Below the pieces are notes generated by a model that saw only the letters and a program-made list of their open reading frames with translations, made no database searches and was not told where the DNA came from. A stretch of DNA of 64,000 bases from Candidatus Binatia bacterium (GTDB lineage: Bacteria; Vulcanimicrobiota; Vulcanimicrobiia; Vulcanimicrobiales; Vulcanimicrobiaceae): positions 697,878 through 761,877 of the forward strand of contig DATKHY010000003.1 of the NCBI GenBank assembly GCA_035544215.1, in the 5' to 3' direction. Made by a program: the position numbers and the translations under genes. Shown piece after piece: positions 1 through 64,000 of this stretch (its first letter is position 1; each line of letters begins with the position of its first letter).

Positions 1-2
1 AC

Positions 3-239
3 GGCGCACCCGTCATCGCAGCCAACGCCGCATCGCTGCCCGAGGCCGGCGGCGACGCAGCCCACTACGTCCCGCCCAGCGACGCCGCGGCGCTCGCAGC
101 GGCGATTCTGCGCGTCGCGGGCGACGAGCAGTACGCCGGCGACCTGCGGCGACGCGGGCCAATTCACGCGGCAGCGTTTACGTGGGAACAAACCGCAACG
201 CGGACGCTCGAGGTGATTGAAGGGACGTTGGGCGGGTGA
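3..239 (+). CDS. Glycosyltransferase family 1 (GT4-like), C-terminal fragment; 5-prime end outside the window
   Basis: Frame 3 reads GAPVIAANAASLPEAGGDAAHYVPPSDAAALAAAILRVAGDEQY...FTWEQTATRTLEVIEGTLGG, then TGA at 237-239. The G-x-PVI...SLPE..GDAA...P.D pattern is the conserved C-terminal region of GT1-fold enzymes. It is absent from the ORF track because there is no start in the window. Confidence 0.6.
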   Translation, partial: GAPVIAANAASLPEAGGDAAHYVPPSDAAALAAAILRVAGDEQYAGDLRRRGPIHAAAFTWEQTATRTLEVIEGTLGG

Positions 240-490
240 GCCAGAACCGGTCACAAGGACTCAGTGAGGGGTTCGGTGAGCCTTGCCAAGGGCCACAGCA
301 AACGACTTTTCAAACGCCCGGTCTCGGAAACTAAACGCGAGCACCTTGTTACCTACACGATTTAGATCCCAAAGGCTGCCAACGCGCTTCAGATCGCCGG
401 CTAATCGCTCGATATCTCTCGAGCCATCCTAAATTTGACTGTCATCTCCGCCGTGACCGTCTAGGCGGGCTCAAGCGTTAACAATTACGC

Positions 491-901
491 TCAGCGTGAC
501 TTGATCTCGGAGATTGCCTCATCAATTTTGGAATTTCCCGGCATCGCATCGCGCGCACGATTTAGCGCACGCGAAAGGGTGTCCCGCACCTCATATTCGC
601 CGTCCTTCGTGTGCAACGTCACCGTTACCGGATAGTCGCCATATGAGGTGGTTTTTAATACGACGTTTCCATTATCATCAGGTTGAACCGTCCGAACGGG
701 GTCATAATATGTGGGATCCAGCTCAAACTGCGCGGCGTAGACGTCGGGCGGAGGATTTTTAATTTCGAATATGACCTGATAGTGACTCTTCTGATCACGC
801 TCGATAATCTCGGGATGCCCTTGTGGATCAGTCTTAAAGCGGGCTAGAAGTTCGGGTTCTCGCATTACTAATTGTGCTCTCCGGATGGTGGCGGCGTCCA
901 C
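491..901 (-). CDS. Small soluble beta-rich protein, prokaryotic YEATS (pYEATS)-like
   Basis: 136-aa ORF. An alternative ATG at 865 lies 2 nt after the stop (870-868) of the upstream ORF. Sequence YQVIFEIKNPPPDVYAAQFELDPTYYDPVRTV...VVLKTTSYGDYPVTVTLHTKDGEYEV resembles the pYEATS Ig-fold pattern. This is from memory of the family, not a search. Confidence 0.5.
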   Translation of the reverse strand: MDAATIRRAQLVMREPELLARFKTDPQGHPEIIERDQKSHYQVIFEIKNPPPDVYAAQFELDPTYYDPVRTVQPDDNGNVVLKTTSYGDYPVTVTLHTKDGEYEVRDTLSRALNRARDAMPGNSKIDEAISEIKSR

Positions 902-1524
902 GCCGGCATAAAACTTTTGCGGATTTGGTCCGTCATCCTGTCAAGGTCGGGCGCAATCTTATCGACTGGCGGAAGTCCGTTGAATGGCCACACGCCATTT
1001 TTGGTAGCACTAAATACCGACTCATTGATCGACTTTTGAATCTGAATAACTGTCGCCATGGGATCAGGAGCTGACAGTGCGGCGAGCAGTTGCTGATTCA
1101 AACCGTTGATCGTGGCCGTACAATCGCGGGCAAACACCGCTTTGCTGACGACGTTTTCATGCTTAACGATCAACCCAAGCGCGATATAAACAGCCAAAGC
1201 GGCTACCCCAACGTAAAACCAAATGCCGGGCAACGCCGTACGGAGCGTCTCAAGCGCGTTATTGCCGGGAGGCGCCTTGCCGGAAAATACCCCGAACACC
1301 TGCGTGCCGATACCCAGCGCAAGGAGAGCGGCAATGCCATCGCTCAGATACCCGTCAAATGTTGCGAGACGGACGAACCATTGGCCGTTAACATAGCGCG
1401 CTGCAGCGATCAATGGAAGCACTTCGCGGTACAGTTTCTTCAAAATATAGTGATCGGTTGGCAGTAAGCCGACGGCTGGCGGCTGTTTCATGGTGAGCGC
1501 TGGGAACGCTCGCACAGCATTCAC
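868..1524 (-). CDS. Membrane protein (2-3 TM), YLATT-like partner of the pYEATS-like ORF
   Basis: 218-aa ORF (GTG 1524 or ATG 1491). Hydrophobic helices are GIAALLALGIGTQVFGVF and GIWFYVGVAALAVYIALGLIV, followed by a soluble C-terminal tail. It is translationally coupled to the downstream ORF. Confidence 0.55.
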   Translation of the reverse strand: MNAVRAFPALTMKQPPAVGLLPTDHYILKKLYREVLPLIAAARYVNGQWFVRLATFDGYLSDGIAALLALGIGTQVFGVFSGKAPPGNNALETLRTALPGIWFYVGVAALAVYIALGLIVKHENVVSKAVFARDCTATINGLNQQLLAALSAPDPMATVIQIQKSINESVFSATKNGVWPFNGLPPVDKIAPDLDRMTDQIRKSFMPAWTPPPSGEHN

Positions 1525-1770
1525 GCCTCTAGCCTTTTGTCAGGCTTATTACTTCCTGGCTCGGGTCGACTTGAAATCGACCCCGGGCTGCTTTGGCGGG
1601 AGGCGCCGAGCTTCTGACGCTTCAATATCAGCGCCTGCGCGGCAACGGGTTGAGCACGGCAATACTGGCGATCGGGAAAGATTCGGGCGGCCGCTCTTTT
1701 CAATGCGCTACCTCTCGGTTGATTACTTCCTGTCCTCTCGCCGTTCCACCTCTTGGCTAGTTACATGCAC

Positions 1771-1788
1771 AGCACTTAGCTAAGTGCT
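1771..1788. promoter_or_regulatory. Perfect 18-bp palindrome AGCACTTAGCTAAGTGCT in an AT-rich intergenic region
   Basis: Read directly; the reverse complement is identical. It lies between the divergent 868..1524 (-) and 2275..2769 (+) genes. A related TTAGCT-rich tract is at about 1895-1913. Confidence 0.3.
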
Positions 1789-2274
1789 CTCTTGCTGCTC
1801 TCCCTTGCTGATCACTCCGTGGTAACGCCGATTCTGAGATCAAGGTCGGACCAACCGAGGCTTTGCTACGGAGTGAATCCTATGCTAATTTGGGCTGGCT
1901 TAGCTTAGCTAGACGATATCGATCCCGCTTGTGGCACCGGTTGCGACATCCCGTCAGAAAGCTCGTCGGAGGAACAATACGGGCTATCGGTATAGACTCG
2001 CGCCGAAGCCTAAAGGAGTGTAGCTCGATTTTATCCTTTTTCGGCGCATTTCGCGATGATGAAGTCGCGGCTCTAACCGCGCAGCGTCTTCATCAATTTA
2101 AAATGCAACTCAAATTCAAAGCTCCGATTTTCAAGAAGCAGGGAGACGAGCGATGCTTATTGCGTACGCAGTACGCCACAGAACCATAGGCTTAGCGCCG
2201 GCGCGTTGTATAGAAAGACGGCCAAGTGGACACTGCGGTGGCGTGGCCGAGTCTCACCTTTGCGCGAGTGTAAA

Positions 2275-2769
2275 ATGAGTCAAGCTGCGCGCCAAGCTCT
2301 GGTAGATAACCCGAAGCTCTCATCGAAAGGCTATGACCGCGTTTCCGAGACCCATCGGACCGATCTCCTCAGCGCAGACCGAACGGATACCTATCTAATT
2401 GGAATGCTAACGTGGCTGCTTAATAATTGCGATGAGCCCATCATGTTAACCGCCGTCCGTAGCGATCATACGAACCCCGATCAGCGCTGGCTTCACAGCG
2501 GCGGAAAGGCGGTGGACATGTACCCTAAAAACTGGGAAGACCGCGAGCAGAAGGCGGTCTGCAATGTGCTGAAGGCGCTATCAGAAGACCCGTATTGCGA
2601 GAACGTAGGCCTCGGTGGGATCGTGCGACGATGGCGCACATACGTTACGTGGCCGGAGATACCGTACTTCTGGCTATTTGACGATGACATTCAAGATCAT
2701 ATCCATGCAGGGTCAGCCTGCGAACGAGATCAGACAGGCGGAGTTCGAGCATCGCACAGTAAGGGATGA
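2275..2769 (+). CDS. LAS-type zinc peptidase (peptidase M15 / DD-carboxypeptidase-like)
   Basis: ORF track gives 2206..2769 (TTG); the first ATG is at 2275 (MSQAARQ). Motifs SDH...LHSGGKAVDM (H-x-x-G-x-A-x-D) and DHIHAG (H-x-H) match the M15/hedgehog-DD-peptidase zinc site. Confidence 0.55.
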   Translation: MSQAARQALVDNPKLSSKGYDRVSETHRTDLLSADRTDTYLIGMLTWLLNNCDEPIMLTAVRSDHTNPDQRWLHSGGKAVDMYPKNWEDREQKAVCNVLKALSEDPYCENVGLGGIVRRWRTYVTWPEIPYFWLFDDDIQDHIHAGSACERDQTGGVRASHSKG

Positions 2770-2950
2770 TCCCGTAGGCGCGGGTCGTCGCGTGCATTTG
2801 CTTTAGAGATCTCCTGGGCGAGCCCTAGTTTTCTATTCACGCGCATTTGGATTAGTTACACAAGCTATGTAACTATGACGATGATTTTGCTGAGTCTGTG
2901 AGAAAGGCGCTAGCGAAAAACCAAAACAAAATAAGGCGCGCGGTGAGTTT

Positions 2951-2992
2951 AGAGAGGTGGCAGAGCGATTGAATGCGGCGGTATTGAAATGC
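2951..2992 (+). repeat. tRNA-Ser-like 5-prime-half fragment, copy 1 (not a functional tRNA)
   Basis: AGAGAGGTGGCAGAGCGATTGAATGCGGCGGTATTGAAATGC has a type-II tRNA acceptor 5-prime strand, a D-arm (GCA-GAGCGATTGAA-TGC) and a TTGAAA anticodon-loop-like end. No anticodon 3-prime stem, T-arm or acceptor 3-prime strand follows. Confidence 0.5.
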
Positions 2993-3066
2993 CACTGGAT
3001 CGCTATCAGCGCCAGTCAGCGATAGTTTGCGCTAAGGTAAAATAAGGAGTTCTCGCTCAGCGACGA

Positions 3067-3456
3067 TCACGCGAATCTGGCTCGCTGCAACCAAACTGCA
3101 ACCAAAAATCGTCGCTCGGCGGTAGCGCCCCACACGTACGGGCCGTAATTATGCGGGTTGCAGGACCCATCGTCGCTCCCGAAGTGGTACTTAGGTGGAA
3201 GATCGACGTTTGGGGCGCTATTAAGCTGCCAGCTGAGTAGCGATGAAAGCTCGCCGCGGAATTCCCGTCGCCGTAAACGGCAAACCGGCGCGTCGTCGTA
3301 AAGCGGCAATCATATGGTCGAGCCCGTGGCGCTGGGCATGAGCCCGCCGCCAGTCTGCTGCCCGCTGCAGGCGGCGACGCCCGCCGCCAGGGCGAGTGCC
3401 AGCGCCGAGCGCCGGCAGACTGTAGATTGAAACTAAGGCGAGGCGCGCCGCGTCAT
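3067..3456 (-). pseudogene. Possible decayed lipoprotein gene with two in-frame stops
   Basis: A single minus-strand frame runs from ATG 3456: MTRRASP-TAG(3435-3433)-FQSTVCRRSALALALAAGVAACSGQQTGG...STI-TGA(3312-3310)-LPLYDD...PKYHFGSDDGSCNPHNYGPYVWG. It has a lipobox-like LAAGVAAC and is interrupted twice. Confidence 0.3.
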
Positions 3457-3599
3457 GGGGCGGTCTACAAAACTGCTCGCTAGCTGATTGCGCGGGGAGT
3501 GTAAGGCGCGCGGCGGCGCCCCAACTCGCAGGGCCCAGCGCCACAAAGATGCGATTCGAAGCTGGTCGATGCCTTAATCGGCACCGAGCCGACTCGAAC

Positions 3600-4568
3600 C
3601 TACTTCGTTGTCGTCTGACCCCTCAAGAAAGCTACGAGTCCCGTGATCAGCGAAAAGAGTGCACCAAGAGCACCGCCGATACTTGCGATTACTGCTTTGA
3701 CGTCGTCTATCGTCTTAGCCTGTTTGAGGTTTATCCCAAGAACAGGGGAGGACTGGTCAGCGGTGCCACCATCCGTTTTGGCCGATATTTTGGAAACGAG
3801 TAACGTGTGGACGACCGCCGCCGGAAGCGTGGATGGTGAAATCTCGACTAAGAAACGCCAGCTGTAATTCTTACCTCCATCCTGTGTGACTGCGGCGGAT
3901 TCTGGTCGTGGAGTGACCCAGGCGATGGGATCCATTGTAACTTTCGGCGGATCTTTTGCTGGCTTATCGCAACTAACCGATACGTCGTAGGTTGCGGCAC
4001 TGCCCGGCGTCAAAGTGTCCAGACCACTAAGCACCGCGCTGCACTGCATCGGCGTCGGAACTGGCGTAGGCGTGGGAGCTGGCGTAGCCGGCGATACGGC
4101 TGATCCTGAAAGCGTCGGCATTGGCGCTGGGGCTGGAGGAATACTCGGCATCAGGGAGACCCAGGTGTAATCACCATCGATGGTTCGGGATGGCGTTTCG
4201 TGGAGAGCAAGCGCCATCGCGAAGAGTCCGACCGCCAAGAGAAATGAATAGCCGGGCCTCCACAATGGATCGCCTGTGGGCGCCGGATCCGGCGACTTGA
4301 CACTAACTGAGGCATCGGAACCTGCTGGGCCACGTGGCGGCTCTTTCACGTTCATCAGCTCGCGAGTGCGCGCAAGGTCGCTAAATATCTGGAAGACGCC
4401 AACGTTAAAGATGATGAGCGCTAAAACTGCGAGGGCCTGGCTGATATTTATGTGAATATCCCTAGCGGAAAGCACCAAATAAAATACAACCAGAAGTATC
4501 TCTGCTACCAGCAGACCTCCGATTGACAACCACTTTTGCTGCCTCGGAGTAGGGCTAAAGTCGGCCAC
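3600..4568 (-). CDS. Hypothetical membrane protein (N- and C-terminal TM helices, Pro/Thr-rich linker)
   Basis: 322-aa ORF with GTG start 4568 and GGGAGG 8 nt upstream. TM helices include LSIGGLLVAEILLVVFYLVL and ALAVLALIIFNVGVFQIF, with a C-terminal AVIASIGGALGALFSLITGLVAF. The linker is PAPTPTPVPTP. Confidence 0.6.
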   Translation of the reverse strand: MADFSPTPRQQKWLSIGGLLVAEILLVVFYLVLSARDIHINISQALAVLALIIFNVGVFQIFSDLARTRELMNVKEPPRGPAGSDASVSVKSPDPAPTGDPLWRPGYSFLLAVGLFAMALALHETPSRTIDGDYTWVSLMPSIPPAPAPMPTLSGSAVSPATPAPTPTPVPTPMQCSAVLSGLDTLTPGSAATYDVSVSCDKPAKDPPKVTMDPIAWVTPRPESAAVTQDGGKNYSWRFLVEISPSTLPAAVVHTLLVSKISAKTDGGTADQSSPVLGINLKQAKTIDDVKAVIASIGGALGALFSLITGLVAFLRGQTTTK

Positions 4569-5235
4569 GGCGTTCGACCTCCCGCTATGAAGATTCGACG
4601 CGACGCTAGCGGGCCCTTGGCTCCCTCCTCATCGTCGAAAACGGGACTCAAAAGAAGCAGAGTTCTAAAGCATTTTCCGCGGGCGCGGGTGCCGCTGGCG
4701 GAGGATGTACCTCGCGTCGGCGGTGCAACCCCCATTGGATCTACTTGCACCTGTACACCCCTCTCATGGCGGTAGCGAGAGAGATGTCTCGCGGACAAAG
4801 GCGGAAGTTCTCGCCGAGCCCCCGGACGAACTCCTGACAGGTTTGATTTCCAAGCGCGGCGCGGCTGGTACCGTCAGGGAGGCTTAACTTTACACGTCAA
4901 AGTGCCGAAGCGATGTCGCCGATCGGGACCTCGGCGCGTCCGGTTGGTACCGACCGGTCGCAATCCAATCTGGAGCATGGAGTTCAAGCGCGAGCAGCGA
5001 CGCGGCGATCAGCCATGAAAGTTTTCGGCTCCAGATTATTGTCGACATCTTCACGCGGGAGCGCCTCGCGCTCGAGGGTCCTTCCGGCTTTCGAGCACGC
5101 CCGCTGGACTACGGCCGCGAGCAAGCCCAGTTTGCATCCACTTAGCATTATGTGAGAAACCGACGGTGGCGACGTGACGTCGCGAGAAACGCGGCTACGC
5201 AAAGACTCAATAGCCATCATGGTTTGCGAGGACTT

Positions 5236-5278
5236 GGAGGGGTGGGCAGAGCGGTTGAATGCGGCGGTCTTGAAATGC
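5236..5278 (+). repeat. tRNA-Ser-like 5-prime-half fragment, copy 2
   Basis: GGAGGGGTGGGCAGAGCGGTTGAATGCGGCGGTCTTGAAATGC aligns to copy 1 with about 38 of 42 positions identical and one 1-nt gap (by eye). It ends at the same point just after the CTTGAAA (anticodon TGA) loop. No tRNA 3-prime half follows. Confidence 0.5.
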
Positions 5279-5333
5279 TTACAACAAGCCTCGACAAGTC
5301 CTCATAAATCCCATTTGACCGAGGCGGCGCTTC

Positions 5334-5357
5334 GGCGCCTGGGCGGCGTCTTTTTTT
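5334..5357 (+). terminator. Intrinsic-terminator-like hairpin plus T7 run downstream of tRNA-like copy 2
   Basis: GGCGCC-TGGGC-GGCGTC forms a 6-bp stem with one G-U pair (5334-5350). It is followed immediately by TTTTTTT (5351-5357). Confidence 0.45.
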
Positions 5358-5443
5358 CGAATTGTTAGGTTTTCTTCGTCGAAGAGGCGACGCACGCGCA
5401 TATGCTTGATCATCCAGCTCTTGCGGCGGCTCGTGGTCTCAGA

Positions 5444-8182
5444 TCAATTCGGACGCCCGGATTTACGGCTCGTTTGAACGCGTTCACGGTAGAGGAGCGC
5501 TTGCTCCTGCTTGCGCTGGTAGCGACCGACCTTCGCCAAGTTGCTAAGGATGATCGCCATTTTGGGATGACTGGGCCCCAGCTCCCGCTCGATGACGATC
5601 AACGCCCGCTCAAGGAGTGGCAGCGCCTCCGCGTATTGCCCTTGGCGTATATGAAGCGTAGCTAGATTGTTAAGGCTGACGCCTACTTCGGGGCTCTCCT
5701 CACCCAGTGCCGCCTTATTGATTGCTAATGCGCGGGTGAGCAAGGGAAGTGCCTTCGCATATCGTTTCTGGCGCTCGTAAAGCGTCGCAAGATTATTGAG
5801 ACTAATCGCTACGCCGGGATCTTCAGGGCCCAGCTCCTTTTCCTTTATTGCCAAGGCGCGCTTCAGCAACGGTAACGCCGTGGAATACTGGCGTCGTTTT
5901 ATATAAACTTCTGCGATGTTATTTAGGTTGGCGGCGACCTCAGTGACATCAAGACCTAGCCTCCGCTCGTTAATCGCCAGCGCGCGTTTCCACATGGGAA
6001 GCGCCTTGGCAAATCGCTGTTGGTCGTAATATACCAGAGCCAAATCGTTCAGGCTCTGCGCCACATCGACATGCTGAGCTCCAAGGGCCTGCTCCCGGAT
6101 TGCGAGCGCGCGTTCAAAGAGGAGCAGCGCCTTCGCATATTCTGCTCGTTCACGGTACAGCAACGCAAGATTGTTAAGGCTCCGTCCGATGTCGGGAAAA
6201 TTCGGTTCCGGCGCGCGTTCGCGAATCGCCAACGCTTGCTTATAAATAGGCAGCGCCTCGGCGTAGCGACTTCGTTGGGCCAAATATTCTCCCACCTTAT
6301 TGAAGACGCCCGCTGCCGAGTCCGTCGCCGTCTCTTTGTCTACAAAACGAGCGACCGCTTCGACGTGTTCGACTAACCTGTCACACGCATTCCAACTCTT
6401 AAAGTCTACATTTGGAAAGGTGGCAGCCAGGGCACTCACTGCGCGCCCTGTCAAGACGATCCGCTCATCCCCAGGCAGTGCGTTCAAAACAACCTCCTGT
6501 ACCATCCGATGAATACTGAAAGTGCGACTTTGACGATCGACGCTAATTAAAGAATACTGCGCCAACGGTCGAAGTAACTCGCCGACAAGCAGGTCATCCT
6601 GGTGATCCGGAAGCGCGCCTTTAATATTCTCTCCCAACACGCTCGCGCCGCGTTGGAGCAGTTCGAACGGAATAGCTGTTGGATCCCAAAACGCGCTTAC
6701 CCGGAGCACGTCTCCGGACGCGGGCCAAGAATCCTCGACTACTTTAAAGTTACTGCTCCACGTGATCGCGAGAGCCGCGTGAGCTTCTGGTCGTGCTTTT
6801 GCCAAAAGCTTTATGCCTTGTTTTTGGAGTCCATTGAGGTACGAGGAAAAAGCAGCATCGGTCGCAACGATATATGCGGCGGCTTGCTCAAGAGCGAGTG
6901 GAAAGAACGCTAAGGTTCGCGCGATCTTTTCAGCAGCGGCGCTCTCAGCGGTCGACGGCAGATTCCGGCCCGTTCTGCAAGTCAGAAAGTTAATGGCTTC
7001 TTGCGGTGAAAAGTCTGATACACGCAGTGAGCGCACGATGCCAAGCTTCTGGAGAACGGGATTGCGGGTCGTCGTCAAAATGTGGCCGTGAGGCGCGTTT
7101 GGGAGAAACGCGCGCACCAAGATCTCGTCATCAACGTTATCGAAGACCAGTAGCCATTCTCCTCCATCCCGCTCTAACGAGCCTCGAGCCGTTATTGCCG
7201 TCTCTTCCGAGCTTGGCGCCGCGATTAGCCCACGGAGCTTGGCAATCTGAACGAAGGCATCGATCAGCGTGCCGCGCGTTTCCGCATTTGCCCAGTAGAC
7301 GCCATCAGGATACTTCGCATGCTGGAGGTCTACGTAGCGAATAGCGCTTTGTGTTTTGCCAATTCCACCAACTCCAGACAGGGCTACGCAGCGTTGCGAC
7401 GTAAACTCCAATTCGATTTCCTTTACGAGGTCGTCCCGGCCTGTGAAATAGTGTGTTCGCAGGGCGTCGGGTACGTTAGGCGTAGCGGTTCGGCGTTGAG
7501 GCATTGGGACTTGGGTGCGCTCTAAGGAGCGAAACGTAAAATGCTTTGCAAGTTCCGGATATTTTGCAAACCAAGTCGATATCGGGACGACGTAGGCTTC
7601 CCTAGCGTGGTCTTCCGTTTCAGCTCGAGAGAAATGTGTTAGTCCGATAACGGCGCTCTCCACGCTTTCCAGAACGACGGGAGAGCCGCTTATACCCGGC
7701 TGGGTGTCGCCGATATCAATGAGGCGCCAGGCGTGCGGAATCTCCGCTAAAAACGCGCCAATTTGCATCCCGATCGGCGTTGGGTGGGCCAGTCTAGCGT
7801 TGAAGCGTTGAGACCCGCCTACGGGCCGAGTCACGCCTACAACAGGTGCGCGTAGGCGAAACAGCGCTGGCGACGCAGCCTCCGGAGCTTCGACTGTGTC
7901 ATGTTCGCTGGTTAATTCCAGCACGGCCACATCACGACCAGGATCGGAGCGCTCAACGCACAGTCTAGCAGTCGCTGTGCTCAACGGCTGATCGTTAGCG
8001 GAGAAGAACGTGACCGGGACCGCCCTCCGGTCCACAGCCTCCAGGATGACATGGTAGCAAGTCAACACGATCAGCGCTTTTTCAACTGGGACACAAAGCC
8101 CCTGGCCAATACGATTACCATGAGCATCACAGACGCGCACGGTTGCCTGAGAGATCAGATCCAGTCCGGAGAGCGTGCGCAT
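5444..8182 (-). CDS. STAND NTPase: N-terminal trypsin-like serine protease + NB-ARC ATPase + C-terminal TPR array
   Basis: 912 aa. Protease triad context: CYHV, GRDVAVLEL, GDTQPGISGSPVV. NB-ARC motifs: Walker A GVGGIGKTQSA, Walker B LLVFDNVDD, TTRN, and GLPLAL-like FFPLALEQAAAYI. There are about 8 KLC-type TPR units (ALPLLERALAI.E..LG..HP.VA.SLNNLA.LY). Confidence 0.9.
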   Translation of the reverse strand: MRTLSGLDLISQATVRVCDAHGNRIGQGLCVPVEKALIVLTCYHVILEAVDRRAVPVTFFSANDQPLSTATARLCVERSDPGRDVAVLELTSEHDTVEAPEAASPALFRLRAPVVGVTRPVGGSQRFNARLAHPTPIGMQIGAFLAEIPHAWRLIDIGDTQPGISGSPVVLESVESAVIGLTHFSRAETEDHAREAYVVPISTWFAKYPELAKHFTFRSLERTQVPMPQRRTATPNVPDALRTHYFTGRDDLVKEIELEFTSQRCVALSGVGGIGKTQSAIRYVDLQHAKYPDGVYWANAETRGTLIDAFVQIAKLRGLIAAPSSEETAITARGSLERDGGEWLLVFDNVDDEILVRAFLPNAPHGHILTTTRNPVLQKLGIVRSLRVSDFSPQEAINFLTCRTGRNLPSTAESAAAEKIARTLAFFPLALEQAAAYIVATDAAFSSYLNGLQKQGIKLLAKARPEAHAALAITWSSNFKVVEDSWPASGDVLRVSAFWDPTAIPFELLQRGASVLGENIKGALPDHQDDLLVGELLRPLAQYSLISVDRQSRTFSIHRMVQEVVLNALPGDERIVLTGRAVSALAATFPNVDFKSWNACDRLVEHVEAVARFVDKETATDSAAGVFNKVGEYLAQRSRYAEALPIYKQALAIRERAPEPNFPDIGRSLNNLALLYRERAEYAKALLLFERALAIREQALGAQHVDVAQSLNDLALVYYDQQRFAKALPMWKRALAINERRLGLDVTEVAANLNNIAEVYIKRRQYSTALPLLKRALAIKEKELGPEDPGVAISLNNLATLYERQKRYAKALPLLTRALAINKAALGEESPEVGVSLNNLATLHIRQGQYAEALPLLERALIVIERELGPSHPKMAIILSNLAKVGRYQRKQEQALLYRERVQTSRKSGRPN

Positions 8183-8191
8183 AGCGGCCGG

Positions 8192-8593
8192 TTAGGCTTT
8201 TTCGGCGAACTTCCAAGTTGCTGTAATTTTGAGACCCGCCGTCGATGTTGACTCGCCGGTAAGAAGAACGGGAACGATTGTCGCCCGCCCCTTCAATTCA
8301 AAGCCGAATGAAATTTCGAGTTCAAGCTCGCACGGCCTCAGGGTCTTGGCAGCATCGTGGACCTTCAATCCGATGACTCGGACGCCTTCGTTAACTACGC
8401 GAGCAGCCTCGTCAAAAACATTCGTGGCCGTCACCGCGCGGATGTGTGACTCGTTTGTTACAGGAAGGGCCTGGCCGCTGACGCGAAAGTAAACTATCGC
8501 GCTGCCGATCTGCTGAGCGATTAGGTTGGGCTGTGCAGCTGTAGGCTGGGTCTGCTCCCGTTCACCGCCAACCGCCGTTCGAATCTTACCCAT
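8192..8593 (-). CDS. Trypco2-like (CU044_2847-type) small protein, partner of the trypsin-STAND gene
   Basis: ORF track gives 8192..8617; ATG 8593 has GGAGG 10 nt upstream. The stop is 9 nt before the STAND start. The C-terminus ELELEISFGFELKGRATIVPVLLTGESTSTAGLKITATWKF matches my memory of the trypsin-co-occurring domain 2 pattern. Confidence 0.7.
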   Translation of the reverse strand: MGKIRTAVGGEREQTQPTAAQPNLIAQQIGSAIVYFRVSGQALPVTNESHIRAVTATNVFDEAARVVNEGVRVIGLKVHDAAKTLRPCELELEISFGFELKGRATIVPVLLTGESTSTAGLKITATWKFAEKA

Positions 8594-9010
8594 AGTGACT
8601 ATGCCTCCGAGTATCAAGGTTTGACTTCGTCAATGTTACAGCCGCGGCGAAGGATCCACAATCCGGTGAGTTGCCGTTAGGCGCAGTTTCGGGAAACCTC
8701 ATTCGGCATGGGATGTCTTCACCGCTTTGGCCGAAGTCAACTCAACAGCGACACAGGTCGCGAAGCGAGACCACGCGGCCAGCACCAACGTGCCCGCGAA
8801 GCAGTGGGACGAGATGGCCTCCGAGCAAGCCGCAATCCATCGCACCCTCGTCGCTTTACATCTGAGTCCGATCGAACCCGCAGGCGTGCTTGATGACCGG
8901 CTAACTGTCCAGGACTGCACGGAATTGGGGGTAAGAAGGATTGTCGATCGAGGGCGGAGCGCGGTAATATGAACCGGAGCCCCGACCTTGGGGCCCCGGA
9001 GGTCCGTGGT

Positions 9011-9733
9011 ATGATCACACGCTATGCCATCCCAGCGGGGCTCTTCGTGCTTTCGGCAGCCCTGCCCGTTGCGAGCTCCGCCGCGACGATCGCCCAGATT
9101 CGCGGCAGTCCCTCCAGCTATGCACCGGTCATCGTGGCTCAGAACATCCCTCCGTCGCCTGCGCCGCGGCCAACAACTCAGCTGCTGCCGGCTCCTGCGA
9201 CCACTTCCAAGATTCAGGCCGCTGAGGCGAATCTGCGGCACCTCTCGATTCTAAAGGGTGACTACTTCGGCGCTCCCACACCGATTGCGGGTCCTATTCC
9301 CCTGCCCAACTTTTTCGTCTTCCTCAGCCGAGCGTTTTGCATCCCACCTGCGACGGCAGTCCCGGTGACGTCGCCGTGGTATACGGCGGCGGTGCTCGCG
9401 CTCAACCGCGTTGCATCGGTCGCAGCGCCGCAACGGGTTTCACAATTGCCTCGAACCATTACTCGCGAGCAAGCCGCAGTCGACACCGTGCGAATCGCGA
9501 CCGCGAAGCATGCTATTCAATACGGCGCGTTGCCTGGACGACTCCCGGATTTTGCCGATGAATCGTCGATCGCGCCGGCTGCGCAAGATGCAGCAAAAAT
9601 GGCCGTCTTTTTGCATCTTCTCTCGGTCGGCCCCGATAACCGGTTCAATCCTCAAAGCCCATTGATTACGGGGGATACGTATCTATTGCTCAACGCGGTT
9701 AAAGTGAAGACGGGAAACAATCCATGCACGTAG
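9011..9733 (+). CDS. Secreted protein, possible SLH-like C-terminal domain
   Basis: ORF track gives 8969..9733; ATG 9011 is preceded by GGAGG. Signal peptide is MITRYAIPAGLFVLSAALPVASSAA. The C-terminus LPDFADESSIAPAAQDAAKMAV...GPDNRFNPQSPLITGD resembles an S-layer homology motif (weak). Confidence 0.55.
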   Translation: MITRYAIPAGLFVLSAALPVASSAATIAQIRGSPSSYAPVIVAQNIPPSPAPRPTTQLLPAPATTSKIQAAEANLRHLSILKGDYFGAPTPIAGPIPLPNFFVFLSRAFCIPPATAVPVTSPWYTAAVLALNRVASVAAPQRVSQLPRTITREQAAVDTVRIATAKHAIQYGALPGRLPDFADESSIAPAAQDAAKMAVFLHLLSVGPDNRFNPQSPLITGDTYLLLNAVKVKTGNNPCT

Positions 9734-11874
9734 CGCAACGCGCATTCCTGACCTTCGTAGCGATCATGTCGTTCACGATGATGCTGGCACGGAGCGGAAC
9801 GGTCGATCGCACGTGGCACAGCATCGGTCCCGGCTCCATTAACGCGCCTAAGTACGGGTGGGCGAGCGGACGCGTATCGCAGTTGATCGTCGACGATGAT
9901 GGAGCTCTGGTCGTCGCGACCGCAAACGGTGGCATCTGGCGACGTGCCGCGAGCGACCAAGGGTGGTCTGAGACCAACGCTGGACTGCAGTCGTTGGCGT
10001 TCGGGGCGATCGATCACCGCAGGAAGCTCTACGTTGCGGCAACCGGCGAAGATCACAACTGCACCGACTGTGCCTTTGGGGAAGGGGTCTACAAGAGCAA
10101 CGACGGCGGCCGTAGCTGGACCTTCCTCCCCCGGTCACCGCCAATGCGAGCAGCGGCGATACGAATAGGATCGAGCGATGGACAAGTGATTTGGCTAGCC
10201 GGTTCTACCGGCCTTTGGGAATCGATCAATGGAGGCACCTCCTGGAGTGAAAGCGCACACGACGGTGGAACAGAGTTCATCGATCCCACATCGGTACTCG
10301 TCCTTCCAGGTGACAAAACGGTCATCGTCGGCGATCGGACGGGATTATTTCGAAAAACCAAAGACGATACCGACTGGAAGCTCTTGAATGTCAATCCCGT
10401 TGCCGACCTGCAGCAATATGACTCCGACACGGGCGTTGAGAGCGCGCTTGCGGTCGCGGAAAGTGATCCATCTGAGATCCTGGCCAGTTTCGTGGTATCG
10501 AACACTAATTACGACTACGGTTGCCTGGCGGGACTCTTCATTAGCCACAACACGGGAGACACGTGGACGCAAATCGACGTTGACGACTATGCGAACAGCC
10601 AGAACTTCTATACGCACGTCGATCCCACTGACTCCTCCGTTGGGTGCCAAGGCTGGTACGATGATGCTGTCGCGATCAACCCCACGAACCCGCAGGACAT
10701 CGCCGTTGGCGGATTAACGATTTTTCGATCGTTCGATGGCGGCCGGAGTTGGACGAATCTCGCTCGCGCAAATGGCATCCACCCGGATGTCCACACGCTT
10801 ACGTACGACACGACCGGAGATCTCTATGCGGGGGAAGATGGTGGCGTGGTGGAATTCCCAGCCAATGGCTCTCCGCTAAATCTCAATCAGCATCTAGCAA
10901 TCACGCAATTCTACGGCGATGCGTCGCTGAGTGGCGATGGCACGATCGTCGACGGAACGCAAGACAACGGCACCACTGCCATCAGGGGTACGCTCCAGAG
11001 TCTTGCGCAAGCGCCCACGCCAGCTTGGACGGGGGTTTTCGGCGGCGATGGAGGCAATACGATCATCGACCCGCATGATAGCCAAGCCATGTATGCTGAG
11101 CATTACAATGGCACCCTCTTTTCAACCACAGATGGCGGCGCGAATTGGAAGTTCATCGGTCCCCCGGTAACGGCCGTCGACTGGGTCATGCCATTTCTCG
11201 TGACGACGGATTGGCAAACGATCCTCGCCGGTGGCGATAATGTGTATCGCACAACCACAGGAGGCCAAGGCGGTTCGGCGTGGACTTCGCTTGGACCGTG
11301 GGCTGAACCATCTCCGCATACCTCCGCCGATCCATACATAACGGCCCTCTGGGCGTCGAGCGATGGGAAAATGATAGTCGCTGGTAGGACCGACGGCCAG
11401 CTCGCGAAGATGGCTACGACATCACAATGGTTGAAACCGCCGCAGACTATCGGCAGCGGTCGGATCGCGAGTATTGCGGTCGACCCGCGGGATCACCGTC
11501 ACGCCTTCGTAAGCCTTGCCGACCCCAGTAGATGTAGTATCGAGGAGACCGCCGACTTCGACGCCGTCGCTTCTCAATGGAAAGACGTCACAGGAGATTT
11601 GAAAGATTGTAAGCCGATCGCGCTACAAAAATACGATTGGTTCGACACGAGAACGGCGGCCCTGGCATTTCTCTCCGATCGACTGTTTGTAGGAACGGAA
11701 AGCGGTGTATTCGAGGAAACCAGCCCATCACACTGGTGCCTCCTAGGCGATGGATTGCCGCACGTACCCATCAAGGCGCTTCTCTTCGTGCCCCCTCAAT
11801 CGCTTGTGGCATTTACGCACGGGCGTGGTGCGTGGTACCTAAGTGACATCACCATGCAATGTCAAGTGAGGTAG
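9724..11874 (+). CDS. BNR/Asp-box repeat beta-propeller protein (sortilin/GH74/Ycf48-like)
   Basis: 716 aa with repeated S-x-D-x-G-x-(S/T)-W boxes: SNDGGRSWTF, SINGGTSWSE, SHNTGDTWTQ, SFDGGRSWTN, STTDGGANWKF. The N-terminus is hydrophobic. It overlaps the upstream gene by 10 nt. Confidence 0.8.
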   Translation: MHVAQRAFLTFVAIMSFTMMLARSGTVDRTWHSIGPGSINAPKYGWASGRVSQLIVDDDGALVVATANGGIWRRAASDQGWSETNAGLQSLAFGAIDHRRKLYVAATGEDHNCTDCAFGEGVYKSNDGGRSWTFLPRSPPMRAAAIRIGSSDGQVIWLAGSTGLWESINGGTSWSESAHDGGTEFIDPTSVLVLPGDKTVIVGDRTGLFRKTKDDTDWKLLNVNPVADLQQYDSDTGVESALAVAESDPSEILASFVVSNTNYDYGCLAGLFISHNTGDTWTQIDVDDYANSQNFYTHVDPTDSSVGCQGWYDDAVAINPTNPQDIAVGGLTIFRSFDGGRSWTNLARANGIHPDVHTLTYDTTGDLYAGEDGGVVEFPANGSPLNLNQHLAITQFYGDASLSGDGTIVDGTQDNGTTAIRGTLQSLAQAPTPAWTGVFGGDGGNTIIDPHDSQAMYAEHYNGTLFSTTDGGANWKFIGPPVTAVDWVMPFLVTTDWQTILAGGDNVYRTTTGGQGGSAWTSLGPWAEPSPHTSADPYITALWASSDGKMIVAGRTDGQLAKMATTSQWLKPPQTIGSGRIASIAVDPRDHRHAFVSLADPSRCSIEETADFDAVASQWKDVTGDLKDCKPIALQKYDWFDTRTAALAFLSDRLFVGTESGVFEETSPSHWCLLGDGLPHVPIKALLFVPPQSLVAFTHGRGAWYLSDITMQCQVR

Positions 11875-11935
11875 CGACCACAGTACTCTAATAGGTGTCA
11901 CCTCACCGAGCCTGAGTTATCGTCCGAATTGTCAC

Positions 11936-12259
11936 TCATCTGCTGACGCCTTCAGACGTCCCAGATTGCGCGGTTCCGTGACAATCAGGAGTGCTTCGTG
12001 GTATCGGCGGGGGTGGGGGCGGTGGAGGCGCAACCGGGTCGATTACTTGCGCATGCTTGGGCTTGTCATGCGGCTTGCCCTGACAACCTGAGTTTGGTGG
12101 CGTTGGCGCGGGCGCAGGCGTCACTTGCTCAATCTTTTCTATGGGCACGTAGGGATCAGCGACCGCAAATATGACATCCCTAAAGCCAGTCCCATATTTT
12201 TGGCCACGGGACATCATACACGATGCTAAAACTCCGGTGAAACACAATTCAAATAGCAA
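11936..12259 (-). CDS. Hypothetical Pro-rich small protein
   Basis: 107-aa ORF downstream of, and co-directional with, 12284..12844. It contains PAPAPTPP and PPPPPPPPIP tracts. No recognisable domain. Confidence 0.3.
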   Translation of the reverse strand: MLFELCFTGVLASCMMSRGQKYGTGFRDVIFAVADPYVPIEKIEQVTPAPAPTPPNSGCQGKPHDKPKHAQVIDPVAPPPPPPPPIPRSTPDCHGTAQSGTSEGVSR

Positions 12260-12283
12260 CTTAACCGTCCTCGCGGTGACCTT

Positions 12284-12844
12284 CTATTTTAGTATCGTGA
12301 TCGTGTAGACGAACTTGATGTATAAGTAGAAAAAGACTAGGCTGACCGTTAGTATCAGCAGCCCGATCGAGGCGGACTGTATTTCGACGCCCTTCAGATT
12401 CGCCGTAAACGTGCTCACGTCAGCAGCTGCCTGGGCTTTGGCAAGCCATACGCCCTTCAGAAACTGCAAAATCGAGAGTGCCAAGCCAACAAAGACTACA
12501 ATCAATACGAATACCAAAATGACATAGCCCGTGCCACGCTGGGATTGCAGCGCTGCGACATTTGCCTTCTCCTTGATAAGCTGCTGCTGGTAATACGGCG
12601 TGGCAAAATCCCGCCAGTACGACGTTTGAAACTGATCGTAAGCGCGGCCGACAGTAGGGGGTATTGCAGGAGTCGCTACCGGAGAGTTAGCGGGTTGTGA
12701 CCCCACATATGACGGCACGCTAACAACAACATTGTCAACAGAACCACGCCGAGCGCCGAGGACTGATGCATTCGCAAAATCTGTCTCCTTGCGGGTCTTA
12801 GCGCGTTCAGCATGACTGAATCTAGCTATTCGGGTCAGAAGCAA
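12284..12844 (-). CDS. Hypothetical 2-TM membrane protein
   Basis: 186-aa ORF (TTG start, uncertain) in a low-GC stretch. C-terminal helices are GYVILVFVLIVVFVGLALSILQF and ASIGLLILTVSLVFFYLYIKFVY. Confidence 0.55.
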   Translation of the reverse strand: MLLTRIARFSHAERAKTRKETDFANASVLGARRGSVDNVVVSVPSYVGSQPANSPVATPAIPPTVGRAYDQFQTSYWRDFATPYYQQQLIKEKANVAALQSQRGTGYVILVFVLIVVFVGLALSILQFLKGVWLAKAQAAADVSTFTANLKGVEIQSASIGLLILTVSLVFFYLYIKFVYTITILK

Positions 12845-13045
12845 GTAGGCCCTACCTCGAGGCCAGAACGTCCCGATCTGGTACCTTACGTGATCGTTTG
12901 CTTACTCAACAAGCAAACGCACCGGGCCTGCTGTCTCTTGCAAAGCTTCCACCCGCATGCTAGCCTCAGTGGTGAGGCCATTCGGCCTTCCAGTCATCGT
13001 CCTTCCCGGACTGCGCCTCGTTCTGAAGTCTGCTAGGAGCCTCGC

Positions 13046-14695
13046 ATGCTTCGTCGTTTGCTCGCTGTGTTGGCGCTCGCGGCAATCCTCGCTACGCTCT
13101 TTTCTCCTAGGCGGGCGGACGCGGGATGGGTCTGGGACGGGCATACTTGGACGGTCGCGATCGTGTCCGCGATTGGAGCCGCTGCAGCTGGATACTTTCT
13201 TGCGTACGAGTCCGCCATGCTCCGTTCAAAAGGCAGTGTCAAACAGGGTGAGACTGTAATGCGCTTGACGCTTTTTGGCTCGCCCAAAAGCATCGCGCCT
13301 ACCCCCGATCCGCGACAACTAACCCTACAAGCCTTGCGCGGAATCGTCATGGCTGATATTGCCTACGAGCTTACTGCCCCTAACATCAATCCCGTAACGC
13401 AGATTCATTGGCGCACAAAATTCGAAACGCTGCGGAGTTGTTGGAATACGGCGCTAGTCACGCCGCCGACCCCCGTGCCAAGCCCCTCCGCTTCGCCCAC
13501 GAGCTCATCGACGAGCTCCCCCAGCCCAACACCTAAGCAATCAAAGAAACAGAGCTCGTCCAAAAAACCGAAGGGACAGAAAACGGCCGGCCCTGGCACC
13601 AACCAAACTACCTACACGGGGCTGAGGCTCGTCGTCGCGTACGACCCCACGCGTCTTGGGACAGACACCGGGCTAGCGACCGGCCAGGTCGGCTACGCCG
13701 GATCGCCAGCTCCGTCTCATCACCCTTCCTCTCAACATCCGAAGAAAAAGCGCACCCCGACGACAAAACCTAGCCATTCCCCAAGCCCGTCGCCATCGCC
13801 ATCGCCGTCGCCGTCGCCGTCGCCGAGTCCCTCGGCGACGCCGGCCAAGCCAACCTGTAACGACCTCTTTAACGATGTTATGGATTCGTACAGCGGCGAC
13901 ATCAAAAAAGCCAATGTGCTAGTTGCTTCGTACTCTCGCCCAGCACCCGGCTCCGGCAAGAGTTCGCCAAGCCCCTCGCCTCTGAGTTCGGCCGATGCGG
14001 AGGCACTCGCGTTTCGGCTTCAGACGCAAATCGACACCACGGACCTCGCAGCTTACCTCTCGACGTCACCAAGTCTGCTGTCCCAGGTCGTCAATCAAAA
14101 TGTCGGCTCGTACGTCACCGACGACTATGTGCGCAATCTGTTTCTGGCAACGGCGGCCATTAAATTCATTAATACGCTTCCCACGCCGACGCCCACGCCA
14201 ACGCCGACTCCAAGGCCGGGAACGAAGAATATAAGCCTTCCACCGATCCTTTCGCTGCTCCAGCCGGTGGCTTCGGACTGCCCTGGCGTCAACGCTATTA
14301 CTTCGGGTTTAAAGTGCTTGAACGATGTGAGCTCCATCGAAGTCGCCTTCGCAAACGCGCATATCCAGCGCGAAGCGTGCTACTGGAGCAAACACGTAAT
14401 CATGCCAACCTACAGCGACATCGAGCTTTGGGCGCAGCGGCGGGGGCCTTACGAGGAAACCGGTGCGGCCATTCTGGGAAGGAGTGCTGGCAGCACGCCG
14501 CCGCCGACCCAGGCGCTGATCACAGTCAACCTCGGCGACTTCCCAGGCAGCCTTAACAGCATCGATCCGGGCAGCGTGTACATCAACGGCCTGTTCACGG
14601 GAGGATCATACGAGCCGACGTCTTTGCAGGCCGTGGATGCAATGAACGCCATCAACGCTGATATGACCGTTCTCACGATGCCATCGGGTTGCTGA
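13046..14695 (+). CDS. Secreted/membrane-anchored Ser/Pro/Thr-rich protein
   Basis: 549 aa. The signal MLRRLLAVLALAAILATLF is followed by a second hydrophobic helix (VAIVSAIGAAAAGYFLAY). It has long SPSPSP and PTPTPT linkers and a folded C-terminal part. No known domain recognised. Confidence 0.7.
   Translation: MLRRLLAVLALAAILATLFSPRRADAGWVWDGHTWTVAIVSAIGAAAAGYFLAYESAMLRSKGSVKQGETVMRLTLFGSPKSIAPTPDPRQLTLQALRGIVMADIAYELTAPNINPVTQIHWRTKFETLRSCWNTALVTPPTPVPSPSASPTSSSTSSPSPTPKQSKKQSSSKKPKGQKTAGPGTNQTTYTGLRLVVAYDPTRLGTDTGLATGQVGYAGSPAPSHHPSSQHPKKKRTPTTKPSHSPSPSPSPSPSPSPSPSPSATPAKPTCNDLFNDVMDSYSGDIKKANVLVASYSRPAPGSGKSSPSPSPLSSADAEALAFRLQTQIDTTDLAAYLSTSPSLLSQVVNQNVGSYVTDDYVRNLFLATAAIKFINTLPTPTPTPTPTPRPGTKNISLPPILSLLQPVASDCPGVNAITSGLKCLNDVSSIEVAFANAHIQREACYWSKHVIMPTYSDIELWAQRRGPYEETGAAILGRSAGSTPPPTQALITVNLGDFPGSLNSIDPGSVYINGLFTGGSYEPTSLQAVDAMNAINADMTVLTMPSGC
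13777..13834 (+). repeat. In-frame hexanucleotide (TCGCCN)n microsatellite encoding (SP)n
   Basis: ccaagcccgtcgccatcgccatcgccgtcgccgtcgccgtcgccgagtccctcg encodes SPSPSPSPSPSPSPSPSPS. A second (ACGCCN)n tract encoding PTPTPTPTP lies at 14183-14212. Confidence 0.7.
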
Positions 14696-14759
14696 CAGCG
14701 TTGGAGCGTTACAAGATGAGAAAGTCATACATTACGACCGCTATAAAAGGGGATTCATC

Positions 14760-15551
14760 GTGGGACATGCATTCTTGCCTCTTGATGTTACAGCGGCTGC
14801 GCAGACGCCTGGTACGGCAACGTGGCCTAACTTTACGGGCACTCCTCAGCTCGTTGGGTCGAGCACCAGCGGTCGTGTAACGGTTTACATTGATGCATCA
14901 TATCCTGATGCGATGCAGAACGCCACGGACCTTATCCACGATGCCGATCGCGTCGTTACGGCCAACGATGGGATTTTCGGGACCAGCGGCTCGCCCGTCA
15001 ATGTCCTTATATGGCAGCTAAACGGAAAAAACGACGGCACCGGCGGGGCGGACCACGCATCCTGCGACTACGCGGCGGGGGCTAATATTGAGGTTTGCGC
15101 CTCTATAGGCGCCTCAAACCGCGTTTCGGCGCTTTTTGAGGCGGAGTTGAGCGAGTGCTCTATGGGCGGCAACCTCTGCGGGGTGAGTACCGGTGAGACC
15201 CTCTCACGCTGGTGCTCGGCGGTGATCGGTAACAACGCGCTCCCCGACTTCGTCAGTGCTCCCACGTGGGCACAAGATGGAATGCCCAACTGGGTCGACC
15301 AAACAAAGCAGAGCGACCAGGATTACGATAGCATCGGCTGCGGGATGGCCTTCTTGTCATGGTTGATGCACAGGGGAAATTATTCTCTAAGTTCCATTGC
15401 TCGCGCGATGGTCTCATTGACAGCTTCGGGGACGCTGGCACAGCTTTACGCAGGTTTGAGCGGCGACGCGGCAGGAAACGCCTGGCCCACCTTTTCTACC
15501 GCAGTCAATGCTCTACCCAACGACGTCGTCAACGATGATCCGTTCGGTTAA
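14760..15551 (+). CDS. Hypothetical Cys-rich protein, no signal peptide, immediately upstream of GH25 lysozyme
   Basis: 263-aa ORF (GTG) with conserved-looking Cys pairs (ASCDY, EVCAS, SECSMGGNLCG, RWCS, IGCG). No domain recognised. It lies 64 nt after 13046..14695 and 75 nt before the GH25 gene. Confidence 0.6.
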   Translation: MGHAFLPLDVTAAAQTPGTATWPNFTGTPQLVGSSTSGRVTVYIDASYPDAMQNATDLIHDADRVVTANDGIFGTSGSPVNVLIWQLNGKNDGTGGADHASCDYAAGANIEVCASIGASNRVSALFEAELSECSMGGNLCGVSTGETLSRWCSAVIGNNALPDFVSAPTWAQDGMPNWVDQTKQSDQDYDSIGCGMAFLSWLMHRGNYSLSSIARAMVSLTASGTLAQLYAGLSGDAAGNAWPTFSTAVNALPNDVVNDDPFG

Positions 15552-15626
15552 AGCGACACAGCGATAACATTCTTTGTTACGAATACGCTGCACTTCCTCA
15601 ACCTTAAGAATAGGAATCACAACATC

Positions 15627-16250
15627 GTGATCTACGGCATCGATGTCTCCGGATGGCAAGAGAACATCAACTGGCAGCGAGTGCCAAACTCGCAGATTAA
15701 GTTCGTTTTCGCCAAGGCCACCGAAAGCACGGACTACTACAGTAATCAGTTCCATCAGCAGCATGACGGCGCCAAGCAGTTGGGGATACCGTTTGGAGCC
15801 TATCACTATCTCGACGTTCGGGTCGACGGCGGGCAGCAGGCGGAATACTTTTTGCAGGCGATCGACGGGTATCAGGGACAGCTACTACCCGCACTCGATA
15901 TTGAGGAAACCCACGGTATGTCTGCGGACGGCGTCGTCAATTGCCTCGCGGCATTCTTGAAGGTGGTCGACGCGACGCTGCAAGGCAGGAAAAGTTTGTT
16001 TTACACGTTTTTCTCATTCTGGAACGACACCATGTCGGGGCGCGACGACTTCTCCGGTCATCCGCTGTGGATCGCGCAGTACCCCATCAGGTACACGGAA
16101 GCGATGCAGCCGGCAATTCCTAAGGGCTGGAAGAGCGCTGCAATTTGGCAGTACGCGGATACAGGCGACGTTGCGGGCATCACCGGCATTACCAAGAGTC
16201 CCGACATGGACCGCCTGGTCGGCGACGATCTTTCGCTAATTTCTAGATAG
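15627..16250 (+). CDS. Glycoside hydrolase family 25 lysozyme (muramidase)
   Basis: IYGIDVSGWQENINWQRV...FVFAKATESTDY...GIPFGAYHYL...LPALDIEE are the classic GH25 motifs (GIDVS..Q, KATEG-like, GAYH, D-x-E). There is no signal peptide (endolysin-like). Confidence 0.9.
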   Translation: MIYGIDVSGWQENINWQRVPNSQIKFVFAKATESTDYYSNQFHQQHDGAKQLGIPFGAYHYLDVRVDGGQQAEYFLQAIDGYQGQLLPALDIEETHGMSADGVVNCLAAFLKVVDATLQGRKSLFYTFFSFWNDTMSGRDDFSGHPLWIAQYPIRYTEAMQPAIPKGWKSAAIWQYADTGDVAGITGITKSPDMDRLVGDDLSLISR

Positions 16251-16259
16251 CGCGGAGCG

Positions 16260-16556
16260 TCAAAACGTATATGGAACCGTGTTGCTCGCGGCGCTGGCGT
16301 TGTCGCCCTGCAGCAGCACGCCCACTTGGACCGTTTGCCCTTGCTTATAAATGGCGCCCGCGCCATTCACCGCGGGAATGACAAAGACGATTTGATTCTC
16401 CTTCCACGATACGAGTGCGGCGACACCGTCGTCGAGTTCAGCCACATCGGTTATACTTCCGATAAGATTGGCCCGACGCGGTTTTATCGCTATAAGCCCA
16501 GCTGATTCGCCGGGGGCAATCAGCTCGCCGTTCCAGCTAGCTGTCGGATTCGTCAT
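16260..16556 (-). CDS. Hypothetical small beta-rich protein
   Basis: 98-aa ORF, 23 nt downstream of, and co-directional with, the 592-aa repeat protein. No known domain. Confidence 0.5.
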   Translation of the reverse strand: MTNPTASWNGELIAPGESAGLIAIKPRRANLIGSITDVAELDDGVAALVSWKENQIVFVIPAVNGAGAIYKQGQTVQVGVLLQGDNASAASNTVPYTF

Positions 16557-16579
16557 TTTGCGCCGAGTGTCTAACCGCG

Positions 16580-18358
16580 CTATTGCGGCGCGTGGCTGCT
16601 CAGATCGTGTTGCATCTGGGTGGCCAGTGGCGCGAGCGCGCGAATTTGCGGGAGCGTGGTCGATTCGAGGCGCTTGATCAGATCGTCATCGAAGATGGCA
16701 CGCGCGTCATCTAGACGCCCGAGATTGAAGAGCGCCATGCCCTTATTGTATTGCGCGGCCGGAGCCAGGTCGCGCTCTTGCGGGCTCGTAGCCGCTTCGA
16801 GGCGAGCGACTAGGTCGTCATCGAAGATCTTCAGCGCGTCGTCGAAGCGGCCGAGATCGAGGAGTGCGAGCCCCCTGTTGTACTCGGCGGCCACAGCGAG
16901 GTCATGCACTTGCGGGACGGTGGCCGCCTCGAGGCGCTTGATCAGATCGTCGTTGAAGATGGCGAGCGCATCGTCAAAACGCCCGAGATTGAGTAGTGCC
17001 ACGCCTTTGTTGTAGAGTGCGGCCGGCGCGAGCTCGCGCACTTCTCGGCGAGTTGACGCTTCGAGGCTCTTGACCAGATCGTCATCGAAGATCGCGAGCG
17101 CGTCCGCGTAACGCCCGACGTACAGCAGCGTGAGGCCCCTGCTGTAGGCCGCGGCGGGAGCGAGCTCGCGCACCTGCGGGAGCTGGGATGCTGCGAGATG
17201 CTTGATCAGATCGTCGTCGAGGATGGCGAGAGCGTCGCTATAACGTCCAAGAGAAAGTAGCGCCGATCCCCTGAAGTAGAGCGCCGCCCAGGCGTACTCA
17301 CGCACTTGCGGGTTCGAATCGCCTTCGAGACGCTTGACCAGATCATCGTTAAACGTGTCGAGTGCCGCGGCGAGTTGCCCGAGCATCATGAGCGCTAGGC
17401 CTTTGTTGTAAACGGCGAGCGCTACCCACTGAAGCACATCGGAGTCAGTCGAGGACCCGAACCGGCTAAGCATTGCATCGGACGCCGCCAGCGCCTTTTC
17501 CGGCTGGGTTAATTGATAGTACACGGCGCTTTCGTTCAATAAAGCCTGGGCCACCTGTTTTTGCGTCGCTTCGGGATCGCGAACGACTGCATCAAAACAT
17601 TCTGCTGCCAGGTTGAGATCCTGAGCGGCGTACGCGGCCAGCCCTCGATCGAGCCAATCCTTGGCCGTGTACGTGCTCTTGGGCGTACTCTCTAGTTTCT
17701 TTTCACGGGCCTGGACGGCACGCGCTTCTTCCTCCGAAAGACTCGCCTGCTTCCCCTTATCGAGCGCGTTCTGCAGCTTGGCGAATCCTTTGTCCCATAA
17801 GTCACTCGCGTGGCCGAGTTGAATGTCGGCGCGAGCGATTAGGCCTGAAAGGTATAGCCGAGTGATGAGGAAACCGCTGGTGAATCCCAATATCGGGAAG
17901 TAGATCGTGACCGCTAGCGCCGCGGCGGCGCTCGACGAATGATACGCCGGGCTGGTGGCCCCGACGAACTGCGATATCGCCGACGGTATCTTATACAGCT
18001 CCACCAACCCCAGGCCGACGATGATCTTGGTGAGCCAGTCGGAAATCTGTTCGAGGTTTGTGTTAGGGGTGAGTAACGGATGTTGCTGAGCGCCGTCGGC
18101 TGCGGCGGACGCTACCTTCGGAATGCCAAAGAGAAAGCCGACCAGCAGGCCCGCGATGAAAAGGCCGCCGGCGATGAACGCCGGGAGCTGCCAATATCCC
18201 CAGCCTTGGCTCAGCGCCAGCAGCAACATCCCCGCTAAGAGCGCGACCAAAATGCCTTTAGCGATGGCTTGAGATGCTTCTGCTAGCTCAACCACCTCGC
18301 GTTCCCGCGCGAGGCGCTGCTCGTCCGATGGCGTCGTCGTGGGAGGCCCGTCACTCAT
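16580..18358 (-). CDS. 4-TM N-terminal domain protein with TPR-like 44-aa tandem repeats
   Basis: 592 aa. TM helices lie around aa 35-55, 58-80, 108-122 and 143-168. There are one or two TPR-like units, then about 7 units of exactly 44 aa (LGRFDDALAIFDDDLIKRLEAAT.PQVRELAPAA.YN.GLALL.). Confidence 0.85.
   Translation of the reverse strand: MSDGPPTTTPSDEQRLAREREVVELAEASQAIAKGILVALLAGMLLLALSQGWGYWQLPAFIAGGLFIAGLLVGFLFGIPKVASAAADGAQQHPLLTPNTNLEQISDWLTKIIVGLGLVELYKIPSAISQFVGATSPAYHSSSAAAALAVTIYFPILGFTSGFLITRLYLSGLIARADIQLGHASDLWDKGFAKLQNALDKGKQASLSEEEARAVQAREKKLESTPKSTYTAKDWLDRGLAAYAAQDLNLAAECFDAVVRDPEATQKQVAQALLNESAVYYQLTQPEKALAASDAMLSRFGSSTDSDVLQWVALAVYNKGLALMMLGQLAAALDTFNDDLVKRLEGDSNPQVREYAWAALYFRGSALLSLGRYSDALAILDDDLIKHLAASQLPQVRELAPAAAYSRGLTLLYVGRYADALAIFDDDLVKSLEASTRREVRELAPAALYNKGVALLNLGRFDDALAIFNDDLIKRLEAATVPQVHDLAVAAEYNRGLALLDLGRFDDALKIFDDDLVARLEAATSPQERDLAPAAQYNKGMALFNLGRLDDARAIFDDDLIKRLESTTLPQIRALAPLATQMQHDLSSHAPQ
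16619..17515 (-). repeat. 132-bp tandem coding repeat (about 7 units)
   Basis: The motif GA(T/C)(C/T)AG(A/G)TCGTC(A/G)TCGAAGAT recurs at 16676, 16808, 16940, 17072 and 17204, with a degenerate copy at 17336. The spacing is exactly 132 nt. Confidence 0.8.
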
Positions 18359-18384
18359 TCGACGGGCCTCTTTCTAGGCAGGGG

Positions 18385-19272
18385 CTATTGCCACATGCCC
18401 TTAAGGTCCGAGGCCGTGCAGGCGTTCGCGGTGCAGGCTACGCCTGTAATCGTCTCGATCGTGCGCAGAACCGAGTAGTGGTCGACGTTCTGATTGTACG
18501 AACCCGGTTTCACCGTCGGCCCGATCAGCAGGGTCGCGATCTGGTTCTTTCCGTTCTTGTCGGGTGAGGCTTCGTCCCAGGTGAGGATCAGCAGACCGCG
18601 ATGCGCGGTGTTGTACTTCAGGATCGCGGGGACGTTCTTCGCAAGCCACGTGTCACCGGTTTTCGTGCTGCAATCGTGCATGTCGTTGCAGAGGTTCGGC
18701 ACGACGATCGCCAGCGTCGGCGGCGATTTTGGGAAGCGCTGATACACGAGATTCGACGTCGCCGGTACGTTGGTGAAGTTCACCCACGGGTTGTGCTTGC
18801 GCGCGTATTCGCCCGCATAGCAGCCGGTGTATCCGTCGTGCGGCATCGACTCCGAATAGCCGTCGAAGCCTTTTCCGCCGGTCAGCAACTCGGCCCCGAC
18901 GTTCTCGGTTGAAAACGTGTGCGGACAGGAATCGTCGGTGATTCCTTGCGTCGAACCCGAGAAGAACGCGAGGTAGTTCGGTTGGCTCGGATGGCCGATG
19001 GCGTGGCTGTTTGTCATGAGCGCCGCCTCCGGCACGAGCGTTTTGTTAATGTACGGAGCCTGCGAGCTGCCGATGACCAGATCGTAATCGCGATTTTCCA
19101 TAATGATGACGACGACGTTATTCGCGTGCGGTTTGGCCACAGCGTCGGCTGCGACGATGTTGGCCGGAGCGCCGGCCGCGCTCGGTGCGCCGATGCTCAT
19201 GCCGGCACAACCGGCCAGCAGCGCCGCGGTAACGCCTTGCAGTTTTCGAAGGCAGATTGACAGTTCACTCAT
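18385..19272 (-). CDS. Phosphoesterase-family lipoprotein (acid phosphatase / PLC-type fold), short form
   Basis: ORF track gives 18385..19299; ATG 19272 has AAGGAG 7 nt upstream. Lipobox is ALLAGC. Motifs VVVIIMENRDYDLVIG...PYINK...NYLAFFSGSTQG are typical of the phosphoesterase family. Confidence 0.85.
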   Translation of the reverse strand: MSELSICLRKLQGVTAALLAGCAGMSIGAPSAAGAPANIVAADAVAKPHANNVVVIIMENRDYDLVIGSSQAPYINKTLVPEAALMTNSHAIGHPSQPNYLAFFSGSTQGITDDSCPHTFSTENVGAELLTGGKGFDGYSESMPHDGYTGCYAGEYARKHNPWVNFTNVPATSNLVYQRFPKSPPTLAIVVPNLCNDMHDCSTKTGDTWLAKNVPAILKYNTAHRGLLILTWDEASPDKNGKNQIATLLIGPTVKPGSYNQNVDHYSVLRTIETITGVACTANACTASDLKGMWQ

Positions 19273-19368
19273 ATGCGCACTCCTTTTTCCACCAGTCACC
19301 GTTTCGGAGTTTGCGGATTGGGGCCTTGGTTAAGGAGTGTTAGCAGCCCGGCGTGAAAACACGAAGGC

Positions 19369-19839
19369 ATGATTAGTCTCGCTACGGGGCTCGCCGTACA
19401 CGAAGGGCGTGTCCTGCTCGTCGCGTCGCGCTATCCCAATCATGCCGATCCGCTGTGGAATCTGCCGGGCGGACGGCAGCAGCGCGGCGAGCTCCTCAAG
19501 GAGACCGTCGTACGCGAGGTGTTCGAGGAGACGGGGCTGCGCGTGGAGGTTGGGGAGCTCGCCTACGTGAGCGAGAGCTACGATGGGGCAATCCACTTTT
19601 TGAATGTGACGTTCAACGTCATGCTTCAACAAGCTCGGCATGACACTGGGAGGCACGACGCTCGAAGCGATCATGTCGTGACGCTGGAGTGGGTGCCCAT
19701 CGAGGAGTTAGCGGAAAGGATCGTCGTCCGCGTAGTGCGAGAACCGCTGCTCGGGTATCTACGCGGTGCGCTGCCGGGACGGTACGCCGGATATCACGAC
19801 GCCGGCATTACGATCGAGTGGCCCGCCGACTCGCAATAG
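19369..19839 (+). CDS. NUDIX hydrolase
   Basis: A complete Nudix box is present: GGRQQRGELLKETVVREVFEETGL (G-x5-E-x7-REUXEEXGU). Confidence 0.9.
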   Translation: MISLATGLAVHEGRVLLVASRYPNHADPLWNLPGGRQQRGELLKETVVREVFEETGLRVEVGELAYVSESYDGAIHFLNVTFNVMLQQARHDTGRHDARSDHVVTLEWVPIEELAERIVVRVVREPLLGYLRGALPGRYAGYHDAGITIEWPADSQ

Positions 19840-19852
19840 TTAAGGAGACCTT

Positions 19853-20491
19853 ATGAATTTGGCGTTATTCGGTGCTACCGGGCCAACCGGAATGAACTTA
19901 CTCGAGCGGGCGATAGCAGGCGGCGATACTATTCGGGCGCTCGCGCGGACGCCGGAAAGGCTAAGCCACTTCCGCGATCGCGTGACGGTGATTCACGGGG
20001 ACGTACTAGACGAAAGGACTGTTGCCGAGGCGATCGTTCCCGGTACCGATGCCGTGCTTTCCGCGCTGGGGGTGCCCCCGTCCCAGCGGGACACGAGCTT
20101 TACGCTGCGGCGAGGGATGCATAACATTTTATCGGCGATGCGAGCCTCGGGGACACGGCGCGTCTTAGCCGTTTCAGCATCTGCGTTGTACGTCGATTCT
20201 TTCGACAACCTTCTCTTGCGAATCGCAAAGCCCGCGCTGCAGCGCCTGTTTGCAAAGATGTACGACGACCTGCGTGCGATGGACTCCGAGCTCGAGGGCG
20301 CACAATGTGACTGGACAAGCGTGGTCGCGCCGCAGCTCAACAACAAACCACCCACGGGACAGTACCGAGTGGCGGTTGGCCACAACCTCCCGCGCGGCTA
20401 CTCGATCACGCGTGCCGACCTCGCCCACTCCATGTTCGATTTGATCCTCGACACGAGCGCCTTTCGGCGGCGCGTCTTCGTCGCGAACTAG
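19853..20491 (+). CDS. NAD(P)H-binding atypical SDR (NmrA/BVR-B-like)
   Basis: N-terminal Rossmann motif LALFGATGPTGMNLLERAIAGGDTIRALAR. The 212-aa length is typical of NAD(P)-binding domain proteins. Confidence 0.85.
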   Translation: MNLALFGATGPTGMNLLERAIAGGDTIRALARTPERLSHFRDRVTVIHGDVLDERTVAEAIVPGTDAVLSALGVPPSQRDTSFTLRRGMHNILSAMRASGTRRVLAVSASALYVDSFDNLLLRIAKPALQRLFAKMYDDLRAMDSELEGAQCDWTSVVAPQLNNKPPTGQYRVAVGHNLPRGYSITRADLAHSMFDLILDTSAFRRRVFVAN

Positions 20492-20556
20492 GGCGGGCGC
20501 GGGCTGTGCCGAAGTCCTTCAGCGCTCTTCCGTTGAGCTTCCGGGAGGTGTCGCAG

Positions 20557-21519
20557 ATGAGAATCTTGCTCAGCGCCGCAGCCATGATCTTGCTCGCAGG
20601 ATGCGGAGGCCTTCCACAGGCTCAGGTTGGAACGCAGCCGCCGGGCATCGCGCCGGGGGGCCCGGTAGGCGCAATAGGGAGCACGGACTTGCTCTACGCC
20701 GCGGGGCAGCACTTTGGCTACGTCTTTACCTACCCCGCGGGGAAGTTAGTAGGGTCCTTCCCGCTGCGCATCCACCGTCAGCAAGGCTATTCAAACGGCC
20801 TCTGCTCGGACTCGGGCGGCGACGTTTTTCTAACGGTCTTTTCCGCGAGCTTCGTTAAGATATTCGAATACGCGCACGGCGGCACCAAGCCGATCGCCGA
20901 GTTACGTGACCCACAGCCTACGCCGATCGGTTGCGCTAGCGATCCGACGAGCGGCAACCTTGCGGTAACGAACTCGTTTCCCACCGAGGGCCTAGAGAGC
21001 GTGGCCATCTACAAGGGCACGCAGGGCAAAGCGAAACTCTACTACTCGATCCCAGAAATGCACGTCTTAGCGTTTTGCGCTTACCACAATGCGGGCGATC
21101 TCTTCGTCGATGGCAAGAACAGAACGAACGGCCGGTTCGCGCTTGCCGAGCTTCCAAAAGGCAGCGGCACGTTTCAAAGCATTACCGTCAAGGGACTCGA
21201 TACCCGCAAGCCGGGCAACCTCCAGTGGATAGGCAACTACCTGACTGTCGCCGTTCCCACCGCCCACAGGATCTACACGCTGCAAGTCTCGGGCACGACC
21301 GGGACGATCGTCGGCACGACTGTGCTTCATCGATGGGATACGCGTACGACTGTGCAGTCGTGGATCGACGGCAACACCGTCATCGCTCCACGCGGCCTAA
21401 CGAATGAGACGATCGCATTCTGGAATTACCCTCAAGGCGGCAAGCCGGTCAAAACACTCCGTGGCTTTGCGGCCGGATACATTCACGGCGTGACGGTTAG
21501 CACAGGACAAGGCCGGTAA
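20557..21519 (+). CDS. P1-family beta-propeller-like lipoprotein (divergent copy)
   Basis: ORF track gives 20506..21519; ATG 20557 gives MRILLSAAAMILLAGCGG. P1 motifs: GLCSDSGGDVFL, FEYAHGGTKPI, GCASDPTSGNLAVTN, GDLFVDG, ELPKGSGTFQSI, LQWIGNYLTV, FWNYPQGGKPV. Confidence 0.8.
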   Translation: MRILLSAAAMILLAGCGGLPQAQVGTQPPGIAPGGPVGAIGSTDLLYAAGQHFGYVFTYPAGKLVGSFPLRIHRQQGYSNGLCSDSGGDVFLTVFSASFVKIFEYAHGGTKPIAELRDPQPTPIGCASDPTSGNLAVTNSFPTEGLESVAIYKGTQGKAKLYYSIPEMHVLAFCAYHNAGDLFVDGKNRTNGRFALAELPKGSGTFQSITVKGLDTRKPGNLQWIGNYLTVAVPTAHRIYTLQVSGTTGTIVGTTVLHRWDTRTTVQSWIDGNTVIAPRGLTNETIAFWNYPQGGKPVKTLRGFAAGYIHGVTVSTGQGR

Positions 21520-21538
21520 ATCGAGGGTTACCTTCACG

Positions 21539-22111
21539 TCACCCTTCGACAGGCTCAGGGCGACGCCGGGCGGACCAGCGGGGGCGGTCGATGGTGAGCA
21601 GGATCACGTCGACGGGTTTTCCCGCGACCGTCGCGCCGCGCGGAAGCATGCCTTCGTCCTCGAAGCCGTTGCGGCGCAGCACCGCGCGCGACGGGAGATT
21701 CTCCGGCAGGCAGTAGGCGCGAATGCGCTGCACGCGCGTGCGGCGGAAGCCTTCGTCGACCAGCGCCGCGACCGCCTCGGTAGCGAAGCCGCGACCGCGG
21801 TGCGCGCGCACGACGCTGTAGCCGATCTCCGCCGTGGAGCGGCTCGACTCCGAGATGCGCAGCGAGACCCATCCCAGCGTCTCAGTCCTGTCGCCGAGGT
21901 GCACGAGCCATTCGAAGCGGCCGGTCGCACCCGGGCCAAAGCGCGTCGGGCGGCTGCCTACGGTGCGCAGGAACTGCGCGCGGTTGACGTCAGGAAGGTC
22001 CTGAAAGTCGCGCAGATCCGGCTCCTGCAGCACCTCCCAGAGAACTCCGGCGTTGGCCGCCGTCACCGGCTCCAGCCGTAGACGCGCCGTCCGAATCGTC
22101 CTCACCAGCAT
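21539..22111 (-). CDS. GNAT family N-acetyltransferase (RimJ/RimL-like)
   Basis: ORF track runs to 22156; the likely start is MLVRTIRTARLRLEPV at 22111. Motifs: AEIGYSVVRAHRGRGFATEAVAALVDEGF...NLPSRAVLRRNGF. Confidence 0.85.
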   Translation of the reverse strand: MLVRTIRTARLRLEPVTAANAGVLWEVLQEPDLRDFQDLPDVNRAQFLRTVGSRPTRFGPGATGRFEWLVHLGDRTETLGWVSLRISESSRSTAEIGYSVVRAHRGRGFATEAVAALVDEGFRRTRVQRIRAYCLPENLPSRAVLRRNGFEDEGMLPRGATVAGKPVDVILLTIDRPRWSARRRPEPVEG

Positions 22112-22158
22112 CGCTCCATCACTTGCCGTTCTACCCGCCCCGCGTGATCGGTGCAACG

Positions 22159-22488
22159 ATGGATTTGGCTGCAGCCTACGCCGGGACCGCGCCCGCGTGG
22201 GTCGATTTTACCGGAACGGTCGCGTCGCGTCCGCGCTTCTTCTACGGCTCGCGCACGCACTGCATGCACGAGGCCTTCGACGTACAGAGCAGCGCTGGAA
22301 GGCTCGAGGTGGTCGACAACGTGAGCATCGCGCCGCGCTGTCCCGCACGCGCCGGCGATACGATCGAGATCTGCGGCGAGATGGTTCACGATCCGGGGCG
22401 GCTGCCGGTCGTCCACTGGACCCATCACGATCCCGGCAACCGCCATCCGGACGGATTCATTCGCCTACGCGGGCGGCTCTACGCGTAA
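22159..22488 (+). CDS. DUF3465-like protein
   Basis: ORF track gives 22123..22488. The C-terminal GDTIEICGEMVHDPGRLPVVHWTHHDPGNRHPDGFIRLRGRLY matches the DUF3465 signature (HWTH.DP...H..G(W/F)I). Confidence 0.6.
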   Translation: MDLAAAYAGTAPAWVDFTGTVASRPRFFYGSRTHCMHEAFDVQSSAGRLEVVDNVSIAPRCPARAGDTIEICGEMVHDPGRLPVVHWTHHDPGNRHPDGFIRLRGRLYA

Positions 22489-22505
22489 CGAAGGTGATGC
22501 CGGAG

Positions 22506-23003
22506 CTAAATGACCCAGACGGCTCCCTTGCCGTGCCCCGCGCAGCTCGGGAACGCGGAACACTTGAACGAGATAGTTTGAGAGTAGTGGCCAATCTTGG
22601 TCGATTTCGTGGCGGTCACCGTTTCGGTCGTCGGGTTGCCGGGATTGGGGCTGAACGTGCCGGCGAGGCCGGCATGGCTCATCTTGGTCGACCAGTGGAC
22701 CCTGCCGCACTTTACGACCTTCGAGCCCTTCTTGCACGTCAGCTTGATGCCGAGCTTCGCGCTGCCGCCCGGCCTCACGCAGACCTTGAGTATTTTTGGA
22801 TTCGTGCACGCGTCGGGCATGAAGCCCTCCGGCGCCATGCCGCTCACGCTAAACCCCGCCGTCATCCGCGAGGACGGCGCGAAGCCGGATCCCGCTCCGG
22901 TGCTCGGTAAGGACCGGCCGCCCGAGCAGCCGGCAATGAGTAACACTCCCACAGCTAAACCCGCTAGGTACGGGCGCGCTCCGCGGTTGAAAAGTAGCTT
23001 CAC
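22506..23003 (-). CDS. Hypothetical Cys-rich lipoprotein
   Basis: The ORF-track ORF is trimmed to GTG 23003 (AAAGGAGG 5 nt upstream): VKLLFNRGARPYLAGLAVGVLLIAGCSGG. It is the last gene of the co-directional run 24901->22506. Confidence 0.6.
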   Translation of the reverse strand: MKLLFNRGARPYLAGLAVGVLLIAGCSGGRSLPSTGAGSGFAPSSRMTAGFSVSGMAPEGFMPDACTNPKILKVCVRPGGSAKLGIKLTCKKGSKVVKCGRVHWSTKMSHAGLAGTFSPNPGNPTTETVTATKSTKIGHYSQTISFKCSAFPSCAGHGKGAVWVI

Positions 23004-23026
23004 CGCAACCTCCTTTTTGACACCTG

Positions 23027-23821
23027 CTACTTGCGTGATACGTACTGCGCCACCTGCCCGCGATGGGCCGAATCCATTCGCAACAGCTCCGGTATCGTCA
23101 CGAAGCGATAGCCGCGGCGCTTGAGCGTGTCGACGATCAGGCGCGTCGCTTCGACGTCCGAGCTGCGGTCGCATAGGCTCGGTGCGTGCATGCGCGCGCA
23201 GAGGATGCCGCGGTTGCCGTCGTGCAGCGTGATGATGGCGCCGTCACCCGCATAGCGCAGCACGCGCGCCGCGATCACGCGCGGCGGCGGATCCTCCCAG
23301 TCGTTGGCGAGCGGAACCGACCACATCACCGGCGTGTAGCCCAGCTTTCGAACCTCGTCGAGCACGAGCCAGTCGCGCGAACCGAAGGGCGGACGCATGA
23401 TTCGCGTGTGACGCCCGGTCGCGGCGAAGATGGCCGCGTCGGTACGCTGCAACGTGCGGCGCAGCCCCGTTTCGTCGTAGAGCACGAGGTGACCGTGATT
23501 CCACGTGTGATTGCCAACAGCGTCCCCCGCCGCGGCCTCGCGGCGCACGATCTGCGGGTAGGCCTGCACCGCGCGCCCCACGACGAAGAACGTCGCGTGC
23601 ACGTGCTCGTCGCGCAGCACATCGAGAATCTCGGCCGTGTACGGCGGATTCGGGCCGTCGTCGAACGTGAGCGCGACGACGCGCTGGTTCTTCGGGCCGC
23701 TCACGAGCGTCTTGCCGAAGAGCTGGTTGCCCGGGCTTTCGGCCGCCTCGTACGCGACGAAGAGCAGCGCCGCGAGCAGCGCAGCGCACACCGAGACGCG
23801 GAGGGCGAATCGCGTTCGCAC
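23027..23821 (-). CDS. Polysaccharide deacetylase (CE4, NodB homology domain)
   Basis: VVALTFDDGPNPPYTAEILDVL...ATFFVVG...GNHTWNHGHL are canonical NodB motifs (TFDDGP, H-x-x-x-H). Confidence 0.9.
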   Translation of the reverse strand: MRTRFALRVSVCAALLAALLFVAYEAAESPGNQLFGKTLVSGPKNQRVVALTFDDGPNPPYTAEILDVLRDEHVHATFFVVGRAVQAYPQIVRREAAAGDAVGNHTWNHGHLVLYDETGLRRTLQRTDAAIFAATGRHTRIMRPPFGSRDWLVLDEVRKLGYTPVMWSVPLANDWEDPPPRVIAARVLRYAGDGAIITLHDGNRGILCARMHAPSLCDRSSDVEATRLIVDTLKRRGYRFVTIPELLRMDSAHRGQVAQYVSRK

Positions 23822-23824
23822 GCG

Positions 23825-24475
23825 TTAGCCGTGCAGCCCGCGGATCCGGGCCTGCGCCGCTGCTACGTTGCGACGAAACTCGTCCGGCCCGAAGTCTCGG
23901 AAGGCCTGGACGATCTGCGCGTAGTGCGGATCGGCGATCTGCGAGCTCTGCAAGCGCAAGAGATCCTTGGGCACGCCCTTGGAGAGGTCGATGTTGAATT
24001 GGCGCCCGGCTTTAGTCGCCCAGTACTCCGGGTTCGTGAACGTCACCGTCCGCTCGCCCTGCTTGTAGTCCGCAAGCTGCTTGACGTAGACCGTGTAGAA
24101 TGCGTCCGGCTCGGGGAGCGGCGGCTTGTCGATCAGTTGCCAGATTCCGTCTTGCTCCAACAATCCGAAAAAGAAGCTCACGTCGTAGACGCGCGCCGCC
24201 GGCGCATTGACCTTGATCACGTGGCCGTTGTAGCCGCGAATCTCGTACTCGAAGCTCGAGACGCCCTCGACGTCGGACATCCGGTACGCCTCCTGATAGA
24301 TCGGGGGCTTCGGATACTTGATCGTCATCCGCGCGTAGAGCTCGCTCGGCGCGTGCTGCGCATGAATCGCCGGCGCGAACCGGCCCATCTCGCCCGGTCC
24401 GTAGATCCGCCAGCCCAGAAAGAGCATCACCGCCGATAGGACGATGATGAAGAGCCCGATGGGGAAACGGCGCAT
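23825..24475 (-). CDS. Hypothetical membrane-anchored protein
   Basis: 216 aa with N-terminal TM helix FPIGLFIIVLSAVMLFLGW. It sits 3 nt upstream of the deacetylase gene. No domain recognised. Confidence 0.65.
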   Translation of the reverse strand: MRRFPIGLFIIVLSAVMLFLGWRIYGPGEMGRFAPAIHAQHAPSELYARMTIKYPKPPIYQEAYRMSDVEGVSSFEYEIRGYNGHVIKVNAPAARVYDVSFFFGLLEQDGIWQLIDKPPLPEPDAFYTVYVKQLADYKQGERTVTFTNPEYWATKAGRQFNIDLSKGVPKDLLRLQSSQIADPHYAQIVQAFRDFGPDEFRRNVAAAQARIRGLHG

Positions 24476-24484
24476 TATCGCGGC

Positions 24485-24901
24485 CTACTTTACCGGTGCG
24501 TTCGCTTCCTGGTCGAGCACCCGGTTGACCAGGCGATCGGCCACGACGTTCTGCTCGCGCGGCACGTGTCCGATATCGACGCTCTCAAACGCACGTAGCA
24601 GCCGCATGGCTTGGCGATGAAGCGGCTGCAGTCCGGCGTTTTTGACGCGATACTCGCCGCGCAGCTGCTTCACTACGAGCTCGGAGTCCAGACGCACTCG
24701 CAGGCTACGGATTCCACGCTTGCTCGCGGCCTCCAAACCGAGCAAGAGCGCGGTCCATTCCGCGACGTTGTTGGTGGCAACGCCGAGATAGGCGCCAATC
24801 TCCTCGAGCAGCTCGCCGCCGGGCGCGATCAGGACCGCGGCGCTCGCCGCGGGACCGGGGTTACCGCGGGATCCGCCGTCGGCGAAGAGCGTCGCTTCCA
24901 T
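24485..24901 (-). CDS. Ribonuclease H (RNase HI family)
   Basis: Trimmed to ATG 24901 (MEATLFADGGSRGNPGPAA...NNVAEWTALLLGLEAA...DSELVVKQL...HVPREQNVVADRL). The DEDD-type RNase H motifs are present. Confidence 0.85.
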   Translation of the reverse strand: MEATLFADGGSRGNPGPAASAAVLIAPGGELLEEIGAYLGVATNNVAEWTALLLGLEAASKRGIRSLRVRLDSELVVKQLRGEYRVKNAGLQPLHRQAMRLLRAFESVDIGHVPREQNVVADRLVNRVLDQEANAPVK

Positions 24902-24964
24902 TGCAGGCCGCCCTTCGGCGGCAGCAAGGCATAGACCGCCCGCCAGCGGGGTACACGGGATAGC

Positions 24965-25321
24965 ATGATGCACACGTCCATTCTTCGCGCCGCCGCGCTG
25001 GCGGCGGCCCTCGCGCCGGTCCTCGCGGCGCCGCACAGCCTCGCCGCCGCCCAGAACTCGACGTTCTACGGCATTACCGTGCACGTCTCGTCGACCAACA
25101 TTAAGGTTCAGGACCCCAAGACGAAGCAGGTCCTAAGCTTCACGATCGTGCCGAAGTTCGACCAGGTCTTCTCCGCCAACGGCAAGACGACGTACCAAAT
25201 GAGCGCGGTCAAGGCCGGCCAATACGTCGGCATCATCTACGATCAGCGGGCGCTCGGGGTGCGCCACGCGGACAAGATCTATTTGTTGACTAACGCTAAT
25301 CAAAGGATCGGAACGCAGTAA
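24965..25321 (+). CDS. Small secreted protein, unknown function
   Basis: 118 aa with signal peptide MMHTSILRAAALAAALAPVLAAPHSLAAA and a beta-rich mature part. Confidence 0.6.
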   Translation: MMHTSILRAAALAAALAPVLAAPHSLAAAQNSTFYGITVHVSSTNIKVQDPKTKQVLSFTIVPKFDQVFSANGKTTYQMSAVKAGQYVGIIYDQRALGVRHADKIYLLTNANQRIGTQ

Positions 25322-25331
25322 CGAGAAGTGC

Positions 25332-25359
25332 GCCGCCTCCCGAAATCGAAAGAGGCGGC
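25332..25359 (+). promoter_or_regulatory. 8-bp GC hairpin whose 3-prime arm contains the RBS of the phosphoesterase gene
   Basis: GCCGCCTC-ccgaaatcgaaa-GAGGCGGC ends 1 nt before ATG 25361. The AGAGG Shine-Dalgarno lies in the 3-prime arm. Confidence 0.3.
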
Positions 25360-25360
25360 T

Positions 25361-26767
25361 ATGCGTTCTCGGACCATCGCGTTTTTGATGCTCGCCGGCG
25401 CGGTGCTCGCCGCGTGCGGCGGCGGCTCGACCTCGGTCCCCGCTACACAGCAGGCGGCGAGCCGTCATGCGAGCGGGGCGAGCGGCCATGGGAGCTCATC
25501 GAGCTCGCCGATTCAGCACGTCGTGATCGTGGTCCAGGAAAACCGCACCTTCAACGATTTGTTCGCCACGTTTCCGGGCGGGGACGGAACGACGTACGGC
25601 AAGGTCGAGGCGAATCCCAACTGCAGCCCGCCGATCCAAGCGGGAACGATCCCGCTCCAAAAGGTGCCGCTCAGCGTCCCGAGTGACATGAATCATTCGT
25701 ATCCCGCGTATCAACAGGCGCGGGATAGCGGTAACATGGACGGCTTCGACCTGGTTCACTCCAAAGGCGGCGCCGGGCCGCCGGAGTGCACGTTTCCATA
25801 TCAGTATACCGACCCCGGGGCCATCGTACCCTACTGGGACATGGCCGAGCAGTACGCCTTGGCCGAGCACATGTACACGACCCAGGGCAGCGACAGCTTC
25901 ACCGCGCATCAGGACCTGATTCGCGGCGGCACGGAGGTCGAGCGGGGCAAGGCGCTGGTCGACCTCCCGACCTGCGGCATCTGCTGGTGGGGCTGCGACG
26001 CGCGGAACGGCACGACCACGCATCTCGTGACCAAGCTGGGCGCGTATCTGCGGCGTCCCGGTCCGTTTCCGTGTACCAGGCACTTCCAGATTCCGTATCC
26101 CACGCTGCGAAATCTGATGGATGCTAAACGCATCACGTGGAAATATTATCTGCCGGTGAAGACCGCGTCCTACGGCCAACTGATGAGCGCCTTCGACGTT
26201 ATCTGGCCCGTGCGCAACGGGCCGGAATGGAAGAATAACATCATCACCCCGCAGACGGCGATCTTCAACGATATCTCGAACGGGACGCTGCCGCAGGTGT
26301 CGTGGGTGATCCCGGACCAGAACGAGTCGGACCATCCCCACACCTCCCAGGACACCGGGCCTTCGTGGGTCGCGAGCATCGTGAACGCGATCGGCCAGAG
26401 CACCTACTGGCAGCACACGGCGATCATCATCGTGTGGGACGATTGGGGCGGATTCTACGACAACATGCCACCCCAGCAGCTGGACTACGGGGGCCTGGGC
26501 TTTCGCGTGCCGGCGATCATCGTGTCGCCCTACGCCAAGCCGGGATATATTTCGACGACGAACTACGAGTTCGGCAGCATCCTGCGGTACATCGAGGACA
26601 ACTGGAATCTCGGGCAGCTGGGCACGAGCGACTCGCGCGCCGCCAGCCTCATCGACTCCTTCAACTACTCGCAGCCGCCGATCACGTTCGTCAAGATTCC
26701 GTCGCAGTACTCGAAAGAGTACTTCATCCGCGCTAAGTACTCGGGGCCGCCCGACACGGACATGTAA
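25361..26767 (+). CDS. Phosphoesterase family lipoprotein (phospholipase C / AcpA-type)
   Basis: ORF track gives 25328..26767; ATG 25361 gives MRSRTIAFLMLAGAVLAACGGG. Motifs: IQHVVIVVQENRTFNDLFATFPG, SWVIPDQNESDHP, WDDWGGFYD, GFRVPAIIVSPY. Confidence 0.9.
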   Translation: MRSRTIAFLMLAGAVLAACGGGSTSVPATQQAASRHASGASGHGSSSSSPIQHVVIVVQENRTFNDLFATFPGGDGTTYGKVEANPNCSPPIQAGTIPLQKVPLSVPSDMNHSYPAYQQARDSGNMDGFDLVHSKGGAGPPECTFPYQYTDPGAIVPYWDMAEQYALAEHMYTTQGSDSFTAHQDLIRGGTEVERGKALVDLPTCGICWWGCDARNGTTTHLVTKLGAYLRRPGPFPCTRHFQIPYPTLRNLMDAKRITWKYYLPVKTASYGQLMSAFDVIWPVRNGPEWKNNIITPQTAIFNDISNGTLPQVSWVIPDQNESDHPHTSQDTGPSWVASIVNAIGQSTYWQHTAIIIVWDDWGGFYDNMPPQQLDYGGLGFRVPAIIVSPYAKPGYISTTNYEFGSILRYIEDNWNLGQLGTSDSRAASLIDSFNYSQPPITFVKIPSQYSKEYFIRAKYSGPPDTDM

Positions 26768-26777
26768 CGCGGCTGAA

Positions 26778-26806
26778 TTTGCGGAAGCTTGTATTGCTTC
26801 CGCAAA
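26778..26806 (+). terminator. 11-bp hairpin after the phosphoesterase gene (no T-run)
   Basis: TTTGCGGAAGC-ttgtatt-GCTTCCGCAAA, starting 11 nt after the stop. Confidence 0.35.
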
Positions 26807-26868
26807 GGCGCTCAAAGGCGAGTCGATGAACGTATTCGCCCCCAGGCTCTTTCAGGTGGAGTAACGTT

Positions 26869-27882
26869 GTGAATACGACCCCTTTAGTGAAATACGCCGG
26901 TGCTCTGTTTGCGCTTGGGATTTGCTCGGCATGCGTCAGCTCAGCGGGGGCACCGTCAACCGCTGCGCTCAACGTACGATACGTCGGTAAGACGCTCTGG
27001 CTGAACGGAAGGCCTGTAACTGCGGCGCGGGTGAATCTGAACCCCGCGCCCCGTTACGCGACGCTTTTCCCCGACCGGCGCGCCAGGTCGAAGTTTGAAT
27101 ACGTCATTAATTTCTACGGTACCTACGCCAGCATCTTCGACTACCCGAAGAGCACGAAGCAGATCGGTACGATCAATAACGTCGGCGGCCAAGGCTGCAC
27201 CAACGTCCTCTACGGCTATGGGAGGCAGACTTTTTGGATCGTGGCGGGCCAAAACCAGATCACGCAGTACCAGGTCCCCCAGACGCCGATCAAGACGCTC
27301 GATGCGCCCGCCGGGAGTATGCCGTCTAGCTGCGCCATGAATGCCGCCGGCGACCTTGCCGTCGGGATCTTGAACGGCACCGACGAGGGCGACGTCGTAA
27401 TCTATAACCACGCGAGCGGCTCGGGCAAGGTTTACACCACGCCGATGGACGAAGAATTCTTCGACGGCTACGACAACCAGGGGAATCTCTTTGCCGACGG
27501 CTTCACCGGCTTCCGCTCGGGCTTCGCGCTCACCGTACTCCCGAAGGGTGGCAACAAGTTCCTGTTGGTCACAACGAGCAACGCTGTGGGGTTCCCCGGC
27601 TCCGTGGAGTGGGACGGCACGTACCTCACCGTCTTCGATCAGAATGCAAACGCGGTCTATCAATACTCGGTCAGCGGAACGATTGCGACGTTGAAGGGCA
27701 CGGTATCCCTCAAGGGTTCCAGCGACTGCGGCCAGACCTGGATCGTCAAAGGCCTCATCTACTGCGGGGATGCGGGTAACAACGGCGGCGAGGTTTTCAA
27801 GTACCCAGCCGGCGGTTCACCGATCGCCGTCTTTACGGGCAACTTCGACACCCCACTCGGAATGGTGGCAGCAGCAAAATAA
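26869..27882 (+). CDS. P1-family lipoprotein, tandem copy B1
   Basis: 337 aa, GTG start preceded by GGAGTAACGTT. Signal ends in a CSAC motif. P1 motifs: IFDYPKSTKQIG, SSCAMNAAGDLAVG, YDNQGNLFADG, LPKGGNKF, VEWDGTYLTV, FKYPAGGSPIAVF. Confidence 0.85.
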   Translation: MNTTPLVKYAGALFALGICSACVSSAGAPSTAALNVRYVGKTLWLNGRPVTAARVNLNPAPRYATLFPDRRARSKFEYVINFYGTYASIFDYPKSTKQIGTINNVGGQGCTNVLYGYGRQTFWIVAGQNQITQYQVPQTPIKTLDAPAGSMPSSCAMNAAGDLAVGILNGTDEGDVVIYNHASGSGKVYTTPMDEEFFDGYDNQGNLFADGFTGFRSGFALTVLPKGGNKFLLVTTSNAVGFPGSVEWDGTYLTVFDQNANAVYQYSVSGTIATLKGTVSLKGSSDCGQTWIVKGLIYCGDAGNNGGEVFKYPAGGSPIAVFTGNFDTPLGMVAAAK

Positions 27883-27886
27883 CGCT

Positions 27887-28867
27887 GTGAATACGTCCGG
27901 TTTAGTAAAACGCGCCGGTGCTCCGTTTGCACTTGCTCTGTGTTCGGCGTGCGGCGCCCCGCAGCCAGCCGCTGCGCTCAATGCAGGATACGTCGCGGTA
28001 ACGGCCGCGCGGGTGAATCTGAATCCGCTGCCCCGTTACGCGACGACTGTTCCCGAGCTACGTGCGAAGGGGACCTTTGAGTACGTCATCAACTTCTATG
28101 GGACCTACGCCGGCATCTTCGACTACCCGAAGAGCACGAAGCAGATCGGTACGATCAATAACGTCGGGGGCCAGGGCTGCACGAACGTCCTCTACGGCTA
28201 TGGACGGAAGACCTTCTGGATCGTGGCGGGCGTCAACCAGATCACGGAGTACGAGATTCCCCAGAAGCCGATCAAGACGCTCGAGGCGCCCGCCGGCAGT
28301 ATGCCGTCAAGCTGCGCTATGAATTTCGCCGGAGACCTGGCCGTTGGGATCTTGAACTACACGGACGCAGGCGACGTCGTGATCTACAAACACGCGAGCG
28401 GCTCCGGCACCGTTTTCCCCACACCGCTGGCCAAAGAGTTCTTCGACGGCTACGACAACCAAGGAAATCTCTTTGCCGACGGCTCTAACCGCATCCGTTC
28501 GGGCGCCTTCGAGCTCGTTGAACTCCCGAAGGGCAGCAGTAAGTTCGAAACGATCGCAACGAGCAACGTTGTGGGGTTCCCTGGCTCCGTGCAGTGGGAC
28601 GGCAAATACCTCACGATCCTCTCTCAGAGCCAGAACTCGATCTATCGGTACACGGTCAGCGGAGCGAAGGCGGCGTTGAAGGACACCGTTATGCTGCGGG
28701 GTGCCGCCGATTGCGCGCAGACCTGGATCGTCAAGGGCCTCGTCTACTGTGCGGATGCGGGTAACAATATTGGCGCGGTTTACAAGTATCCGGCCGGCGG
28801 TTCACCGATTGCCGTCTTTACGGGCAATTTCGACAGCCCGCTCGGCGTGGTAGCAGCAGCGAAATAA
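27887..28867 (+). CDS. P1-family lipoprotein, tandem copy B2
   Basis: The in-frame GTG at 27887 (VNTSGLVKRAG...CSACGAP) lies 4 nt after the B1 stop. A 53-nt run is identical to B1 (28115-28167 vs 27133-27185). It lacks about 8 aa (RYVGKTLWLNGRP region) relative to B1/B3/B4. Confidence 0.85.
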   Translation: MNTSGLVKRAGAPFALALCSACGAPQPAAALNAGYVAVTAARVNLNPLPRYATTVPELRAKGTFEYVINFYGTYAGIFDYPKSTKQIGTINNVGGQGCTNVLYGYGRKTFWIVAGVNQITEYEIPQKPIKTLEAPAGSMPSSCAMNFAGDLAVGILNYTDAGDVVIYKHASGSGTVFPTPLAKEFFDGYDNQGNLFADGSNRIRSGAFELVELPKGSSKFETIATSNVVGFPGSVQWDGKYLTILSQSQNSIYRYTVSGAKAALKDTVMLRGAADCAQTWIVKGLVYCADAGNNIGAVYKYPAGGSPIAVFTGNFDSPLGVVAAAK

Positions 28868-28895
28868 TCTGGATTTATCGCTAAGGAGTAACGTT

Positions 28896-29918
28896 GTGAA
28901 TAGGACTGATCTATTGAAATACGCCGGTGCTCTAGTTGCACTAGCGCTATGTTCGGCATGCGGAGGCGCCCTTCGGCAGGCTCAGGGTGACATGGCCCCG
29001 TCAACCGCAGCGCTCAATGCACGGTACATTGGTAGAACGCTCTTCGTGAACGGAACGCCGGTAACGGCCGCGCGGGTGAATCTGAATCCGCTGCCCCGTT
29101 ACGCGACGCTTTTCCCTGACCTGCAAGCGAAGTCGAAGTTTGAGTATGTCATCAACTTCTACGGTACGTACGCCAGCATCTTCGACTACCCCAAGAGCAC
29201 GAAACAGATCGGTACGATCAATAACGTCGGCGGACAAGGGTGCACGAACGTCCTCTGGGGTTATGGGAAGAGGACCTTCTGGATCGTCGCGGGAGCTCAA
29301 CAGATCTCGTTGTACCTGGTCCCCCAGAAGCTTCTCCGGACGCTCTCCGTGCCCACCGGTATGCCATCGAGCTGTGCCATGAATTTCGCCGGCGACCTTG
29401 CGGTTGGGATCTTGAACTACACCAACGCGGGCGACGTCGTGATCTTCAAGCACGCGGGCGGCGCGGGCACCTATTATCCCACGCAGTTGACCAGAGAGTA
29501 CTTCGACGGCTACGACAACAAGGGGAATCTCTTCGCCGACGGTTTTAGGAGTAGTGGGTTCGGGCTCGTCGAGCTTCCGAAGGGCAGCAGCAAGTTCCAA
29601 CTGATCACAACGAGCAACAGAGTGGGGTTCCCCGGCTCCGTGCAGTGGGACGGCAAGTACCTCACCGTCCTCGATCAGTACGGGAACTCGATCTATCAAT
29701 ATACCGTCAGCGGAACGAGGGCGACGCTGAAGGGCACCGTGTCGCTCAAGGGTGCCGGTGATTGCGCGCAGACCTGGATCGTTAAGGGGCTCGTGTATTG
29801 CGGGGATGCAACTGACAACAATGGCTCGGTCTACAGGTACCCCGCCGGCGGTTCGCCGATTGCCGTCTTTACGGGCAATTTCGACACCCCGCTCGGCGTG
29901 GTGGCAGCGGAGAAATAA
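28896..29918 (+). CDS. P1-family lipoprotein, tandem copy B3
   Basis: 340 aa, GTG preceded by AAGGAGTAACGTT. The architecture matches B1, with an extra GGALRQAQGDM segment after the CSAC motif. Confidence 0.85.
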   Translation: MNRTDLLKYAGALVALALCSACGGALRQAQGDMAPSTAALNARYIGRTLFVNGTPVTAARVNLNPLPRYATLFPDLQAKSKFEYVINFYGTYASIFDYPKSTKQIGTINNVGGQGCTNVLWGYGKRTFWIVAGAQQISLYLVPQKLLRTLSVPTGMPSSCAMNFAGDLAVGILNYTNAGDVVIFKHAGGAGTYYPTQLTREYFDGYDNKGNLFADGFRSSGFGLVELPKGSSKFQLITTSNRVGFPGSVQWDGKYLTVLDQYGNSIYQYTVSGTRATLKGTVSLKGAGDCAQTWIVKGLVYCGDATDNNGSVYRYPAGGSPIAVFTGNFDTPLGVVAAEK

Positions 29919-29922
29919 CGGC

Positions 29923-31083
29923 CTATTGCTCCAGTTCTTGCAGCGTGTTCGTCTTCGTATCGGTATAGAATAGGGCCGTATCGCTATCGCTCGTGCCGGT
30001 CGCAACGAGTCCGAAGATGTGAGCAGTCGGGCTCGTGTCGATTGTCTTTGTGTCAAGAATCTTTCCCGTCGGTGTTAGCTCCACCAGCGTGTTTCCGCCT
30101 TTCGTATTCGCAACGATGAGGTTTCCGTTCGGTAGGAGAGCAGAAGCTACGGGTGCATCCAGCGGAGAGCCACTATAGACGAGCTTCGCGCACGTGTGCT
30201 TTGGGTGAAGGCATCTGAATCTCTTACCACCGGGTTGCACGACGATCTCGTCCTTCTCAAGTAGTTGGCTGGCGGTCGAAACGGCGACGATCGTGTTGTC
30301 GACCCCGTCCACGATATAAAGCGTGTCGTTGCAAAGAGTACCGATTCTAGTGCTATTGTATTGAATTCCGGATGGGCCCAAGACACTCCATCCGGAGCCC
30401 TTATTGACGCCGAAACCGGTTATCACTTGGGTCACTTTCGCGTGGCCGGAGCGACTGACGGGGATGAACGCCAATTTAATAATTGAGCCGGTCTTGGAAT
30501 CTGCAATGTAGATGTCCTCAGGCGCGTAGGGAAGACCGCAGAATGCATCGGCGTCGTCGAACGGAACCTGGATGGGAGAGCCATAAGTTTTCTTCAGCGC
30601 GCCGGTTGGATCGAACTTCGAAACGCGACCGCTGCTCAGCCCCGCGCCGTATACGTAATTTGTCGCGGTGGTGGCGTCACTGTCGCAGCCCTCAATCTTA
30701 CGACTTTGGGCAAAAGTCCTTAGCGTGGAGTGCGGGCGTGGATCGAGTACTTCGATCGTCGTACCTTTCCCGGCGGTGCCCGCAGCGTCGTCGAAGTTGC
30801 AAACGACCAGCTGCCCTTTCTTGAGCCCAAAGGTCGATCGGGCGACCGAAATCGCGCGGGGGCCCATGTCGCCGTTCTTCGGATCGACCGTCGAGCCGAT
30901 TCTCACGTCCTTAGTAAGTTTTTTCAGAATCGACGTGTTGTCGTCTGGAATGATGGAACTCGCGCCTAGCGCGGAGACTTGCGACGTGTCGGAGACCGGA
31001 ACTGTTGTGTTTCCTCCACACGCCGAAGTTGCAAACAGCGCTCCCGCGGTTAGGATAAGTGCGCGATTGTTAAAAGTTGGCAT
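29923..31083 (-). CDS. NHL/beta-propeller-like lipoprotein
   Basis: Trimmed to ATG 31083 (MPTFNNRALILTAGALFATSACGG; AGGAG upstream). NHL-like blades are present, e.g. ALLPNGNLIVANTKGGNTLVELTPTG. It interrupts the B1-B4 array on the opposite strand. Confidence 0.75.
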   Translation of the reverse strand: MPTFNNRALILTAGALFATSACGGNTTVPVSDTSQVSALGASSIIPDDNTSILKKLTKDVRIGSTVDPKNGDMGPRAISVARSTFGLKKGQLVVCNFDDAAGTAGKGTTIEVLDPRPHSTLRTFAQSRKIEGCDSDATTATNYVYGAGLSSGRVSKFDPTGALKKTYGSPIQVPFDDADAFCGLPYAPEDIYIADSKTGSIIKLAFIPVSRSGHAKVTQVITGFGVNKGSGWSVLGPSGIQYNSTRIGTLCNDTLYIVDGVDNTIVAVSTASQLLEKDEIVVQPGGKRFRCLHPKHTCAKLVYSGSPLDAPVASALLPNGNLIVANTKGGNTLVELTPTGKILDTKTIDTSPTAHIFGLVATGTSDSDTALFYTDTKTNTLQELEQ

Positions 31084-31251
31084 CCCAAAAAGCTCGCTCC
31101 TAAGACAGTGCTGACGATGCGGGCTTCGAAGTGCCTCTTTCGTCGCCTGCAAGAGCGAGCGACCGCACGCTCTAGTCGCCCAGGCATCAGCGAACACTAC
31201 CCAAAAGCAATCCCAAAGCACGGAAAAGGTCTTCTTCCAGGGAGTAACGCC

Positions 31252-32262
31252 ATGAATACGCCCGGTTTAGTAAAATGCGCCGGCGCTCTGCTTGCACTCG
31301 CGATGTGCTCGGCGTGCTGGAGCTCGGCAGGCGCGCCGTCAGCCGCTGCGCTCAGCGCACGATACGTCGGTAGGACGCTCTTCGTGAATGGAAAGCCCGT
31401 AACCGCAGCGCGCGTGAATCTGAGCCCGTTGCGCCGTTCCGCGACAACTGTTCCTGACCGGGATTTGGACTCGAGGACCTTTGAGTACGTTATCAACGAT
31501 TACGGTACCTACGCCGGCATCTTCAAATATCCGAACAGCGATAAGGAAATCGGTAAGATCACTAACGTCGGTGGCCAAGGCTGCACGAACGTCCTCTACG
31601 GCTACGGGAAGAAGATTTTCTGGATCGTCGCGGCCTTTAACCAGATCACGGAATACACCATCCTCAAGAAGCCGCTCAAGACGCTCTCCGATTCCGTCGG
31701 TATGCCATCCAGCTGCGCCATGAATACCAGCGGCGACCTTGCCGTCGGGATCTTGAATGGCAGCGGCGCGGGCGACGTCGTGATCTACAAGAACGCGAGC
31801 GGCTCGGGCACCGTTTACACCACGCCCTTGGCCAGCGAGTTCTTCGACGGCTACGACAGCCAGGGGAATCTCTTCGCCGACGGCTTTTCCAGTGCCAGTG
31901 GCTTCAGGCTCGTCGAGCTCCCGAAGGGCGGCACTAAATTCCAAACGATCGCCACAAGCAACAGCGTGCAGTTCCCAGGCTCCGTGCAGTGGGACGGCAA
32001 GTACGTCACAGTCCTCGATCAGCTATCCAACGCGATCTACCAGTACACCATCAGCGGAACGAACGCAACGTTGCAGGGCACGGTATCGTTCCAGGGCTCC
32101 AGCGACTGCGCGCAGAGCTGGAACGTTAAGAACCTCGTCTACTGCGGGGATGCGGGGACCAACGACGGCGAGGTTTTCAAGTACCCCGCCGGCGGTTCAC
32201 CCGTTGCGACCTTTACCGGCGGTTTCGACCTACCGCTCGGCGTGGTGGCAGTAGAGAGATAA
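31252..32262 (+). CDS. P1-family lipoprotein, tandem copy B4
   Basis: ORF track gives 31108..32262; ATG 31252 gives MNTPGLVKCAGALLALAMCSAC. Same motif set as B1-B3 (SSCAMNTSGDLAVG, YDSQGNLFADG, ELPKGGTKF, VQWDGKYVTV, FKYPAGGSPVATF). Confidence 0.85.
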   Translation: MNTPGLVKCAGALLALAMCSACWSSAGAPSAAALSARYVGRTLFVNGKPVTAARVNLSPLRRSATTVPDRDLDSRTFEYVINDYGTYAGIFKYPNSDKEIGKITNVGGQGCTNVLYGYGKKIFWIVAAFNQITEYTILKKPLKTLSDSVGMPSSCAMNTSGDLAVGILNGSGAGDVVIYKNASGSGTVYTTPLASEFFDGYDSQGNLFADGFSSASGFRLVELPKGGTKFQTIATSNSVQFPGSVQWDGKYVTVLDQLSNAIYQYTISGTNATLQGTVSFQGSSDCAQSWNVKNLVYCGDAGTNDGEVFKYPAGGSPVATFTGGFDLPLGVVAVER

Positions 32263-32325
32263 CTTTTCACGGCGGTTAACGTGCACCGCTAGCGCAAAGC
32301 AACTCAACGCCGAAGACCTCCTGCG

Positions 32326-33273
32326 CTACCAACTGATAACGACGAGGCCGTTTGTGGTCGCGTTTTTCCAGCCTTGCCAACTCTGGAAGCGCGTGGCACT
32401 TGGCTCGATGTAGGACGAACCTCCGCCGCCGCCACCACCGCCGTAGCCGTATGTGTAAAAACCCCCAGTGCCGCCGCCGCCCCCACCGCCGCCGTAATAA
32501 CCACCGCCGCCGCCGCCACCAGTGCCACCGACGGGCTTGCAAAACTTTCCCTTCTGACAGCCTTTCCCGCCGCCGCCACCGCGGCCGACCGAGCCGTTAG
32601 CCCCCGGCCGCGGGTAAGTTGAGCTTCCGGCGATACCACCTTGTCCGCCACTCTCTTGCGTGCCACCCCCGCCTCCCACACCCCACTCGCCGGGGCAGCA
32701 TCGCGGATCTCCGGCAGCGCCTATGCTGCCCCCGCCCTTTCCGCCCGCGCCCCAGTAGCTTCCAAATGCTTCGCCACCTTGGCCGCCGCCGCCGCCGGCA
32801 ACGACAATGCGATCCGTCAACCGATCGCCGCCTTCGCGAATATCGGACGCGCCCCCACCACCAAATCCGTCGTTATATCCGTGGCGGTTCATGCCGGCGT
32901 GCGCGCCGCCGTTGAATCCGCCCGCGGCCCCGGACGGCTGCCCACCGACGAAGACTGCCAGCGTCTCGTCGGGCGTAACCGGGATAATCGCAAAGACGCG
33001 ACCGCCGGTGGCGAAGACCGTACTGCTGCGATCGCCATGGCCTCCCGCGGCGCCGCGAACGACGACTTCAATCTTCGTCACGGAAACCGGTACTCTAAAA
33101 TCCTGCTCCTTGCCAGTGTAGTTAAACGTGCGGTTACGCGGATACGTAGCCGGGCTAATCGCACGGCTTTCCGGCATTGCGCCTGGAGCAGCGATAGGTG
33201 GTTGCGACCCGCAGCCTGCGAGCAATGCAGCTGCCGCGCCGATTGTAAGCGCGTTGCGACCCAGTGTCCCCAT
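32326..33273 (-). CDS. Glycine-rich lipoprotein (Gly_rich / ALK-type glycine-rich domain-like)
   Basis: Trimmed to ATG 33273: MGTLGRNALTIGAAAALLAGCGS. Then FNYTGKEQDFRVPVSVTKIEVVVRGAAGG...GGRVFAIIPVTPDETLAVFVGG...GGGGASDIREGGDRLTDRIVVAGGGGG, followed by poly-Gly and the tail SSYIEPSATRFQSWQGWKNATTNGLVVISW. Confidence 0.75.
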   Translation of the reverse strand: MGTLGRNALTIGAAAALLAGCGSQPPIAAPGAMPESRAISPATYPRNRTFNYTGKEQDFRVPVSVTKIEVVVRGAAGGHGDRSSTVFATGGRVFAIIPVTPDETLAVFVGGQPSGAAGGFNGGAHAGMNRHGYNDGFGGGGASDIREGGDRLTDRIVVAGGGGGQGGEAFGSYWGAGGKGGGSIGAAGDPRCCPGEWGVGGGGGTQESGGQGGIAGSSTYPRPGANGSVGRGGGGGKGCQKGKFCKPVGGTGGGGGGGYYGGGGGGGGTGGFYTYGYGGGGGGGGSSYIEPSATRFQSWQGWKNATTNGLVVISW

Positions 33274-33313
33274 AAAGCGATGCCTCCCGAAGCAGAACGG
33301 ACCAGCGGCTAGG

Positions 33314-33340
33314 AACGTTCGACGGCGCCGCATTCGTTCC
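33314..33340 (-). promoter_or_regulatory. ECF-like promoter candidate GGAAC-N18-CGTT in a conserved leader
   Basis: In gene orientation: GGAACGAATGCGGCGCCGTCGAACGTTCC. It lies about 40 nt upstream of ATG 33273, within a leader that is about 80 percent identical (by eye) to the one at 55785-55853. Confidence 0.3.
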
Positions 33341-33403
33341 AGCGTCTAAGGCAGGCGAGCCATCGCTTGAAACCGCTCGCGTTCTTCGTACCTTCGATAG
33401 CGT

Positions 33404-34294
33404 ATGAGTACGTCACAAACAGCTGGCGCGTCGACGCGTCCGGCGGCCGCGAGCGGCACGTTCAAAATCGGCGGAGACCTGCCGGTGCATCGCCTCGGCT
33501 TCGGCGCGATGCGCATCACCGGCAATGGCATCTGGGGACCGCCGGCTAACCATGACCAGGCGATCGCGGTGCTCAAAGCCGCGGTCGAACTCGGGGTTAC
33601 CATCATCGATACCGCCGACTCGTACGGCCCGCACGTCTCCGAAGAACTGATCGCCGAAGCCCTCTATCCGTATCCCGCCGACCTCGTCATCGCTACCAAA
33701 GCGGGCCTCGTTCGCCCCGGCCCGGGCAAGTGGGAGCCTGACGGCCGGCCGCAGCATTTGCGCGAAGCCGTCGATGGCAGCCTCAAACGGTTGCGCCTGG
33801 ATAGCATCGATCTTCTGCAGCTGCATCGTCCCGATCCCAAGGTGCCGTTCCACGATCAGGTCGGCACGCTCGTCGAGTTGCAGCACGAAGGCAAGATTCG
33901 CCACATCGGCCTCTCCAACGTCGGCATCGAGCAGATCAAAGCCGCTCGGCAACTCGCGCAGATCGTCTCGGTGCAGAATCTCTACAATCTCACCGACTGC
34001 GAGTCCGAAGACGTCGTCGAGTACTGCACGCGCGAAAACCTCGCGTTCATTCCGTGGTTCCCGCTCGCAACCGGCGATCTCGCCAAGCACGGCGGCGCGC
34101 TCGCGCAAATCGCGCACCGCTACAACGCCTTACCGTCGCAGGTCGCGCTTGCCTGGCTCTTGGCAAAATCGCCGGTGATCCTGCCGATTCCGGGCACATC
34201 TAAAGTCGAGCACCTCAAGGAGAACCTCGGCGCCGCCTTGCTGAAGCTGAGCGACGCGGATAAGGCCGCACTCAACGAAATAGCAACTGGGTGA
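33404..34294 (+). CDS. Aldo/keto reductase
   Basis: LGFGAMRITG...IIDTADSYG...LRLDSIDLLQLHRPD...IGLSNV are standard AKR motifs; 296 aa. Confidence 0.9.
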   Translation: MSTSQTAGASTRPAAASGTFKIGGDLPVHRLGFGAMRITGNGIWGPPANHDQAIAVLKAAVELGVTIIDTADSYGPHVSEELIAEALYPYPADLVIATKAGLVRPGPGKWEPDGRPQHLREAVDGSLKRLRLDSIDLLQLHRPDPKVPFHDQVGTLVELQHEGKIRHIGLSNVGIEQIKAARQLAQIVSVQNLYNLTDCESEDVVEYCTRENLAFIPWFPLATGDLAKHGGALAQIAHRYNALPSQVALAWLLAKSPVILPIPGTSKVEHLKENLGAALLKLSDADKAALNEIATG

Positions 34295-35958
34295 TCCGCA
34301 GTCCGCGGCTTCCGCAGGATGAGCGCGCCTTTCCCTCGCTGACGCAAGCGCAGATCGAGCGGTTTGCCGCGCGAGGCAAAAAGCGCAGCGTACGCGAGGG
34401 CGAAGTTCTCGTCGAAGCCGGCGATCGCGTCATTCCGTTCTTCGTGGTGCTGTCGGGCGAGCTCGACTTCGTGCGCAGTCCCGTGCGCAGCTTCGAAGCT
34501 GAGACCCTCGTGGCCGTCGTCACACCGGGGCGTTTCACCGGCGAGATCAGCGTGCTCTCGGGGCGCTCGGCGATCTTTAGCATCCGCGTCGGCCTTGCGG
34601 GCGAGGTCATCGAGCTCGACCGGCAGAGCATGCTGGCGGTGGTACAAGCCGATGCCGAGCTCAACGAGGTCGTCATGCGCGCTTTCATCACCCGGCGACT
34701 CGCGATCGTCGGCGCAGAGCTCGGCGACGTCGTGCTGGTGGGCTCGACACACTCGCGCGACACGTTGCGCCTCAAGGAGTATCTCACGCGGAACGGTCAT
34801 CCGTACCAATACGTCGACCTCGACGACCATGGCGACATCGAGCACCTCATGGACGCTTTCAACATCAGCGTCGACGAGATACCAGTGCTGATCTGCCAGG
34901 GGCGCGAGGTGCTGCGTAATCCTTCGAACCGCAAGGTCGCCGAATGCCTCGGCTTCAACGAAGCCGTAGATCCCACCAAAGTGCGAGATCTCGTCATTGT
35001 CGGCGCCGGCCCGTCGGGTTTGGCGGCGGCCGTGTACGCGGCGTCGGAAGGCCTAGACACCCTGATGATCGAGACGACAGCCCCCGGGGGGCAAGCCGGC
35101 AGCAGCTCGCGCATCGAAAACTATCTCGGTTTCCCGACCGGCATTTCGGGTCAAGAACTCGCCGGGCGAGCGTGGGTGCAAGCAGAGAAGTTCGGGGCGC
35201 AGACGCTGATGGCAAGCGGCGCGCACTTGCACTGCGACGAGCGGCCGTACGTCGTAGAGACCGACGACGGCGGGCGAATTCCGACCCGCAGCATCGTGAT
35301 TGCCACCGGCGTCGAGTATCGCAAGCTGCCGCTAACGGAGCTGCCGCGCTTCGAGGGCGCCGGTTGTTACTACGCAGCCACCAAGATCGAAGTTGATTAC
35401 TGCGGCGCTGAAGATGTGATCGTCGTCGGTGGCGCCAACTCCGCCGGCCAAGCCGCCGTGTTCCTCTCGGAGCGAGCGCGGCGCGTGTACATGTTGATTC
35501 GCGGCGACGGCCTTTCCGCGACGATGTCGCGCTATCTTGTCGCGCGGATCGAGCAGACTCCAAACATCGAGGTGCGGCCGCACACCGAGATCGTCGCGCT
35601 CGAGGGCGACGACCACGTGGAGCGGGTGCGCTGGCGCAACAATCAAACCGGAGAAACCGAGGAGCGTCTGATCCGTCACGTCTTCTTGATGACGGGGGGC
35701 GCGCCGAATACGGCGTGGCTCGACGGCTGCGTAGTCCTCGATGAGAAGGGCTTCATCAAAACGGGCCCTGCGCTTACGACCCAAGAGCTCCTGCAGGCGA
35801 AATGGCCACTGCCGCGCCGACCGTTTCTGCTGGAGACGACGCTGCCGCGCGTCTTCGCGGTCGGCGACGTACGCAGCGGCAGCGTCAAGCGCGTCGCGTC
35901 CGGCGTCGGCGAGGGCTCGATCTCGATCTCGCTCCTACACGAGGCGCTGAAAGAGTAG
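34291..35958 (+). CDS. Cyclic-nucleotide-binding domain fused to thioredoxin-reductase-like FAD oxidoreductase
   Basis: N-terminal cNMP-binding motif FFVVLSGELDF...GRFTGEISVLSGRSAIFSIRV, then DLVIVGAGPSGLAAAVYAASEGL (FAD) and VIVVGGANSAGQAAVFL (NAD(P)H). GTGA overlap with the AKR stop. Confidence 0.9.
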   Translation: MIRSPRLPQDERAFPSLTQAQIERFAARGKKRSVREGEVLVEAGDRVIPFFVVLSGELDFVRSPVRSFEAETLVAVVTPGRFTGEISVLSGRSAIFSIRVGLAGEVIELDRQSMLAVVQADAELNEVVMRAFITRRLAIVGAELGDVVLVGSTHSRDTLRLKEYLTRNGHPYQYVDLDDHGDIEHLMDAFNISVDEIPVLICQGREVLRNPSNRKVAECLGFNEAVDPTKVRDLVIVGAGPSGLAAAVYAASEGLDTLMIETTAPGGQAGSSSRIENYLGFPTGISGQELAGRAWVQAEKFGAQTLMASGAHLHCDERPYVVETDDGGRIPTRSIVIATGVEYRKLPLTELPRFEGAGCYYAATKIEVDYCGAEDVIVVGGANSAGQAAVFLSERARRVYMLIRGDGLSATMSRYLVARIEQTPNIEVRPHTEIVALEGDDHVERVRWRNNQTGETEERLIRHVFLMTGGAPNTAWLDGCVVLDEKGFIKTGPALTTQELLQAKWPLPRRPFLLETTLPRVFAVGDVRSGSVKRVASGVGEGSISISLLHEALKE

Positions 35959-35995
35959 CTTCAGGCGGAGCCGTTACCAAGCGCGCCGCGGCGCC

Positions 35996-36976
35996 CTAAT
36001 GCTTCGACGCGAGACTCGCCGTGACACCCTGGGCACCCTGCTCGTTGTATAGGCTAAACACCGCACCACCGCCCTCGGGGTAGTCGTAGAAGAGCACTCC
36101 ATACTGAGAATTCGTTAGGACGAGCTGATTCGCTCGTTTGACCGATTTTGGGCCGCCGATCCGGCCGAGCCAAAACGCTCCGCCACTCTGCCCGGACCTT
36201 TCCGTGAGCATGTAGCCTTCTTCGATGCCTCGCGTTCCGTGGATGGTATACCATTCGAAAATGCTAGGATACTGGTAATACGGCACGTCGAACTCCACGA
36301 CGAAGTATTCACCGTCCCAGCGAACGTAGCCGGGGCGCGTCCATTGGGAGCTGTGTGGCAGCGTTACACTTTTGAAAGCGCTCCCCCCATGCCGCAGGAT
36401 CGCGAAGCTGAGCATCGACGACTCCTCTCCGCTGATGAGAAGATTTCCGCTCGCGTCGTAACTGCCCGAACTGTACGCTGAGAAGCCCTTTTCCGCATAA
36501 ATCTTCGGCCTCACTTTGCCCTTCACGTACACTGCGACGTCTCCGGGGCCGGACTCGTTAATGACAGCAAGGTCGCCGGTAACCGGGTCAACGGAGCAAT
36601 CGATCGGATTCGGGTTCGGATCGATAAACGTTTTGACCGGCGCCGATCCGCCGTGCGCGAACTCCAGAATGTCGGCCGCCCCGTTATTCGTTACGTAGAC
36701 GTTGCCCTGGGGATCGGTGCACGATCCGGCGGCGTGCGAAAAATAGTTGAGCGTACCAACCTGCGTGTTGCTTCCGTAATCGTAGACGTCCACCGCGCTG
36801 TACGCCGACACGTAGAGGAGGTTTTTGCCCACGTTCGGCGTCAGGGACGACGCGAGCGCAACGCTGGAGTGCGGAACCGACGGCACGGACTGCGACGGAG
36901 CCTGCAAGCCTGCGCAGCCGGCCACAATACCGCAGGCGCAGGCAGCCAGTGCAAAGCGTAGGAGAGTCCCGTACAT
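35996..36976 (-). CDS. P1-family lipoprotein, copy A1
   Basis: Lipobox GIVAGCAG. Motifs: GSCTDPQGNVYVT, LEFAHGGSAPV, CSVDPVTGDLAVIN, YDASGNLLISG, VRWDGEYFVV, FYDYPEGGGAV. Confidence 0.8.
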   Translation of the reverse strand: MYGTLLRFALAACACGIVAGCAGLQAPSQSVPSVPHSSVALASSLTPNVGKNLLYVSAYSAVDVYDYGSNTQVGTLNYFSHAAGSCTDPQGNVYVTNNGAADILEFAHGGSAPVKTFIDPNPNPIDCSVDPVTGDLAVINESGPGDVAVYVKGKVRPKIYAEKGFSAYSSGSYDASGNLLISGEESSMLSFAILRHGGSAFKSVTLPHSSQWTRPGYVRWDGEYFVVEFDVPYYQYPSIFEWYTIHGTRGIEEGYMLTERSGQSGGAFWLGRIGGPKSVKRANQLVLTNSQYGVLFYDYPEGGGAVFSLYNEQGAQGVTASLASKH

Positions 36977-36990
36977 CGTCGTGCGATTCC

Positions 36991-37998
36991 TTAGTGCGCC
37001 ACGCTGATGGCGACGCCCTGGAAGTTGCTGCCGTCAGGGGCTTGAATCGCCTTGAAGGCCTTACCGCCGGCCGGATATGGCCAGAAGTACAGCTGGCGTG
37101 TCGGTCCGCCGTTGCCGGCGTCGGGTCCCACGATGAACTTCGCTTGTATTGCGAACTCGACGTCGAGGTACGTTCCCTCATCGTGGTAAGTGCGCAGGCT
37201 GGTGGTACCGACGATCCGCGCTCCGGATCCCGAGACGGTCACGCGGTCCACGCGCACCGGCCCCTTCGCACCTCCCAGAACCGTTACGGCTAGATCTCGC
37301 GCGTTCCACTGCAAGCTACCTGGAGCAATGTTCTTGTTGAAGTAGACGTGTCTCAACGCGCTACCGTTTCGTGGCAGCTCGTTGATGAAGTTCGCGTTGC
37401 CGTCGGCGAAGATGTTTCCCTTGCCGTCATACGTACAGTAGTAGTAGTGCGTTATGCTCGAGTCATAGTAGTCCTGAGGTGATCCTTGCGCGTGTTGGTA
37501 AACGGCGATGTCGCCTTGGCCGCCCACTGCGAAATCCTCATAGTTGGCGATCGCCAAATTTCCCGTCGATGGATCGACCGAACAGCCCGACGGCACGCCG
37601 GAGCCGCCGAGACCGTTGATCCCCCGAGTTGATCCGTGCGAGTATTCGTCGTAGAATGCCTGACCGTTCGTAATCCAGCCTACAACCCATACGTTACCCT
37701 GCGTGTCGGAGCAGAGCCCCTCATATGTTTCCTCCGTGTCGGGCTCGAGAAACCCCACCTGTTTGCCCTGGGGATAGGTATAAATGTAGACGCCTCCTTT
37801 GCCCCACACGCCCTGATCGGACACATAAATGAGGTCCTGGCTCGCCGCACCGGGGAGTATCCAGGAATACCCCGGCACGCGATGATGTTCCGCGACGGAA
37901 CTGACGAATGACGTAGAGAACGGCGCGGCGGGCTGCGGATTTCCGCACGCGGCCAGCGATGCTCCCGCCGAGAGGGCGAGCCAAGCGCGTCTATTCAT
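36991..37998 (-). CDS. P1-family lipoprotein, copy A2
   Basis: Lipobox SLAACG. Motifs: GLCSDTQGNVWVV, GCSVDPSTGNLAIAN, YDGKGNIFADG, ELPRNGSAL, LQWNARDLAV, FWPYPAGGKAF. The start overlaps the stop of A3 (ATGAATAG). Confidence 0.8.
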   Translation of the reverse strand: MNRRAWLALSAGASLAACGNPQPAAPFSTSFVSSVAEHHRVPGYSWILPGAASQDLIYVSDQGVWGKGGVYIYTYPQGKQVGFLEPDTEETYEGLCSDTQGNVWVVGWITNGQAFYDEYSHGSTRGINGLGGSGVPSGCSVDPSTGNLAIANYEDFAVGGQGDIAVYQHAQGSPQDYYDSSITHYYYCTYDGKGNIFADGNANFINELPRNGSALRHVYFNKNIAPGSLQWNARDLAVTVLGGAKGPVRVDRVTVSGSGARIVGTTSLRTYHDEGTYLDVEFAIQAKFIVGPDAGNGGPTRQLYFWPYPAGGKAFKAIQAPDGSNFQGVAISVAH

Positions 37999-38944
37999 GG
38001 ATCCTTCCGAGGCTTACGGTCACCGCAACGGGTTGCGAGATGCCCTGCGAGATCTCCGCGATGCCGTCGCCACCGGCGGGGTAGTTCCAGTATTCGACTA
38101 ATCCCTCGTATCCACCGACGACCTGCGTACCCTGCCGCTTCGAACTATTGCTGTAGATCCAGAACGGCCCGGTCTGGCCGCAACAGACTTGCAGGTTGGT
38201 GACGCCGATATAGTATCCCAGCCCTTTGATAACGCTCACGCGGTAGAGGTTCTCGTCGTCAAGGACGTAATATCGGCCGTCCCACTGTATTCCGTTGATC
38301 TCTTCCCACGGAGACCCGTACGGTCCCGGCACCGTAACGTTGAGCAGCCGGTTGCCGCCCTTGGGCAGCCACGCGAAGCTCGAATAGCGGCTGCCGAACT
38401 GACCGTTCGACGCGAGGAGGTTGCCATCGTTATCGTACGCACAGGCTTGGAACTGCGGGATCGTCTTAATCGTGAAGAATTTCGGCGATCCGCTGGCGTG
38501 GGCATATACGGCGATGTTCCCTTGACTGGAGCTGCCCGCTTCGTTCGCCACCGCAAGCGACCCGGTCGTTTCATCAACGGAGCAGGAGTAGGGAGCATAA
38601 GGCGAATCGTCGATAGTCCGTAGCGGCTTCTTTCCCGCGTGCGCATATTCGACGATTTTCTTCGCGCCGTAATCTGCGATGTAGACGTTTGCGGACTTGT
38701 CGACGCACTCGCCCATCGGTTGAGTGAAGCCCGTCAGTTCGGCAACCAGCGTCTTCTGCCAGTACGTGTATACCGTTACCTCGCCGTTTCCGTCGGAGAT
38801 ATACAGAAGGTCGAGTTTCTTTACGACGAGGTCAGGGCGGGCGCCCTCGATCTTTAGGGGTGTGGCGTTCGCCCCGGCATATTGCGCTGCGGAGCTGCAG
38901 CCGGCTGCGGCGAGCACCCCGCACAGGACGATCGATCTGATCAT
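37991..38944 (-). CDS. P1-family lipoprotein, copy A3
   Basis: Lipobox LAAAGCSS. Motifs: GECVDKSANVYIAD, VEYAHAGKKPL, CSVDETTGSLAVAN, YDNDGNLLASNG, LPKGGNRL, IQWDGRYYVL, YWNYPAGGDG. ATGA overlap with A4. Confidence 0.8.
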   Translation of the reverse strand: MIRSIVLCGVLAAAGCSSAAQYAGANATPLKIEGARPDLVVKKLDLLYISDGNGEVTVYTYWQKTLVAELTGFTQPMGECVDKSANVYIADYGAKKIVEYAHAGKKPLRTIDDSPYAPYSCSVDETTGSLAVANEAGSSSQGNIAVYAHASGSPKFFTIKTIPQFQACAYDNDGNLLASNGQFGSRYSSFAWLPKGGNRLLNVTVPGPYGSPWEEINGIQWDGRYYVLDDENLYRVSVIKGLGYYIGVTNLQVCCGQTGPFWIYSNSSKRQGTQVVGGYEGLVEYWNYPAGGDGIAEISQGISQPVAVTVSLGRIHE

Positions 38945-39936
38945 GGGGCTCCACCTCCCGTTACGACGCTGACGGCTGCACCAAAAGGTGTGGAATCATT
39001 ATGAGCATTGTGGGCGGTAGGTTTCCCCCCGCCCGGATACGGCCACACGTACGTCGCGCTTGGGACCGACCCGCAGAAATCGGAGTCCGAGCCCACCACG
39101 TGTCCCTGCCAAATGACACCTTGAATGAGATCACACAGTTGACCGCCGGTAGAATTCTCCAGCGCTATCTTCCCCTTGATTGCGGCTCCGGTCTTTGAAA
39201 CCGACAAGCGATAGATACAGCTGACGGTCTGATTGCCGCAGTTCTGGTCGCCGATCGCGAGATAGCTGGAACTCCACTGCACTAGCCCCGGGTAGTAAAT
39301 TCTTCCCCCTGAGATGGCGATGCTTTTCGCCTGCACAGCGTTGACCGGCAGCTCCGACAGCATGAACTTACCGTTGGCGTTGCGGCCGTCGAAGAACAAA
39401 TTCCCCGCGCTGTCGTACCAGCCGAAGTTATAATAGAACTGTTTGGGATTGCTGTAGATGTTCGGGACACCGGCGGCGTGGTGGTAGATGAGCACGGCAC
39501 CGGGGAGGCTTCCGGTACCCAACAAGTTCATGACGGCGAGGTTTCCAGTCTTGGGATTCCATGCGCATCCGCCGGGGTATCCGGAGGTATCGCTGAGGCG
39601 TCGCCCGATCGAACCCGAGTGTTCGACTTCGAAGATGGTCTGCGCCGTGCCGTCGGTTACCCAGACGTTGCCTTTATTGTCGGAACACTCTCCCTGTGGC
39701 TGCGTGAATCCCGTGACAATTTCGATCAGCTTCAGTGTGGGAAGCGTGTAGATGTAGACCTCCGAGGTGCCGGGATCCGAAACGAAGACCCACGCCTTAC
39801 TGGCCTTAAAGTTTGGATTTTCAACTGAACTCGAAGCCGCAAGAGTCGCGGGCTGCGACTGCAGACCGCTGCAGCCGGCAATGGTGAACATCGAAAGCGC
39901 GGCCAGCCTGTAGCACCGCGTAAAGGCAATTTTCAT
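38941..39936 (-). CDS. P1-family lipoprotein, copy A4
   Basis: Lipobox FTIAGCSG. Motifs: GECSDNKGNVWVTD, GCAWNPKTGNLAVMN, YDSAGNLFFDG, ELPVNAVQAKSI, VQWSSSYLAI, VWPYPGGGKP. It lies 4 nt downstream of the Gly-rich gene. Confidence 0.8.
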   Translation of the reverse strand: MKIAFTRCYRLAALSMFTIAGCSGLQSQPATLAASSSVENPNFKASKAWVFVSDPGTSEVYIYTLPTLKLIEIVTGFTQPQGECSDNKGNVWVTDGTAQTIFEVEHSGSIGRRLSDTSGYPGGCAWNPKTGNLAVMNLLGTGSLPGAVLIYHHAAGVPNIYSNPKQFYYNFGWYDSAGNLFFDGRNANGKFMLSELPVNAVQAKSIAISGGRIYYPGLVQWSSSYLAIGDQNCGNQTVSCIYRLSVSKTGAAIKGKIALENSTGGQLCDLIQGVIWQGHVVGSDSDFCGSVPSATYVWPYPGGGKPTAHNAHNDSTPFGAAVSVVTGGGAP

Positions 39937-39940
39937 CTCG

Positions 39941-40846
39941 TCACCAGCTTATGACGACGAGGCCGTTAGTAGTAGCGTTCTTCCAGCCTTGCCACATCAC
40001 GACTTTCGTTGCACGCGACTCGACGTAGGATGAACCTCCGCCACCGCCGCCACCACCGCCGATCGCGCTCGTGCCTACACCTCCCGCGCCGCCTCCACCG
40101 CCGCCGTAGTATCCGCCGCCGCCGCCGCCGCCGGAACCACCGTAACTACCGGCGCCGCCAGCCCCCCCGACCGCAAGACTCCCGGCCGCGCCGGGGTCGC
40201 CGTTGCCCAGCGAGCCCGAGCCGCTGCCTCCGCCGCTTCCGCCTTCCTGTTGCGTACCGCCGCCGCCGCCGCCACCACCATAATACTGAGAGCCGTCCCC
40301 ACCGACGCCGCCCGTACCGCCACTCATGCCGCCGCCCTTCCCACCGACACCGCCCGGGAAATTTTTTAACCCGCCCCCGACGCCGCCACCGCCGCCCGAT
40401 ATTATGATCCTATCGACCAGTCTTCGGCCTCGCTCGCGGACGTCGCTGGCGCCTCCACCGCCGAAACCCGAAAGTGTACCCTCGTCGCCGCCTATAGCGC
40501 CCCCGTTGAAACCGGCTGTGCGCGCCGCCCCCATGCCACCAACGTAGACATACAGCAACTCTCCCGCCTTCACTGGCACGATTGCATAGACACGACCTCC
40601 GCGCGCTACGTCGGCGGAGCCACCCCCGGCCGCGCCGCGCGCCACGACCGTGATGCTGGTCACTCCCTGCGGAACTTTGAAATTCTGTACCTTGTCGATG
40701 AAATGAAAGGTATGCGATTGCGTGACGGCAGGGTGGTCGTTTCCGAGTAGCGCCGGGACTGTTCCGGCACTCTTGCCGCATCCGGCAGCCAGCGTGGCAA
40801 CGGCAACGCCGAGAGCGCAGCGAGCGAACGAACGAAACTCCATCAT
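39941..40846 (-). CDS. Glycine-rich lipoprotein (Gly_rich-like), paralog of 32326..33273
   Basis: Trimmed to ATG 40846 (AGGAG upstream): MMEFRSFARCALGVAVATLAAGCG. Then FHFIDKVQNFKVPQGVTSITVVARGAAGG...GGASDVRERGRRLVDRIIISGGGGG, followed by poly-Gly and the tail SSYVESRATKVVMWQGWKNATTNGLVVISW. Confidence 0.75.
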   Translation of the reverse strand: MMEFRSFARCALGVAVATLAAGCGKSAGTVPALLGNDHPAVTQSHTFHFIDKVQNFKVPQGVTSITVVARGAAGGGSADVARGGRVYAIVPVKAGELLYVYVGGMGAARTAGFNGGAIGGDEGTLSGFGGGGASDVRERGRRLVDRIIISGGGGGVGGGLKNFPGGVGGKGGGMSGGTGGVGGDGSQYYGGGGGGGGTQQEGGSGGGSGSGSLGNGDPGAAGSLAVGGAGGAGSYGGSGGGGGGGYYGGGGGGAGGVGTSAIGGGGGGGGGSSYVESRATKVVMWQGWKNATTNGLVVISW

Positions 40847-40955
40847 GCCTGACTCCTGACCGGAGAACGACGGGCCAAGATGACGTTCGGCGCCGGCGCC
40901 GCATCCCATCCCGTCGGGCCGCGCATTGCGTCGCTGCTGGACTAAGCGCTACGCA

Positions 40956-41942
40956 CTAGTGAGTGACCGCGATTCCGTTTGAGAAAACGCCGGTCTGCTC
41001 ATATTCGGTCGCTTTCGTACTCGCCGTGAGCGGATAGGGCATCGAGTACACCTCTCCCCCCTCCGTAGAAACCCACAGGGTCGTCTCGCTGTTCTGCATT
41101 GCCAACTCGGCGAGATTACCGTACGAGGAGAGCGTTATCGTCAGCGACGGCGTCGTCGCTCCCGGCGGAAACACCTTGATATCGTCCGACGCAGACTCAA
41201 CGACGACGATGTTCCCGGCACTATCGACGACTAACCCTTGAGGCTGATCGATCGTCATACCCAGAAGCCGCTTGTTCGTAAGGCCCGGTCCGAACTCCGC
41301 AATCGAGCTATTAATTCCCGTCCGGCGGTATGCGACATAAAGATTGCCGCTCGCGTCAAAGGCCATTCCGTCTTCTTCTGAGCCTAATCGCACGCGCCTG
41401 ATCGGTACGTTCGTGCCTGCGTTGTACTCGACGACAAACCCTTTATTGTGGCTCTCGGCTTCGCGATCCCCAACGAAGACGTGCCCCGCTGAATCGGCCA
41501 CCGCGTATAACGGTTCGTGCAGTCTCTTCGAGAACGTCATCGACGGGCTCGAGGAGCCATACGGGTAGACGGTGACGCTGCGGTGAAACGCGTTCGCGAC
41601 GTAGAGCGTATTGTTGGCGTCGAGGCTCAATCCCCACGGGCCGTGGACGCCGTTGGAGATCGAGCCTATCTGTTTCTGATTCGGCCCCGTGAGCGGAAAG
41701 AGGTCGATGGCGCCGTAGTAGTCGTTGCCGATATACAACAGGGGCTGACTGGTGGCGAAGCGCGGGAGCGGCCTCGAGGCGCGGCGCGAGACTGCGTCGC
41801 CCGGCAAGGGCGTTGAAGCCGCATTCTCTTGCAGCTGCGGGAACGCCGTTTGCCCGCTTTGCCGCGGCCCTCCGCAACCGGCGAACGTGATCCCCATCGC
41901 GATGGTAAATATGAGGCTCAGGCGTTTAGAGATTCCAGCCAT
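40956..41942 (-). CDS. NHL-repeat beta-propeller lipoprotein
   Basis: Trimmed to ATG 41942 (MAGISKRLSLIFTIAMGITFAGCGG). Blades: GPWGLSLDANNTLYVANAFHRSVTVYPYG, LYAVADSAGHVFVGD, GMAFDASGNLYVAY, PQGLVVDSAGNIVVVES...IKVFPPG. Confidence 0.8.
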   Translation of the reverse strand: MAGISKRLSLIFTIAMGITFAGCGGPRQSGQTAFPQLQENAASTPLPGDAVSRRASRPLPRFATSQPLLYIGNDYYGAIDLFPLTGPNQKQIGSISNGVHGPWGLSLDANNTLYVANAFHRSVTVYPYGSSSPSMTFSKRLHEPLYAVADSAGHVFVGDREAESHNKGFVVEYNAGTNVPIRRVRLGSEEDGMAFDASGNLYVAYRRTGINSSIAEFGPGLTNKRLLGMTIDQPQGLVVDSAGNIVVVESASDDIKVFPPGATTPSLTITLSSYGNLAELAMQNSETTLWVSTEGGEVYSMPYPLTASTKATEYEQTGVFSNGIAVTH

Positions 41943-42063
41943 TGTCTTTCCCCCGCTAGTGAATTGTGATGCCGTTGGGTCCAGAGCGCCGTGCGAATCG
42001 AGGTTCTCATGCAACGGTTTCCTCTCATATGCGATGCTCCACACTATAACGGAGTGGAGAGAT

Positions 42064-43311
42064 CTATGGCGTGAATCGGAAGACCGTGCCGCAACATCTT
42101 TTGAGGTATTTCGTATTGCCTCCGCGAGAGGCCGTGCCGTACAGCGAGCCGTGCAGGTCCGTCAGGGCCGTCATCGGACTGTTCCCATCGCTGCCGCCTG
42201 CAAAACGATGCAACACACTCTCCGCGCCGCTCGTCGTTACGCTGTAAATCGTGCCGCAGCCGAGGTTAGTTGTCGGAAAACAGTCCGTACCGCCACCGCT
42301 GTAGGTTGTGCCGTACAGTGTGCCGTTGAGGTCGAGCAAGCCTCCCACCGGGTCTGCTCCGTCGGAGCCGCCGACAAAGCGGTACACGACTTGTTCCGCA
42401 CCGCTCGTGGTGATGCTGTAAACGGTTCCTAATCCGGAACCGCCGCTACCAGTCAATCCGTAGAGCGTTCCACTAACTGAGATCAACTCACCCTCGGGGT
42501 ACGCCCCGTCAGAGCCTCCGCCGAAGGAATACAGCACTTTGTGCTTCCCCGACATGCTTAGGCTGTAAAACGTTCCACAGCCCGCGGTGCCATTGCCACA
42601 TCCAGTTCCGGCGCCGCCCACAGTGGTCGTGCCGTACAGCATGCCGTTGATGAAGACCAACGCCTTCGGCGAGCTACCGTCGGGGCCGCTCTTGAAGCGG
42701 TACAGCACCTTCTCCTCACCGGAAGTGGTTAGGCTGTAGACGACTCCGCAGTTGCATTTCCCCCCTCCTCCTCCCGCGGTGCCGAAGAGCGTTCCGTTCA
42801 CGTTGATCAAGCGCCCTTGCGGGTGCTGTCCGTCGGAGAGGCCCTTGAAACTGTACAGGAGCGCCTCGACGCCGGCCGTCGTGATGCCGTAGACGGTTCC
42901 TCTCCGCGACGCGCCGCCTCTGGGAGTCGTTCCGTAGAGCGTGCCCTTTACGTCGGTTAGGCCAGTATCCGGTTGCGCGCCATCCCCTGCGCTGAAGGAA
43001 AACACCAGGCTGACGCGGCCCAGCGGGCTGATGCTGTACACGGTCCCGCATCCATGTGAGCATTGCCTGGTGCCCCCTTCCGACGCGGTGCCGTAGAGCG
43101 TGCCCTTGACATCGAGTAAGCGGCCCAATGGTTCTCCGCCATTGGCGTGGTCATCGAACCGGTAAAGCACCTCGTAAGACGATGTAGCGAGGTGGATGCT
43201 CTGCGTCAGCCCGCCCGGCGTAGCGCCGGTCGGCGGCTGCGCCGCTGCGCAGCCCGCAAGCAATGCCGCAGCGGCGCCGATGCTAAGCGCGTGGTAGGCC
43301 AAAGTATTCAT
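42064..43311 (-). CDS. GloVer (Gloeo_Verruco) tandem-repeat lipoprotein
   Basis: Trimmed to ATG 43311 (GGAGG upstream): MNTLAYHALSIGAAAALLAGC. There are about 8 repeats of G(T)LYGTT..GG....G(T)VY(S)....G.E.VLY.F.GG.DG..P.G.L....GTLYG. Confidence 0.8.
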   Translation of the reverse strand: MNTLAYHALSIGAAAALLAGCAAAQPPTGATPGGLTQSIHLATSSYEVLYRFDDHANGGEPLGRLLDVKGTLYGTASEGGTRQCSHGCGTVYSISPLGRVSLVFSFSAGDGAQPDTGLTDVKGTLYGTTPRGGASRRGTVYGITTAGVEALLYSFKGLSDGQHPQGRLINVNGTLFGTAGGGGGKCNCGVVYSLTTSGEEKVLYRFKSGPDGSSPKALVFINGMLYGTTTVGGAGTGCGNGTAGCGTFYSLSMSGKHKVLYSFGGGSDGAYPEGELISVSGTLYGLTGSGGSGLGTVYSITTSGAEQVVYRFVGGSDGADPVGGLLDLNGTLYGTTYSGGGTDCFPTTNLGCGTIYSVTTSGAESVLHRFAGGSDGNSPMTALTDLHGSLYGTASRGGNTKYLKRCCGTVFRFTP

Positions 43312-43454
43312 GTGCGAAGCCTCCGAGAGAGAGCTATTGCATCGTAGCATCCGGCGTTCACGGGGACAAGGCGAAGCAGACATTCGGCGGCCGCGCTGTC
43401 AGTTCTCCCTCGGCTCAGCTTCTTTCAAGGTGCACCGCCAGCGCATCGCGCTTT

Positions 43455-44012
43455 TTAGTCCGGCGATTCCGGCGGCGCGACGCCGGCCATTCGGGGATCG
43501 TGCAGCAGCCGCGCGTAGTAACGATCGAGCTTGCCGGCCTCGATGTACGCTTTCGCGCGCATCGCGAGGTGCTCGAACATCGCGGCAAAGTGCGGGGTGC
43601 CATGACGACGCAGATAGACCGCCTCAGCGAGGGCATCCCATAGCCGCACGATTTCGACGCCGTACTTCGTCAGCATGAGCCGTTCGGTGTCGGTTCGCGT
43701 CAGGGCGAGCATCGTCAGGTTGTCGAGGAAGCGAAGGAGCGTTTCGATTTCGGAGAACTCCGGTACGGGCTGCGGCTGCGCCAGCCGGTAGCGCAGCGAT
43801 CGATCGGTCTCCAGGCGTCGAGCAACCTCCTGGAACGAACGGAAGACTTCGGTGGCGTTCGCGGTTTCTAGCCGATCGACCAAGTGGAGATAGATCGTAA
43901 TCTCGTTGGCATTTCGTATGTGGCGGATCTGGAGCACCGCCGCGAGCGCGGCGACTGCCACGATAGACGCCGAAGCGACCGAGGCGATGGCGGCAACCCA
44001 ACTCGCGTCCAT
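43455..44012 (-). CDS. Hypothetical protein with N-terminal TM anchor
   Basis: Trimmed to ATG 44012: MDASWVAAIASVASASIVAVAALAAVLQI, followed by an alpha-helical soluble domain. No family recognised with confidence. Confidence 0.55.
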   Translation of the reverse strand: MDASWVAAIASVASASIVAVAALAAVLQIRHIRNANEITIYLHLVDRLETANATEVFRSFQEVARRLETDRSLRYRLAQPQPVPEFSEIETLLRFLDNLTMLALTRTDTERLMLTKYGVEIVRLWDALAEAVYLRRHGTPHFAAMFEHLAMRAKAYIEAGKLDRYYARLLHDPRMAGVAPPESPD

Positions 44013-44068
44013 GGCGTAGTCCCTTGGATTTGGAGGACGGAAAGTCCGCCTCACCGTAGGCTGCGCGC

Positions 44069-44530
44069 ATGTCGATCATCACGCGCGACGCACTCCTCCA
44101 CTTCGCCCACTTCGTCTGCATCTTCGTGCTGGCCAGCCTCTTGGCCGGCGAGCTGCTGCTACTGAGGAGATCGTTATCGCGCGAGGGGGTGGCGCAGCTG
44201 CAAGGCGTCGATCGATACTACGGGATGATGGCCGGCCTCGTCATCGTAACGGGGCTGTTGCTAGTGTTCTTCGGCGAAAAGGGCGCTTCATATTACGCCC
44301 ACAATGCGATCTTTTGGGTCAAGATGGTGATCTTCGTGACGATCGCGCTCATCTCGATCGCGCCGACCATCGCGTATTTGCGCTGGAACCAGCGTCTCGG
44401 TGCTGACGGATCAATCGTGCTGGACGACGGCGAGTATCGGCGGTTGCGGACTCTGCTTTGGGTCCAGATTGGGCTGTTCGTGTTCCTCCCGCTCTGCGCG
44501 GCATTGATGGCGAACGGGATATCGGGGTGA
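44069..44530 (+). CDS. Small polytopic membrane protein (DUF2214-like)
   Basis: 153 aa with 4 predicted TM helices (HFAHFVCIFVLASLLAGELLLL, GMMAGLVIVTGLLLVFF, IFWVKMVIFVTIALISIAP, LWVQIGLFVFLPLCAALMA). Confidence 0.6.
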   Translation: MSIITRDALLHFAHFVCIFVLASLLAGELLLLRRSLSREGVAQLQGVDRYYGMMAGLVIVTGLLLVFFGEKGASYYAHNAIFWVKMVIFVTIALISIAPTIAYLRWNQRLGADGSIVLDDGEYRRLRTLLWVQIGLFVFLPLCAALMANGISG

Positions 44531-44566
44531 GGCGCGCGTCGGTCGCGATATCCAGCACGTAGAGTT

Positions 44567-44724
44567 CGTCCTTCGACTCGCTGCGCTCGCTCAGGACTGC
44601 CAGGCACCCGCGTCCTTCGACTACGCTCGCTGCGCTCGCTTCGCTCAGGATGACATCGTCACTTGCGTCCTTCGACGGAGCCTGTCCTGAGCGAGCGAAG
44701 CCAGTCGAAGGGCTCAGGATGACA
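44567..44724 (+). repeat. REP-like interspersed repeat, cluster of three units (one containing an inverted copy)
   Basis: Units begin CGTCCTTCGAC at 44567, 44611 and 44666 and end ...GCTCAGGA(C/T)(T)GACA. The third contains the inverted segment TGTCCTGAGCGAGCGAAGCCAGTCGAAGG. The last unit supplies the final codons and stop of the sigma-factor ORF. Confidence 0.7.
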
Positions 44725-45634
44725 AAATCGGGCTGAACCTCGCATCTTTTGCGATGTAGGGTACGTAGCGGAAGTCGCGGATCTCGGAGATTTGTTCGTT
44801 TTCCGATTTGAGGAGAACGAAGTAGGCCGGAGCGTCGCTGGTTGGCGGGCGGAACATCGCGATCGCGGCAACGCCATCGACGTAGCCCGCTTGCGCGCGA
44901 ATGTCTTCGGTCCGCAGGACCTCGGCGTAGCGATCGAAGTAGCCTGCGTCGGCCACCTTGCGCTGCACGAGCGAAACCTGGTCGAGTCGCGCCTCCGCGG
45001 CCAGCAGCGCGCGAAGCGCTTTCCAGTCGTGGTGGTTGAAGAGGTCGACGTAGCGCCGCAGCGTCGCCTGCTCGTGCGCCGACGCGTGCCGCACCGGTTG
45101 TGCGAGTGCGGCGTGCAGCGTTCGAGCGATGTTCGCGCGCCCCCTCGAGAGCGCCGCCTTCACCGCACCGACGCTCGTTTCCATCGTCGTCGCGGCCTCC
45201 TCGAGCGATTGCCCGAGGACGTCTTTTAAGATGAGGGCGCTGCGCTGCACGGGCGGCAGCTCGACGAAGACCGTCAGCGCCGCTTCCACGAGCTCCGGAT
45301 CGACGCCCGCCTCCTCGGCCTCGGCGCGGTCCGGAACGTCGGAGACGAGCTCCACGTTCTTGCGTTCGTAGCGTTTGAGAAAGTCCATAGCGGTATTGTG
45401 TGCGATCCGGAAGAGCCAGGGCCGCAGGTTGGGCGGCTCCCGCATCTGGCCCAGTGCGTAATAGGCTTTTGCCAGCGTGTCTTGGACGACGTCTTCACCG
45501 TCGAAAACCGAGCCCGTCATGCGGGCGGAGTACCGATGGAGCTCGGGGCGAATCTCTTCCACGAGCTCCATGAACCGGTCGCGCGCCTCCGCCATCGCAG
45601 GCAGCAAGGCGCGCGTTTCGTCTTGCGTGGTCAC
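44714..45634 (-). CDS. ECF-type sigma-70 family sigma factor with ~110-aa C-terminal extension (SigJ/ECF41-like)
   Basis: Region 2: ELHRYSARMTGSVFDGEDVVQDTLAKAY...RPWLFRIAHNTAMDFLKR. Region 4: LPPVQRSALILKDVLGQSLEEAATTMETSVGAVKAALSRGR. A long C-terminal NTF2/SnoaL-like tail follows. No anti-sigma gene is seen. GTG start. Confidence 0.9.
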   Translation of the reverse strand: MTTQDETRALLPAMAEARDRFMELVEEIRPELHRYSARMTGSVFDGEDVVQDTLAKAYYALGQMREPPNLRPWLFRIAHNTAMDFLKRYERKNVELVSDVPDRAEAEEAGVDPELVEAALTVFVELPPVQRSALILKDVLGQSLEEAATTMETSVGAVKAALSRGRANIARTLHAALAQPVRHASAHEQATLRRYVDLFNHHDWKALRALLAAEARLDQVSLVQRKVADAGYFDRYAEVLRTEDIRAQAGYVDGVAAIAMFRPPTSDAPAYFVLLKSENEQISEIRDFRYVPYIAKDARFSPILSS

Positions 45635-45762
45635 CGCAGCATGCGCGCGAGCGTGGCGCCGATCGTGAGCAGCATTCCGGCGGTCATTCCGGTTCCTATT
45701 TGGCTAGCGGGTACGAGCATCTCCTCGAGCGGGAGGCCCATCACGTGAGCGATGATGATCAT
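45631..45762 (-). CDS. Unannotated 43-aa hydrophobic small ORF bridging DUF899 and the sigma factor
   Basis: MIIIAHVMGLPLEEMLVPASQIGTGMTAGMLLTIGATLARMLR. Its ATG overlaps the DUF899 stop (ATGA) and its TGA overlaps the sigma GTG start (GTGA). Third-codon positions are mostly G/C. It is below the ORF-track size cutoff. Confidence 0.4.
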   Translation of the reverse strand: MIIIAHVMGLPLEEMLVPASQIGTGMTAGMLLTIGATLARMLR

Positions 45763-46511
45763 GTCGTCTTACCCGATCGTATCATGTCGAGCGCGGCCTC
45801 GCTCACCTGCTTCCACTGCGCGTCCACCGGTGCGGAGCTGTAGTTGTCGTGCCAGTTCCACCATTCGTACGGAGGCGTTTGCGGGTAACCCGCCGGTGAG
45901 TCTTCCCAGTTCTCTTGGCGCCCGTGTGGCGTGATGTCGAGGTAGGACCACGTGCTGCCCATCGCCTCGTCGCCGCGGTTGTTGACGAAGTACGTGCGGT
46001 ACACGCGATCGCCGTCGCGGAAGAACACGTTCGTACCGTGCCACTCGTCCACGCCGAAGTCTTTGTCGAAGTCGTCGGTTAGCGTGTACCATGGCATCTG
46101 CCAGCCCATCCGCGTTTTGAGGCGGGCGATGTCGGCCTGCGGCGCGCGCGACGCGTATGCCAGCGTGGTGTCGCGGGCGTTGAGGTGCGCGAGGTGCGCG
46201 ACCTGATCGGCCCCAAACGAGCAGCCGCGGCAGGCGTGGTCGGGCCAGCCGAAGACGCCCGGCTCGAAGAATGCACGGTAGACGATCAGCTGCTTGCGGC
46301 CCTCGAAAAGGTCGAGCAGGCTGACGCGACCGTTTGGGCCCTCGAATTGGTAGTTCTTCTTCACTTCTACCCACGGCATGCGGCGCCGCTCTGCGGCTAG
46401 TGCGTCGCGGGCTCGGGTCATCGCCTTCTCTTTGACGAGCAGCGCTTCGCGTGCGGCTTCCCACTCTTGCGGCGCCACGATCGAGGGAGCGTTGGTTGGA
46501 CGGTCGCTCAT
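45759..46511 (-). CDS. DUF899 thioredoxin-like family protein
   Basis: PQEWEAAREALLVKEKAMTRARDALAAERRRMPWVEVKKNYQFEGPNGRVSLLDLFEGRKQLIVY...CRGCSF...MGWQMPWYT is the characteristic DUF899 pattern. Confidence 0.9.
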   Translation of the reverse strand: MSDRPTNAPSIVAPQEWEAAREALLVKEKAMTRARDALAAERRRMPWVEVKKNYQFEGPNGRVSLLDLFEGRKQLIVYRAFFEPGVFGWPDHACRGCSFGADQVAHLAHLNARDTTLAYASRAPQADIARLKTRMGWQMPWYTLTDDFDKDFGVDEWHGTNVFFRDGDRVYRTYFVNNRGDEAMGSTWSYLDITPHGRQENWEDSPAGYPQTPPYEWWNWHDNYSSAPVDAQWKQVSEAALDMIRSGKTT

Positions 46512-46645
46512 TGTATTAACTCCTGTTAAGCGGATCGGTTGGCTATCATGAAGACGATTGGGGAGGCGGAAAAGATACGCCGATGGCCAAACTTAGGGAG
46601 CGGCCTTAAGGCTGCTTCTCTTCCTCCACTCCTAGGAGGTTCCCA

Positions 46646-47626
46646 ATGCGAATTTTCTCGCTCCTTGGCTTATCTTTCGCGGCGATACTCTTTGCCGCGT
46701 GCTCTTCGAGCGCTCCGTTGATCGGAGCAAATCCGACATCACCGGGGCAAATGCAAAGCGCGCTGCGCGGCATCGGCCCGAACGGTGTGCCGCCGCACGT
46801 CTCAACGATGCGCGGCTGGATGGTCTCGCCGGACCGGCACCACCACCATAGATTGAAGCGGCTCTACGTTTCCGACGAGGGCGATGGCGTCGTCGACGTC
46901 TTTGCGCTGCCGTCCCTCTCGCTCGTCGGACAGATCACGGCCGGGCTCAGTCAGCCCGAAGGTATCGCGACGGACAGGCTCGGCAACTTGTACGTTTCTA
47001 ACCTAAGCGGCAATACCGTCACCGTCTACCATCAAGGCAAGACGAGCCCATACCTGACGCTCACGGGATCCAGCGGCCCCGACGACGTGGCCGTGGCCAA
47101 GAACGGCTACGTGCTTGCCGGCGATACCGGCGGCGGCGTTGACGTGTACCCGCCCGGTGCGACCTCGCCGAGCACGCGGCTGATCAACTCGGCGATCTCC
47201 AGCGTCTACGGAGTCGGCGTAGATTCTCACAACAACGTATACGCGGCGGGTTTCGGCGGCGCCGGAGCAGTCGTCGTCGAGTACGCCAACATGGCGGGGT
47301 CCGGAACGAATCTGGGCTTGACGGGCCTGGGTGGTCCGGCCGGTGTGCTGGTCGATAACCACGGCAATCTCGTCGTTTCCGATATCGGGTTAAGCCTCAT
47401 CGACATCTATCCGCCCGGAAAGACATCGCCCTCCTCGACTATATCGGTGACATCCCCCGACCGCACGTCGATCAACAACCTGGAGAATACCCTGTACGTG
47501 CCCCAAGGAGGGAACGACTCAGTCGATATCCTCAGTTACCCCGCCGGTTCGTCTCTCGGTTCGCTCGGGCTTACGAACTTCGTCTCCGGAGCGGCGACGG
47601 CTCCGGCTCCGGCGCCGGTGCCCTAA
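46646..47626 (+). CDS. NHL-repeat beta-propeller lipoprotein
   Basis: Lipobox ILFAACSS. Blades: PEGIATDRLGNLYVSNLSGNTVTVYHQG, PDDVAVAKNGYVLAGD, VYGVGVDSHNNVYAAG, PAGVLVDNHGNLVVSD...IDIYPPG. Confidence 0.8.
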   Translation: MRIFSLLGLSFAAILFAACSSSAPLIGANPTSPGQMQSALRGIGPNGVPPHVSTMRGWMVSPDRHHHHRLKRLYVSDEGDGVVDVFALPSLSLVGQITAGLSQPEGIATDRLGNLYVSNLSGNTVTVYHQGKTSPYLTLTGSSGPDDVAVAKNGYVLAGDTGGGVDVYPPGATSPSTRLINSAISSVYGVGVDSHNNVYAAGFGGAGAVVVEYANMAGSGTNLGLTGLGGPAGVLVDNHGNLVVSDIGLSLIDIYPPGKTSPSSTISVTSPDRTSINNLENTLYVPQGGNDSVDILSYPAGSSLGSLGLTNFVSGAATAPAPAPVP

Positions 47627-47648
47627 CGGTTGCGGTTCTAAAAGCGAC

Positions 47649-47678
47649 GGCCTCGAACCCGCGGTTCGGGGCCTTTTC
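47649..47678. terminator. Bidirectional intrinsic terminator between convergent genes
   Basis: An 11-bp stem GGCCTCGAACC-cgc-GGTTCGGGGCC is followed by TTTT on the plus strand, with an A-run upstream that serves the minus strand. Confidence 0.55.
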
Positions 47679-48370
47679 TATACGAGCACGTCCCAGCCAT
47701 ATTCGAGCAACGGTTTGGCTTTCTTGACCAGCGCGATGCTTTCTTCGATCAAGCCCTCACCGGCGACGTCGCGGTCGGAGAGCTTTTCGCTCACCATGAA
47801 CGTGCCAATCTTGAAATAGCGTGCGATTGGGCTCTCGGCCAACGCTTCGAATCCGCGAGGCATACGCTTGAGAGCTTCGTGCTCCTCGGATAGTGCGAGT
47901 CCGTTGCGTTCGAGGGAACGAAGGACGCTTTGAAAGCGCTTCGGATCCGACGCCATCGCCTCGCGCCAGCGCTGCAGCGGCTCCTTATCGAGCTGGTAGA
48001 ACCCCGCAACCGCGAACGACTCCTTCGGGGTGATGTGGATGTAGAGGCCACCCGGTGCGCCGCGCACGCCGCGGTAAGGCAGGTACGTTCCAAGGTTCGT
48101 CTTGTACGGGCTCTTGTCACGCGAAAAGCGCACGTCACGATAGATGCGGAAGCCTACGCGCGAGGGATCGGCATCGATCGGGATCTTTGCTTTTCGCAGC
48201 GCGGCGGCGAGGTCTGCCGTTAAGGCTCGAAGCGGAAACAGGCACTCGCGCTCGTAGATTTCCTTACGGGGCGTGAACCACGCCCGGTCGTTGTTCTTCT
48301 TCAGGTCGCGAAGAAACTTGAGTGCCTGCGGCGAGAAACCGGAGAACCTATCGACTGTCGCCTTTGCCAT
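47678..48370 (-). CDS. DUF2461 (TIGR02453) family protein
   Basis: Trimmed to ATG 48370 (GGAGG upstream): FSGFSPQALKFLRDLKKNNDRAWFTPRKEIYE...FRIYRDVRFSRDKSPYKTNLG...GGLYIHITPKESF. Confidence 0.85.
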   Translation of the reverse strand: MAKATVDRFSGFSPQALKFLRDLKKNNDRAWFTPRKEIYERECLFPLRALTADLAAALRKAKIPIDADPSRVGFRIYRDVRFSRDKSPYKTNLGTYLPYRGVRGAPGGLYIHITPKESFAVAGFYQLDKEPLQRWREAMASDPKRFQSVLRSLERNGLALSEEHEALKRMPRGFEALAESPIARYFKIGTFMVSEKLSDRDVAGEGLIEESIALVKKAKPLLEYGWDVLV

Positions 48371-49421
48371 CGCTACCTCCGATGCGGCCTTGCGCCGCGC
48401 AGGACGCGGCGTTGCCGCCGAAGATCGCCGCGAGCCCGCAGTCCGATGTGAACATTCGGCGGTTGTCGTGCGGCACACCCCTCACGAACGCGTACGTTTG
48501 CGCTGTTCCCTCCGGGTGCCGGCGGCCGATGTATGCGATGTAAAAGTTGGCGCGGGCGAATCGGTACGGACCCTGCGCTTCTCCACCGCAGGTACGATCG
48601 AGATCCTCCTCCTTTGGATTGACGTCGGCCGTTCCCATCAGATATACGACGTGGCGGCGCACGTAGTGCGCTTCTAGCTCGGCGGCGCTTCCGGTGACGT
48701 AACGCGGAGCGCCGCGCAGGCCGTAGCGCCATGCGTCGAAGTCCCCGCAGTTGGCCTGCGGGTTCGGCCGCCAATCGGTAAAGTAGAGGTAGGACGACGG
48801 ATTCAAGACGATAAGGCGCACAGGTAGGCGGCCGCCGTCGAGCTGCAGCGCTTTCCCCACGACCGCGTAGCGCTGGACGATCTGACCGCCCGCGGAGTGT
48901 CCGGCGATCACGATCTCGCGCAGCCTTGGGAAGCGCGCCGGATCCGAGAGCCGCGCGACGATCGCATCGAAAACGTCGTACGTGCTGATCGGCGCGGGAG
49001 CGATCGCGTCGGAGCCGCCGGGCCACTGCGAGTTCCAGTAGAGCGTCTGCGGCGGCACGGCGCGGCCGGACAAGTCGCTCTTCTCGACGAACTGCGGGGC
49101 GATCACGAGCGTGTCGCTCAACACGTGGGCGGCATCGGCCGCGATGACGCCCGTGTCGTAGTAGTAGTCGGCATCGCGCAAGACGCCGTGCACGACGACG
49201 ATCGCGCGCGTCACGGTCTCGTCGCCGTCGAGCGATGAGGTACCGAAATACCGCGCATATCCTTCGCCCAGCGCCGTTCGGACGAGGAACTCGCGATCCG
49301 CCAGGCGCCCCGAGTTGTCCGGCTGCGGCGTCGTGGTAACCGGGACGGTGACGCCGTACAGGCTTGCGGCGAGTGCTGCGACGAACAGCCGCGCCGCTGC
49401 GAGATTGAGCCGGCTCTGCAT
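48348..49421 (-). CDS. Secreted alpha/beta-hydrolase-like protein
   Basis: Signal is MQSRLNLAAARLFVAALAASLYG. Nucleophile elbow is VIAGHSAGGQIVQRYA. 357 aa; subfamily not recognised. Confidence 0.7.
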   Translation of the reverse strand: MQSRLNLAAARLFVAALAASLYGVTVPVTTTPQPDNSGRLADREFLVRTALGEGYARYFGTSSLDGDETVTRAIVVVHGVLRDADYYYDTGVIAADAAHVLSDTLVIAPQFVEKSDLSGRAVPPQTLYWNSQWPGGSDAIAPAPISTYDVFDAIVARLSDPARFPRLREIVIAGHSAGGQIVQRYAVVGKALQLDGGRLPVRLIVLNPSSYLYFTDWRPNPQANCGDFDAWRYGLRGAPRYVTGSAAELEAHYVRRHVVYLMGTADVNPKEEDLDRTCGGEAQGPYRFARANFYIAYIGRRHPEGTAQTYAFVRGVPHDNRRMFTSDCGLAAIFGGNAASCAAQGRIGGSDGKGDSR

Positions 49422-49454
49422 AGTGACATTTGAGTCCGACGTCGGGGCTTCGTC

Positions 49455-49506
49455 ACCCTTCGTCCTTCGACTCCGCTCGGCTGCGCCTCGCTTCGCTCAG
49501 GATGAC
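49455..49506 (+). repeat. REP-like interspersed repeat unit
   Basis: CCCTTCGTCCTTCGACTCCGCTCGGCTGCGCCTCGCTTCGCTCAGGATGACA lies in the divergent intergenic region 49422-49536. Confidence 0.7.
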
Positions 49507-49536
49507 AATAGGGGTCTATGGATGAAGTGAAAGACC

Positions 49537-49848
49537 ATGAGCGTCGCACCGGTAATGGCATCATGGTCGTTCGACATCACGCCGGACCAGCTTCAGGCGA
49601 TGGTGGCGCACGTGAAGCAGACTTTGAAACACTTACCAGCAGTTCCGGGGTGGTTAGGGACCGACTGTTTCACCAATGAAAAGCGAACCCGGGTTATGAT
49701 ACTGACAAAGTGGGAATCGAAGGACGCCTGGGGCCGCAGTGTGTGGGATAAGGTAATCAGCGAATCCCTCGCAGATTTCGTCGACCGCAGCAGCAATCAA
49801 GAGTTCAACTTGTACTTCCACATCGCGCCGGAGCCGGACGCCTCGTAG
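49537..49848 (+). CDS. ABM (antibiotic biosynthesis monooxygenase)-like small protein
   Basis: 103 aa. GWLGTDCFTNEKRTRVMILTKWESKDAW is typical of a ferredoxin-like ABM/Dabb fold. Confidence 0.6.
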   Translation: MSVAPVMASWSFDITPDQLQAMVAHVKQTLKHLPAVPGWLGTDCFTNEKRTRVMILTKWESKDAWGRSVWDKVISESLADFVDRSSNQEFNLYFHIAPEPDAS

Positions 49849-49868
49849 CGGCCTCAAGCGCGGAAAAT

Positions 49869-49900
49869 GAAGGAGCCCGGCGCGTGCGTCGGGCTCCTTC
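49869..49900 (-). terminator. Intrinsic terminator of the 644-aa phosphoesterase gene
   Basis: An 11-bp stem GAAGGAGCCCG / CGGGCTCCTTC with a 10-nt loop. On the minus strand it is followed by ATTTTCC. Confidence 0.55.
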
Positions 49901-49916
49901 GCGCTAGGCGGGAATT

Positions 49917-51851
49917 CTAGTCGTCGTCGTCTCTACGCCGAATCATCACGGCGTGACGCGTCCCCTCGAGCTGCTGGTGCAAGTAATAGCCGGCGGTCTC
50001 GTACATCGGCGGAAGCGACGCCGGAGACTGTATCGGCGTTAAGCCCAGCGAAGCACAGCTCATGTTCGGCGGAGAACTCGGCGAGTGAATCTCCGCGAGC
50101 GACGGCGGGTTCTCGGCGCCACCGCGGAGCTTGCGCGCGTCGAGCGCATCGAACAGGTCCGAGGTGGCGGTATCGCCGTCGGCCGGCGGCAGGCCCACCG
50201 AAACGCCCTTGGCCTCATCCGGCAGCGACGAGAACTTCGGCACGCCGAAGATCGCCTCTATCATCTTGGAGACCGAGCCATGATCGGCATAGTCGTGCAC
50301 CACGACGCCCGTCTTGGAGAACGGCGAGATCACTAACGCCGGCAAACGAACGCCGTCGCCGCACGCGTAGCCCTCTTCCGGTCCGGTCCTATCCTCCGGG
50401 CACGTCTGGCCAAAGTCCGGCGGCGCCAAGTGGTCGTAGAAGCCTCCGCTGTCGTCCCAGGTCACGACGATGACCGAGTCCTTCCAGTATTTGCTCTTCG
50501 CAATGGCATTGATGACCGAGGCGAGATACGCCTCAGCTACCTGATGATCGGAGCTGCCGCTGCCGGGATGGTCATCATCGCCGACATAATACTTCTTACT
50601 CGATGGATTGTTCGTAAAGATCGAGTCGGCCGGGACGAAGCCGTAGGTATTCTCGTTTCCGCCCTTGACCCAGAAGACTCCCGAACCCGGCAGTTTTCCG
50701 CCTTTGATGTCTGAAATCAGACCGTTGCTCTTTGCGTTGTCGCGCAGCGTCTTCTTGCTGGCGAAGGCCGACTGCGGATTGTTTATGTAGTCGAAGTAGA
50801 GCGGCGCGGTGTGATGCGCGGAGAAGCCTGCGTTGGCCGTGTATAGTCCTTCTTCGTACCACGCCCAGTCAAACGACTGACGGCTGCTTTTGCCTTCCCG
50901 GCGAATGTCGCGGCCGATGTAGCCTACGACTTTCGACTTCTGAGCCTTGCGGTCCATTTCCGGATTGAGCAACACCGGCATCGTTGCATAACTTTGGAAC
51001 GTGTTGCTGTCTCCCGTATACGAGGTCACGGGGAACTTCAGCTCGGCCGGCGGCGGGTTGTCGTCGTTAGAGATCGGCACGCCGTCGGTGTAGCCTCCCC
51101 CGCTCGGGAGCGGCACCGAGAGTGTCCCTTCGCCTGCAGCCGCCTCGGTTTGTCCGATTTGACCCGCGAACAACTGAATGTTGCTCGGCGTCGAGTCGCC
51201 GGTGTTCGCTTGGAAGTAGTGATCGAAGAGCGCGAAGTTTTTCGCATAGTACCAGAGATAGGGGACCGTGTCGCAATCGTACACGCCCTCGATAGCGATC
51301 GACTCGTTGTGCTGCTCGATCTGCTGAGGGCTCGGCGTTGGCCCCAGCGGCGGCGCTCCCCCCTCGGCATCCACGAGGAAATCGTCCATCTTGCCCCGGT
51401 CGATCGATGCTTCTTGATCGAAACGACCGTTGTTGCCACCGTTGATGTCGGGCGCATCGGAAACGTAGTTGGGGCTGCTTTGATTCGTCGAGATCAGGAA
51501 CGGACGCTGACAGCTGAAAGTTTGTGGATCGTACTGGCAGTCCGTTTGTTGGGCCAGATACGTGCCCAGGTTCTCGACGTACTGGCCGTTCACTCCGGGA
51601 AACAGGCCATAGACCTGATCGAAAGTGTGATTCTCTTGAACTAGCACGAAGACGTGCTTGATTCGCGAGCGCGCTAAGCCGGCTATTTTCTCACGGTACG
51701 CGGCATCCGCCAGCTGCGCAGCCGCGGATCCCGGTCCTCCGAGTTGCGCACCCTGCGGCGTCAGAGCGGAGCCTGGGGTGCCCACTCCTCCGCAAGCTGC
51801 GAGCGCGCAGGACGCTGTAAAAATTACGATGTGCGAAGCTAATCGACGCAT
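49917..51851 (-). CDS. Phosphoesterase family lipoprotein (phospholipase C / AcpA-type), long form
   Basis: Lipobox CALAACGG. Motifs: IKHVFVLVQENHTFDQVYGLFPG, VTWDDSGGFYDH, GDGVRLPALVISPF. 644 aa. Confidence 0.9.
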   Translation of the reverse strand: MRRLASHIVIFTASCALAACGGVGTPGSALTPQGAQLGGPGSAAAQLADAAYREKIAGLARSRIKHVFVLVQENHTFDQVYGLFPGVNGQYVENLGTYLAQQTDCQYDPQTFSCQRPFLISTNQSSPNYVSDAPDINGGNNGRFDQEASIDRGKMDDFLVDAEGGAPPLGPTPSPQQIEQHNESIAIEGVYDCDTVPYLWYYAKNFALFDHYFQANTGDSTPSNIQLFAGQIGQTEAAAGEGTLSVPLPSGGGYTDGVPISNDDNPPPAELKFPVTSYTGDSNTFQSYATMPVLLNPEMDRKAQKSKVVGYIGRDIRREGKSSRQSFDWAWYEEGLYTANAGFSAHHTAPLYFDYINNPQSAFASKKTLRDNAKSNGLISDIKGGKLPGSGVFWVKGGNENTYGFVPADSIFTNNPSSKKYYVGDDDHPGSGSSDHQVAEAYLASVINAIAKSKYWKDSVIVVTWDDSGGFYDHLAPPDFGQTCPEDRTGPEEGYACGDGVRLPALVISPFSKTGVVVHDYADHGSVSKMIEAIFGVPKFSSLPDEAKGVSVGLPPADGDTATSDLFDALDARKLRGGAENPPSLAEIHSPSSPPNMSCASLGLTPIQSPASLPPMYETAGYYLHQQLEGTRHAVMIRRRDDDD

Positions 51852-51868
51852 TGTGTTACGACCCTCCA

Positions 51869-51897
51869 GCTTTGAAGTGACGTGCGTGACTTCAAGC
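51869..51897 (-). promoter_or_regulatory. Imperfect hairpin / GTCAC direct repeats in the 5-prime leader of the 644-aa phosphoesterase gene
   Basis: In gene orientation: GCTTGAAGTCACGCACGTCACTTCAAAGC, immediately upstream of the RBS GGAGGG. The 7-bp core stem is TTGAAGT/ACTTCAA, and the loop carries GTCAC-N4-GTCAC. Confidence 0.3.
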
Positions 51898-52067
51898 TAC
51901 CAGAAGGCAACCTGGGCTTACAACGCGGAGAAAGGCGGGTTTGATAAGATGGATTAACGCTTCTTAACGCTATCGTTTTGTCAGCGTGAAGTTGTGATTA
52001 ACATGGATGGGCGTCACAGCCATGCTCGACCGCTCGTTATGGAATCAAGCCAGAATCGAGGTGGCGC

Positions 52068-53504
52068 ATGCAACGCATCCGCTTTATAACCGTCGCGCTT
52101 CTACTTTTCGCGATACCGCTCCAGATCATCGCGGATCCACCCGAACGCACCACCACGACTGCCGACCGTCAATCCATCAACCTGACCGTTTATAACGGGG
52201 GAACGGCGCTCATCCACGACCGCCGAACCTTGCGCCTGGACGACGGCCTCAATCGCATTGCGTGGCGAGACGTCAGCGCCCAGATGGACCCGACCTCGGC
52301 ATTGGTGGATGGCGGTGGATCGGCGAATGCGATCCGCGTCGTCGAGCAGAACTTCAACTTCGATCTGCTCGACCCATCCGCGCTGCTCGACAAGTACGTC
52401 GGCCAGGAGGTCACCGTCGTTCACGAAGCGCGCTTCGCCGGCGAGCGCGATGCGCGCGAAAGGGCGCGCATCCTCAGCACCAACGGCGGAATCGTCCTGC
52501 AGTATCGCGACCGCATAGAGACCCAGCTGCGTGGCTACATCATCTTTCCGGCCTCGCCGAAGAACTTTCGCGACCGCCCCACGCTTGATCTCGACCTGGA
52601 CAGCGGCGAGAGCGGGACCACGGCGTTGGATTTGAGCTATCTCACTAGTGGGCTCAGTTGGCGTGCGGATTATGTCGGCGTGGTCTCTTCGGATCAAAGG
52701 CACCTTTCCCTGACGGGCCTCGTGACGCTCTCCAACACGAGCGGCGCCTCATATGAAAACGCGCGACTGCAGCTGGTCGCGGGGAACGTCAATGTCGTCG
52801 GGCCCCCCTCCCTGTACGCCATGAAAACGATCGCGCGCGTCACTTCGAACGTGCAGCAGGAAAACTACTTCGAATATCACCTCTACACGCTCGCGCGCCC
52901 GACGAGCATCCTCGACAAGCAGACGAAGCAGCTCACGCTCCTGGCGGCACGGGGAATACCGATCCACGAAACCCTCGAGCTGCGCGGCTCTCCCGAGTAT
53001 TACCGGAACGCCGACTCCGACATCGGCGCTCGTCTGCCGGTTGGCGCGTACGTCACGTTCGAAAACCGCGGCGGCGATCTCGGCATTCCATTGCCGGGGG
53101 GAATCGTGCGGCTCTACAAAAGCGACTCTCGCGGTCTTTCCCAGTTCATGGGATCCGACCAGATCGATCACACGCCGCGGAACGAGACGGTGCGGCTGCA
53201 CCTCGGGGATTCCTTCGACGTGACCGCCCGCAAACGGCAGACGGAGTTTCGGTTCTCGAGCGCTTGTTCTGCGGACAGCTCCTATCAAATTGTGGTCGCG
53301 AACGCTAAGACGGTCGCTCAGAACGTGCTCGTCGTCGAACCGATTCCGGGCGACTGGCAGATCGTTGACGAAAACGTTTCGCACGTCAAGTCATCGGCAT
53401 TTACCGCTACCTGGAACCTTCGCGTTCCGGCCGACTCACGTTCTATGTTAACCTACACGGCGCGCGTGAGCTGGTGCTATGAAGGGACCGATCAAGCTCG
53501 TTAG
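52068..53504 (+). CDS. DUF4139-domain protein (MuiA-like)
   Basis: Signal is MQRIRFITVALLLFAIPLQ. NLTVYNGGTALIHDRR..., LSYLTSGLSWRADYVGVV and LVTLSNTSGASYENARLQLVAG fit the DUF4140/DUF4139 pattern. Confidence 0.75.
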   Translation: MQRIRFITVALLLFAIPLQIIADPPERTTTTADRQSINLTVYNGGTALIHDRRTLRLDDGLNRIAWRDVSAQMDPTSALVDGGGSANAIRVVEQNFNFDLLDPSALLDKYVGQEVTVVHEARFAGERDARERARILSTNGGIVLQYRDRIETQLRGYIIFPASPKNFRDRPTLDLDLDSGESGTTALDLSYLTSGLSWRADYVGVVSSDQRHLSLTGLVTLSNTSGASYENARLQLVAGNVNVVGPPSLYAMKTIARVTSNVQQENYFEYHLYTLARPTSILDKQTKQLTLLAARGIPIHETLELRGSPEYYRNADSDIGARLPVGAYVTFENRGGDLGIPLPGGIVRLYKSDSRGLSQFMGSDQIDHTPRNETVRLHLGDSFDVTARKRQTEFRFSSACSADSSYQIVVANAKTVAQNVLVVEPIPGDWQIVDENVSHVKSSAFTATWNLRVPADSRSMLTYTARVSWCYEGTDQAR

Positions 53505-53704
53505 CGGGGTCTCGCCATCTCGGGTCCGACGAAGCGCTGCGGCGCTTGGAGGGACGGCGAAACCGGGGTTCGATGCACGGCCGCGGGCGGCGCACCGATC
53601 GGCAACAGCGTGAAGTCCTGAGCGTCCCGAGGTTCGCCGCAGCCCGCGAGGAGCATGGCGAGAATGGTTGCCCCGATAATGTAGCGGCCACGACTAAAGC
53701 GCAT
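53501..53704 (-). CDS. Possible 67-aa lipoprotein
   Basis: MRFSRGRYIIGATILAMLLAGCGEPRDAQDF... has a good lipobox and fills an otherwise empty intergenic gap. It could also be a gene remnant. Confidence 0.3.
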   Translation of the reverse strand: MRFSRGRYIIGATILAMLLAGCGEPRDAQDFTLLPIGAPPAAVHRTPVSPSLQAPQRFVGPEMARPR

Positions 53705-53788
53705 CGCGTTCAACTCCTCGTTGCATGGACGACTGGGGGGACGGGGACCGTTCACGGGTTCGGGCACGAAAACCTGGAATACAGCCGC

Positions 53789-54445
53789 GTGAAGGTTACC
53801 GCCTCGATGATGATCGCTCTAGCGAGCCTCGTAGTCTATCTCGCGCTCGCCGTCGCAGGCATGGGTGGGCTCGCCGCCTTCTTCGCGCACCCCGCGTTGA
53901 TCGCGACCGCGATACTGTTCCTCGTTTTCACGATCGCCGGGGTGTTTGCCGGCGGTAACGTGAGCCCGGGCGAGAGAGAGGATCGCAGCAACCGGTGGGT
54001 CTTGTTGCCTATCATCGTCATCGGACTGGTGTCGGCGTTTGTGGCCCCGTGGACCGACCGCATCGGCTTCTGGACGATCGACGGCGAGGCGACGCGCTGG
54101 CTCGGCGTTGCGCTAATCGCCGTCGGCGGGACGCTGCGCATCGCGCCGGTCTTCATCCTCGGCAACCGCTTCAGCGGCCTCGTCGCGATTCAGCCCGGGC
54201 ACATGCTCGTGACGACCGGGCTGTACGCGCGCATCCGCCATCCCAGTTACCTCGGATTGCTCGTCAGCGCTCTGGGTTGGTGCCTTGCTTTTCGCTCCGG
54301 CGTGGGCGTTTTGCTCACGTTGCTGCTCGTGCCGCCCGTCGTCGCGCGAATGAACTCGGAAGAGGCGCTGCTCAGCTCACAGTTCGGCGCGGACTACGAC
54401 GCGTATCGCTCGCGAACGTCGCGGTTGGTGCCGGGGGTGTATTGA
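53789..54445 (+). CDS. Isoprenylcysteine carboxyl methyltransferase (ICMT)/phospholipid methyltransferase family membrane protein
   Basis: ORF track gives 53546..54445; the start is probably GTG 53789 or ATG 53807, before the first TM helix. Signature: LVTTGLYARIRHPSYLGLLVSALGW. Confidence 0.8.
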   Translation: MKVTASMMIALASLVVYLALAVAGMGGLAAFFAHPALIATAILFLVFTIAGVFAGGNVSPGEREDRSNRWVLLPIIVIGLVSAFVAPWTDRIGFWTIDGEATRWLGVALIAVGGTLRIAPVFILGNRFSGLVAIQPGHMLVTTGLYARIRHPSYLGLLVSALGWCLAFRSGVGVLLTLLLVPPVVARMNSEEALLSSQFGADYDAYRSRTSRLVPGVY

Positions 54446-54447
54446 CG

Positions 54448-54469
54448 GTAGCGCGTTGCAACGCGCTAC
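54448..54469. other. Perfect 22-bp palindrome GTAGCGCGTTGCAACGCGCTAC
   Basis: It starts 3 nt after the ICMT stop and has no T-run. It could be a hairpin terminator or a protein-binding site. Confidence 0.3.
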
Positions 54470-54479
54470 AAATAGTTTC

Positions 54480-54606
54480 CCTCTGACATCCAACGCTGCT
54501 TCCTGCAGCATCCACGATCGGCGGCTGCGATCCGCCGCACCCTGCCAGCAAGGCCGCAGCACCGCCGATCCAAAGCACGCCGCGCGGCTATTGCAATTAT
54601 CTTCAT
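54480..54606 (-). pseudogene. Truncated, frameshifted 5-prime remnant of a lipoprotein gene
   Basis: ATG 54606 gives MKIIAIAARRAL. In the next frame follows IGGAAALLAGCGGSQPPIVDAAG, nearly the same signal peptide as genes 32326..33273 and 54705..55784. The frame then runs antisense into the ICMT gene end. Confidence 0.35.
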
Positions 54607-54704
54607 TACTTATGCCACGTTGAATGCCCGCTCTCGGTTTGCGTCGTAAAAGTCGAGCTACTCAGCGCCGTGCCTAGATCTTGTCCGTGATCAAAACAAT
54701 CGAG

Positions 54705-55784
54705 TCATTCTCGGGGGAAGACCAGCTCGCCGATCTTGTTTCTGAACCCCTCGGCAAACCACATGTTCCCATCCGGGCCCTTAACGATACCAACTACCTG
54801 GAACTTTGGCTGGCTCCCGTTAATCGCGCCCGGCAGTTTGTAATCGTTCACGACCTGCCCTTGGAGATTCATGGAGATTATGTGACCTACGAACGGCTGG
54901 GTTATCCACCAATTCCCGTCCGGGCCTAGTGCTATACCGTCGCCCTGATCTGCTATCGAATACTTCGTAATTTGTCCATCGGGTGTAATCTTTCCGACCC
55001 ACGCGTTGGTCTTCGGACCATCAGCCGCGGTAAACCATACATTGCCGTCGGGGCCTTCCGTAACGTTCCACACACCGTCCGCCGCAACAATAGGAAAGTT
55101 GGTAATCGCCCCGTCGGCCGTCACGCGGGTTATTTGCGGGCAGTTTCCGCTGTCGCCGATCCAGAATGTTTCACCTTCGCCCACTGCCAATGGGCCCGGG
55201 TAGCAGTAAAAACCAGGCAAACGTATCGTTTTTACCAGCTTGGGTTTAATGGTGAGCTCGTCGAGGTTACCCGAGTATACTCCCGTTCCCGGGGACGTGG
55301 CTACCATCCATAGATGCCGCCGTGCGGACACGATGCCCGCAGTCCATCCACATCCCGATTGGCCACACACCCTGTACTGGGATATCAGCCCATTTTTGAC
55401 TAGACCAATGGTTTGAGTGTAGTAGTCGGTAAACCAAACGTTTCCATCGGGACCGTGCGTAAAATGATAGGCCGAATCGTACCCAGAACCATTGCGCTTC
55501 TCGGGTAGGGCGTGCGCCGTGACGGCACCGTTAGGGAGCATTCGTCCAAGATACGGATAAAAGGAGTTAAACCAAAGAGCTCCCGCCGAGTCGAACGCGA
55601 GCTGGTAGAGATCCTCGAGCTTTTTGTTCTTGACAACGTACTCCTTAAGAACGGGGCCGCTCCTCCGCAGAGCGCTTTGGTTCGCCCGGGCCGCCCCGCC
55701 GATCGGCAGCTGCAATCCGCCGCAGCCCGCAAGCAATGCGCCTGCGGCTCCGATGCTAAGCGCGAAGCGAGCTAAGGTTCCCAT
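54705..55784 (-). CDS. Vgb (virginiamycin B lyase)-type beta-propeller lipoprotein
   Basis: Signal is MGTLARFALSIGAAGALLAGCGG. Repeated GPDGN(V/W/M)WFT blades: THGPDGNVWFTDYY, TEGPDGNVWFTAADG, ALGPDGNWWITQP, VKGPDGNMWFAEGF. Confidence 0.8.
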   Translation of the reverse strand: MGTLARFALSIGAAGALLAGCGGLQLPIGGAARANQSALRRSGPVLKEYVVKNKKLEDLYQLAFDSAGALWFNSFYPYLGRMLPNGAVTAHALPEKRNGSGYDSAYHFTHGPDGNVWFTDYYTQTIGLVKNGLISQYRVCGQSGCGWTAGIVSARRHLWMVATSPGTGVYSGNLDELTIKPKLVKTIRLPGFYCYPGPLAVGEGETFWIGDSGNCPQITRVTADGAITNFPIVAADGVWNVTEGPDGNVWFTAADGPKTNAWVGKITPDGQITKYSIADQGDGIALGPDGNWWITQPFVGHIISMNLQGQVVNDYKLPGAINGSQPKFQVVGIVKGPDGNMWFAEGFRNKIGELVFPRE

Positions 55785-55824
55785 GTGCCATGCCTCCCCG
55801 AAGCTGAACGGACGAGCGACTGAG

Positions 55825-55852
55825 AACGTTCGGCGGCCGCGCCGTCAGTTCC
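55825..55852 (-). promoter_or_regulatory. ECF-like promoter candidate GGAAC-N19-CGTT in a conserved leader
   Basis: In gene orientation: GGAACTGACGGCGCGGCCGCCGAACGTTC. It lies about 40 nt upstream of ATG 55784 and is followed by the conserved TCCGTTCAGCTTCGGGGAGG leader/RBS. Confidence 0.35.
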
Positions 55853-56060
55853 ATCGCGGGAGCCAGGCCGCCAAGAGTGAAGCCGTCTCGCGGCTCGCTC
55901 CGAGGTCCCCGCGCTGATCGGCGCCCCTCGTCCCGTCTGGCTTCGGTCGAAGTTTGCCGGTTCTCAGGATCATGCTTATCCGCGTACGGCGGGGCTTCCT
56001 GAAAGCAAGAAACAGGGCAGTGACACCTCCCGGTGAGATGGAAGCTAACGGACACCTAAG

Positions 56061-57008
56061 ATGTTGATCGGCGATTGGATCTCAATTTCGTGGCCCAACG
56101 CGACGGCGATGCTGACTATCTATTGGCTCGTCAAAGCGTTCTGGCCGCTCACGATCCTTGCTGCCATCGCCGTGTGGTTCTGGTGGCGGCGGCGTTCGAG
56201 TGTAGGAGCGCGCATCGTTGCCGGCCTCGCCGCAGCGCTTTGGGTGTGCTCGGCTATCCCGTATCTATATTTCGTGGGTGGGCAAATCGCGTTCGCGGCG
56301 CAGGTACGGTCGCGGCAGGAGACGCTGAGGGACGCTACCGTGATTGCGGGCATCCGTCTTCCCGCCGGGACGCTCGTAACGCATCCGACTGCGCAAGCGC
56401 GGAACGAGATCGCGTCGCTCGATCTTCAACAAGAGGCTAGCGTTTACGGGACGCCGTTGACGGGACACGTCGACTTCAACAACGGGCAGCCAAATGGATT
56501 CGTAACGCTTGCGCGAGATGCGGCGATCGGCGGCATCCCCTGTTCCTCGGATGCGCAGGTGCAACTCAAGGATGGGAAGGTCGACACGTGCACGATGTCG
56601 CGCTCGAGCATCGTCCGCGGGATTCCGTGCCGGGGTGAGGTGTCATTAAGCAACGGGACGCAGTGCGTGCTTTCCTCGGACTATCGGAGCTTCGGCGTTA
56701 CGTGGCGGGCAGGCACGCAGGCGAGCATCGACGGAAATGGCGGGTCGTTCGACATCATGGCGCAACCACCGAATCTCCACGTGGTCGGTTCGCCTCTTCC
56801 CAGTCGCGCGATCGTCGAGTTTACCGGCGGGCGTCTCTACGGAGTAAACTTCACGATCAATCCATGGCGCATGCAAGGATGCACGATCAATTACATCGCC
56901 GTTGCATACGGCGCTGCGCCCGGCAAAACGACCGGTGCGTGCCGCCTCCCGCGAGGGCGCGACGGTAACGTCGTATTACCACCGACCGCGTTTACGGTTA
57001 ACTCCTAG
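56061..57008 (+). CDS. Hypothetical membrane protein (3 N-terminal TM helices plus beta-rich domain)
   Basis: 315 aa. TM helices: LTIYWLVKAFWPLTILAAIAVWFWW, IVAGLAAALWVCSAIPYLYFV. No family recognised. Confidence 0.6.
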   Translation: MLIGDWISISWPNATAMLTIYWLVKAFWPLTILAAIAVWFWWRRRSSVGARIVAGLAAALWVCSAIPYLYFVGGQIAFAAQVRSRQETLRDATVIAGIRLPAGTLVTHPTAQARNEIASLDLQQEASVYGTPLTGHVDFNNGQPNGFVTLARDAAIGGIPCSSDAQVQLKDGKVDTCTMSRSSIVRGIPCRGEVSLSNGTQCVLSSDYRSFGVTWRAGTQASIDGNGGSFDIMAQPPNLHVVGSPLPSRAIVEFTGGRLYGVNFTINPWRMQGCTINYIAVAYGAAPGKTTGACRLPRGRDGNVVLPPTAFTVNS

Positions 57009-57010
57009 TC

Positions 57011-57058
57011 GCCCTTCGCCCTTCGAGACGCGCGCTTCGCGCGCTCCTCAGGATGACA
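57011..57058 (+). repeat. REP-like interspersed repeat unit
   Basis: GCCCTTCGCCCTTCGAGACGCGCGCTTCGCGCGCTCCTCAGGATGACA lies between convergent genes. Confidence 0.65.
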
Positions 57059-57102
57059 ACAGGAGGGGGCGAGTGTTTGATGCTCGCCCCCGTTTCTGTT
57101 TG

Positions 57103-58389
57103 TTAGTAGGCTTTGATGCCGTGTGGAGTTCCCCATCCGGCCGGGCCGCTGTACTTTTGGTAGCCGCCACCGGTCTTTGGCAGGCCGGCTTCGCAGAGAT
57201 AATCGCCGCAACTGCCGTCGCTGCCGGAAGTGATTTGGTGCAGCTGCAGCCGGTGTTTCCTCGGCGAAAGGTCCCAAAACGTCTCGCCGCCCGTCAAGCT
57301 GCCCGGGTTATCGACGAGACCGACGATGCCGGCCGTCAGCGGCGCCGCGACGCTCGTTCCACAGATGTCCAACCAGCCGCCGTAACTGCTGATGTACTCG
57401 GCCACGCCGGGGCTACAGCCCGCTTCGGCCGAGATGTCCGCGATGGTTCGGCCGTTGCAGTCCGGATCGTGCTGCCATTTCGGCTTGGGAGTGGTAGTCG
57501 CGCAGCCGGCTCCCGCGCCGTCCCAGGCGCTTTCGCTATAGGTCGAGCCTGACTTTGCCAATTGCGTGCCGCCTATGGCGAGCACGTTTGCGAGCGCCGC
57601 CGGCCACTCGATCTCCGGATATCCGTTGTCGCCGGACGACGCTATATAACCGACGCCGGGTGTATTGAAGTAGTTCGGAAAGTTCGAATCACCGCAATTC
57701 TCGCCGTAGTTGAAGCTGCTGCAGCCCCAGCTGTTGCTAAGGATCTTGGCACCGAGCTTCACGGCGGTGGCTTCGGCTTTTTCCAAGCCGCAGACCACGG
57801 CACCACAGTTGCCGCCTTCGATCAAGTAGATCGTACATTTGGGGCAGCTTACCGAGACCATTTCGATGTCGAGATCGGTCTCGATGCACCAACCGAAGTT
57901 CTGGCAGCTCTCAGGATAGTTGCTTTCCTGCCCTTCCTCATTGAACTTCGAGAATGTCGCCGTTCCCAATCCGAACGTAGTGCGGTAGGTCGCGAGATCC
58001 GACTGGGCAGTAGGTAAGTCGCCCAGCTCGATGAGCGCGACTATCGTTCCCGATCCCTTGCCCAGCGAGGGGGTAAGGTTATAGCGAGTTTGCAGGTCGG
58101 CGGGCTGCCAGCCGCAGTTGTCGCCAGAGGGCGAGCAAGGCGGCTTCCCACCCCTGTTGACGATCAACACATGGCACATTACGCGTCCGACTAACAGTTT
58201 GCAGCCGGGCCGGGCTTCGTGCTTGGCTTTCCACTCCGGCACAAAGTGCGCGGAAGCGGAAGTACCGCCTTGCGACGCGACACCGGCCGTCGGAGTACTC
58301 GATGGGCCGGCCCCGTTACAGCCGGCGATCGCTAGCGCCACCACCAGCGAAGAAAGTTTCAAGGATACTCTCACAAACGCTCCTCTCAA
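57103..58389 (-). CDS. Peptidase S53 (sedolisin/kumamolisin-like) lipoprotein
   Basis: Lipobox LAIAGCNG. GWQPADLQTRYNL...GSGTIVALIELGD...DLATYRTTFGL is typical of the sedolisin mature N-terminus. The serine motif is GTSVAAPLTAGIV. Confidence 0.8.
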   Translation of the reverse strand: MRGAFVRVSLKLSSLVVALAIAGCNGAGPSSTPTAGVASQGGTSASAHFVPEWKAKHEARPGCKLLVGRVMCHVLIVNRGGKPPCSPSGDNCGWQPADLQTRYNLTPSLGKGSGTIVALIELGDLPTAQSDLATYRTTFGLGTATFSKFNEEGQESNYPESCQNFGWCIETDLDIEMVSVSCPKCTIYLIEGGNCGAVVCGLEKAEATAVKLGAKILSNSWGCSSFNYGENCGDSNFPNYFNTPGVGYIASSGDNGYPEIEWPAALANVLAIGGTQLAKSGSTYSESAWDGAGAGCATTTPKPKWQHDPDCNGRTIADISAEAGCSPGVAEYISSYGGWLDICGTSVAAPLTAGIVGLVDNPGSLTGGETFWDLSPRKHRLQLHQITSGSDGSCGDYLCEAGLPKTGGGYQKYSGPAGWGTPHGIKAY

Positions 58390-58450
58390 TAGGTAGACAT
58401 GGGGGGCACGAGTTACTTATGAGGAAACGCAGCAGTTGCCTCCCACTCAA

Positions 58451-58540
58451 CCTTCGTCCTTCGTCTCGCTCCGCTCGCTCAGGACTGCGCATCACTCCCG
58501 CCCTTCGACTGCGGCGCTGCGCGCCGCGCTCAGGATGACA
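58451..58540 (+). repeat. REP-like interspersed repeat, two units
   Basis: CCTTCGTCCTTCGTCTCGCTCCGCTCGCTCAGGACTG and CCCGCCCTTCGACTGCGGCGCTGCGCGCCGCGCTCAGGATGACA. Confidence 0.65.
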
Positions 58541-58566
58541 GAGAGAACTCGGGATAACGCAAGTGG

Positions 58567-59007
58567 CTATTGGGGATTCGCAGGGGCTTCGTCGTTGAAG
58601 AAGCCGACGATCGTATTATTGGAGTCGATGACGAACATGATGGGTTGCGAACCCTTCTCGAAGTCGGCGCGGTAATGGTAGCGCCGATACTGCTGCATCG
58701 AGTCCGCGCGCAAAAATTGCAACTGCCGGAACTTCCCTAGCCCCGCGAATGCGTCGTTGATCTGCGCCAACAGTTGCTGCGTGAAGCCCTGCCGCATCTG
58801 CGACGAGATGCCGCTTGGGACATGGCCTGCGAGCACCGTCTTGAAGAAGGTGGTGAAGCGGCCCGTCTGCCCGCTGTCGGGCGCCGGCGCCGATTTGAGT
58901 TCCGGCGGAGCGGGCTGCGCGTCGGGCGGCGCCGGCTGTGCGCAGACCGGCGCTGCGGCGCTCATCATGAGCCCACAGAACAGCGCGGCGGCAACTTTCG
59001 AGATCAT
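58567..59007 (-). CDS. Small secreted protein, tandem paralog 2
   Basis: 146 aa with signal MISKVAAALFCGLMMSAAAPVCA. It shares FF.TVLAGHVP.G.ISSQMRQGFTQQLL.QI..AFAG.GKFR.LQF with the upstream gene. Confidence 0.65.
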   Translation of the reverse strand: MISKVAAALFCGLMMSAAAPVCAQPAPPDAQPAPPELKSAPAPDSGQTGRFTTFFKTVLAGHVPSGISSQMRQGFTQQLLAQINDAFAGLGKFRQLQFLRADSMQQYRRYHYRADFEKGSQPIMFVIDSNNTIVGFFNDEAPANPQ

Positions 59008-59008
59008 C

Positions 59009-59425
59009 TTAGGATTTGTCCTGAAAGAAGCCCACGATTGTTCCGTTCGAATCGAGGATGAACACTATGCCTTGCGACCCGTTTTCAAAGACGGCCATGT
59101 AATGGTAGCGCAAATACTGCTGGATCGTGTCCGCGCTGACGAACTGCAGCTCCCGAAACTTGCCCTCTCCGGCGAACGCAGCGGCGATCTGCCCCAATAG
59201 TTGTTGCGTGAAGCCCTGCCGCATCTGCGAAGAGATGTTTCCGCCCGGAACGTGTCCCGCAAGCACCGTCGTGAAGAAGCTCGTGAAGTCCGCCGTCTGT
59301 TTGCTGGTCGGCGCCGGGGCCGATGGAGTAGCGGGCCCCGAAGTGGGCACCGGGGGCGGTGCGGAGGGTACCGCGCCAAACGTGGCTCCGCAGAGCAACG
59401 CCGCGACGGCGAGTTTCGAGAGCAT
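59009..59425 (-). CDS. Small secreted protein, tandem paralog 1
   Basis: 138 aa with signal MLSKLAVAALLCGATFGA. The mature part is more than half identical, by eye, to 58567..59007. There is a 1-nt gap between the two genes. Confidence 0.65.
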   Translation of the reverse strand: MLSKLAVAALLCGATFGAVPSAPPPVPTSGPATPSAPAPTSKQTADFTSFFTTVLAGHVPGGNISSQMRQGFTQQLLGQIAAAFAGEGKFRELQFVSADTIQQYLRYHYMAVFENGSQGIVFILDSNGTIVGFFQDKS

Positions 59426-59614
59426 TTAGGTCGAGCGTCCTTTCCTACGGAGCATTGCGCGAGCCTTTTCGATTCGCCGCGACCGCGCCTCGAGTCTTTT
59501 CGCGTCTTCGATCCAAAGCACATATTCTTTGCGATGCGTGTACGATAAGCTGTCGTACGCTCGCCTTTCGACCGCAGTCATCGCCTCCGCGAAGCCTCGG
59601 GGTAAGTCCGTCAC
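59426..59614 (-). CDS. YdeI/OmpD-associated (OmdA) domain small protein
   Basis: The GTG at 59614 overlaps the stop of the upstream lipocalin-like gene (GTGA). VTDLPRGFAEAMTAVERRAYDSLSYTHRKEYVLWIEDAKRLEARSRRIEKARAMLRRKG matches the OmdA pattern. Confidence 0.6.
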   Translation of the reverse strand: MTDLPRGFAEAMTAVERRAYDSLSYTHRKEYVLWIEDAKRLEARSRRIEKARAMLRRKGRST

Positions 59615-60150
59615 GCGCGCTTCCACACGAGCACGTTCGAACTGCCCCAGATCTCGGGCGGCAGCGTGCGGATGGTCAGCGTGTCGCCGGCGAGCTTGAA
59701 CTGGCGCTCGAGCGTGACGCCGACCAGATCGGTAAAGACGCTCACCTCGACGTGGTGAAACACGCGGTCGCCGCGGATCTCGTAGCGGCCGGCGTAGGCG
59801 AGAAAGTTGCGCAGTGACTCGCTGCGTGCAGTCTCGGACGCGCTCGTTCCGGTGGGCGAGTGGAGTTCCGGGCGATGGGTGCCGCCGAGCACCGCGGCCA
59901 TGCGGTCCTGCGCGGTATAAATAAGGTAGCCTACCGGCGAGGGGCCGAAGCGCGGCTCTTCGGTGGCCTTGCCTTCGTCCACGTTGAAGCTCACGAGGCT
60001 CCACGCACCGACGACGCCGGCCGGTTCGGCCGCAACAGCTGGGACGGTCGCGATCGCCGCGAGCACGCCGAACGAGGCCGCCGCTTCCAGCAGGCCCTTG
60101 CGAGACAACGATTGTAATTGCGGTGAATCACCGCGAGTAAATAACGCCAT
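59611..60150 (-). CDS. Lipocalin-like domain secreted protein
   Basis: Start is ATG 60150 or TTG 60108. VVGAWSLVSFNV...PVGYLIYTAQDRMAAVL...FLAYAGRYEIRGDRVFHHVEVS...GDTLTI fits the lipocalin-like (Lipocalin_5-type) pattern. Confidence 0.7.
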   Translation of the reverse strand: MALFTRGDSPQLQSLSRKGLLEAAASFGVLAAIATVPAVAAEPAGVVGAWSLVSFNVDEGKATEEPRFGPSPVGYLIYTAQDRMAAVLGGTHRPELHSPTGTSASETARSESLRNFLAYAGRYEIRGDRVFHHVEVSVFTDLVGVTLERQFKLAGDTLTIRTLPPEIWGSSNVLVWKRA

Positions 60151-61048
60151 GATCAAACGGGGTCTTTTGACCCTCGCGATTACGCTCCTCGGTGCGAGCC
60201 CTTCGGTCGCACCGCGAGACGCCGCGCCCGAGGCGATGACGCCGCAGAAGATTTTCGACGCGGCGTTCCGGCGCTTGCAGTCGTACCCCGTGCCGCCGTA
60301 CGCCGTGTGGACCGCGACCTGGAACATCCGTGAGCGGCCGATGGGCTATTACACCGGCGAGAAGGCGAGCGTCGAGACGAGCCGCTACGCCGTGCGCCTC
60401 TCCGACGGGATCGAGAACGTCAGCGACCCGATTCCGAGCGGCAAGCTGCCGCCCGCGACGATCGAGGACGAGTTCCTGGGCCCGTTCGCGTGGACGATGC
60501 GCTCGTCGGTGCGCGTCGCGCCGCCCGGCGGCGTGATGATGCAGCCCGACATCGAGGGCCTCAAGACGATCGCCACGGTCGTCGCGATCGCGCAGTCGCC
60601 GTACACCTTCGGATTTACGCGCGCCGGCGCGCTGCCGATCGAAACCGTCGACGGACATCGCGTCTATCATTTGGAGCTGCGGCCCCGCAGCGATTCGCAG
60701 CTGCACAATCTGCGCGATCTCTGGATCGACGCCGACACGTACGATTTGTGGAGGGCGCATTTCGTCGGGACGTATCGTCCCTTTCCGAACGCACCGCTGA
60801 GCCCCACCGACGTCATGGTAAACTTTCGCAACGTGCTCGGGCGCTGGGTCGTTACGCGCGCCGCCTGGAACTGGGACGACGCACCCCTCTCCTTCATGTT
60901 CGACGTGACCAACGACGAGATCGGCTTGCCCGCTTCGCTCCCGGACTGGCTCTTCGATGCAAAACAGTACCAGCGTCACCAAGATGCCGGCGAGCCGGAC
61001 TACATCGGCGAGCTTCTCAAGCGCATGCGGGCGGGGTCGAACGGGTAA
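60149..61048 (+). CDS. Hypothetical secreted protein (LolA-like fold suspected)
   Basis: ORF track gives 59963..61048; ATG 60149 gives the signal MIKRGLLTLAITLLGASPSVA. GHRVYHLELRPRSDSQLHNLRDLWIDADTYDLWR resembles lipoprotein-sorting-like proteins (weak). Confidence 0.6.
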   Translation: MIKRGLLTLAITLLGASPSVAPRDAAPEAMTPQKIFDAAFRRLQSYPVPPYAVWTATWNIRERPMGYYTGEKASVETSRYAVRLSDGIENVSDPIPSGKLPPATIEDEFLGPFAWTMRSSVRVAPPGGVMMQPDIEGLKTIATVVAIAQSPYTFGFTRAGALPIETVDGHRVYHLELRPRSDSQLHNLRDLWIDADTYDLWRAHFVGTYRPFPNAPLSPTDVMVNFRNVLGRWVVTRAAWNWDDAPLSFMFDVTNDEIGLPASLPDWLFDAKQYQRHQDAGEPDYIGELLKRMRAGSNG

Positions 61049-61076
61049 GGCTGCAGCCTGCGCCGAAGGCCGGAGC

Positions 61077-62498
61077 ATGGAGCGTTCCCGTTTTACTGCC
61101 CTCGCTGTGGCGTTTGTCCTCGCGTCCTGCGGCGGCGGTTATGCCGGCGGGTCCGGGGGCGCGACGCCTGCGTTCGTCGTCGACACGCATCGTCAAGGCA
61201 GCTCCGGTCTAATCAAGCACGTCGTCATCATGATTCAAGAGAATCGCAGCTTCAACAATTTCTTCGCGACGTTCCCGGGCGCCGACGGAACCACGTACGG
61301 CATGATGGGCAAGAAGCGGATCCACTTGACGGAAACCAATCTCGTCTGGCCGTGCGACCTCGGGCATTCGCGCAACGCGTATCTCGAGGACGACGACAAC
61401 GGTAAGATGGACGGATTCTATCTCGAGGGCAACGGGAACAAAGCGCCGTGCATCGGGCAGGCCGGCCGGCGCCCGTACCAATACGTGAAACCGGCGCAGA
61501 TCCAGCCGTACTGGGACATGGCCGGGCAGTACGTGCTAGCCGAGCACATGTTCCAGACGCAAGGCAGCGGCAGCTTTACCGCGCATCAAGACTTGATTCG
61601 CGGCGGCACGACGTTCGACGCGGCGCTCGACGAGGCGCTGGTGGATTTTCCGACGGTCGCGCCGTGGGGCTGCAACGCGCCGCCAAAGGCCAAGACGTCG
61701 TACCTGCTGTGGACTGGGAGCTACATCCACGGCGAGCACAACAAAGGGCCGTTCCCGTGCACCAACAAGTTTCCCGGATCGGGAAGCTACTATCACACGC
61801 TGGCCGACGAGCTCGACGCGAAGAAGATCTCGTGGAGGTACTACACGCCGAAGCTCAGCTCCACCGGCAGACTGTGGAACGCGTTCAATATGATCGCATC
61901 CGTACGGTACGGTCCGGAGTGGGGCACGAACGTCGTGTGGCCGGAGACGACGATCTTCACGGACATCACGAACGGCACGCTGCCGGCAGTGTCGTGGTTG
62001 ATTCCGGACGGCAAGAACTCCGATCACCCGGGCTCCGCCGCGACGGACACGGGGCCGTCGTGGGTGGCGAGCGTCGTGAACGCGATCGGTCAGAGTTCGC
62101 TGTGGGACTCCACCGCGATCGTCGTCGTGTGGGACGATTGGGGAGGATTTTACGATAACATGCCGCCGCCGCCGGTCGGGGGGTCGCAGTTCGATCACTG
62201 GGGCGGCTTGGGCTTCCGCGTTCCCTGTATCATCGTTTCGCCGTACGCGCGCGAGGCGACGAAGAGCAAGCCCGGCTACATCTCTCCCACGGACTACGAG
62301 TTCGGCAGCATCCTGAAGTTCGTCGAGGACAACTGGGATCTGCCGCGACTCGGGACAACCGACGGCCGCGCCAACAGCATCGTCGACTCGTTCGATTTCA
62401 CGCAGCCGCCGCGCACGTTCACGAAGATTCCCTCATCGTACCCGCTCGAGTATTTCGAGCGCGAGGCGCCTTCGAACATTCCCCTCGACTCTGAATAG
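61077..62498 (+). CDS. Phosphoesterase family lipoprotein (PLC/AcpA-type), tandem copy 1
   Basis: ORF track gives 60957..62498; ATG 61077 gives MERSRFTALAVAFVLASCGGG. Motifs: IKHVVIMIQENRSFNNFFATFPG, SWLIPDGKNSDHP, WDDWGGFYD, GFRVPCIIVSPY. Confidence 0.9.
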   Translation: MERSRFTALAVAFVLASCGGGYAGGSGGATPAFVVDTHRQGSSGLIKHVVIMIQENRSFNNFFATFPGADGTTYGMMGKKRIHLTETNLVWPCDLGHSRNAYLEDDDNGKMDGFYLEGNGNKAPCIGQAGRRPYQYVKPAQIQPYWDMAGQYVLAEHMFQTQGSGSFTAHQDLIRGGTTFDAALDEALVDFPTVAPWGCNAPPKAKTSYLLWTGSYIHGEHNKGPFPCTNKFPGSGSYYHTLADELDAKKISWRYYTPKLSSTGRLWNAFNMIASVRYGPEWGTNVVWPETTIFTDITNGTLPAVSWLIPDGKNSDHPGSAATDTGPSWVASVVNAIGQSSLWDSTAIVVVWDDWGGFYDNMPPPPVGGSQFDHWGGLGFRVPCIIVSPYAREATKSKPGYISPTDYEFGSILKFVEDNWDLPRLGTTDGRANSIVDSFDFTQPPRTFTKIPSSYPLEYFEREAPSNIPLDSE

Positions 62499-62514
62499 CG
62501 GAGAACTTTTTCGC

Positions 62515-63912
62515 ATGAGCCGTTTTCGCATTGCACTCCTCGCCGGAGCGTTCGTCCTTTCATCCTGCGGCGGAGGCGCCGGCGGCGGCGGATTGCCGTT
62601 CCAGGCCCCATCAAGTTCGCATAAGAGCGGCAGCATACCAATCTCGCACATCATCATCATGATCCAGGAGAACCGCAGCTTCAACAATCTCTTCGCGACG
62701 TTCCCCGGGGCCGACGGGACGACGAGGGGCAAAATGGGCAAGAAGATCATTCGCTTGAAACCGGAACCACTGATTTGGCCGTGCGACTTCGGGCATTCGC
62801 GCAGCGGGTTCTTGAAAGACTACGACGACGGCAAGATGAACGGGTTCGGCACGGAGAGCGGCGGCAAGGGCAGCAAATGCACGCCGCAGGCGGGGCGCAA
62901 CTCGTATCAGTACGTGATTCCCGCGCAGCTCGGCCCGTACTGGGACGTCGCCGGGCAGTACGTGCTCGCCGATCATACGTTCCAGACGCAAGGCAGCGGC
63001 AGCTTCACCGGACACCAGGATCTGATCCGCGGCGGCACGACGTTCGATTCGGCGGAGGACGAGGCGTTGGTCGACTTTCCGACCGGCACGCCGTGGGGCT
63101 GCAACGCACCGCCGAACACGACGACCTCCATGCTGGTCTGGACCGGCAGCGGCATCCAGGGGCCCAAGAAAGGTCCGTTCCCGTGCACCGACAAGTTTCC
63201 GGGATCGGGCAGCTACTATAAGACGCTGGCCGATCTGCTTGACGCGAAGTCGGTCAGTTGGAAGTACTACACGCCGACGCTCGGCGGCGCCGGTGCGCTG
63301 TGGAATGCGTTCGACATGATCGCGTCGGTCCGCAACGGTCCGGAGTGGAAGACGAACATCGTTTCACCCGACAAGAAGATTTTCGACGACATCACGAACG
63401 GGACACTGCCCAGCGTCTCGTGGGTGATACCCGACGCACCGTATTCCGATCATCCGGGCGGCGGCTCAGGCGCCGGAGGACCGTCGTGGGTCGCAAGCGT
63501 CGTCAACGCTATCGGTTTGAGCCCGTACTGGGGCTCGACCGCGATCATCGTCACCTGGGACGACTGGGGTGGCTTCTACGACGAGGTGAAGCCGCCGCAG
63601 CCGTTCGACCACTGGGGCGGCCTCGGATTTCGCGTTCCGATGATGATCGTCTCGCCCTACGCGCGCGAGACCGTGCCCAGCAAGCCCGGCTACATCTCAC
63701 ACACGCAGTACGAGTTCGGCAGCATCATCAAGTTCGTCGAGGACATCTGGGGCCTCGGCCGCCTCAACACCACCGACACGCGCGCCAACAGCATCATCGA
63801 CTCGTTCGACTTCTCACAGAAACAGCGCACGTTCACGAAGATTCCGTCGTCGTATTCACGCGAGTACTTCGAGCATTTGCCACCGTCGAACGAGCCGATA
63901 GACAGCGAGTAG
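62515..63912 (+). CDS. Phosphoesterase family lipoprotein (PLC/AcpA-type), tandem copy 2
   Basis: Signal is MSRFRIALLAGAFVLSSCGGG. Motifs: ISHIIIMIQENRSFNNLFATFPG, SWVIPDAPYSDHP, WDDWGGFYD, GFRVPMMIVSPY. It is a close paralog of 61077..62498 and 25361..26767. Confidence 0.9.
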   Translation: MSRFRIALLAGAFVLSSCGGGAGGGGLPFQAPSSSHKSGSIPISHIIIMIQENRSFNNLFATFPGADGTTRGKMGKKIIRLKPEPLIWPCDFGHSRSGFLKDYDDGKMNGFGTESGGKGSKCTPQAGRNSYQYVIPAQLGPYWDVAGQYVLADHTFQTQGSGSFTGHQDLIRGGTTFDSAEDEALVDFPTGTPWGCNAPPNTTTSMLVWTGSGIQGPKKGPFPCTDKFPGSGSYYKTLADLLDAKSVSWKYYTPTLGGAGALWNAFDMIASVRNGPEWKTNIVSPDKKIFDDITNGTLPSVSWVIPDAPYSDHPGGGSGAGGPSWVASVVNAIGLSPYWGSTAIIVTWDDWGGFYDEVKPPQPFDHWGGLGFRVPMMIVSPYARETVPSKPGYISHTQYEFGSIIKFVEDIWGLGRLNTTDTRANSIIDSFDFSQKQRTFTKIPSSYSREYFEHLPPSNEPIDSE

Positions 63913-63915
63913 AGC

Positions 63916-64000
63916 TTAGTCGTCGTCGGGGGGACGGTAGTCGGGCGGCTGTGCCAGGAAGAACTCCTCGCCCTGAGGTGCTTTGATCGGGATGAACTTG
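63916..64000 (-). CDS. 3-prime end of an unidentified CDS (start outside the window)
   Basis: The minus frame reads ...KFIPIKAPQGEEFFLAQPPDYRPPDDD then TAA (63918-63916). Third positions are GC-rich. It is too short to assign. Confidence 0.3.
   Translation of the reverse strand, partial: KFIPIKAPQGEEFFLAQPPDYRPPDDD

Follow-up and report, generated by a model that had tools for sequence, protein, structure and literature searches.

Between positions 35,996 and 43,311 of the window (the whole stretch of DNA analysed, 64,000 nucleotides long) lie seven genes, all on the minus strand, and each of the seven products (7/7) has a signal peptide with a lipobox cysteine. The initial annotation had rightly described every minus-strand gene of this region as lipobox-bearing; it had counted eight lipoprotein genes, and the number is corrected here to seven. 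The lipobox was called purely by pattern match, as an N-terminal signal peptide ending in [LVI..][ASTVI][GAS]C about 15-40 residues from the start. Read from the 5' end of the minus strand, the features are:

42064-43311, minus strand: GloVer-repeat lipoprotein, 415 aa (lipobox LLAGC; TIGR03803)
40956-41942, minus strand: NHL-repeat lipoprotein, 328 aa (lipobox FAGC; PF01436)
40847-40955, minus strand: leader of 109 nt, 5' of the Gly-rich gene, with a diverged ECF-type promoter-like motif and a ribosome-binding site
39941-40846, minus strand: Gly-rich lipoprotein, 301 aa (lipobox AAGC), gene 1 of the five-gene unit
38941-39936, minus strand: P1a lipoprotein, 331 aa, orthogroup a (lipobox IAGC), predicted six-bladed NHL-like beta-propeller (ortholog model)
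37991-38944, minus strand: P1b lipoprotein, 317 aa, orthogroup b (lipobox AAGC), predicted propeller (ortholog model)
36991-37998, minus strand: P1c lipoprotein, 335 aa, orthogroup c (lipobox LAAC), putative propeller
35996-36976, minus strand: P1d lipoprotein, 326 aa, orthogroup d (lipobox VAGC), putative propeller, last gene of the unit

The GloVer protein (criterion: TIGR03803 at 44 bits or more, with tandem repeats of about 50 aa) scores 180.6 bits (E 3e-54) over six repeats, and the NHL protein scores 37.8 bits against PF01436 (E 1.6e-9; gathering threshold 20), in agreement with the earlier family calls. Beyond the 3' end of P1d, a convergent gene ends at 35958. Of 46 genes called crudely from 9 to 64 kb of the window, about 23 encode lipoproteins, so that seven lipoprotein genes in a row are locally less exceptional than they appear. 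Nine genes of the P1 type and two of the Gly-rich type are present in the whole window.

The five genes from Gly-rich to P1d are packed exactly as had been described: 4 nt separate the Gly-rich stop from the P1a start, P1a and P1b share an ATGA stop/start overlap (4 nt), P1b and P1c overlap by 8 nt (ATGAATAG), and a gap of 14 nt precedes P1d, which on a single strand is the spacing expected of an operon. The gaps before the NHL gene (121 nt) and the Gly-rich gene (109 nt) are larger, also as described. The latter gap had been said to carry a conserved leader. A related motif is present there, although only as a diverged version of the shared leader, which was aligned from the Gly-rich gene, its paralog Gly2, the GloVer gene, the gene at 54705-55784 and the P1 gene at 20557. 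The leader core GCCGNNGAAYGT occurs four times in the window (0.87 expected), once at 43380-43391 in the GloVer gene's own copy; the exact core was not found upstream of the Gly-rich gene. In the Gly-rich leader (40847-40955) the shared ECF-type promoter-like leader is represented by a diverged copy (…GCGCCGAACGTC…), and the ribosome-binding site there, AGGAG, is strong. Related motifs also lie upstream of the Gly-rich genes at L084, L087, L090 and L091, loci in other genomes. The leader is the probable start of a transcription unit. Consensus scans, uninformative in both cases, found no sigma-70 consensus inside the unit and no terminator-like site on the minus strand at 35996-40846, and the intergenic folds of the unit were no better than those of shuffled sequences. 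The locus was not found in RNA runs; the only runs were of soil-metagenome DNA, with a word share of at most 0.10.

The set of the Gly-rich gene and P1a-d recurs in 11 other independent contigs, five of them complete and six cut by a contig end. In this conservation sample of 12 loci, found via sequence similarity, the arrangements outside the window are as follows:

L081: Gly-a-b, cut at contig end
L082/83: Gly remnant-a-b-c-d-Gly
L084/85: Gly-[a+b fused]-c-d
L086: Gly-[a+b fused], cut
L087/88: Gly-Gly-[a+b fused]-c-d
L091: Gly-a-b-c-d-GloVer
L098: [a+b fused]-Gly-c-d
L100: Gly-a-b-c-d
L099, L101, L102: b-c-d, cut at contig start

The order a-b-c-d is invariant and the set constant; what varies is the place of the Gly-rich gene, which precedes a, follows d or separates b from c. 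Overlaps or gaps of at most 20 nt recur in the orthologous loci, the stop/start overlaps are conserved, and the orthologs keep the lipobox. Each locus has different flanking genes (glycoside hydrolase, PNGase, AraC, FtsK/RNase J, integrase/relaxase). Orthogroup c was seen solely inside the module, at nine other independent loci, with d downstream in 9/9 and b upstream except at L098, where the Gly-rich gene stands between b and c. The sole exception to the joint occurrence is an a ortholog at L092 that lacks b, c, d and an adjacent Gly-rich gene. Related b'-a'-b'' triplets occur without any Gly-rich gene at L091, L093, L095 and L096, from which it follows that the Gly-rich subunit is not required by all P1 assemblies. 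In two genomes these triplets adjoin the housekeeping cluster rpmG-secE-nusG.

The claim that the Gly-rich gene and the four P1 genes form one operon thus receives strong comparative support from 1:1 orthologs, fixed order, conserved overlaps and repeated gene fusion. Lack of synteny among the homologs in other genomes had been named beforehand as grounds for giving the operon up; the homologs are syntenic, and these grounds fall away. We infer co-transcription and stoichiometric co-production of the five genes. Judged by orthology and gene order, they are a conserved, co-inherited five-gene unit of Eremiobacterota, the phylum to which the uncultured soil bacterium of the window was assigned.

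The GloVer and NHL genes, originally counted into one cluster of eight, are not fixed members of this unit, only frequent neighbours in Eremiobacterota. At 40 loci anchored on a Gly-rich gene, GloVer genes were present in 20, P1 genes in 25 and NHL genes in 13. No NHL gene lies beside the module at L081, L082, L087, L091 or L098, and a GloVer gene follows d at L091 and two P1 genes at L090. We propose that each of the two is expressed separately and that both belong, as neighbours, to the same pool of clustered lipoprotein families. The Gly-rich/P1 pair at 31252-33273, regarded earlier as an echo of the same pairing, is a loose parallel; the two genes are convergent, so co-transcription is impossible. 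For 44 Gly-rich genes from Eremiobacterota genomes, a P1 gene starts no more than 200 nt downstream on the same strand in five (about eight after overlapping calls were resolved by hand), and in five of the 44 one lies equally near on the upstream side.

What had been called four copies of P1 proved to be distinct, old paralogs with a pairwise identity of only 28-34%. P1a-d each have 1:1 orthologs elsewhere, the proteins of the unit being 50-76% identical to their best matches, and in a maximum-likelihood tree the four orthogroups are supported at 100/99 to 100/100. P1a orthologs (60-67% identity; clade 100/99) were found at L081, L082, L084, L086, L087, L091 and L100. P1b orthologs (55-67%; 100/100) always directly follow a, and P1d orthologs (50-57%; 100/100) always follow c, orthogroup d being sister to b-type clades. 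Among 1.84 billion representatives, P1c has one match at 63% identity, the next reaching at most 43%.

Low identity between paralogs combined with 50-71% between orthologs of the same position indicates that the duplication is old and that each copy is under its own constraint. This, the order that never permutes and the confinement of c orthologs to the module argue against tandem duplication in a lipoprotein-rich 'island', where chance and local duplication, not a joint function, would have kept the genes together and the products would be surface proteins that vary or replace one another (antigenic, phage-receptor or decoy variation). Such an origin would suit a part of the window in which about half of the genes encode lipoproteins, and a window with nine P1 and two Gly-rich genes. 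It would also suit the loose clustering of GloVer, P1 and NHL genes round Gly-rich genes (of 40 loci, 20, 25 and 13 respectively), the fact that few of the 44 Gly-rich genes, less than half, adjoin a P1 gene directly, and the integrases, relaxases or transposases near some modules. With the orthology tree it appears largely refuted for the five-gene core, and as an explanation we consider it very improbable.

In about 40 protein clusters a single full-length polypeptide (588-662 aa) comprises both P1a and P1b; among the relatives this is the case at L084/85, L086, L087/88 and L098. A linker of 10-30 residues takes the place of the P1b signal peptide, and the P1b anchor is lost. Other double and triple propeller fusions are found elsewhere in the P1 family. 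An AF2 model of an a+b fusion (pLDDT 84) consists of two propellers, each with six four-stranded blades (about 24 strands per half), and in the PDB it matches best the tandem propellers of LRP2/LRP6 (E 1e-18 to 1e-15). At a pTM of 0.57 the relative orientation of the propellers is not fixed by AF2, and no a:b interface was predicted in this model. By this model P1a and P1b orthologs are six-bladed NHL-like propellers; it covers the orthologous fusion only, so that P1a and P1b receive their fold by orthology and P1c and P1d stand outside it. Against PF01436 the scores are 14.6 bits for P1a, 9.8 for P1b and 12.9 for P1c, with no match for P1d, all below the gathering threshold of 20, which the fusion ortholog at L087 just exceeds (20.3 bits). 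Between the P1c profile and the NHL lipoprotein of the window there is remote homology (hhalign probability 87%, E 4e-6). A solved structure with sequence-level similarity to the P1 proteins was not found. The cysteines of the propellers are nearly invariant, which fits an oxidising extracytoplasmic location.

In the window every protein of the unit comes with a signal peptide, lipobox and lipid anchor of its own and could act alone, a point against a complex. The operon might then encode co-regulated but independently acting proteins that form no stable complex, the propellers being separate binders or enzymes for different substrates of one pathway (e.g., lactonase- or lyase-like NHL/SGL propellers) and the Gly-rich protein another independent exported factor. 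Consistent with this are the inter-propeller packing, not confident in AF2 (pTM 0.57), weak matches to propellers of the SGL/lactonase and DFPase types (fusion against PF08450, E 0.0017; DFPase, E 0.4) and a P1 family that is very large and diverse, like families of substrate-binding proteins (2651 clusters at E<=1e-10). However, no Pfam enzyme family scored above threshold for the unit proteins, and fusions of a with b that arise repeatedly, lose the b anchor and have linkers down to about 12 residues are difficult to account for unless the two cooperate closely in space. An a-b-c-d order that is invariant over about 50% divergence, together with conserved translational coupling, is typical of complex subunits. 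Independent action seems unlikely to us.

The Gly-rich protein has a TNF-like beta domain and a glycine-rich region. Over the N-terminal domain it is 41-51% identical to Gly2, which scores 34 bits against PF12810 (ALK_LTK_GRD; gathering threshold 24.5). The Gly-rich protein of the unit itself has no Pfam match even at E<=5 and stays below the PF12810 threshold. About half of its listed homologs have a precomputed PF12810 match, and from the identity with Gly2 and the family alignment we infer that it belongs to PF12810, in which it was assigned to the 'H(Y/F)(V/I)DK' subclade; its orthologs are present in every complete module. Its AF2 model (pLDDT 86.6, pTM 0.81) gave in Foldseek 21 top PDB matches that were all ALK/LTK TG or GRD regions (probability 1.00, E 1.3e-6 to 3.4e-4, TM 0.35-0.40, identity 17-23%), followed by the cyanophage Pam3 fibre as the first non-ALK match. 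Among viral models (BFVD), 87 fold matches were obtained at E<=1e-3, the best with TM 0.62/0.60, rmsd 3.6 A and 34% identity. The model confidently assigns the protein an ALK/LTK-type TNF-like plus glycine-rich (TG) fold, in which a TNF-like beta sandwich is interleaved with a glycine-rich subdomain and which by the same structural matches is also common among phage virion and fibre proteins. The glycine segments, modelled with pLDDT >90 and without DSSP helix or strand, are consistent with polyglycine-II helices.

Springtail antifreeze proteins bind ice with a fold that is a bundle of polyglycine-II helices (PMC12227593). With this precedent the unit could be a structural or stress module of the envelope, induced by an ECF sigma factor and without ligand capture: a membrane-wall tether, a surface coat, or a protection against ice or desiccation via a flat polyglycine-II face. 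The ECF-type promoter-like leader would agree with it, and the b'-a'-b'' triplets beside rpmG-secE-nusG hint at a core envelope role. We give this reading little credence, as the nearest structural relatives of the Gly-rich protein are receptor- or ligand-binding (ALK/LTK, phage fibre/virion) and the unit is not universal, its contexts being variable and at times mobile.

Our preferred reading, which we hold to be fairly probable, is that the five lipoproteins are translated together and build a membrane-tethered hetero-complex, whose binding part is likely the Gly-rich protein. The unit would be transcribed from the ECF-type promoter-like leader 5' of the Gly-rich gene, and translation would be coupled via the 4- and 8-nt stop/start overlaps and the 4-14-nt gaps. 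The products would be exported, lipidated and held on tethers of 20-45 residues at a membrane of a diderm envelope; genes for TonB and a TonB-dependent receptor on related contigs are in keeping with an outer membrane. At their membrane the lipoproteins would assemble into one hetero-oligomer, with P1a beside P1b, given that many relatives fuse the two and the P1b anchor is then lost. The four propellers would be the platform. Analogy with ALK/LTK and with the tips of phage fibres makes the Gly-rich subunit the most likely part to recognise a ligand or a surface. Surface layer, adhesin and nutrient-capture apparatus, the roles first suggested, are candidates for the unit. It is a bold and rather improbable extension of this complex that Eremiobacterota possess a previously unrecognised envelope apparatus, in which a fixed hetero-assembly of four non-identical propellers carries a TG-type polyglycine-II recognition subunit such as phage fibre tips and, among animals, the ALK/LTK receptors employ. 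If true, it would provide the first functional context for a bacterial PF12810 domain, and the TG fold may have begun as a microbial surface-recognition module working with beta-propellers.

Operon-encoded envelope assemblies of several lipoproteins are known from the Bam accessory lipoproteins, which include the BamB propeller, and from the Sus-like surface lipoprotein complexes of Bacteroidota. The unit resembles them in its several lipoproteins including propellers and in its tightly spaced genes, and its products would likewise work as one membrane-associated assembly. In contrast, neither BamA nor a SusC-like TonB-dependent transporter, nor any other integral membrane partner, is encoded in it, and its components come from families with no relation to Bam or Sus. 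With six-bladed NHL/YWTD propellers, a class that takes in tandem pairs and bacterial NHL sensor or lipoprotein domains, the unit shares the match of the a+b fusion to the LRP6/LRP2 tandem pairs, the remote homology of P1c to an NHL lipoprotein and weak NHL repeats in P1a, P1b and P1c. P1a-d differ in being lipid-anchored single propellers and a fixed set of four different paralogs, all below the PF01436 gathering score.

The likeness of the Gly-rich protein to the ligand-binding TG region of the receptor kinases ALK and LTK (PF12810; PDB 7N00, 7NX1, 7LS0) lies in Gly2 and many family members passing PF12810, in the 21 top PDB matches of the model and in a shared layout of terminal beta strands enclosing long glycine runs. 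Yet the TM is only 0.35-0.40 and the protein itself is below Pfam significance; it is a small bacterial lipoprotein without kinase, EGF or MAM modules, and it is encoded beside beta-propellers rather than helical cytokines. Structurally, the closest matches of all are glycine-rich-domain virion, tail-fibre and adhesin proteins of tailed phages, whose solved relatives are the cyanophage Pam3 fibre and the S16 adhesin tip. Gp38 of Salmonella phage S16 is a known polyglycine-II receptor-binding domain at an adhesin tip (PMC12227593). No phage genes were found in the window cluster. The phage proteins are virion components, often much longer and fused to fibre shafts, whereas the Gly-rich protein is a chromosomal lipoprotein encoded in an operon with propellers.

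Seven open reading frames follow one another on the minus strand between positions 35996 and 43311 of the window, one fewer than the eight lipoprotein genes counted in the initial annotation. Each of the seven encodes a basic/hydrophobic N-terminal signal peptide with a terminal lipobox cysteine.

42064-43311, minus strand, GloVer (TIGR03803, 180.6 bits, six repeats)
40956-41942, minus strand, NHL (above the PF01436 threshold)
39941-40846, minus strand, Gly-rich protein, with lipobox
38941-39936, minus strand, P1a, with lipobox
37991-38944, minus strand, P1b, with lipobox
36991-37998, minus strand, P1c, with lipobox
35996-36976, minus strand, P1d, with lipobox

The junctions are exactly as first described: the stop of the Gly-rich gene lies 4 nt before the start of P1a, P1a and P1b overlap in an ATGA, P1b and P1c overlap by 8 nt (ATGAATAG), and P1d starts 14 nt after P1c. 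Longer spacers precede the NHL gene (121 nt) and the Gly-rich gene (109 nt). The four P1 genes had been called copies of each other; sharing just 28-34% identity, they are old paralogs instead.

The Gly-rich and P1 proteins have homologs almost exclusively in metagenome-assembled genomes, named Candidatus Eremiobacteraeota, Vulcanimicrobiota, Candidatus Cybelea, Baltobacteraceae or Tumulicola. We collected contigs through the nearest relatives of four proteins (the Gly-rich protein, P1a, an a+b fusion and P1c) and named the neighbor genes by their best match to the window proteins (a, b, c and d being the orthogroups of P1a to P1d).

Gene order of the five-gene unit in related loci (percentages refer to the best matches)
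L081: Gly (74%)-a (66%)-b (61%), ending at the contig end
L084/85: Gly (61%)-[a+b fused, 640 aa]-c (57%)-d (52%)
L086: Gly-[a+b fused], cut
L087/88: Gly-Gly-[a+b fused, 622 aa]-c (55%)-d (50%)
L091: Gly-a (62%)-b (66%)-c (61%)-d (56%)-GloVer
L100: Gly-a-b-c-d
L082/83: a (63%)-b (61%)-c (71%)-d (56%)-Gly
L098: [a+b fused]-Gly-c (50%)-d (54%)
L099, L101, L102: b-c-d, cut at the contig start

Maximum-likelihood phylogeny of 47 P1 proteins groups each of the four window proteins P1a to P1d with its positional counterparts in a separate clade (support 100/99 to 100/100). All c orthologs found have d after them and b before them, the sole exception being L098, in which the Gly-rich gene stands between b and c. 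Among 1.84 billion representatives the P1 superfamily comprises 2651 clusters at E<=1e-10; very small by comparison is the c orthogroup, which has a single member at 63% identity before matches drop to 43% or less. Start/stop overlaps or near-abutments recur in the orthologous loci. The genes flanking the unit vary from locus to locus and two unit loci adjoin genes for an integrase, a relaxase or a transposase; the unit therefore moves as a whole, and mobile elements may carry it. As to the mobility genes themselves, L091 has integrase and relaxase (TraI-like) genes on both sides (2364-2738, 13922-16981), and L082 has transposase and IS605 OrfB/TnpB-like genes nearby (1392-2548, 20655-20966).

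A rival explanation takes the cluster for a duplication island of interchangeable surface proteins. The window does hold five further P1 genes, one at 20557 and four at 26869-32262 that are 67-73% identical among themselves; the P1 genes of the cluster fall into four orthogroups that keep their positions from genome to genome. The comparison shows a conserved, mobile and tightly spaced unit of five lipoprotein genes, encoding four distinct propellers and one protein of the TG fold (TNF-like plus glycine-rich), and that these five genes form a functional unit is very probable.

Departures from this order were also seen. Immediately 5' of the P1a ortholog in L082 lies a 46-residue open reading frame (5882-6022) whose first residues (MKTPDFIRYVL…) and last residues (…GGGGGYYG…VWLCFSW*) are those of Gly-rich lipoproteins; it looks like an internally deleted Gly-rich remnant, and the same locus carries an intact Gly-rich gene after P1d. 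L092 has a solo a ortholog with no b remnant after it. A sister clade of a, termed a', occurs between two members of sister clades of b in a second conserved arrangement, b'-a'-b'', which consists of three overlapping P1 genes and has no Gly-rich gene (L091:3221-6218, minus strand; L093:6970-10057; L095:6934-9937; L096:6988-9928). In L093 and L095 the triplet adjoins rpmG-secE-nusG-rplK-rplA, and L091 harbors both the triplet and the five-gene unit. In three related loci a gene for a PF04185 phosphoesterase (phospholipase C / acid phosphatase family) lies a few kb from the P1 arrays (L093:10464-11702; L095:12755-14149; L096:759-2042).

A search with the 622-aa fusion protein of L087 revealed about 40 clusters of full-length a+b fusions (588-662 aa; 41-67% identity to the query) from many samples. 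In the alignment, a linker of 10-30 residues connects the final strand of a with the opening strand of b and takes the place of the signal peptide and lipobox of P1b. P1a is tied to P1b through these fusions, and because the two are naturally fused in relatives, the standard fusion argument predicts that they work side by side in one compartment; it also singles these two out as the components predicted to be in contact. Fusions of two or three propellers are found in other P1 branches, too, the triple ones including the homologs P0325 (922 aa) and P0281 (931 aa). One a+b "fusion", P0273, retains an internal signal-peptide-like segment with lipobox and may represent two genes joined by read-through or a frameshift.

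How specific the linkage is was seen from a genome scan of 80 loci with Gly-rich relatives, 40 from Eremiobacterota and 40 from other phyla. Among the 44 Eremiobacterota Gly-rich genes, five have a same-strand P1 start within 200 nt downstream (about eight after overlapping stop-to-stop calls were resolved by hand) and five have a P1 gene within 200 nt upstream; farther away, the background is roughly two P1 genes per 1-kb bin. Within the 20 kb fetched, P1 relatives occur in 25, GloVer in 20 and NHL in 13 of the 40 Eremiobacterota loci, whereas in the 40 loci from elsewhere (Bacteroidota, Actinomycetota and further phyla) none of the three was present near Gly-rich genes. Loose co-clustering is thus a trait of the phylum, and a universal Gly-rich/P1 pairing across the Gly-rich family was rejected, since only a minority of the 44 genes have an adjacent P1 and none of the 40 loci elsewhere. 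The same loose category accommodates what had been called an echo of the pairing at 31252-33273, formed by a P1 gene and the second Gly-rich gene, Gly2 (32326-33273); these two genes are convergent. In 73 metagenome loci centered on other P1 paralogs a Gly-rich gene was found nine times, and layouts of a Gly-rich gene followed by two or three P1 genes recur. In only six clusters among the best 120 homologs of the Gly-rich protein, counting that of the window, does 'H(Y/F)(V/I)DK' replace the usual 'YTG', and all six are located in a-b-c-d modules. The strict association belongs to one Gly-rich subclade.

GloVer and NHL were considered as further operon members and rejected, because their adjacency to the unit is not conserved: neither stands beside it in L081, L082, L087 or L098. 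GloVer directly follows d in L091, and in the window it has its own copy of a shared leader. We treat both as separately expressed neighbors.

The 109-nt spacer 5' of the Gly-rich gene contains a strong AGGAG ribosome-binding site and a diverged copy of this leader, which is common to Gly2, GloVer, gene 54705-55784 and the P1 gene at 20557 and has an ECF-type look (GGAAC…CGAACGT). Its core, GCCGNNGAAYGT, occurs four times in the window versus 0.87 expected, a count reached in 0 of 100 shuffles, and related motifs lie upstream of the Gly-rich gene in L084, L087, L090 and L091. These motifs fit a transcription start ahead of the Gly-rich gene but do not prove it. A scan for promoter and terminator consensus sequences gave counts equal to those of shuffled sequence, the RNA folds of three intergenic regions did not beat shuffles (z +0.5 to +1.2), and the sequencing runs matching the locus were soil-metagenome DNA alone, at low word shares, and none was from RNA. 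That the five genes make up one operon, as first proposed, is nevertheless likely. The strand of the cluster also carries, 1.4 kb upstream of it, a gene for an ECF-type sigma factor whose C-terminal extension is long (44714-45634).

The surroundings are rich in lipoproteins. By a crude count of open reading frames and lipoboxes, about 23 of the 46 genes between 9000 and 64000 bear lipoprotein-type signals, including four P1 genes whose unusual C-S-A-C lipobox the pattern missed; with about half of its genes so marked, the local density is unusually high. The signal peptides of GloVer (43311-43225), Gly2 (33273-33190) and gene 54705-55784 (55784-55698), a lipoprotein gene unrelated to the other two, are 69-75% identical over 27-29 residues, and the upstream leaders of the three are likewise related. 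Because signal peptides are alike across families, Gly-rich queries match P1 N-termini in other genomes.

A model of the natural a+b fusion shows two six-bladed propellers (pLDDT 84), each of them confident; with a pTM of 0.57 their mutual orientation is undefined, and the model defines no a:b interface. The window's P1 proteins score under the NHL Pfam threshold; the P1c profile matches the window's NHL lipoprotein with 87% probability and had no significant match among PDB sequences. The cysteines of the propellers are nearly invariant, which fits an oxidizing, extracytoplasmic site, and the presence of genes for a TonB-dependent receptor and TonB on related contigs fits a diderm envelope.

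The Gly-rich protein, modeled from a 33-sequence alignment (pLDDT 86.6, pTM 0.81), has terminal beta strands and between them long Gly runs, confidently placed and devoid of regular secondary structure. The first 21 PDB matches are without exception TG or glycine-rich (GRD) domains of ALK/LTK (probability 1.00, E 1e-6 to 3e-4), with TM scores of just 0.35-0.40. Predicted viral structures match better (87 at E<=1e-3; best TM 0.62, rmsd 3.6 A, 34% identity), many of them phage virion, tail-fibre or 'glycine-rich domain' proteins. By profile, matches among PDB sequences are marginal (ALK at E about 0.7, and one of low complexity). Gly2 and many relatives exceed the threshold of PF12810 (ALK_LTK_GRD); the cluster's Gly-rich protein does not. 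Among the known polyglycine-II bundles of nature are those of springtail antifreeze proteins, of the fibre adhesin of phage S16 and of the ALK GRD (PMC12227593).

We propose that transcription would begin at the leader ahead of the Gly-rich gene, that coupled translation would yield near-equal amounts of the five lipoproteins, and that these, once exported and lipidated, would assemble at the membrane into one hetero-oligomer. A physical complex is somewhat favored; the rival is that co-regulated proteins act independently, against which the a+b fusions can be set. In such a complex the propellers might serve as platform and the Gly-rich subunit might recognize a ligand or surface, the latter by analogy with ALK/LTK and the tips of phage fibres. 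That the unit binds or captures an external molecule is a tentative assignment, next to which stands that of a structural or stress-related envelope module; the fold of the Gly-rich subunit leans toward binding.

Soils and peat are rich in Eremiobacterota (WPS-2), a phylum almost wholly uncultured whose genomes are full of lipoprotein families without database names. Against this background five defined, co-traveling orthogroups are a discrete, testable unit, for which the comparative evidence is clean and yields concrete experiments. We found no description in the literature of Eremiobacterota lipoproteins, of lipoprotein systems of the phylum or of the five-gene unit, and no paper on bacterial PF12810 proteins; bacterial PF12810/TG members have so far no function assigned. 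If the complex exists, it would represent an envelope assembly of a new type and an entry point to the biology of bacterial TG domains; if not, the locus still offers a clear example of gene-order conservation that can guide annotation in Eremiobacterota.

We class the system, as deduced from its genes, as a putative operon-encoded multi-lipoprotein assembly. The folds of its components are already known, the P1 family being without a Pfam model. The nearest PDB likeness, and best match, of the a+b fusion model are the tandem propellers of LRP2 and LRP6. The Gly-rich subunit ties the unit to a rare fold otherwise known only in the ligand-binding region of ALK/LTK, with which its model shares the TG fold at the low TM scores noted, and in phage receptor-binding proteins, the virion and tail-fibre proteins among its viral matches being the closer in fold.

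What the first reader, a model, noticed from the sequence alone, without database searches (positions are those of the whole stretch)
55785..55853. Conserved 5-prime leader plus signal-peptide module shared by unrelated lipoprotein genes; contains a GGAAC...CGTT ECF-like motif
Seen:
- In gene orientation, upstream of the Vgb-like gene: GGAACTGACGGCGCGGCCGCCGAACGTTCTCAGTCGCTCGTCCGTTCAGCTTCGGGGAGGCATGGCACATG.
- Upstream of the Gly-rich gene (33274-33340): GGAACGAATGCGGCGCCGTCGAACGTTCCTAGCCGCTGGTCCGTTCTGCTTCGGGAGGCATCGCTTTATG. About 40 of 49 positions match from GAACGTTC to the ATG.
- The P1 gene at 20557 carries CCGAAGTCCTTCAGCGCTCTTCCGTTGAGCTTCCGGGAGG (20509-20548).
- The second Gly-rich gene carries ATGCGGCGCCG...CGAACGTC...TCGTTCTCCGG (40866-40904).
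- The GloVer gene carries a 25-nt block with 3 mismatches (43382-43406).
- The encoded signal peptides are also alike: M(G/N)TL....AL(S/T)IGAA.ALLAGC. The same signal is found on the truncated remnant at 54480-54606.

Established: many ECF sigma factors recognise GGAAC at -35 and CGT(T/C) at -10. Here the spacing to GTT is 19-20 nt, slightly longer than the 17-18 typical of SigH/SigR-type promoters.

Inference: either a shared promoter/leader, possibly a regulon of the ECF sigma factor at 44714..45634, or a duplicated promoter-plus-export module recombined onto different mature domains. TCCG...CGGGGA could pair and partly occlude the RBS.
Basis: partly seen in the sequence, partly recalled or inferred. 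Interest (0 to 1): 0.65.

Follow-up and report, generated by a model that had tools for sequence, protein, structure and literature searches.

The report
Shared promoter and export cassette
Unrelated lipoprotein genes of this uncultured soil bacterium (phylum Eremiobacterota) share a short interchangeable front end (a likely stress-type promoter, a ribosome-binding site and a lipoprotein export signal) that occurs across the phylum and often rides on Cas1-encoding mobile elements.

Summary
A 135-nt block (about 70 nt upstream plus the signal-peptide codons) is shared by the Vgb-lyase-like gene (start 55784, minus strand) and a Gly-rich gene (start 33273, minus strand). Weaker copies sit at 20557, 40846, 43311 and 54606. 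The core sequence occurs only in Eremiobacterota genomes. Profile searches found about 38 leader copies, nearly all followed by the same lipoprotein signal peptide. These precede at least seven unrelated mature domains, and more than 2,000 protein clusters carry the signal.

The best-conserved bipartite motif is cGAAC-N17-CGTT, ending 21-24 nt before the start codon. It survives in otherwise diverged leader variants. Homology between copies begins at this -35 box and ends just past the lipobox. No RNA structure, Rfam family or sigma-70 promoter is supported, and nothing links the motif to the ECF sigma gene at 44714-45634.

Two unexpected findings emerged. About a third of the leader copies lie directly after the cas1 gene of casposon-like elements. 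The roughly 45 nt after the lipobox cysteine codon are almost invariant at synonymous sites. Transcription start sites and the responsible sigma factor remain untested.

The parts
55785..55857 (-). Copy A leader upstream of the Vgb-lyase-like lipoprotein gene. Elements: upstream block GGAACTGAC 55852-55844; candidate -35 GAAC 55831-55828; 17-nt spacer; candidate -10 CGTT 55810-55807; predicted start of transcription about 55802-55798 (inferred); Shine-Dalgarno GGGGAGG 55799-55793.
   Evidence: Sequence; nhmmer 61.8 bits; motif coordinates; no sigma-70-type promoter.
55722..55784 (-). Copy A signal peptide MGTLARFALSIGAAGALLAGC. Start codon 55784-55782; lipobox Cys codon 55724-55722.
   Evidence: Translation; signal-peptide profile 56.9 bits.
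55689..55724 (-). Copy A post-lipobox linker CGGLQLPIGGAA. This is a diverged copy of the nucleotide-invariant element (23-mer at 55718-55696 with 3 mismatches). Homology with other copies ends here.
33274..33344 (-). Copy B leader upstream of the Gly-rich (ALK_LTK_GRD-like) lipoprotein gene. Elements: GGAAC 33340-33336; candidate -35 GAAC 33320-33317; candidate -10 CGTT 33299-33296; Shine-Dalgarno GGGAGG 33288-33283.
   Evidence: 55.6 bits.
33169..33273 (-). Copy B signal peptide MGTLGRNALTIGAAAALLAGC (Cys codon 33213-33211) plus linker GSQPPIAAPGAMPE. The linker peptide is kept but with different synonymous codons.
   Evidence: (64.7 bits).
20485..20604 (+). Copy P1, a partial cassette. Elements: GAAG 20511-20514; 16-nt spacer; CGTT 20531-20534; Shine-Dalgarno GGGAGG 20543-20548; ATG 20557. 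The signal peptide is different (MRILLSAAAMILLAGC).
   Evidence: (45.9 bits).
43224..43405 (-). Copy C, GloVer-repeat lipoprotein gene. The upstream block GAGAACTGACAGCGCGGCCGCCGAATGT (43405-43380) is kept. The proximal part is degenerate (GAAT-N19-CGTG) with about 30 extra nt. Signal peptide MNTLAYHALSIGAAAALLAGC starts at 43311.
   Evidence: 58.2 bits; TIGR03803.
40846..40904 (-). Copy D, second Gly-rich lipoprotein gene. Diverged leader GCCGAAC-N15-CGTT, Shine-Dalgarno AGGAG, different signal peptide.
   Evidence: (weak, E = 0.14).
54480..54606 (-). Orphan remnant: frameshifted signal peptide plus post-lipobox element (54533-54511), with no leader and no mature domain.
   Evidence: (35.9 bits).

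Best explanation
The block is a compact expression-and-export cassette of about 125-130 nt, running from about -52 to +75 relative to the start codon.

Components:
- An ECF-type (group 4 sigma) promoter with -35 (G)CCGAAC and -10 CGTT(C)A separated by 17 nt.
- A predicted start of transcription 6-8 nt after CGTT, giving a very short (about 15-18 nt) unstructured 5' UTR.
- A strong Shine-Dalgarno sequence (GGGAGG) 7-9 nt before ATG.
- A Sec/signal-peptidase-II lipoprotein signal peptide (M..LAR.AL.IGAAALLAGC) followed by the linker GGSQPPIGAPG.

The cassette is specific to Eremiobacterota. It heads a very large family of extracytoplasmic lipoproteins, mostly beta-propeller-like, but also Gly-rich, GloVer and Vgb-lyase-like. 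It has been joined repeatedly to unrelated mature domains by recombination at or just after the lipobox.

Casposon-like elements (Cas1 plus PolB) carry the same cassette as their first cargo gene. They are a plausible vehicle for its spread.

Shown: the homology, its boundaries, the conserved bipartite motif and its geometry, the signal peptide, the diversity of mature domains and the cas1 adjacency.

Inferred: that the motif is a promoter, that an ECF sigma reads it, the position of the transcription start, and the recombination mechanism.
For: - Lineage-wide conservation: all 14 exact core matches are in Eremiobacterota genomes. There are 38 leader copies by nhmmer. 34 have a called downstream ORF, 31 of them with a lipobox at a fixed distance.
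- In 366 kb of held DNA, 35 of 40 'GAAC-N16-18-CGTT + SD + start' sites precede this signal peptide.
- Footprint: leader variants that are otherwise unalignable keep only GCCGAA(A)C, a 17-nt spacer and CGTT(C/G)A, 21-24 nt from the start.
- The spacer is 17 nt in 25/26 and 10/13 copies.
- GAAC-N17-CGTT occurs in 9/46 non-type-1 upstreams against 7/398 controls, p = 4e-6. Overall it is 37/96 against 0.17 in shuffles, and 33 of the hits have CGTT ending 20-27 nt from the start.
- Boundaries: across 335 pairwise alignments the 5' edge peaks at -60..-50, which is the -35 box. The 3' edge peaks at +70..+80, just past the Cys codon.
- The motif matches experimentally defined SigH/SigE promoters, GGAAC-N17-18-cGTT (PMC10012870).
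- No sigma-70-type promoter is present upstream.
- The leader is less structured than shuffles.
- Cassette exchange is documented.
- The signal-peptide family has 2,089 50%-identity clusters at E <= 1e-3.
Against: - No transcription start data exist, and the sigma factor is unidentified.
- No sigma gene with this motif upstream was found.
- The -35 reads CGAAC, not GGAAC.
- Most type-1 copies were retrieved with patterns that fixed parts of the motif, so their conservation is partly conditioned.
- Only about 40-55% of genes with this signal peptide have the motif.
- The motif is almost never seen apart from the signal peptide. Co-inheritance rather than regulation could therefore explain part of the association.
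- The spacer segment CGCTCGTC in type-1 copies is more conserved than a promoter needs.
Confidence: 0.6

Rival explanations
1. The functional promoter is the distal GGAAC(-35)...CGTT/GTT(-10) of GAACGTT. This would give a 5' leader of about 45 nt (GTTC..TCCGTTCAGCTTCGGGGAGG) that regulates translation. Alternatively, both overlapping promoters work, with the central CGAACGTT serving as -10 of one and -35 of the other.
For: - GGAAC is present in A and B.
- B has GGAAC-N19-GTT, within the published N18-19 range, and A has N20 (PMC10012870).
- A block GG(G/A)A(A)CTGA(G/C) about 20 nt upstream of the GAAC is shared by type-1 and type-2 leaders.
- A minority leader type has GGAAC-N17-CGTT with CGTT 34-40 nt from the start: 8 of 96, of which 4 lack the proximal motif.
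Against: - GGAAC is GGGAT, GGGAC or GGATT in most copies, and its distance to CGT varies from 17 to 20 nt.
- The G/T of that 'CGT' is lost in many variants.
- Pairwise homology usually starts downstream of GGAAC, at the GCCGAAC box.
- The supposed leader shows no stable or covarying structure.
Confidence: 0.15
2. The upstream conservation has no regulatory meaning. The block is simply the 5' end of a young, rapidly duplicating and recombining gene family, spread by casposons or gene conversion, and has not had time to diverge.
For: - The motif is almost exclusively coupled to one signal-peptide family.
- About 11 of 32 type-1 copies lie directly after cas1 (pseudo)genes.
- There are many truncated orphan copies.
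- Window copy A is closer to a casposon-borne copy from another genome (85.6%) than to its own paralogue B (77%).
Against: - Synonymous sites of the adjacent signal-peptide codons are near saturation (0.44 observed against 0.31 expected), so the copies are not young.
- Diverged leader types keep only the two boxes at fixed spacing and position.
- The homology edge coincides with the -35 box.
Confidence: 0.12
3. The conserved DNA is an operator or recombination site rather than a promoter. GAACG-N15-CGTTC is a 5-bp inverted repeat that could bind a dimeric regulator or recombinase.
For: - The inverted repeat GAACG...CGTTC is present in type-1 copies, so the motif matches on both strands.
- Mycoplasma vpma/vsp genes have their recombination sites in the conserved 5' UTR (PMC2268961).
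Against: - The symmetry is not kept in variants (CGTTGA, CGTTTA). Only GAAC and CGTT are conserved.
- No recombinase gene is consistently adjacent.
- Copies lie mostly in direct orientation, each with its own full gene.
Confidence: 0.08
4. A cis-regulatory RNA leader, such as a thermosensor, riboswitch or sRNA target, that sequesters the Shine-Dalgarno sequence.
For: RNAalifold proposes GCC.GCUCG pairing with CGGG.AGGC across the Shine-Dalgarno sequence, with 93% of cells paired.
Against: - Consensus energy is only -5 kcal/mol.
- Covariation does not exceed shuffles: 69-159 of 500 shuffles reach the observed values.
- Single-sequence z-scores are +0.9 to +1.5.
- There is no Rfam hit at gathering or E <= 1 thresholds.
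- The pairing partner is absent in type-2 and type-3 leaders.
- Under the promoter model that segment is not transcribed.
Confidence: 0.05

Closest known systems
ECF (group 4) sigma-dependent promoters of the SigE/SigH/SigR type (GGAAC-N17-18-cGTT)
   Same: It has an AAC-containing -35 box, a CGTT -10 box and a 17-nt spacer. The distance to the start codon is short, and the downstream genes encode envelope or secreted proteins (PMC10012870).
   Different: The -35 is CGAAC preceded by GC, not GGAAC. No cognate or autoregulated sigma/anti-sigma operon was identified. The promoter is physically welded to one signal-peptide family instead of being scattered over a mixed regulon. No start-site data exist.
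Mycoplasma variable lipoprotein families (vpma, vsp, vsa, vlp) with a conserved 5' UTR and signal peptide
   Same: The 5' untranslated region and the signal-peptide-coding region are conserved across a multigene lipoprotein family whose mature parts differ. In vsa, a promoter + RBS + 5' coding block is joined to different 3' gene bodies (PMC2268961).
   Different: Here most copies have their own complete cassette, not one expression site plus silent genes. No adjacent Xer/HvsR-type recombinase was seen, nor an inverted-repeat architecture or homopolymer tract in the promoter. The organism is a free-living soil bacterium. The mature domains are non-homologous folds, not repeat variants.
Borrelia paralogous lipoprotein families with shared upstream homology regions (own knowledge, not checked here)
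   Same: A conserved promoter/leader plus a lipoprotein signal sits in front of divergent mature proteins carried on mobile replicons.
   Different: The lineage, sequence and carriers differ (plasmids and prophages against chromosomal arrays and casposon-like elements).
Casposons (Cas1 casposase + family B polymerase + terminal inverted repeats)
   Same: This applies to related loci only. L040 has a 524-aa Cas1 (TIGR00287, 90.6 bits) and a 987-aa protein with the ExoI/II/III and polymerase A/B/C motifs. It also has terminal inverted repeats of at least 141 nt at 100% identity.
   Different: No target-site duplication could be checked. A conserved lipoprotein expression cassette as first cargo right after cas1 has, to my knowledge, not been described, and no paper links casposons with Eremiobacterota. 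The window itself has no Cas1, PolB or inverted-repeat remnant.
Integron platform (Pc promoter next to the integrase, with cassettes exchanged at attI/attC)
   Same: A constant gene (cas1) is followed by a constant expression signal and then a variable gene body. An imperfectly palindromic, nucleotide-conserved element sits at the junction.
   Different: The junction lies inside the coding region. There is no tyrosine integrase or attC structure, and no evidence of excision or integration.

Membership tests
ECF-type sigma-dependent promoter | -35 element containing (G)GAAC | tested here: met
   GAAC is at a fixed position in A, B and 25 type-1 copies. It reads GA(A)AC/T in 13 diverged variants and is preceded by GC(C/G). 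P1 has GAAG.
ECF-type sigma-dependent promoter | -10 element CGT(T/C), 16-18 nt downstream of the -35 | tested here: met
   CGTT follows a 17-nt spacer in 25/26 type-1 copies and 10/13 variants. This matches GGAAC-N17-18-cGTT (PMC10012870).
ECF-type sigma-dependent promoter | Enrichment upstream of genes beyond chance | tested here: met
   37/96 against 0.17 in shuffles. 9/46 against 7/398 control genes. This covers held loci only, not a whole genome.
ECF-type sigma-dependent promoter | Transcription starts 5-8 nt after the -10 and depends on an ECF sigma | not testable with these tools
   No transcriptome or in vitro data are available.
ECF-type sigma-dependent promoter | A cognate sigma gene, often autoregulated by the same motif, is identifiable | tested here: not met
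   No motif lies upstream of the ECF gene 44714-45634 or its operon. None of the 40 motif sites in 366 kb precedes a sigma gene. No sigma gene is found in casposon L040.
Bacterial lipoprotein signal peptide (signal peptidase II substrate) | Positively charged n-region, hydrophobic h-region, lipobox [LVI][ASTVI][GAS]C within about 15-25 residues | tested here: met
   Examples are MGTLARFALSIGAAGALLAGC and MGTLGRNALTIGAAAALLAGC. Cys is invariant in alignments of 19-53 sequences.
Structured cis-regulatory RNA leader (any Rfam family or a new one) | Match to a curated model, or a conserved structure with covariation and above-chance stability | tested here: not met
   Rfam gives 0 hits. z-scores are +0.9 to +1.5. 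RNAalifold gives -5 kcal/mol. Covariation is within the shuffle range.
Mycoplasma-type phase-variable lipoprotein expression-site system | Conserved 5' UTR + signal peptide across a lipoprotein multigene family | tested here: met
Mycoplasma-type phase-variable lipoprotein expression-site system | A single promoter or expression site with silent promoter-less genes, inverted recombination sites and an adjacent site-specific recombinase | tested here: not met
   Most copies have their own start codon and signal peptide, and many have their own promoter motif. They lie mostly in direct orientation. No recombinase appears in the Pfam annotations of the arrays L042-L045. This was not searched exhaustively.
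Casposon (related loci) | Cas1-family casposase, family B DNA polymerase, terminal inverted repeats | tested here: met
   For L040: Cas1 above the TIGR00287 cut-off; PolB motifs FDCET, NFPFD, YNRRD, DFMSQY, SYG and EDTDS; inverted repeats 1-141 / 12112-12252 at 100%.
Casposon (related loci) | Target-site duplication flanking the inverted repeats | not testable with these tools
   The left flank of L040 lies outside the fetched locus.
Casposon (the window itself) | Any Cas1, PolB or inverted-repeat remnant next to the cassettes | tested here: not met
   tblastn and blastn of the L040 element against the window find only the cassette itself.

The most novel reading that the evidence does not exclude
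The cassette is one half of a domain-shuffling system. The second half would be the nucleotide-invariant, imperfectly palindromic element of about 45 nt right after the lipobox codon (TGCGGCGGATCGCAGCCGCCGATCGGCGCGCCGGGCGCGATGCCGCA).

In this reading the element is a recombination junction. At it, a constant 'promoter + RBS + signal peptide' is joined to interchangeable mature-domain genes. That would work like Mycoplasma vsa/vpma expression-site switching or an integron platform, but in a free-living soil phylum.

Casposon-like elements (cas1 - cassette - variable cargo) would act as carriers, and the Cas1 casposase might be the enzyme acting on the palindrome. This would also account for the hundreds of orphan 'signal-peptide-only' mini-ORFs as failed joints.
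Probability: 0.2. Interest if true: 0.85.

Novelty: new variant of a known kind. Interest (0 to 1): 0.58.

Why it matters
Eremiobacterota are abundant in soils and peat but almost uncultured. Nothing is known about their promoters or their cell-envelope biology.

- A defined, compact promoter + RBS + lipoprotein-signal cassette gives a concrete candidate regulon and a ready-made expression and export tag for the phylum.
- The comparative data show that new surface lipoproteins are made by swapping whole front ends at the lipobox.
- Cas1-encoding self-replicating transposons carry the same cassette in front of changing cargo.
- A stretch of coding DNA is held invariant at synonymous sites exactly at the swap point.

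If the last two points reflect a mechanism, this would be a new route of gene-cassette exchange and a new role for casposons. If they do not, the finding is still a clean example of a lineage-specific ECF-type lipoprotein regulon.

Tried and rejected
- Rfam, at gathering threshold on the window and at E <= 1 on the locus: nothing.
- RBS-occluding or other RNA structure: not above chance.
- Sigma-70-type promoter upstream of A or B: none.
- Sigma-54 and FliA-type readings, checked by eye: poor matches, dropped.
- Generic ECF pattern enrichment in the window: 14 against 9.3 expected, and 7 against 2.9 expected. The excess is essentially the cassette copies themselves.
- ECF41-type motif GTCACA-N15-17-CGTC, tested as a target of the SnoaL-tailed sigma: 0 matches. 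No cassette motif lies upstream of that sigma's operon.
- A sigma gene inside casposon L040: none by Pfam.
- Cas1, PolB or inverted-repeat remnants in the window: none.
- The cassette as a casposon end or target. In L040 the three signal-peptide modules lie inside the inverted repeats, and the DNA at the one visible (right) end of the element is unrelated to them.
- Inverted repeats in L039 and L041: none relevant, only IS copies.
- PolB checked against the PDB and PHROGs: no hit. It was confirmed by motifs instead.
- A long-range stem GCAUUGC/GCGAUGC around the lipobox: dropped. The 5' arm alternates GCATTGC / GCAATGC (Leu/Met) without compensation, and z is about 0.
- The word-indexed protein search returned only short ORFs. 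The exhaustive search showed a mix of full-length and short proteins.
Full report
**1. What is there.** The window is a soil-metagenome contig with 60.5% G+C (JGI 3300031715 Ga0307476_10000004, 768 kb).

- On the minus strand, the region upstream of the Vgb-lyase-like lipoprotein gene (54705-55784) matches that of a Gly-rich lipoprotein gene (32326-33273). The match is 135 nt at 77% identity, E = 5e-16 (55853-55720 against 33341-33209).
- It covers about 70 nt of upstream DNA and the first roughly 21 codons. The flanks on both sides are unrelated.
They are the P1 gene (proximal half only, 20511-20548), the GloVer gene (upstream 26 nt plus signal peptide), a second Gly-rich gene (weak), and a frameshifted remnant at 54606-54480.

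**2. It is a lineage-wide element.**

- An exact-match scan of one genome per species with the core CGCTNKTCCGTTNNGCTTC(N)GGGAGG gave 14 hits. All are in Eremiobacterota/Vulcanimicrobiota MAGs such as Candidatus Cybelea.
- A second pattern in metagenomes added 22 loci, a few of which are chance matches.
- An nhmmer profile finds 38 copies in the held DNA. 34 have a called downstream ORF, and 31 of those carry a lipobox at a fixed distance. The signal peptide is of one type, M..LAR.AL.IGAAALLAGC, then GGSQPPIGAPGAMPQ.
- The mature parts fall into at least seven unrelated groups. The largest is an uncharacterised family of about 325 aa. The others are NHL/SGL propellers, GloVer repeats, Gly-rich ALK_LTK_GRD-like, Vgb-lyase-like and further types.
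- An exhaustive profile search of 1.84 billion cluster representatives finds 2,089 clusters with this signal peptide at E <= 1e-3 and 725 at E <= 1e-10. They are a mixture of full-length proteins and many short ones.

**3. Where the module begins and ends.**

- Across 335 pairwise alignments of type-1 copies, the 5' edge of homology peaks at -60 to -50 from the start codon. The 3' edge peaks at +70 to +80.
- The 5' edge is the GCCGAAC box. The 3' edge is four or five codons past the lipobox cysteine.
- The window gene 40956-41942 is 66% identical in protein to a gene in L024 that carries the type-1 leader. The window copy has an unrelated upstream region and a different signal-peptide N-part, and DNA homology starts at the lipobox.
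- The front end is therefore exchangeable as a unit.

**4. Promoter reading.** Type-1 copies were retrieved with patterns that fix part of the sequence, so I also collected genes by the signal peptide alone.

- Six-frame HMM searches gave 80 and then 100 hits in the held loci.
- Their upstream regions fall into several mutually unalignable leader types. Many keep the same skeleton: GCCGAA(A)C, 17 variable nt, CGTT(C/G)A, about 6 nt, a Shine-Dalgarno sequence, about 8 nt, then ATG.
- The spacer is 17 nt in 25 of 26 type-1 copies and in 10 of 13 variants. CGTT ends 21-24 nt before the start codon.
- GAAC-N17-CGTT is among the three top dyads (third by p value) in an unbiased dyad count. It occurs in 9/46 upstreams against 7/398 control genes, p = 4e-6. 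The two dyads ranked above it are shifted versions of the same motif.
- In 96 non-redundant upstream regions the strict motif occurs 37 times against 0.17 in shuffles. 33 of these are at the proximal position.
- This matches the experimentally defined SigH/SigE consensus GGAAC-N17-18-cGTT (PMC10012870).
- No sigma-70-type promoter is present.
- I therefore read GAAC 55831-55828 / CGTT 55810-55807 as -35/-10 for copy A, and GAAC 33320-33317 / CGTT 33299-33296 for copy B. The predicted 5' UTR is about 15-18 nt. This step is inference, because no start sites are known.

**5.

- The upstream GGAAC belongs to a moderately conserved block GG(G/A)A(A)CTGA(G/C). It reads GGGAT or GGGAC in most copies.
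- Its distance to the next CGT varies from 17 to 20 nt, and that CGT is lost in the variants.
- In B its spacing (N19 to GTT) is within the published range. In A it is one longer.
- A minority leader type uses GGAAC-N17-CGTT at that position.
- It remains a weaker alternative, or a second overlapping promoter in which CGAACGTT serves twice.

**6. What it is not.**

- There is no Rfam match.
- The leader folds less well than shuffled sequence, with z from +0.9 to +1.5.
- The only consensus helix, an anti-Shine-Dalgarno pairing, has -5 kcal/mol and no covariation beyond shuffles.
- The ECF sigma at 44714-45634 is a SigJ/TIGR02960-like protein with a SnoaL_2 tail. Neither the cassette motif nor an ECF41-type motif lies upstream of it. 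Nothing links it to the cassette.

**7. Unexpected context: casposon-like elements.**

- In many loci the type-1 leader starts about 10 nt after the stop codon of a gene or pseudogene ending ...SLAACSRIRAGARVPHPRHWEALRKLAES. This is the C-terminal helix-turn-helix of a Cas1-family protein of about 520 aa.
- L040 is a complete element. It has inverted repeats 1-141 / 12112-12252 at 100% identity and a 987-aa family B polymerase with all exonuclease and polymerase motifs. Its 524-aa Cas1 is followed by the cassette and two more signal-peptide modules, all inside the repeats.
- About 11 of 32 non-redundant type-1 copies follow cas1 directly, with four different mature families behind them.
- Of seven orphan signal-peptide ORFs chosen only for lying on long contigs, four have a full or nearly full-length cas1 (L044's is split into two ORFs) within 5 kb. 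Two more (L042, L043) have only a short C-terminal Cas1 remnant elsewhere in the locus, and L045 has none.
- The window has none. Its copy A is nevertheless closer to the L040 copy (85.6%) than to its own paralogue B.
- I found no paper that links casposons with this phylum.

**8. Unexpected: a nucleotide-invariant stretch at the junction.**

- In 35 non-redundant genes with CxxSQPPIGxxG, the 12 codons from the cysteine on have a mean codon identity of 0.855. The expectation from local codon usage is 0.38, and the maximum of 2,000 simulations is 0.453.
- The 13 signal-peptide codons just before them, in the same sequences, are near neutral: 0.44 against 0.31.
- The exact 23-mer GGATCGCAGCCGCCGATCGGCGC occurs 22 times in 14 held loci from many genomes, behind quite different leaders.
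- The element is an imperfect palindrome, but it is not unusually stable.
- Changes of mature family, and the truncations that give the orphan mini-ORFs, fall within about 15 nt of its 3' end.
- In the window, A has a diverged copy, the remnant has the 5' part, and B keeps the peptide with different codons.
- I cannot explain this. The candidates are a recombination junction, an sRNA or translation signal, or a very short gene-conversion tract.

**9. Verdict.**

It is a promoter-plus-export module recombined onto different domains. It carries an ECF-type motif, but with different boxes. There is no link to the neighbouring sigma and no RNA switch.
- By kind, it combines an ECF-type promoter with a conserved lipoprotein 5' module of the sort known from Mycoplasma families (PMC2268961). 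The new setting is that most genes have their own copy, the mature folds are unrelated, there is an association with casposons, and a synonymous-site-invariant junction element is present.

Noticed in passing
L040:1-12252 (NCBI OY969421.1); also L016, L013, L039, L041, L044: Casposon-like elements in Eremiobacterota MAGs. They have a Cas1 of about 520 aa with a C-terminal HTH, a family B polymerase of about 990-1020 aa, and terminal inverted repeats of at least 141 nt at 100% identity. Many other loci hold decayed remnants. No paper links casposons with this phylum.
   Followed up: partly
Held loci generally, e.g. L044:8019-8041, L042:10073-10095; window 55718-55696 and 54533-54511: The roughly 45 nt after the lipobox Cys codon are almost invariant at synonymous sites. 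Codon identity is 0.855 against 0.38 expected, while the neighbouring signal-peptide codons are near neutral. The cause is unexplained.
   Followed up: partly
Proteins P0001-P0120; window 54480-54606; L014:1068-1166, L035:7021-7134: There are hundreds of orphan ORFs of 33-78 aa that consist only of the signal peptide and linker and are then truncated or frameshifted. This points to very high turnover of these genes.
   Followed up: partly
L042:1-20108: A second leader type, GCTCAGCCGGGCTAAGCCGAAACG..GCTGGGCGCCGTGGCGTTCACGGAGCGAGGAGC, is repeated in front of at least 9 lipoprotein genes or fragments within 20 kb. It has the same GAAAC-N17-CGTT geometry.
   Followed up: partly
L025:1175-1338: Two cassettes lie head-to-head about 44 nt apart, driving divergent lipoprotein genes.
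   Followed up: no
L040:13467-16130, L041:11600-14248, L043:3971-6619: In three genomes the casposon or lipoprotein-array region lies next to the 3' end of secA, in otherwise conserved synteny (secA, polysaccharide deacetylase, LytR, radical SAM). This may be a preferred insertion site.
   Followed up: no
window 55852-55844, 33340-33332, 43403-43395: A conserved upstream block GG(G/A)A(A)CTGA(G/C) lies about 20 nt upstream of the candidate -35. It is shared by type-1 and type-2 leaders, and its function is unknown (activator site or second -35).
   Followed up: partly
window 35996-47626: This is a lipoprotein island. It holds three tandem paralogues of about 320-335 aa (35996-38944), a Gly-rich gene, an NHL-type gene, a GloVer gene and an SBBP-like lipoprotein gene. 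Most lack the cassette.
   Followed up: no
window 49917-51851 and 60957-63912: There are several paralogous PF04185 phosphoesterase genes (phospholipase C / acid phosphatase family) with their own, different lipoprotein signals.
   Followed up: no
window 45333-45359: A palindromic GGAACGTCGGAGACGAGCTCCACGTTC lies inside the ECF sigma coding region. It matches the generic ECF pattern on both strands but is probably chance.
   Followed up: no
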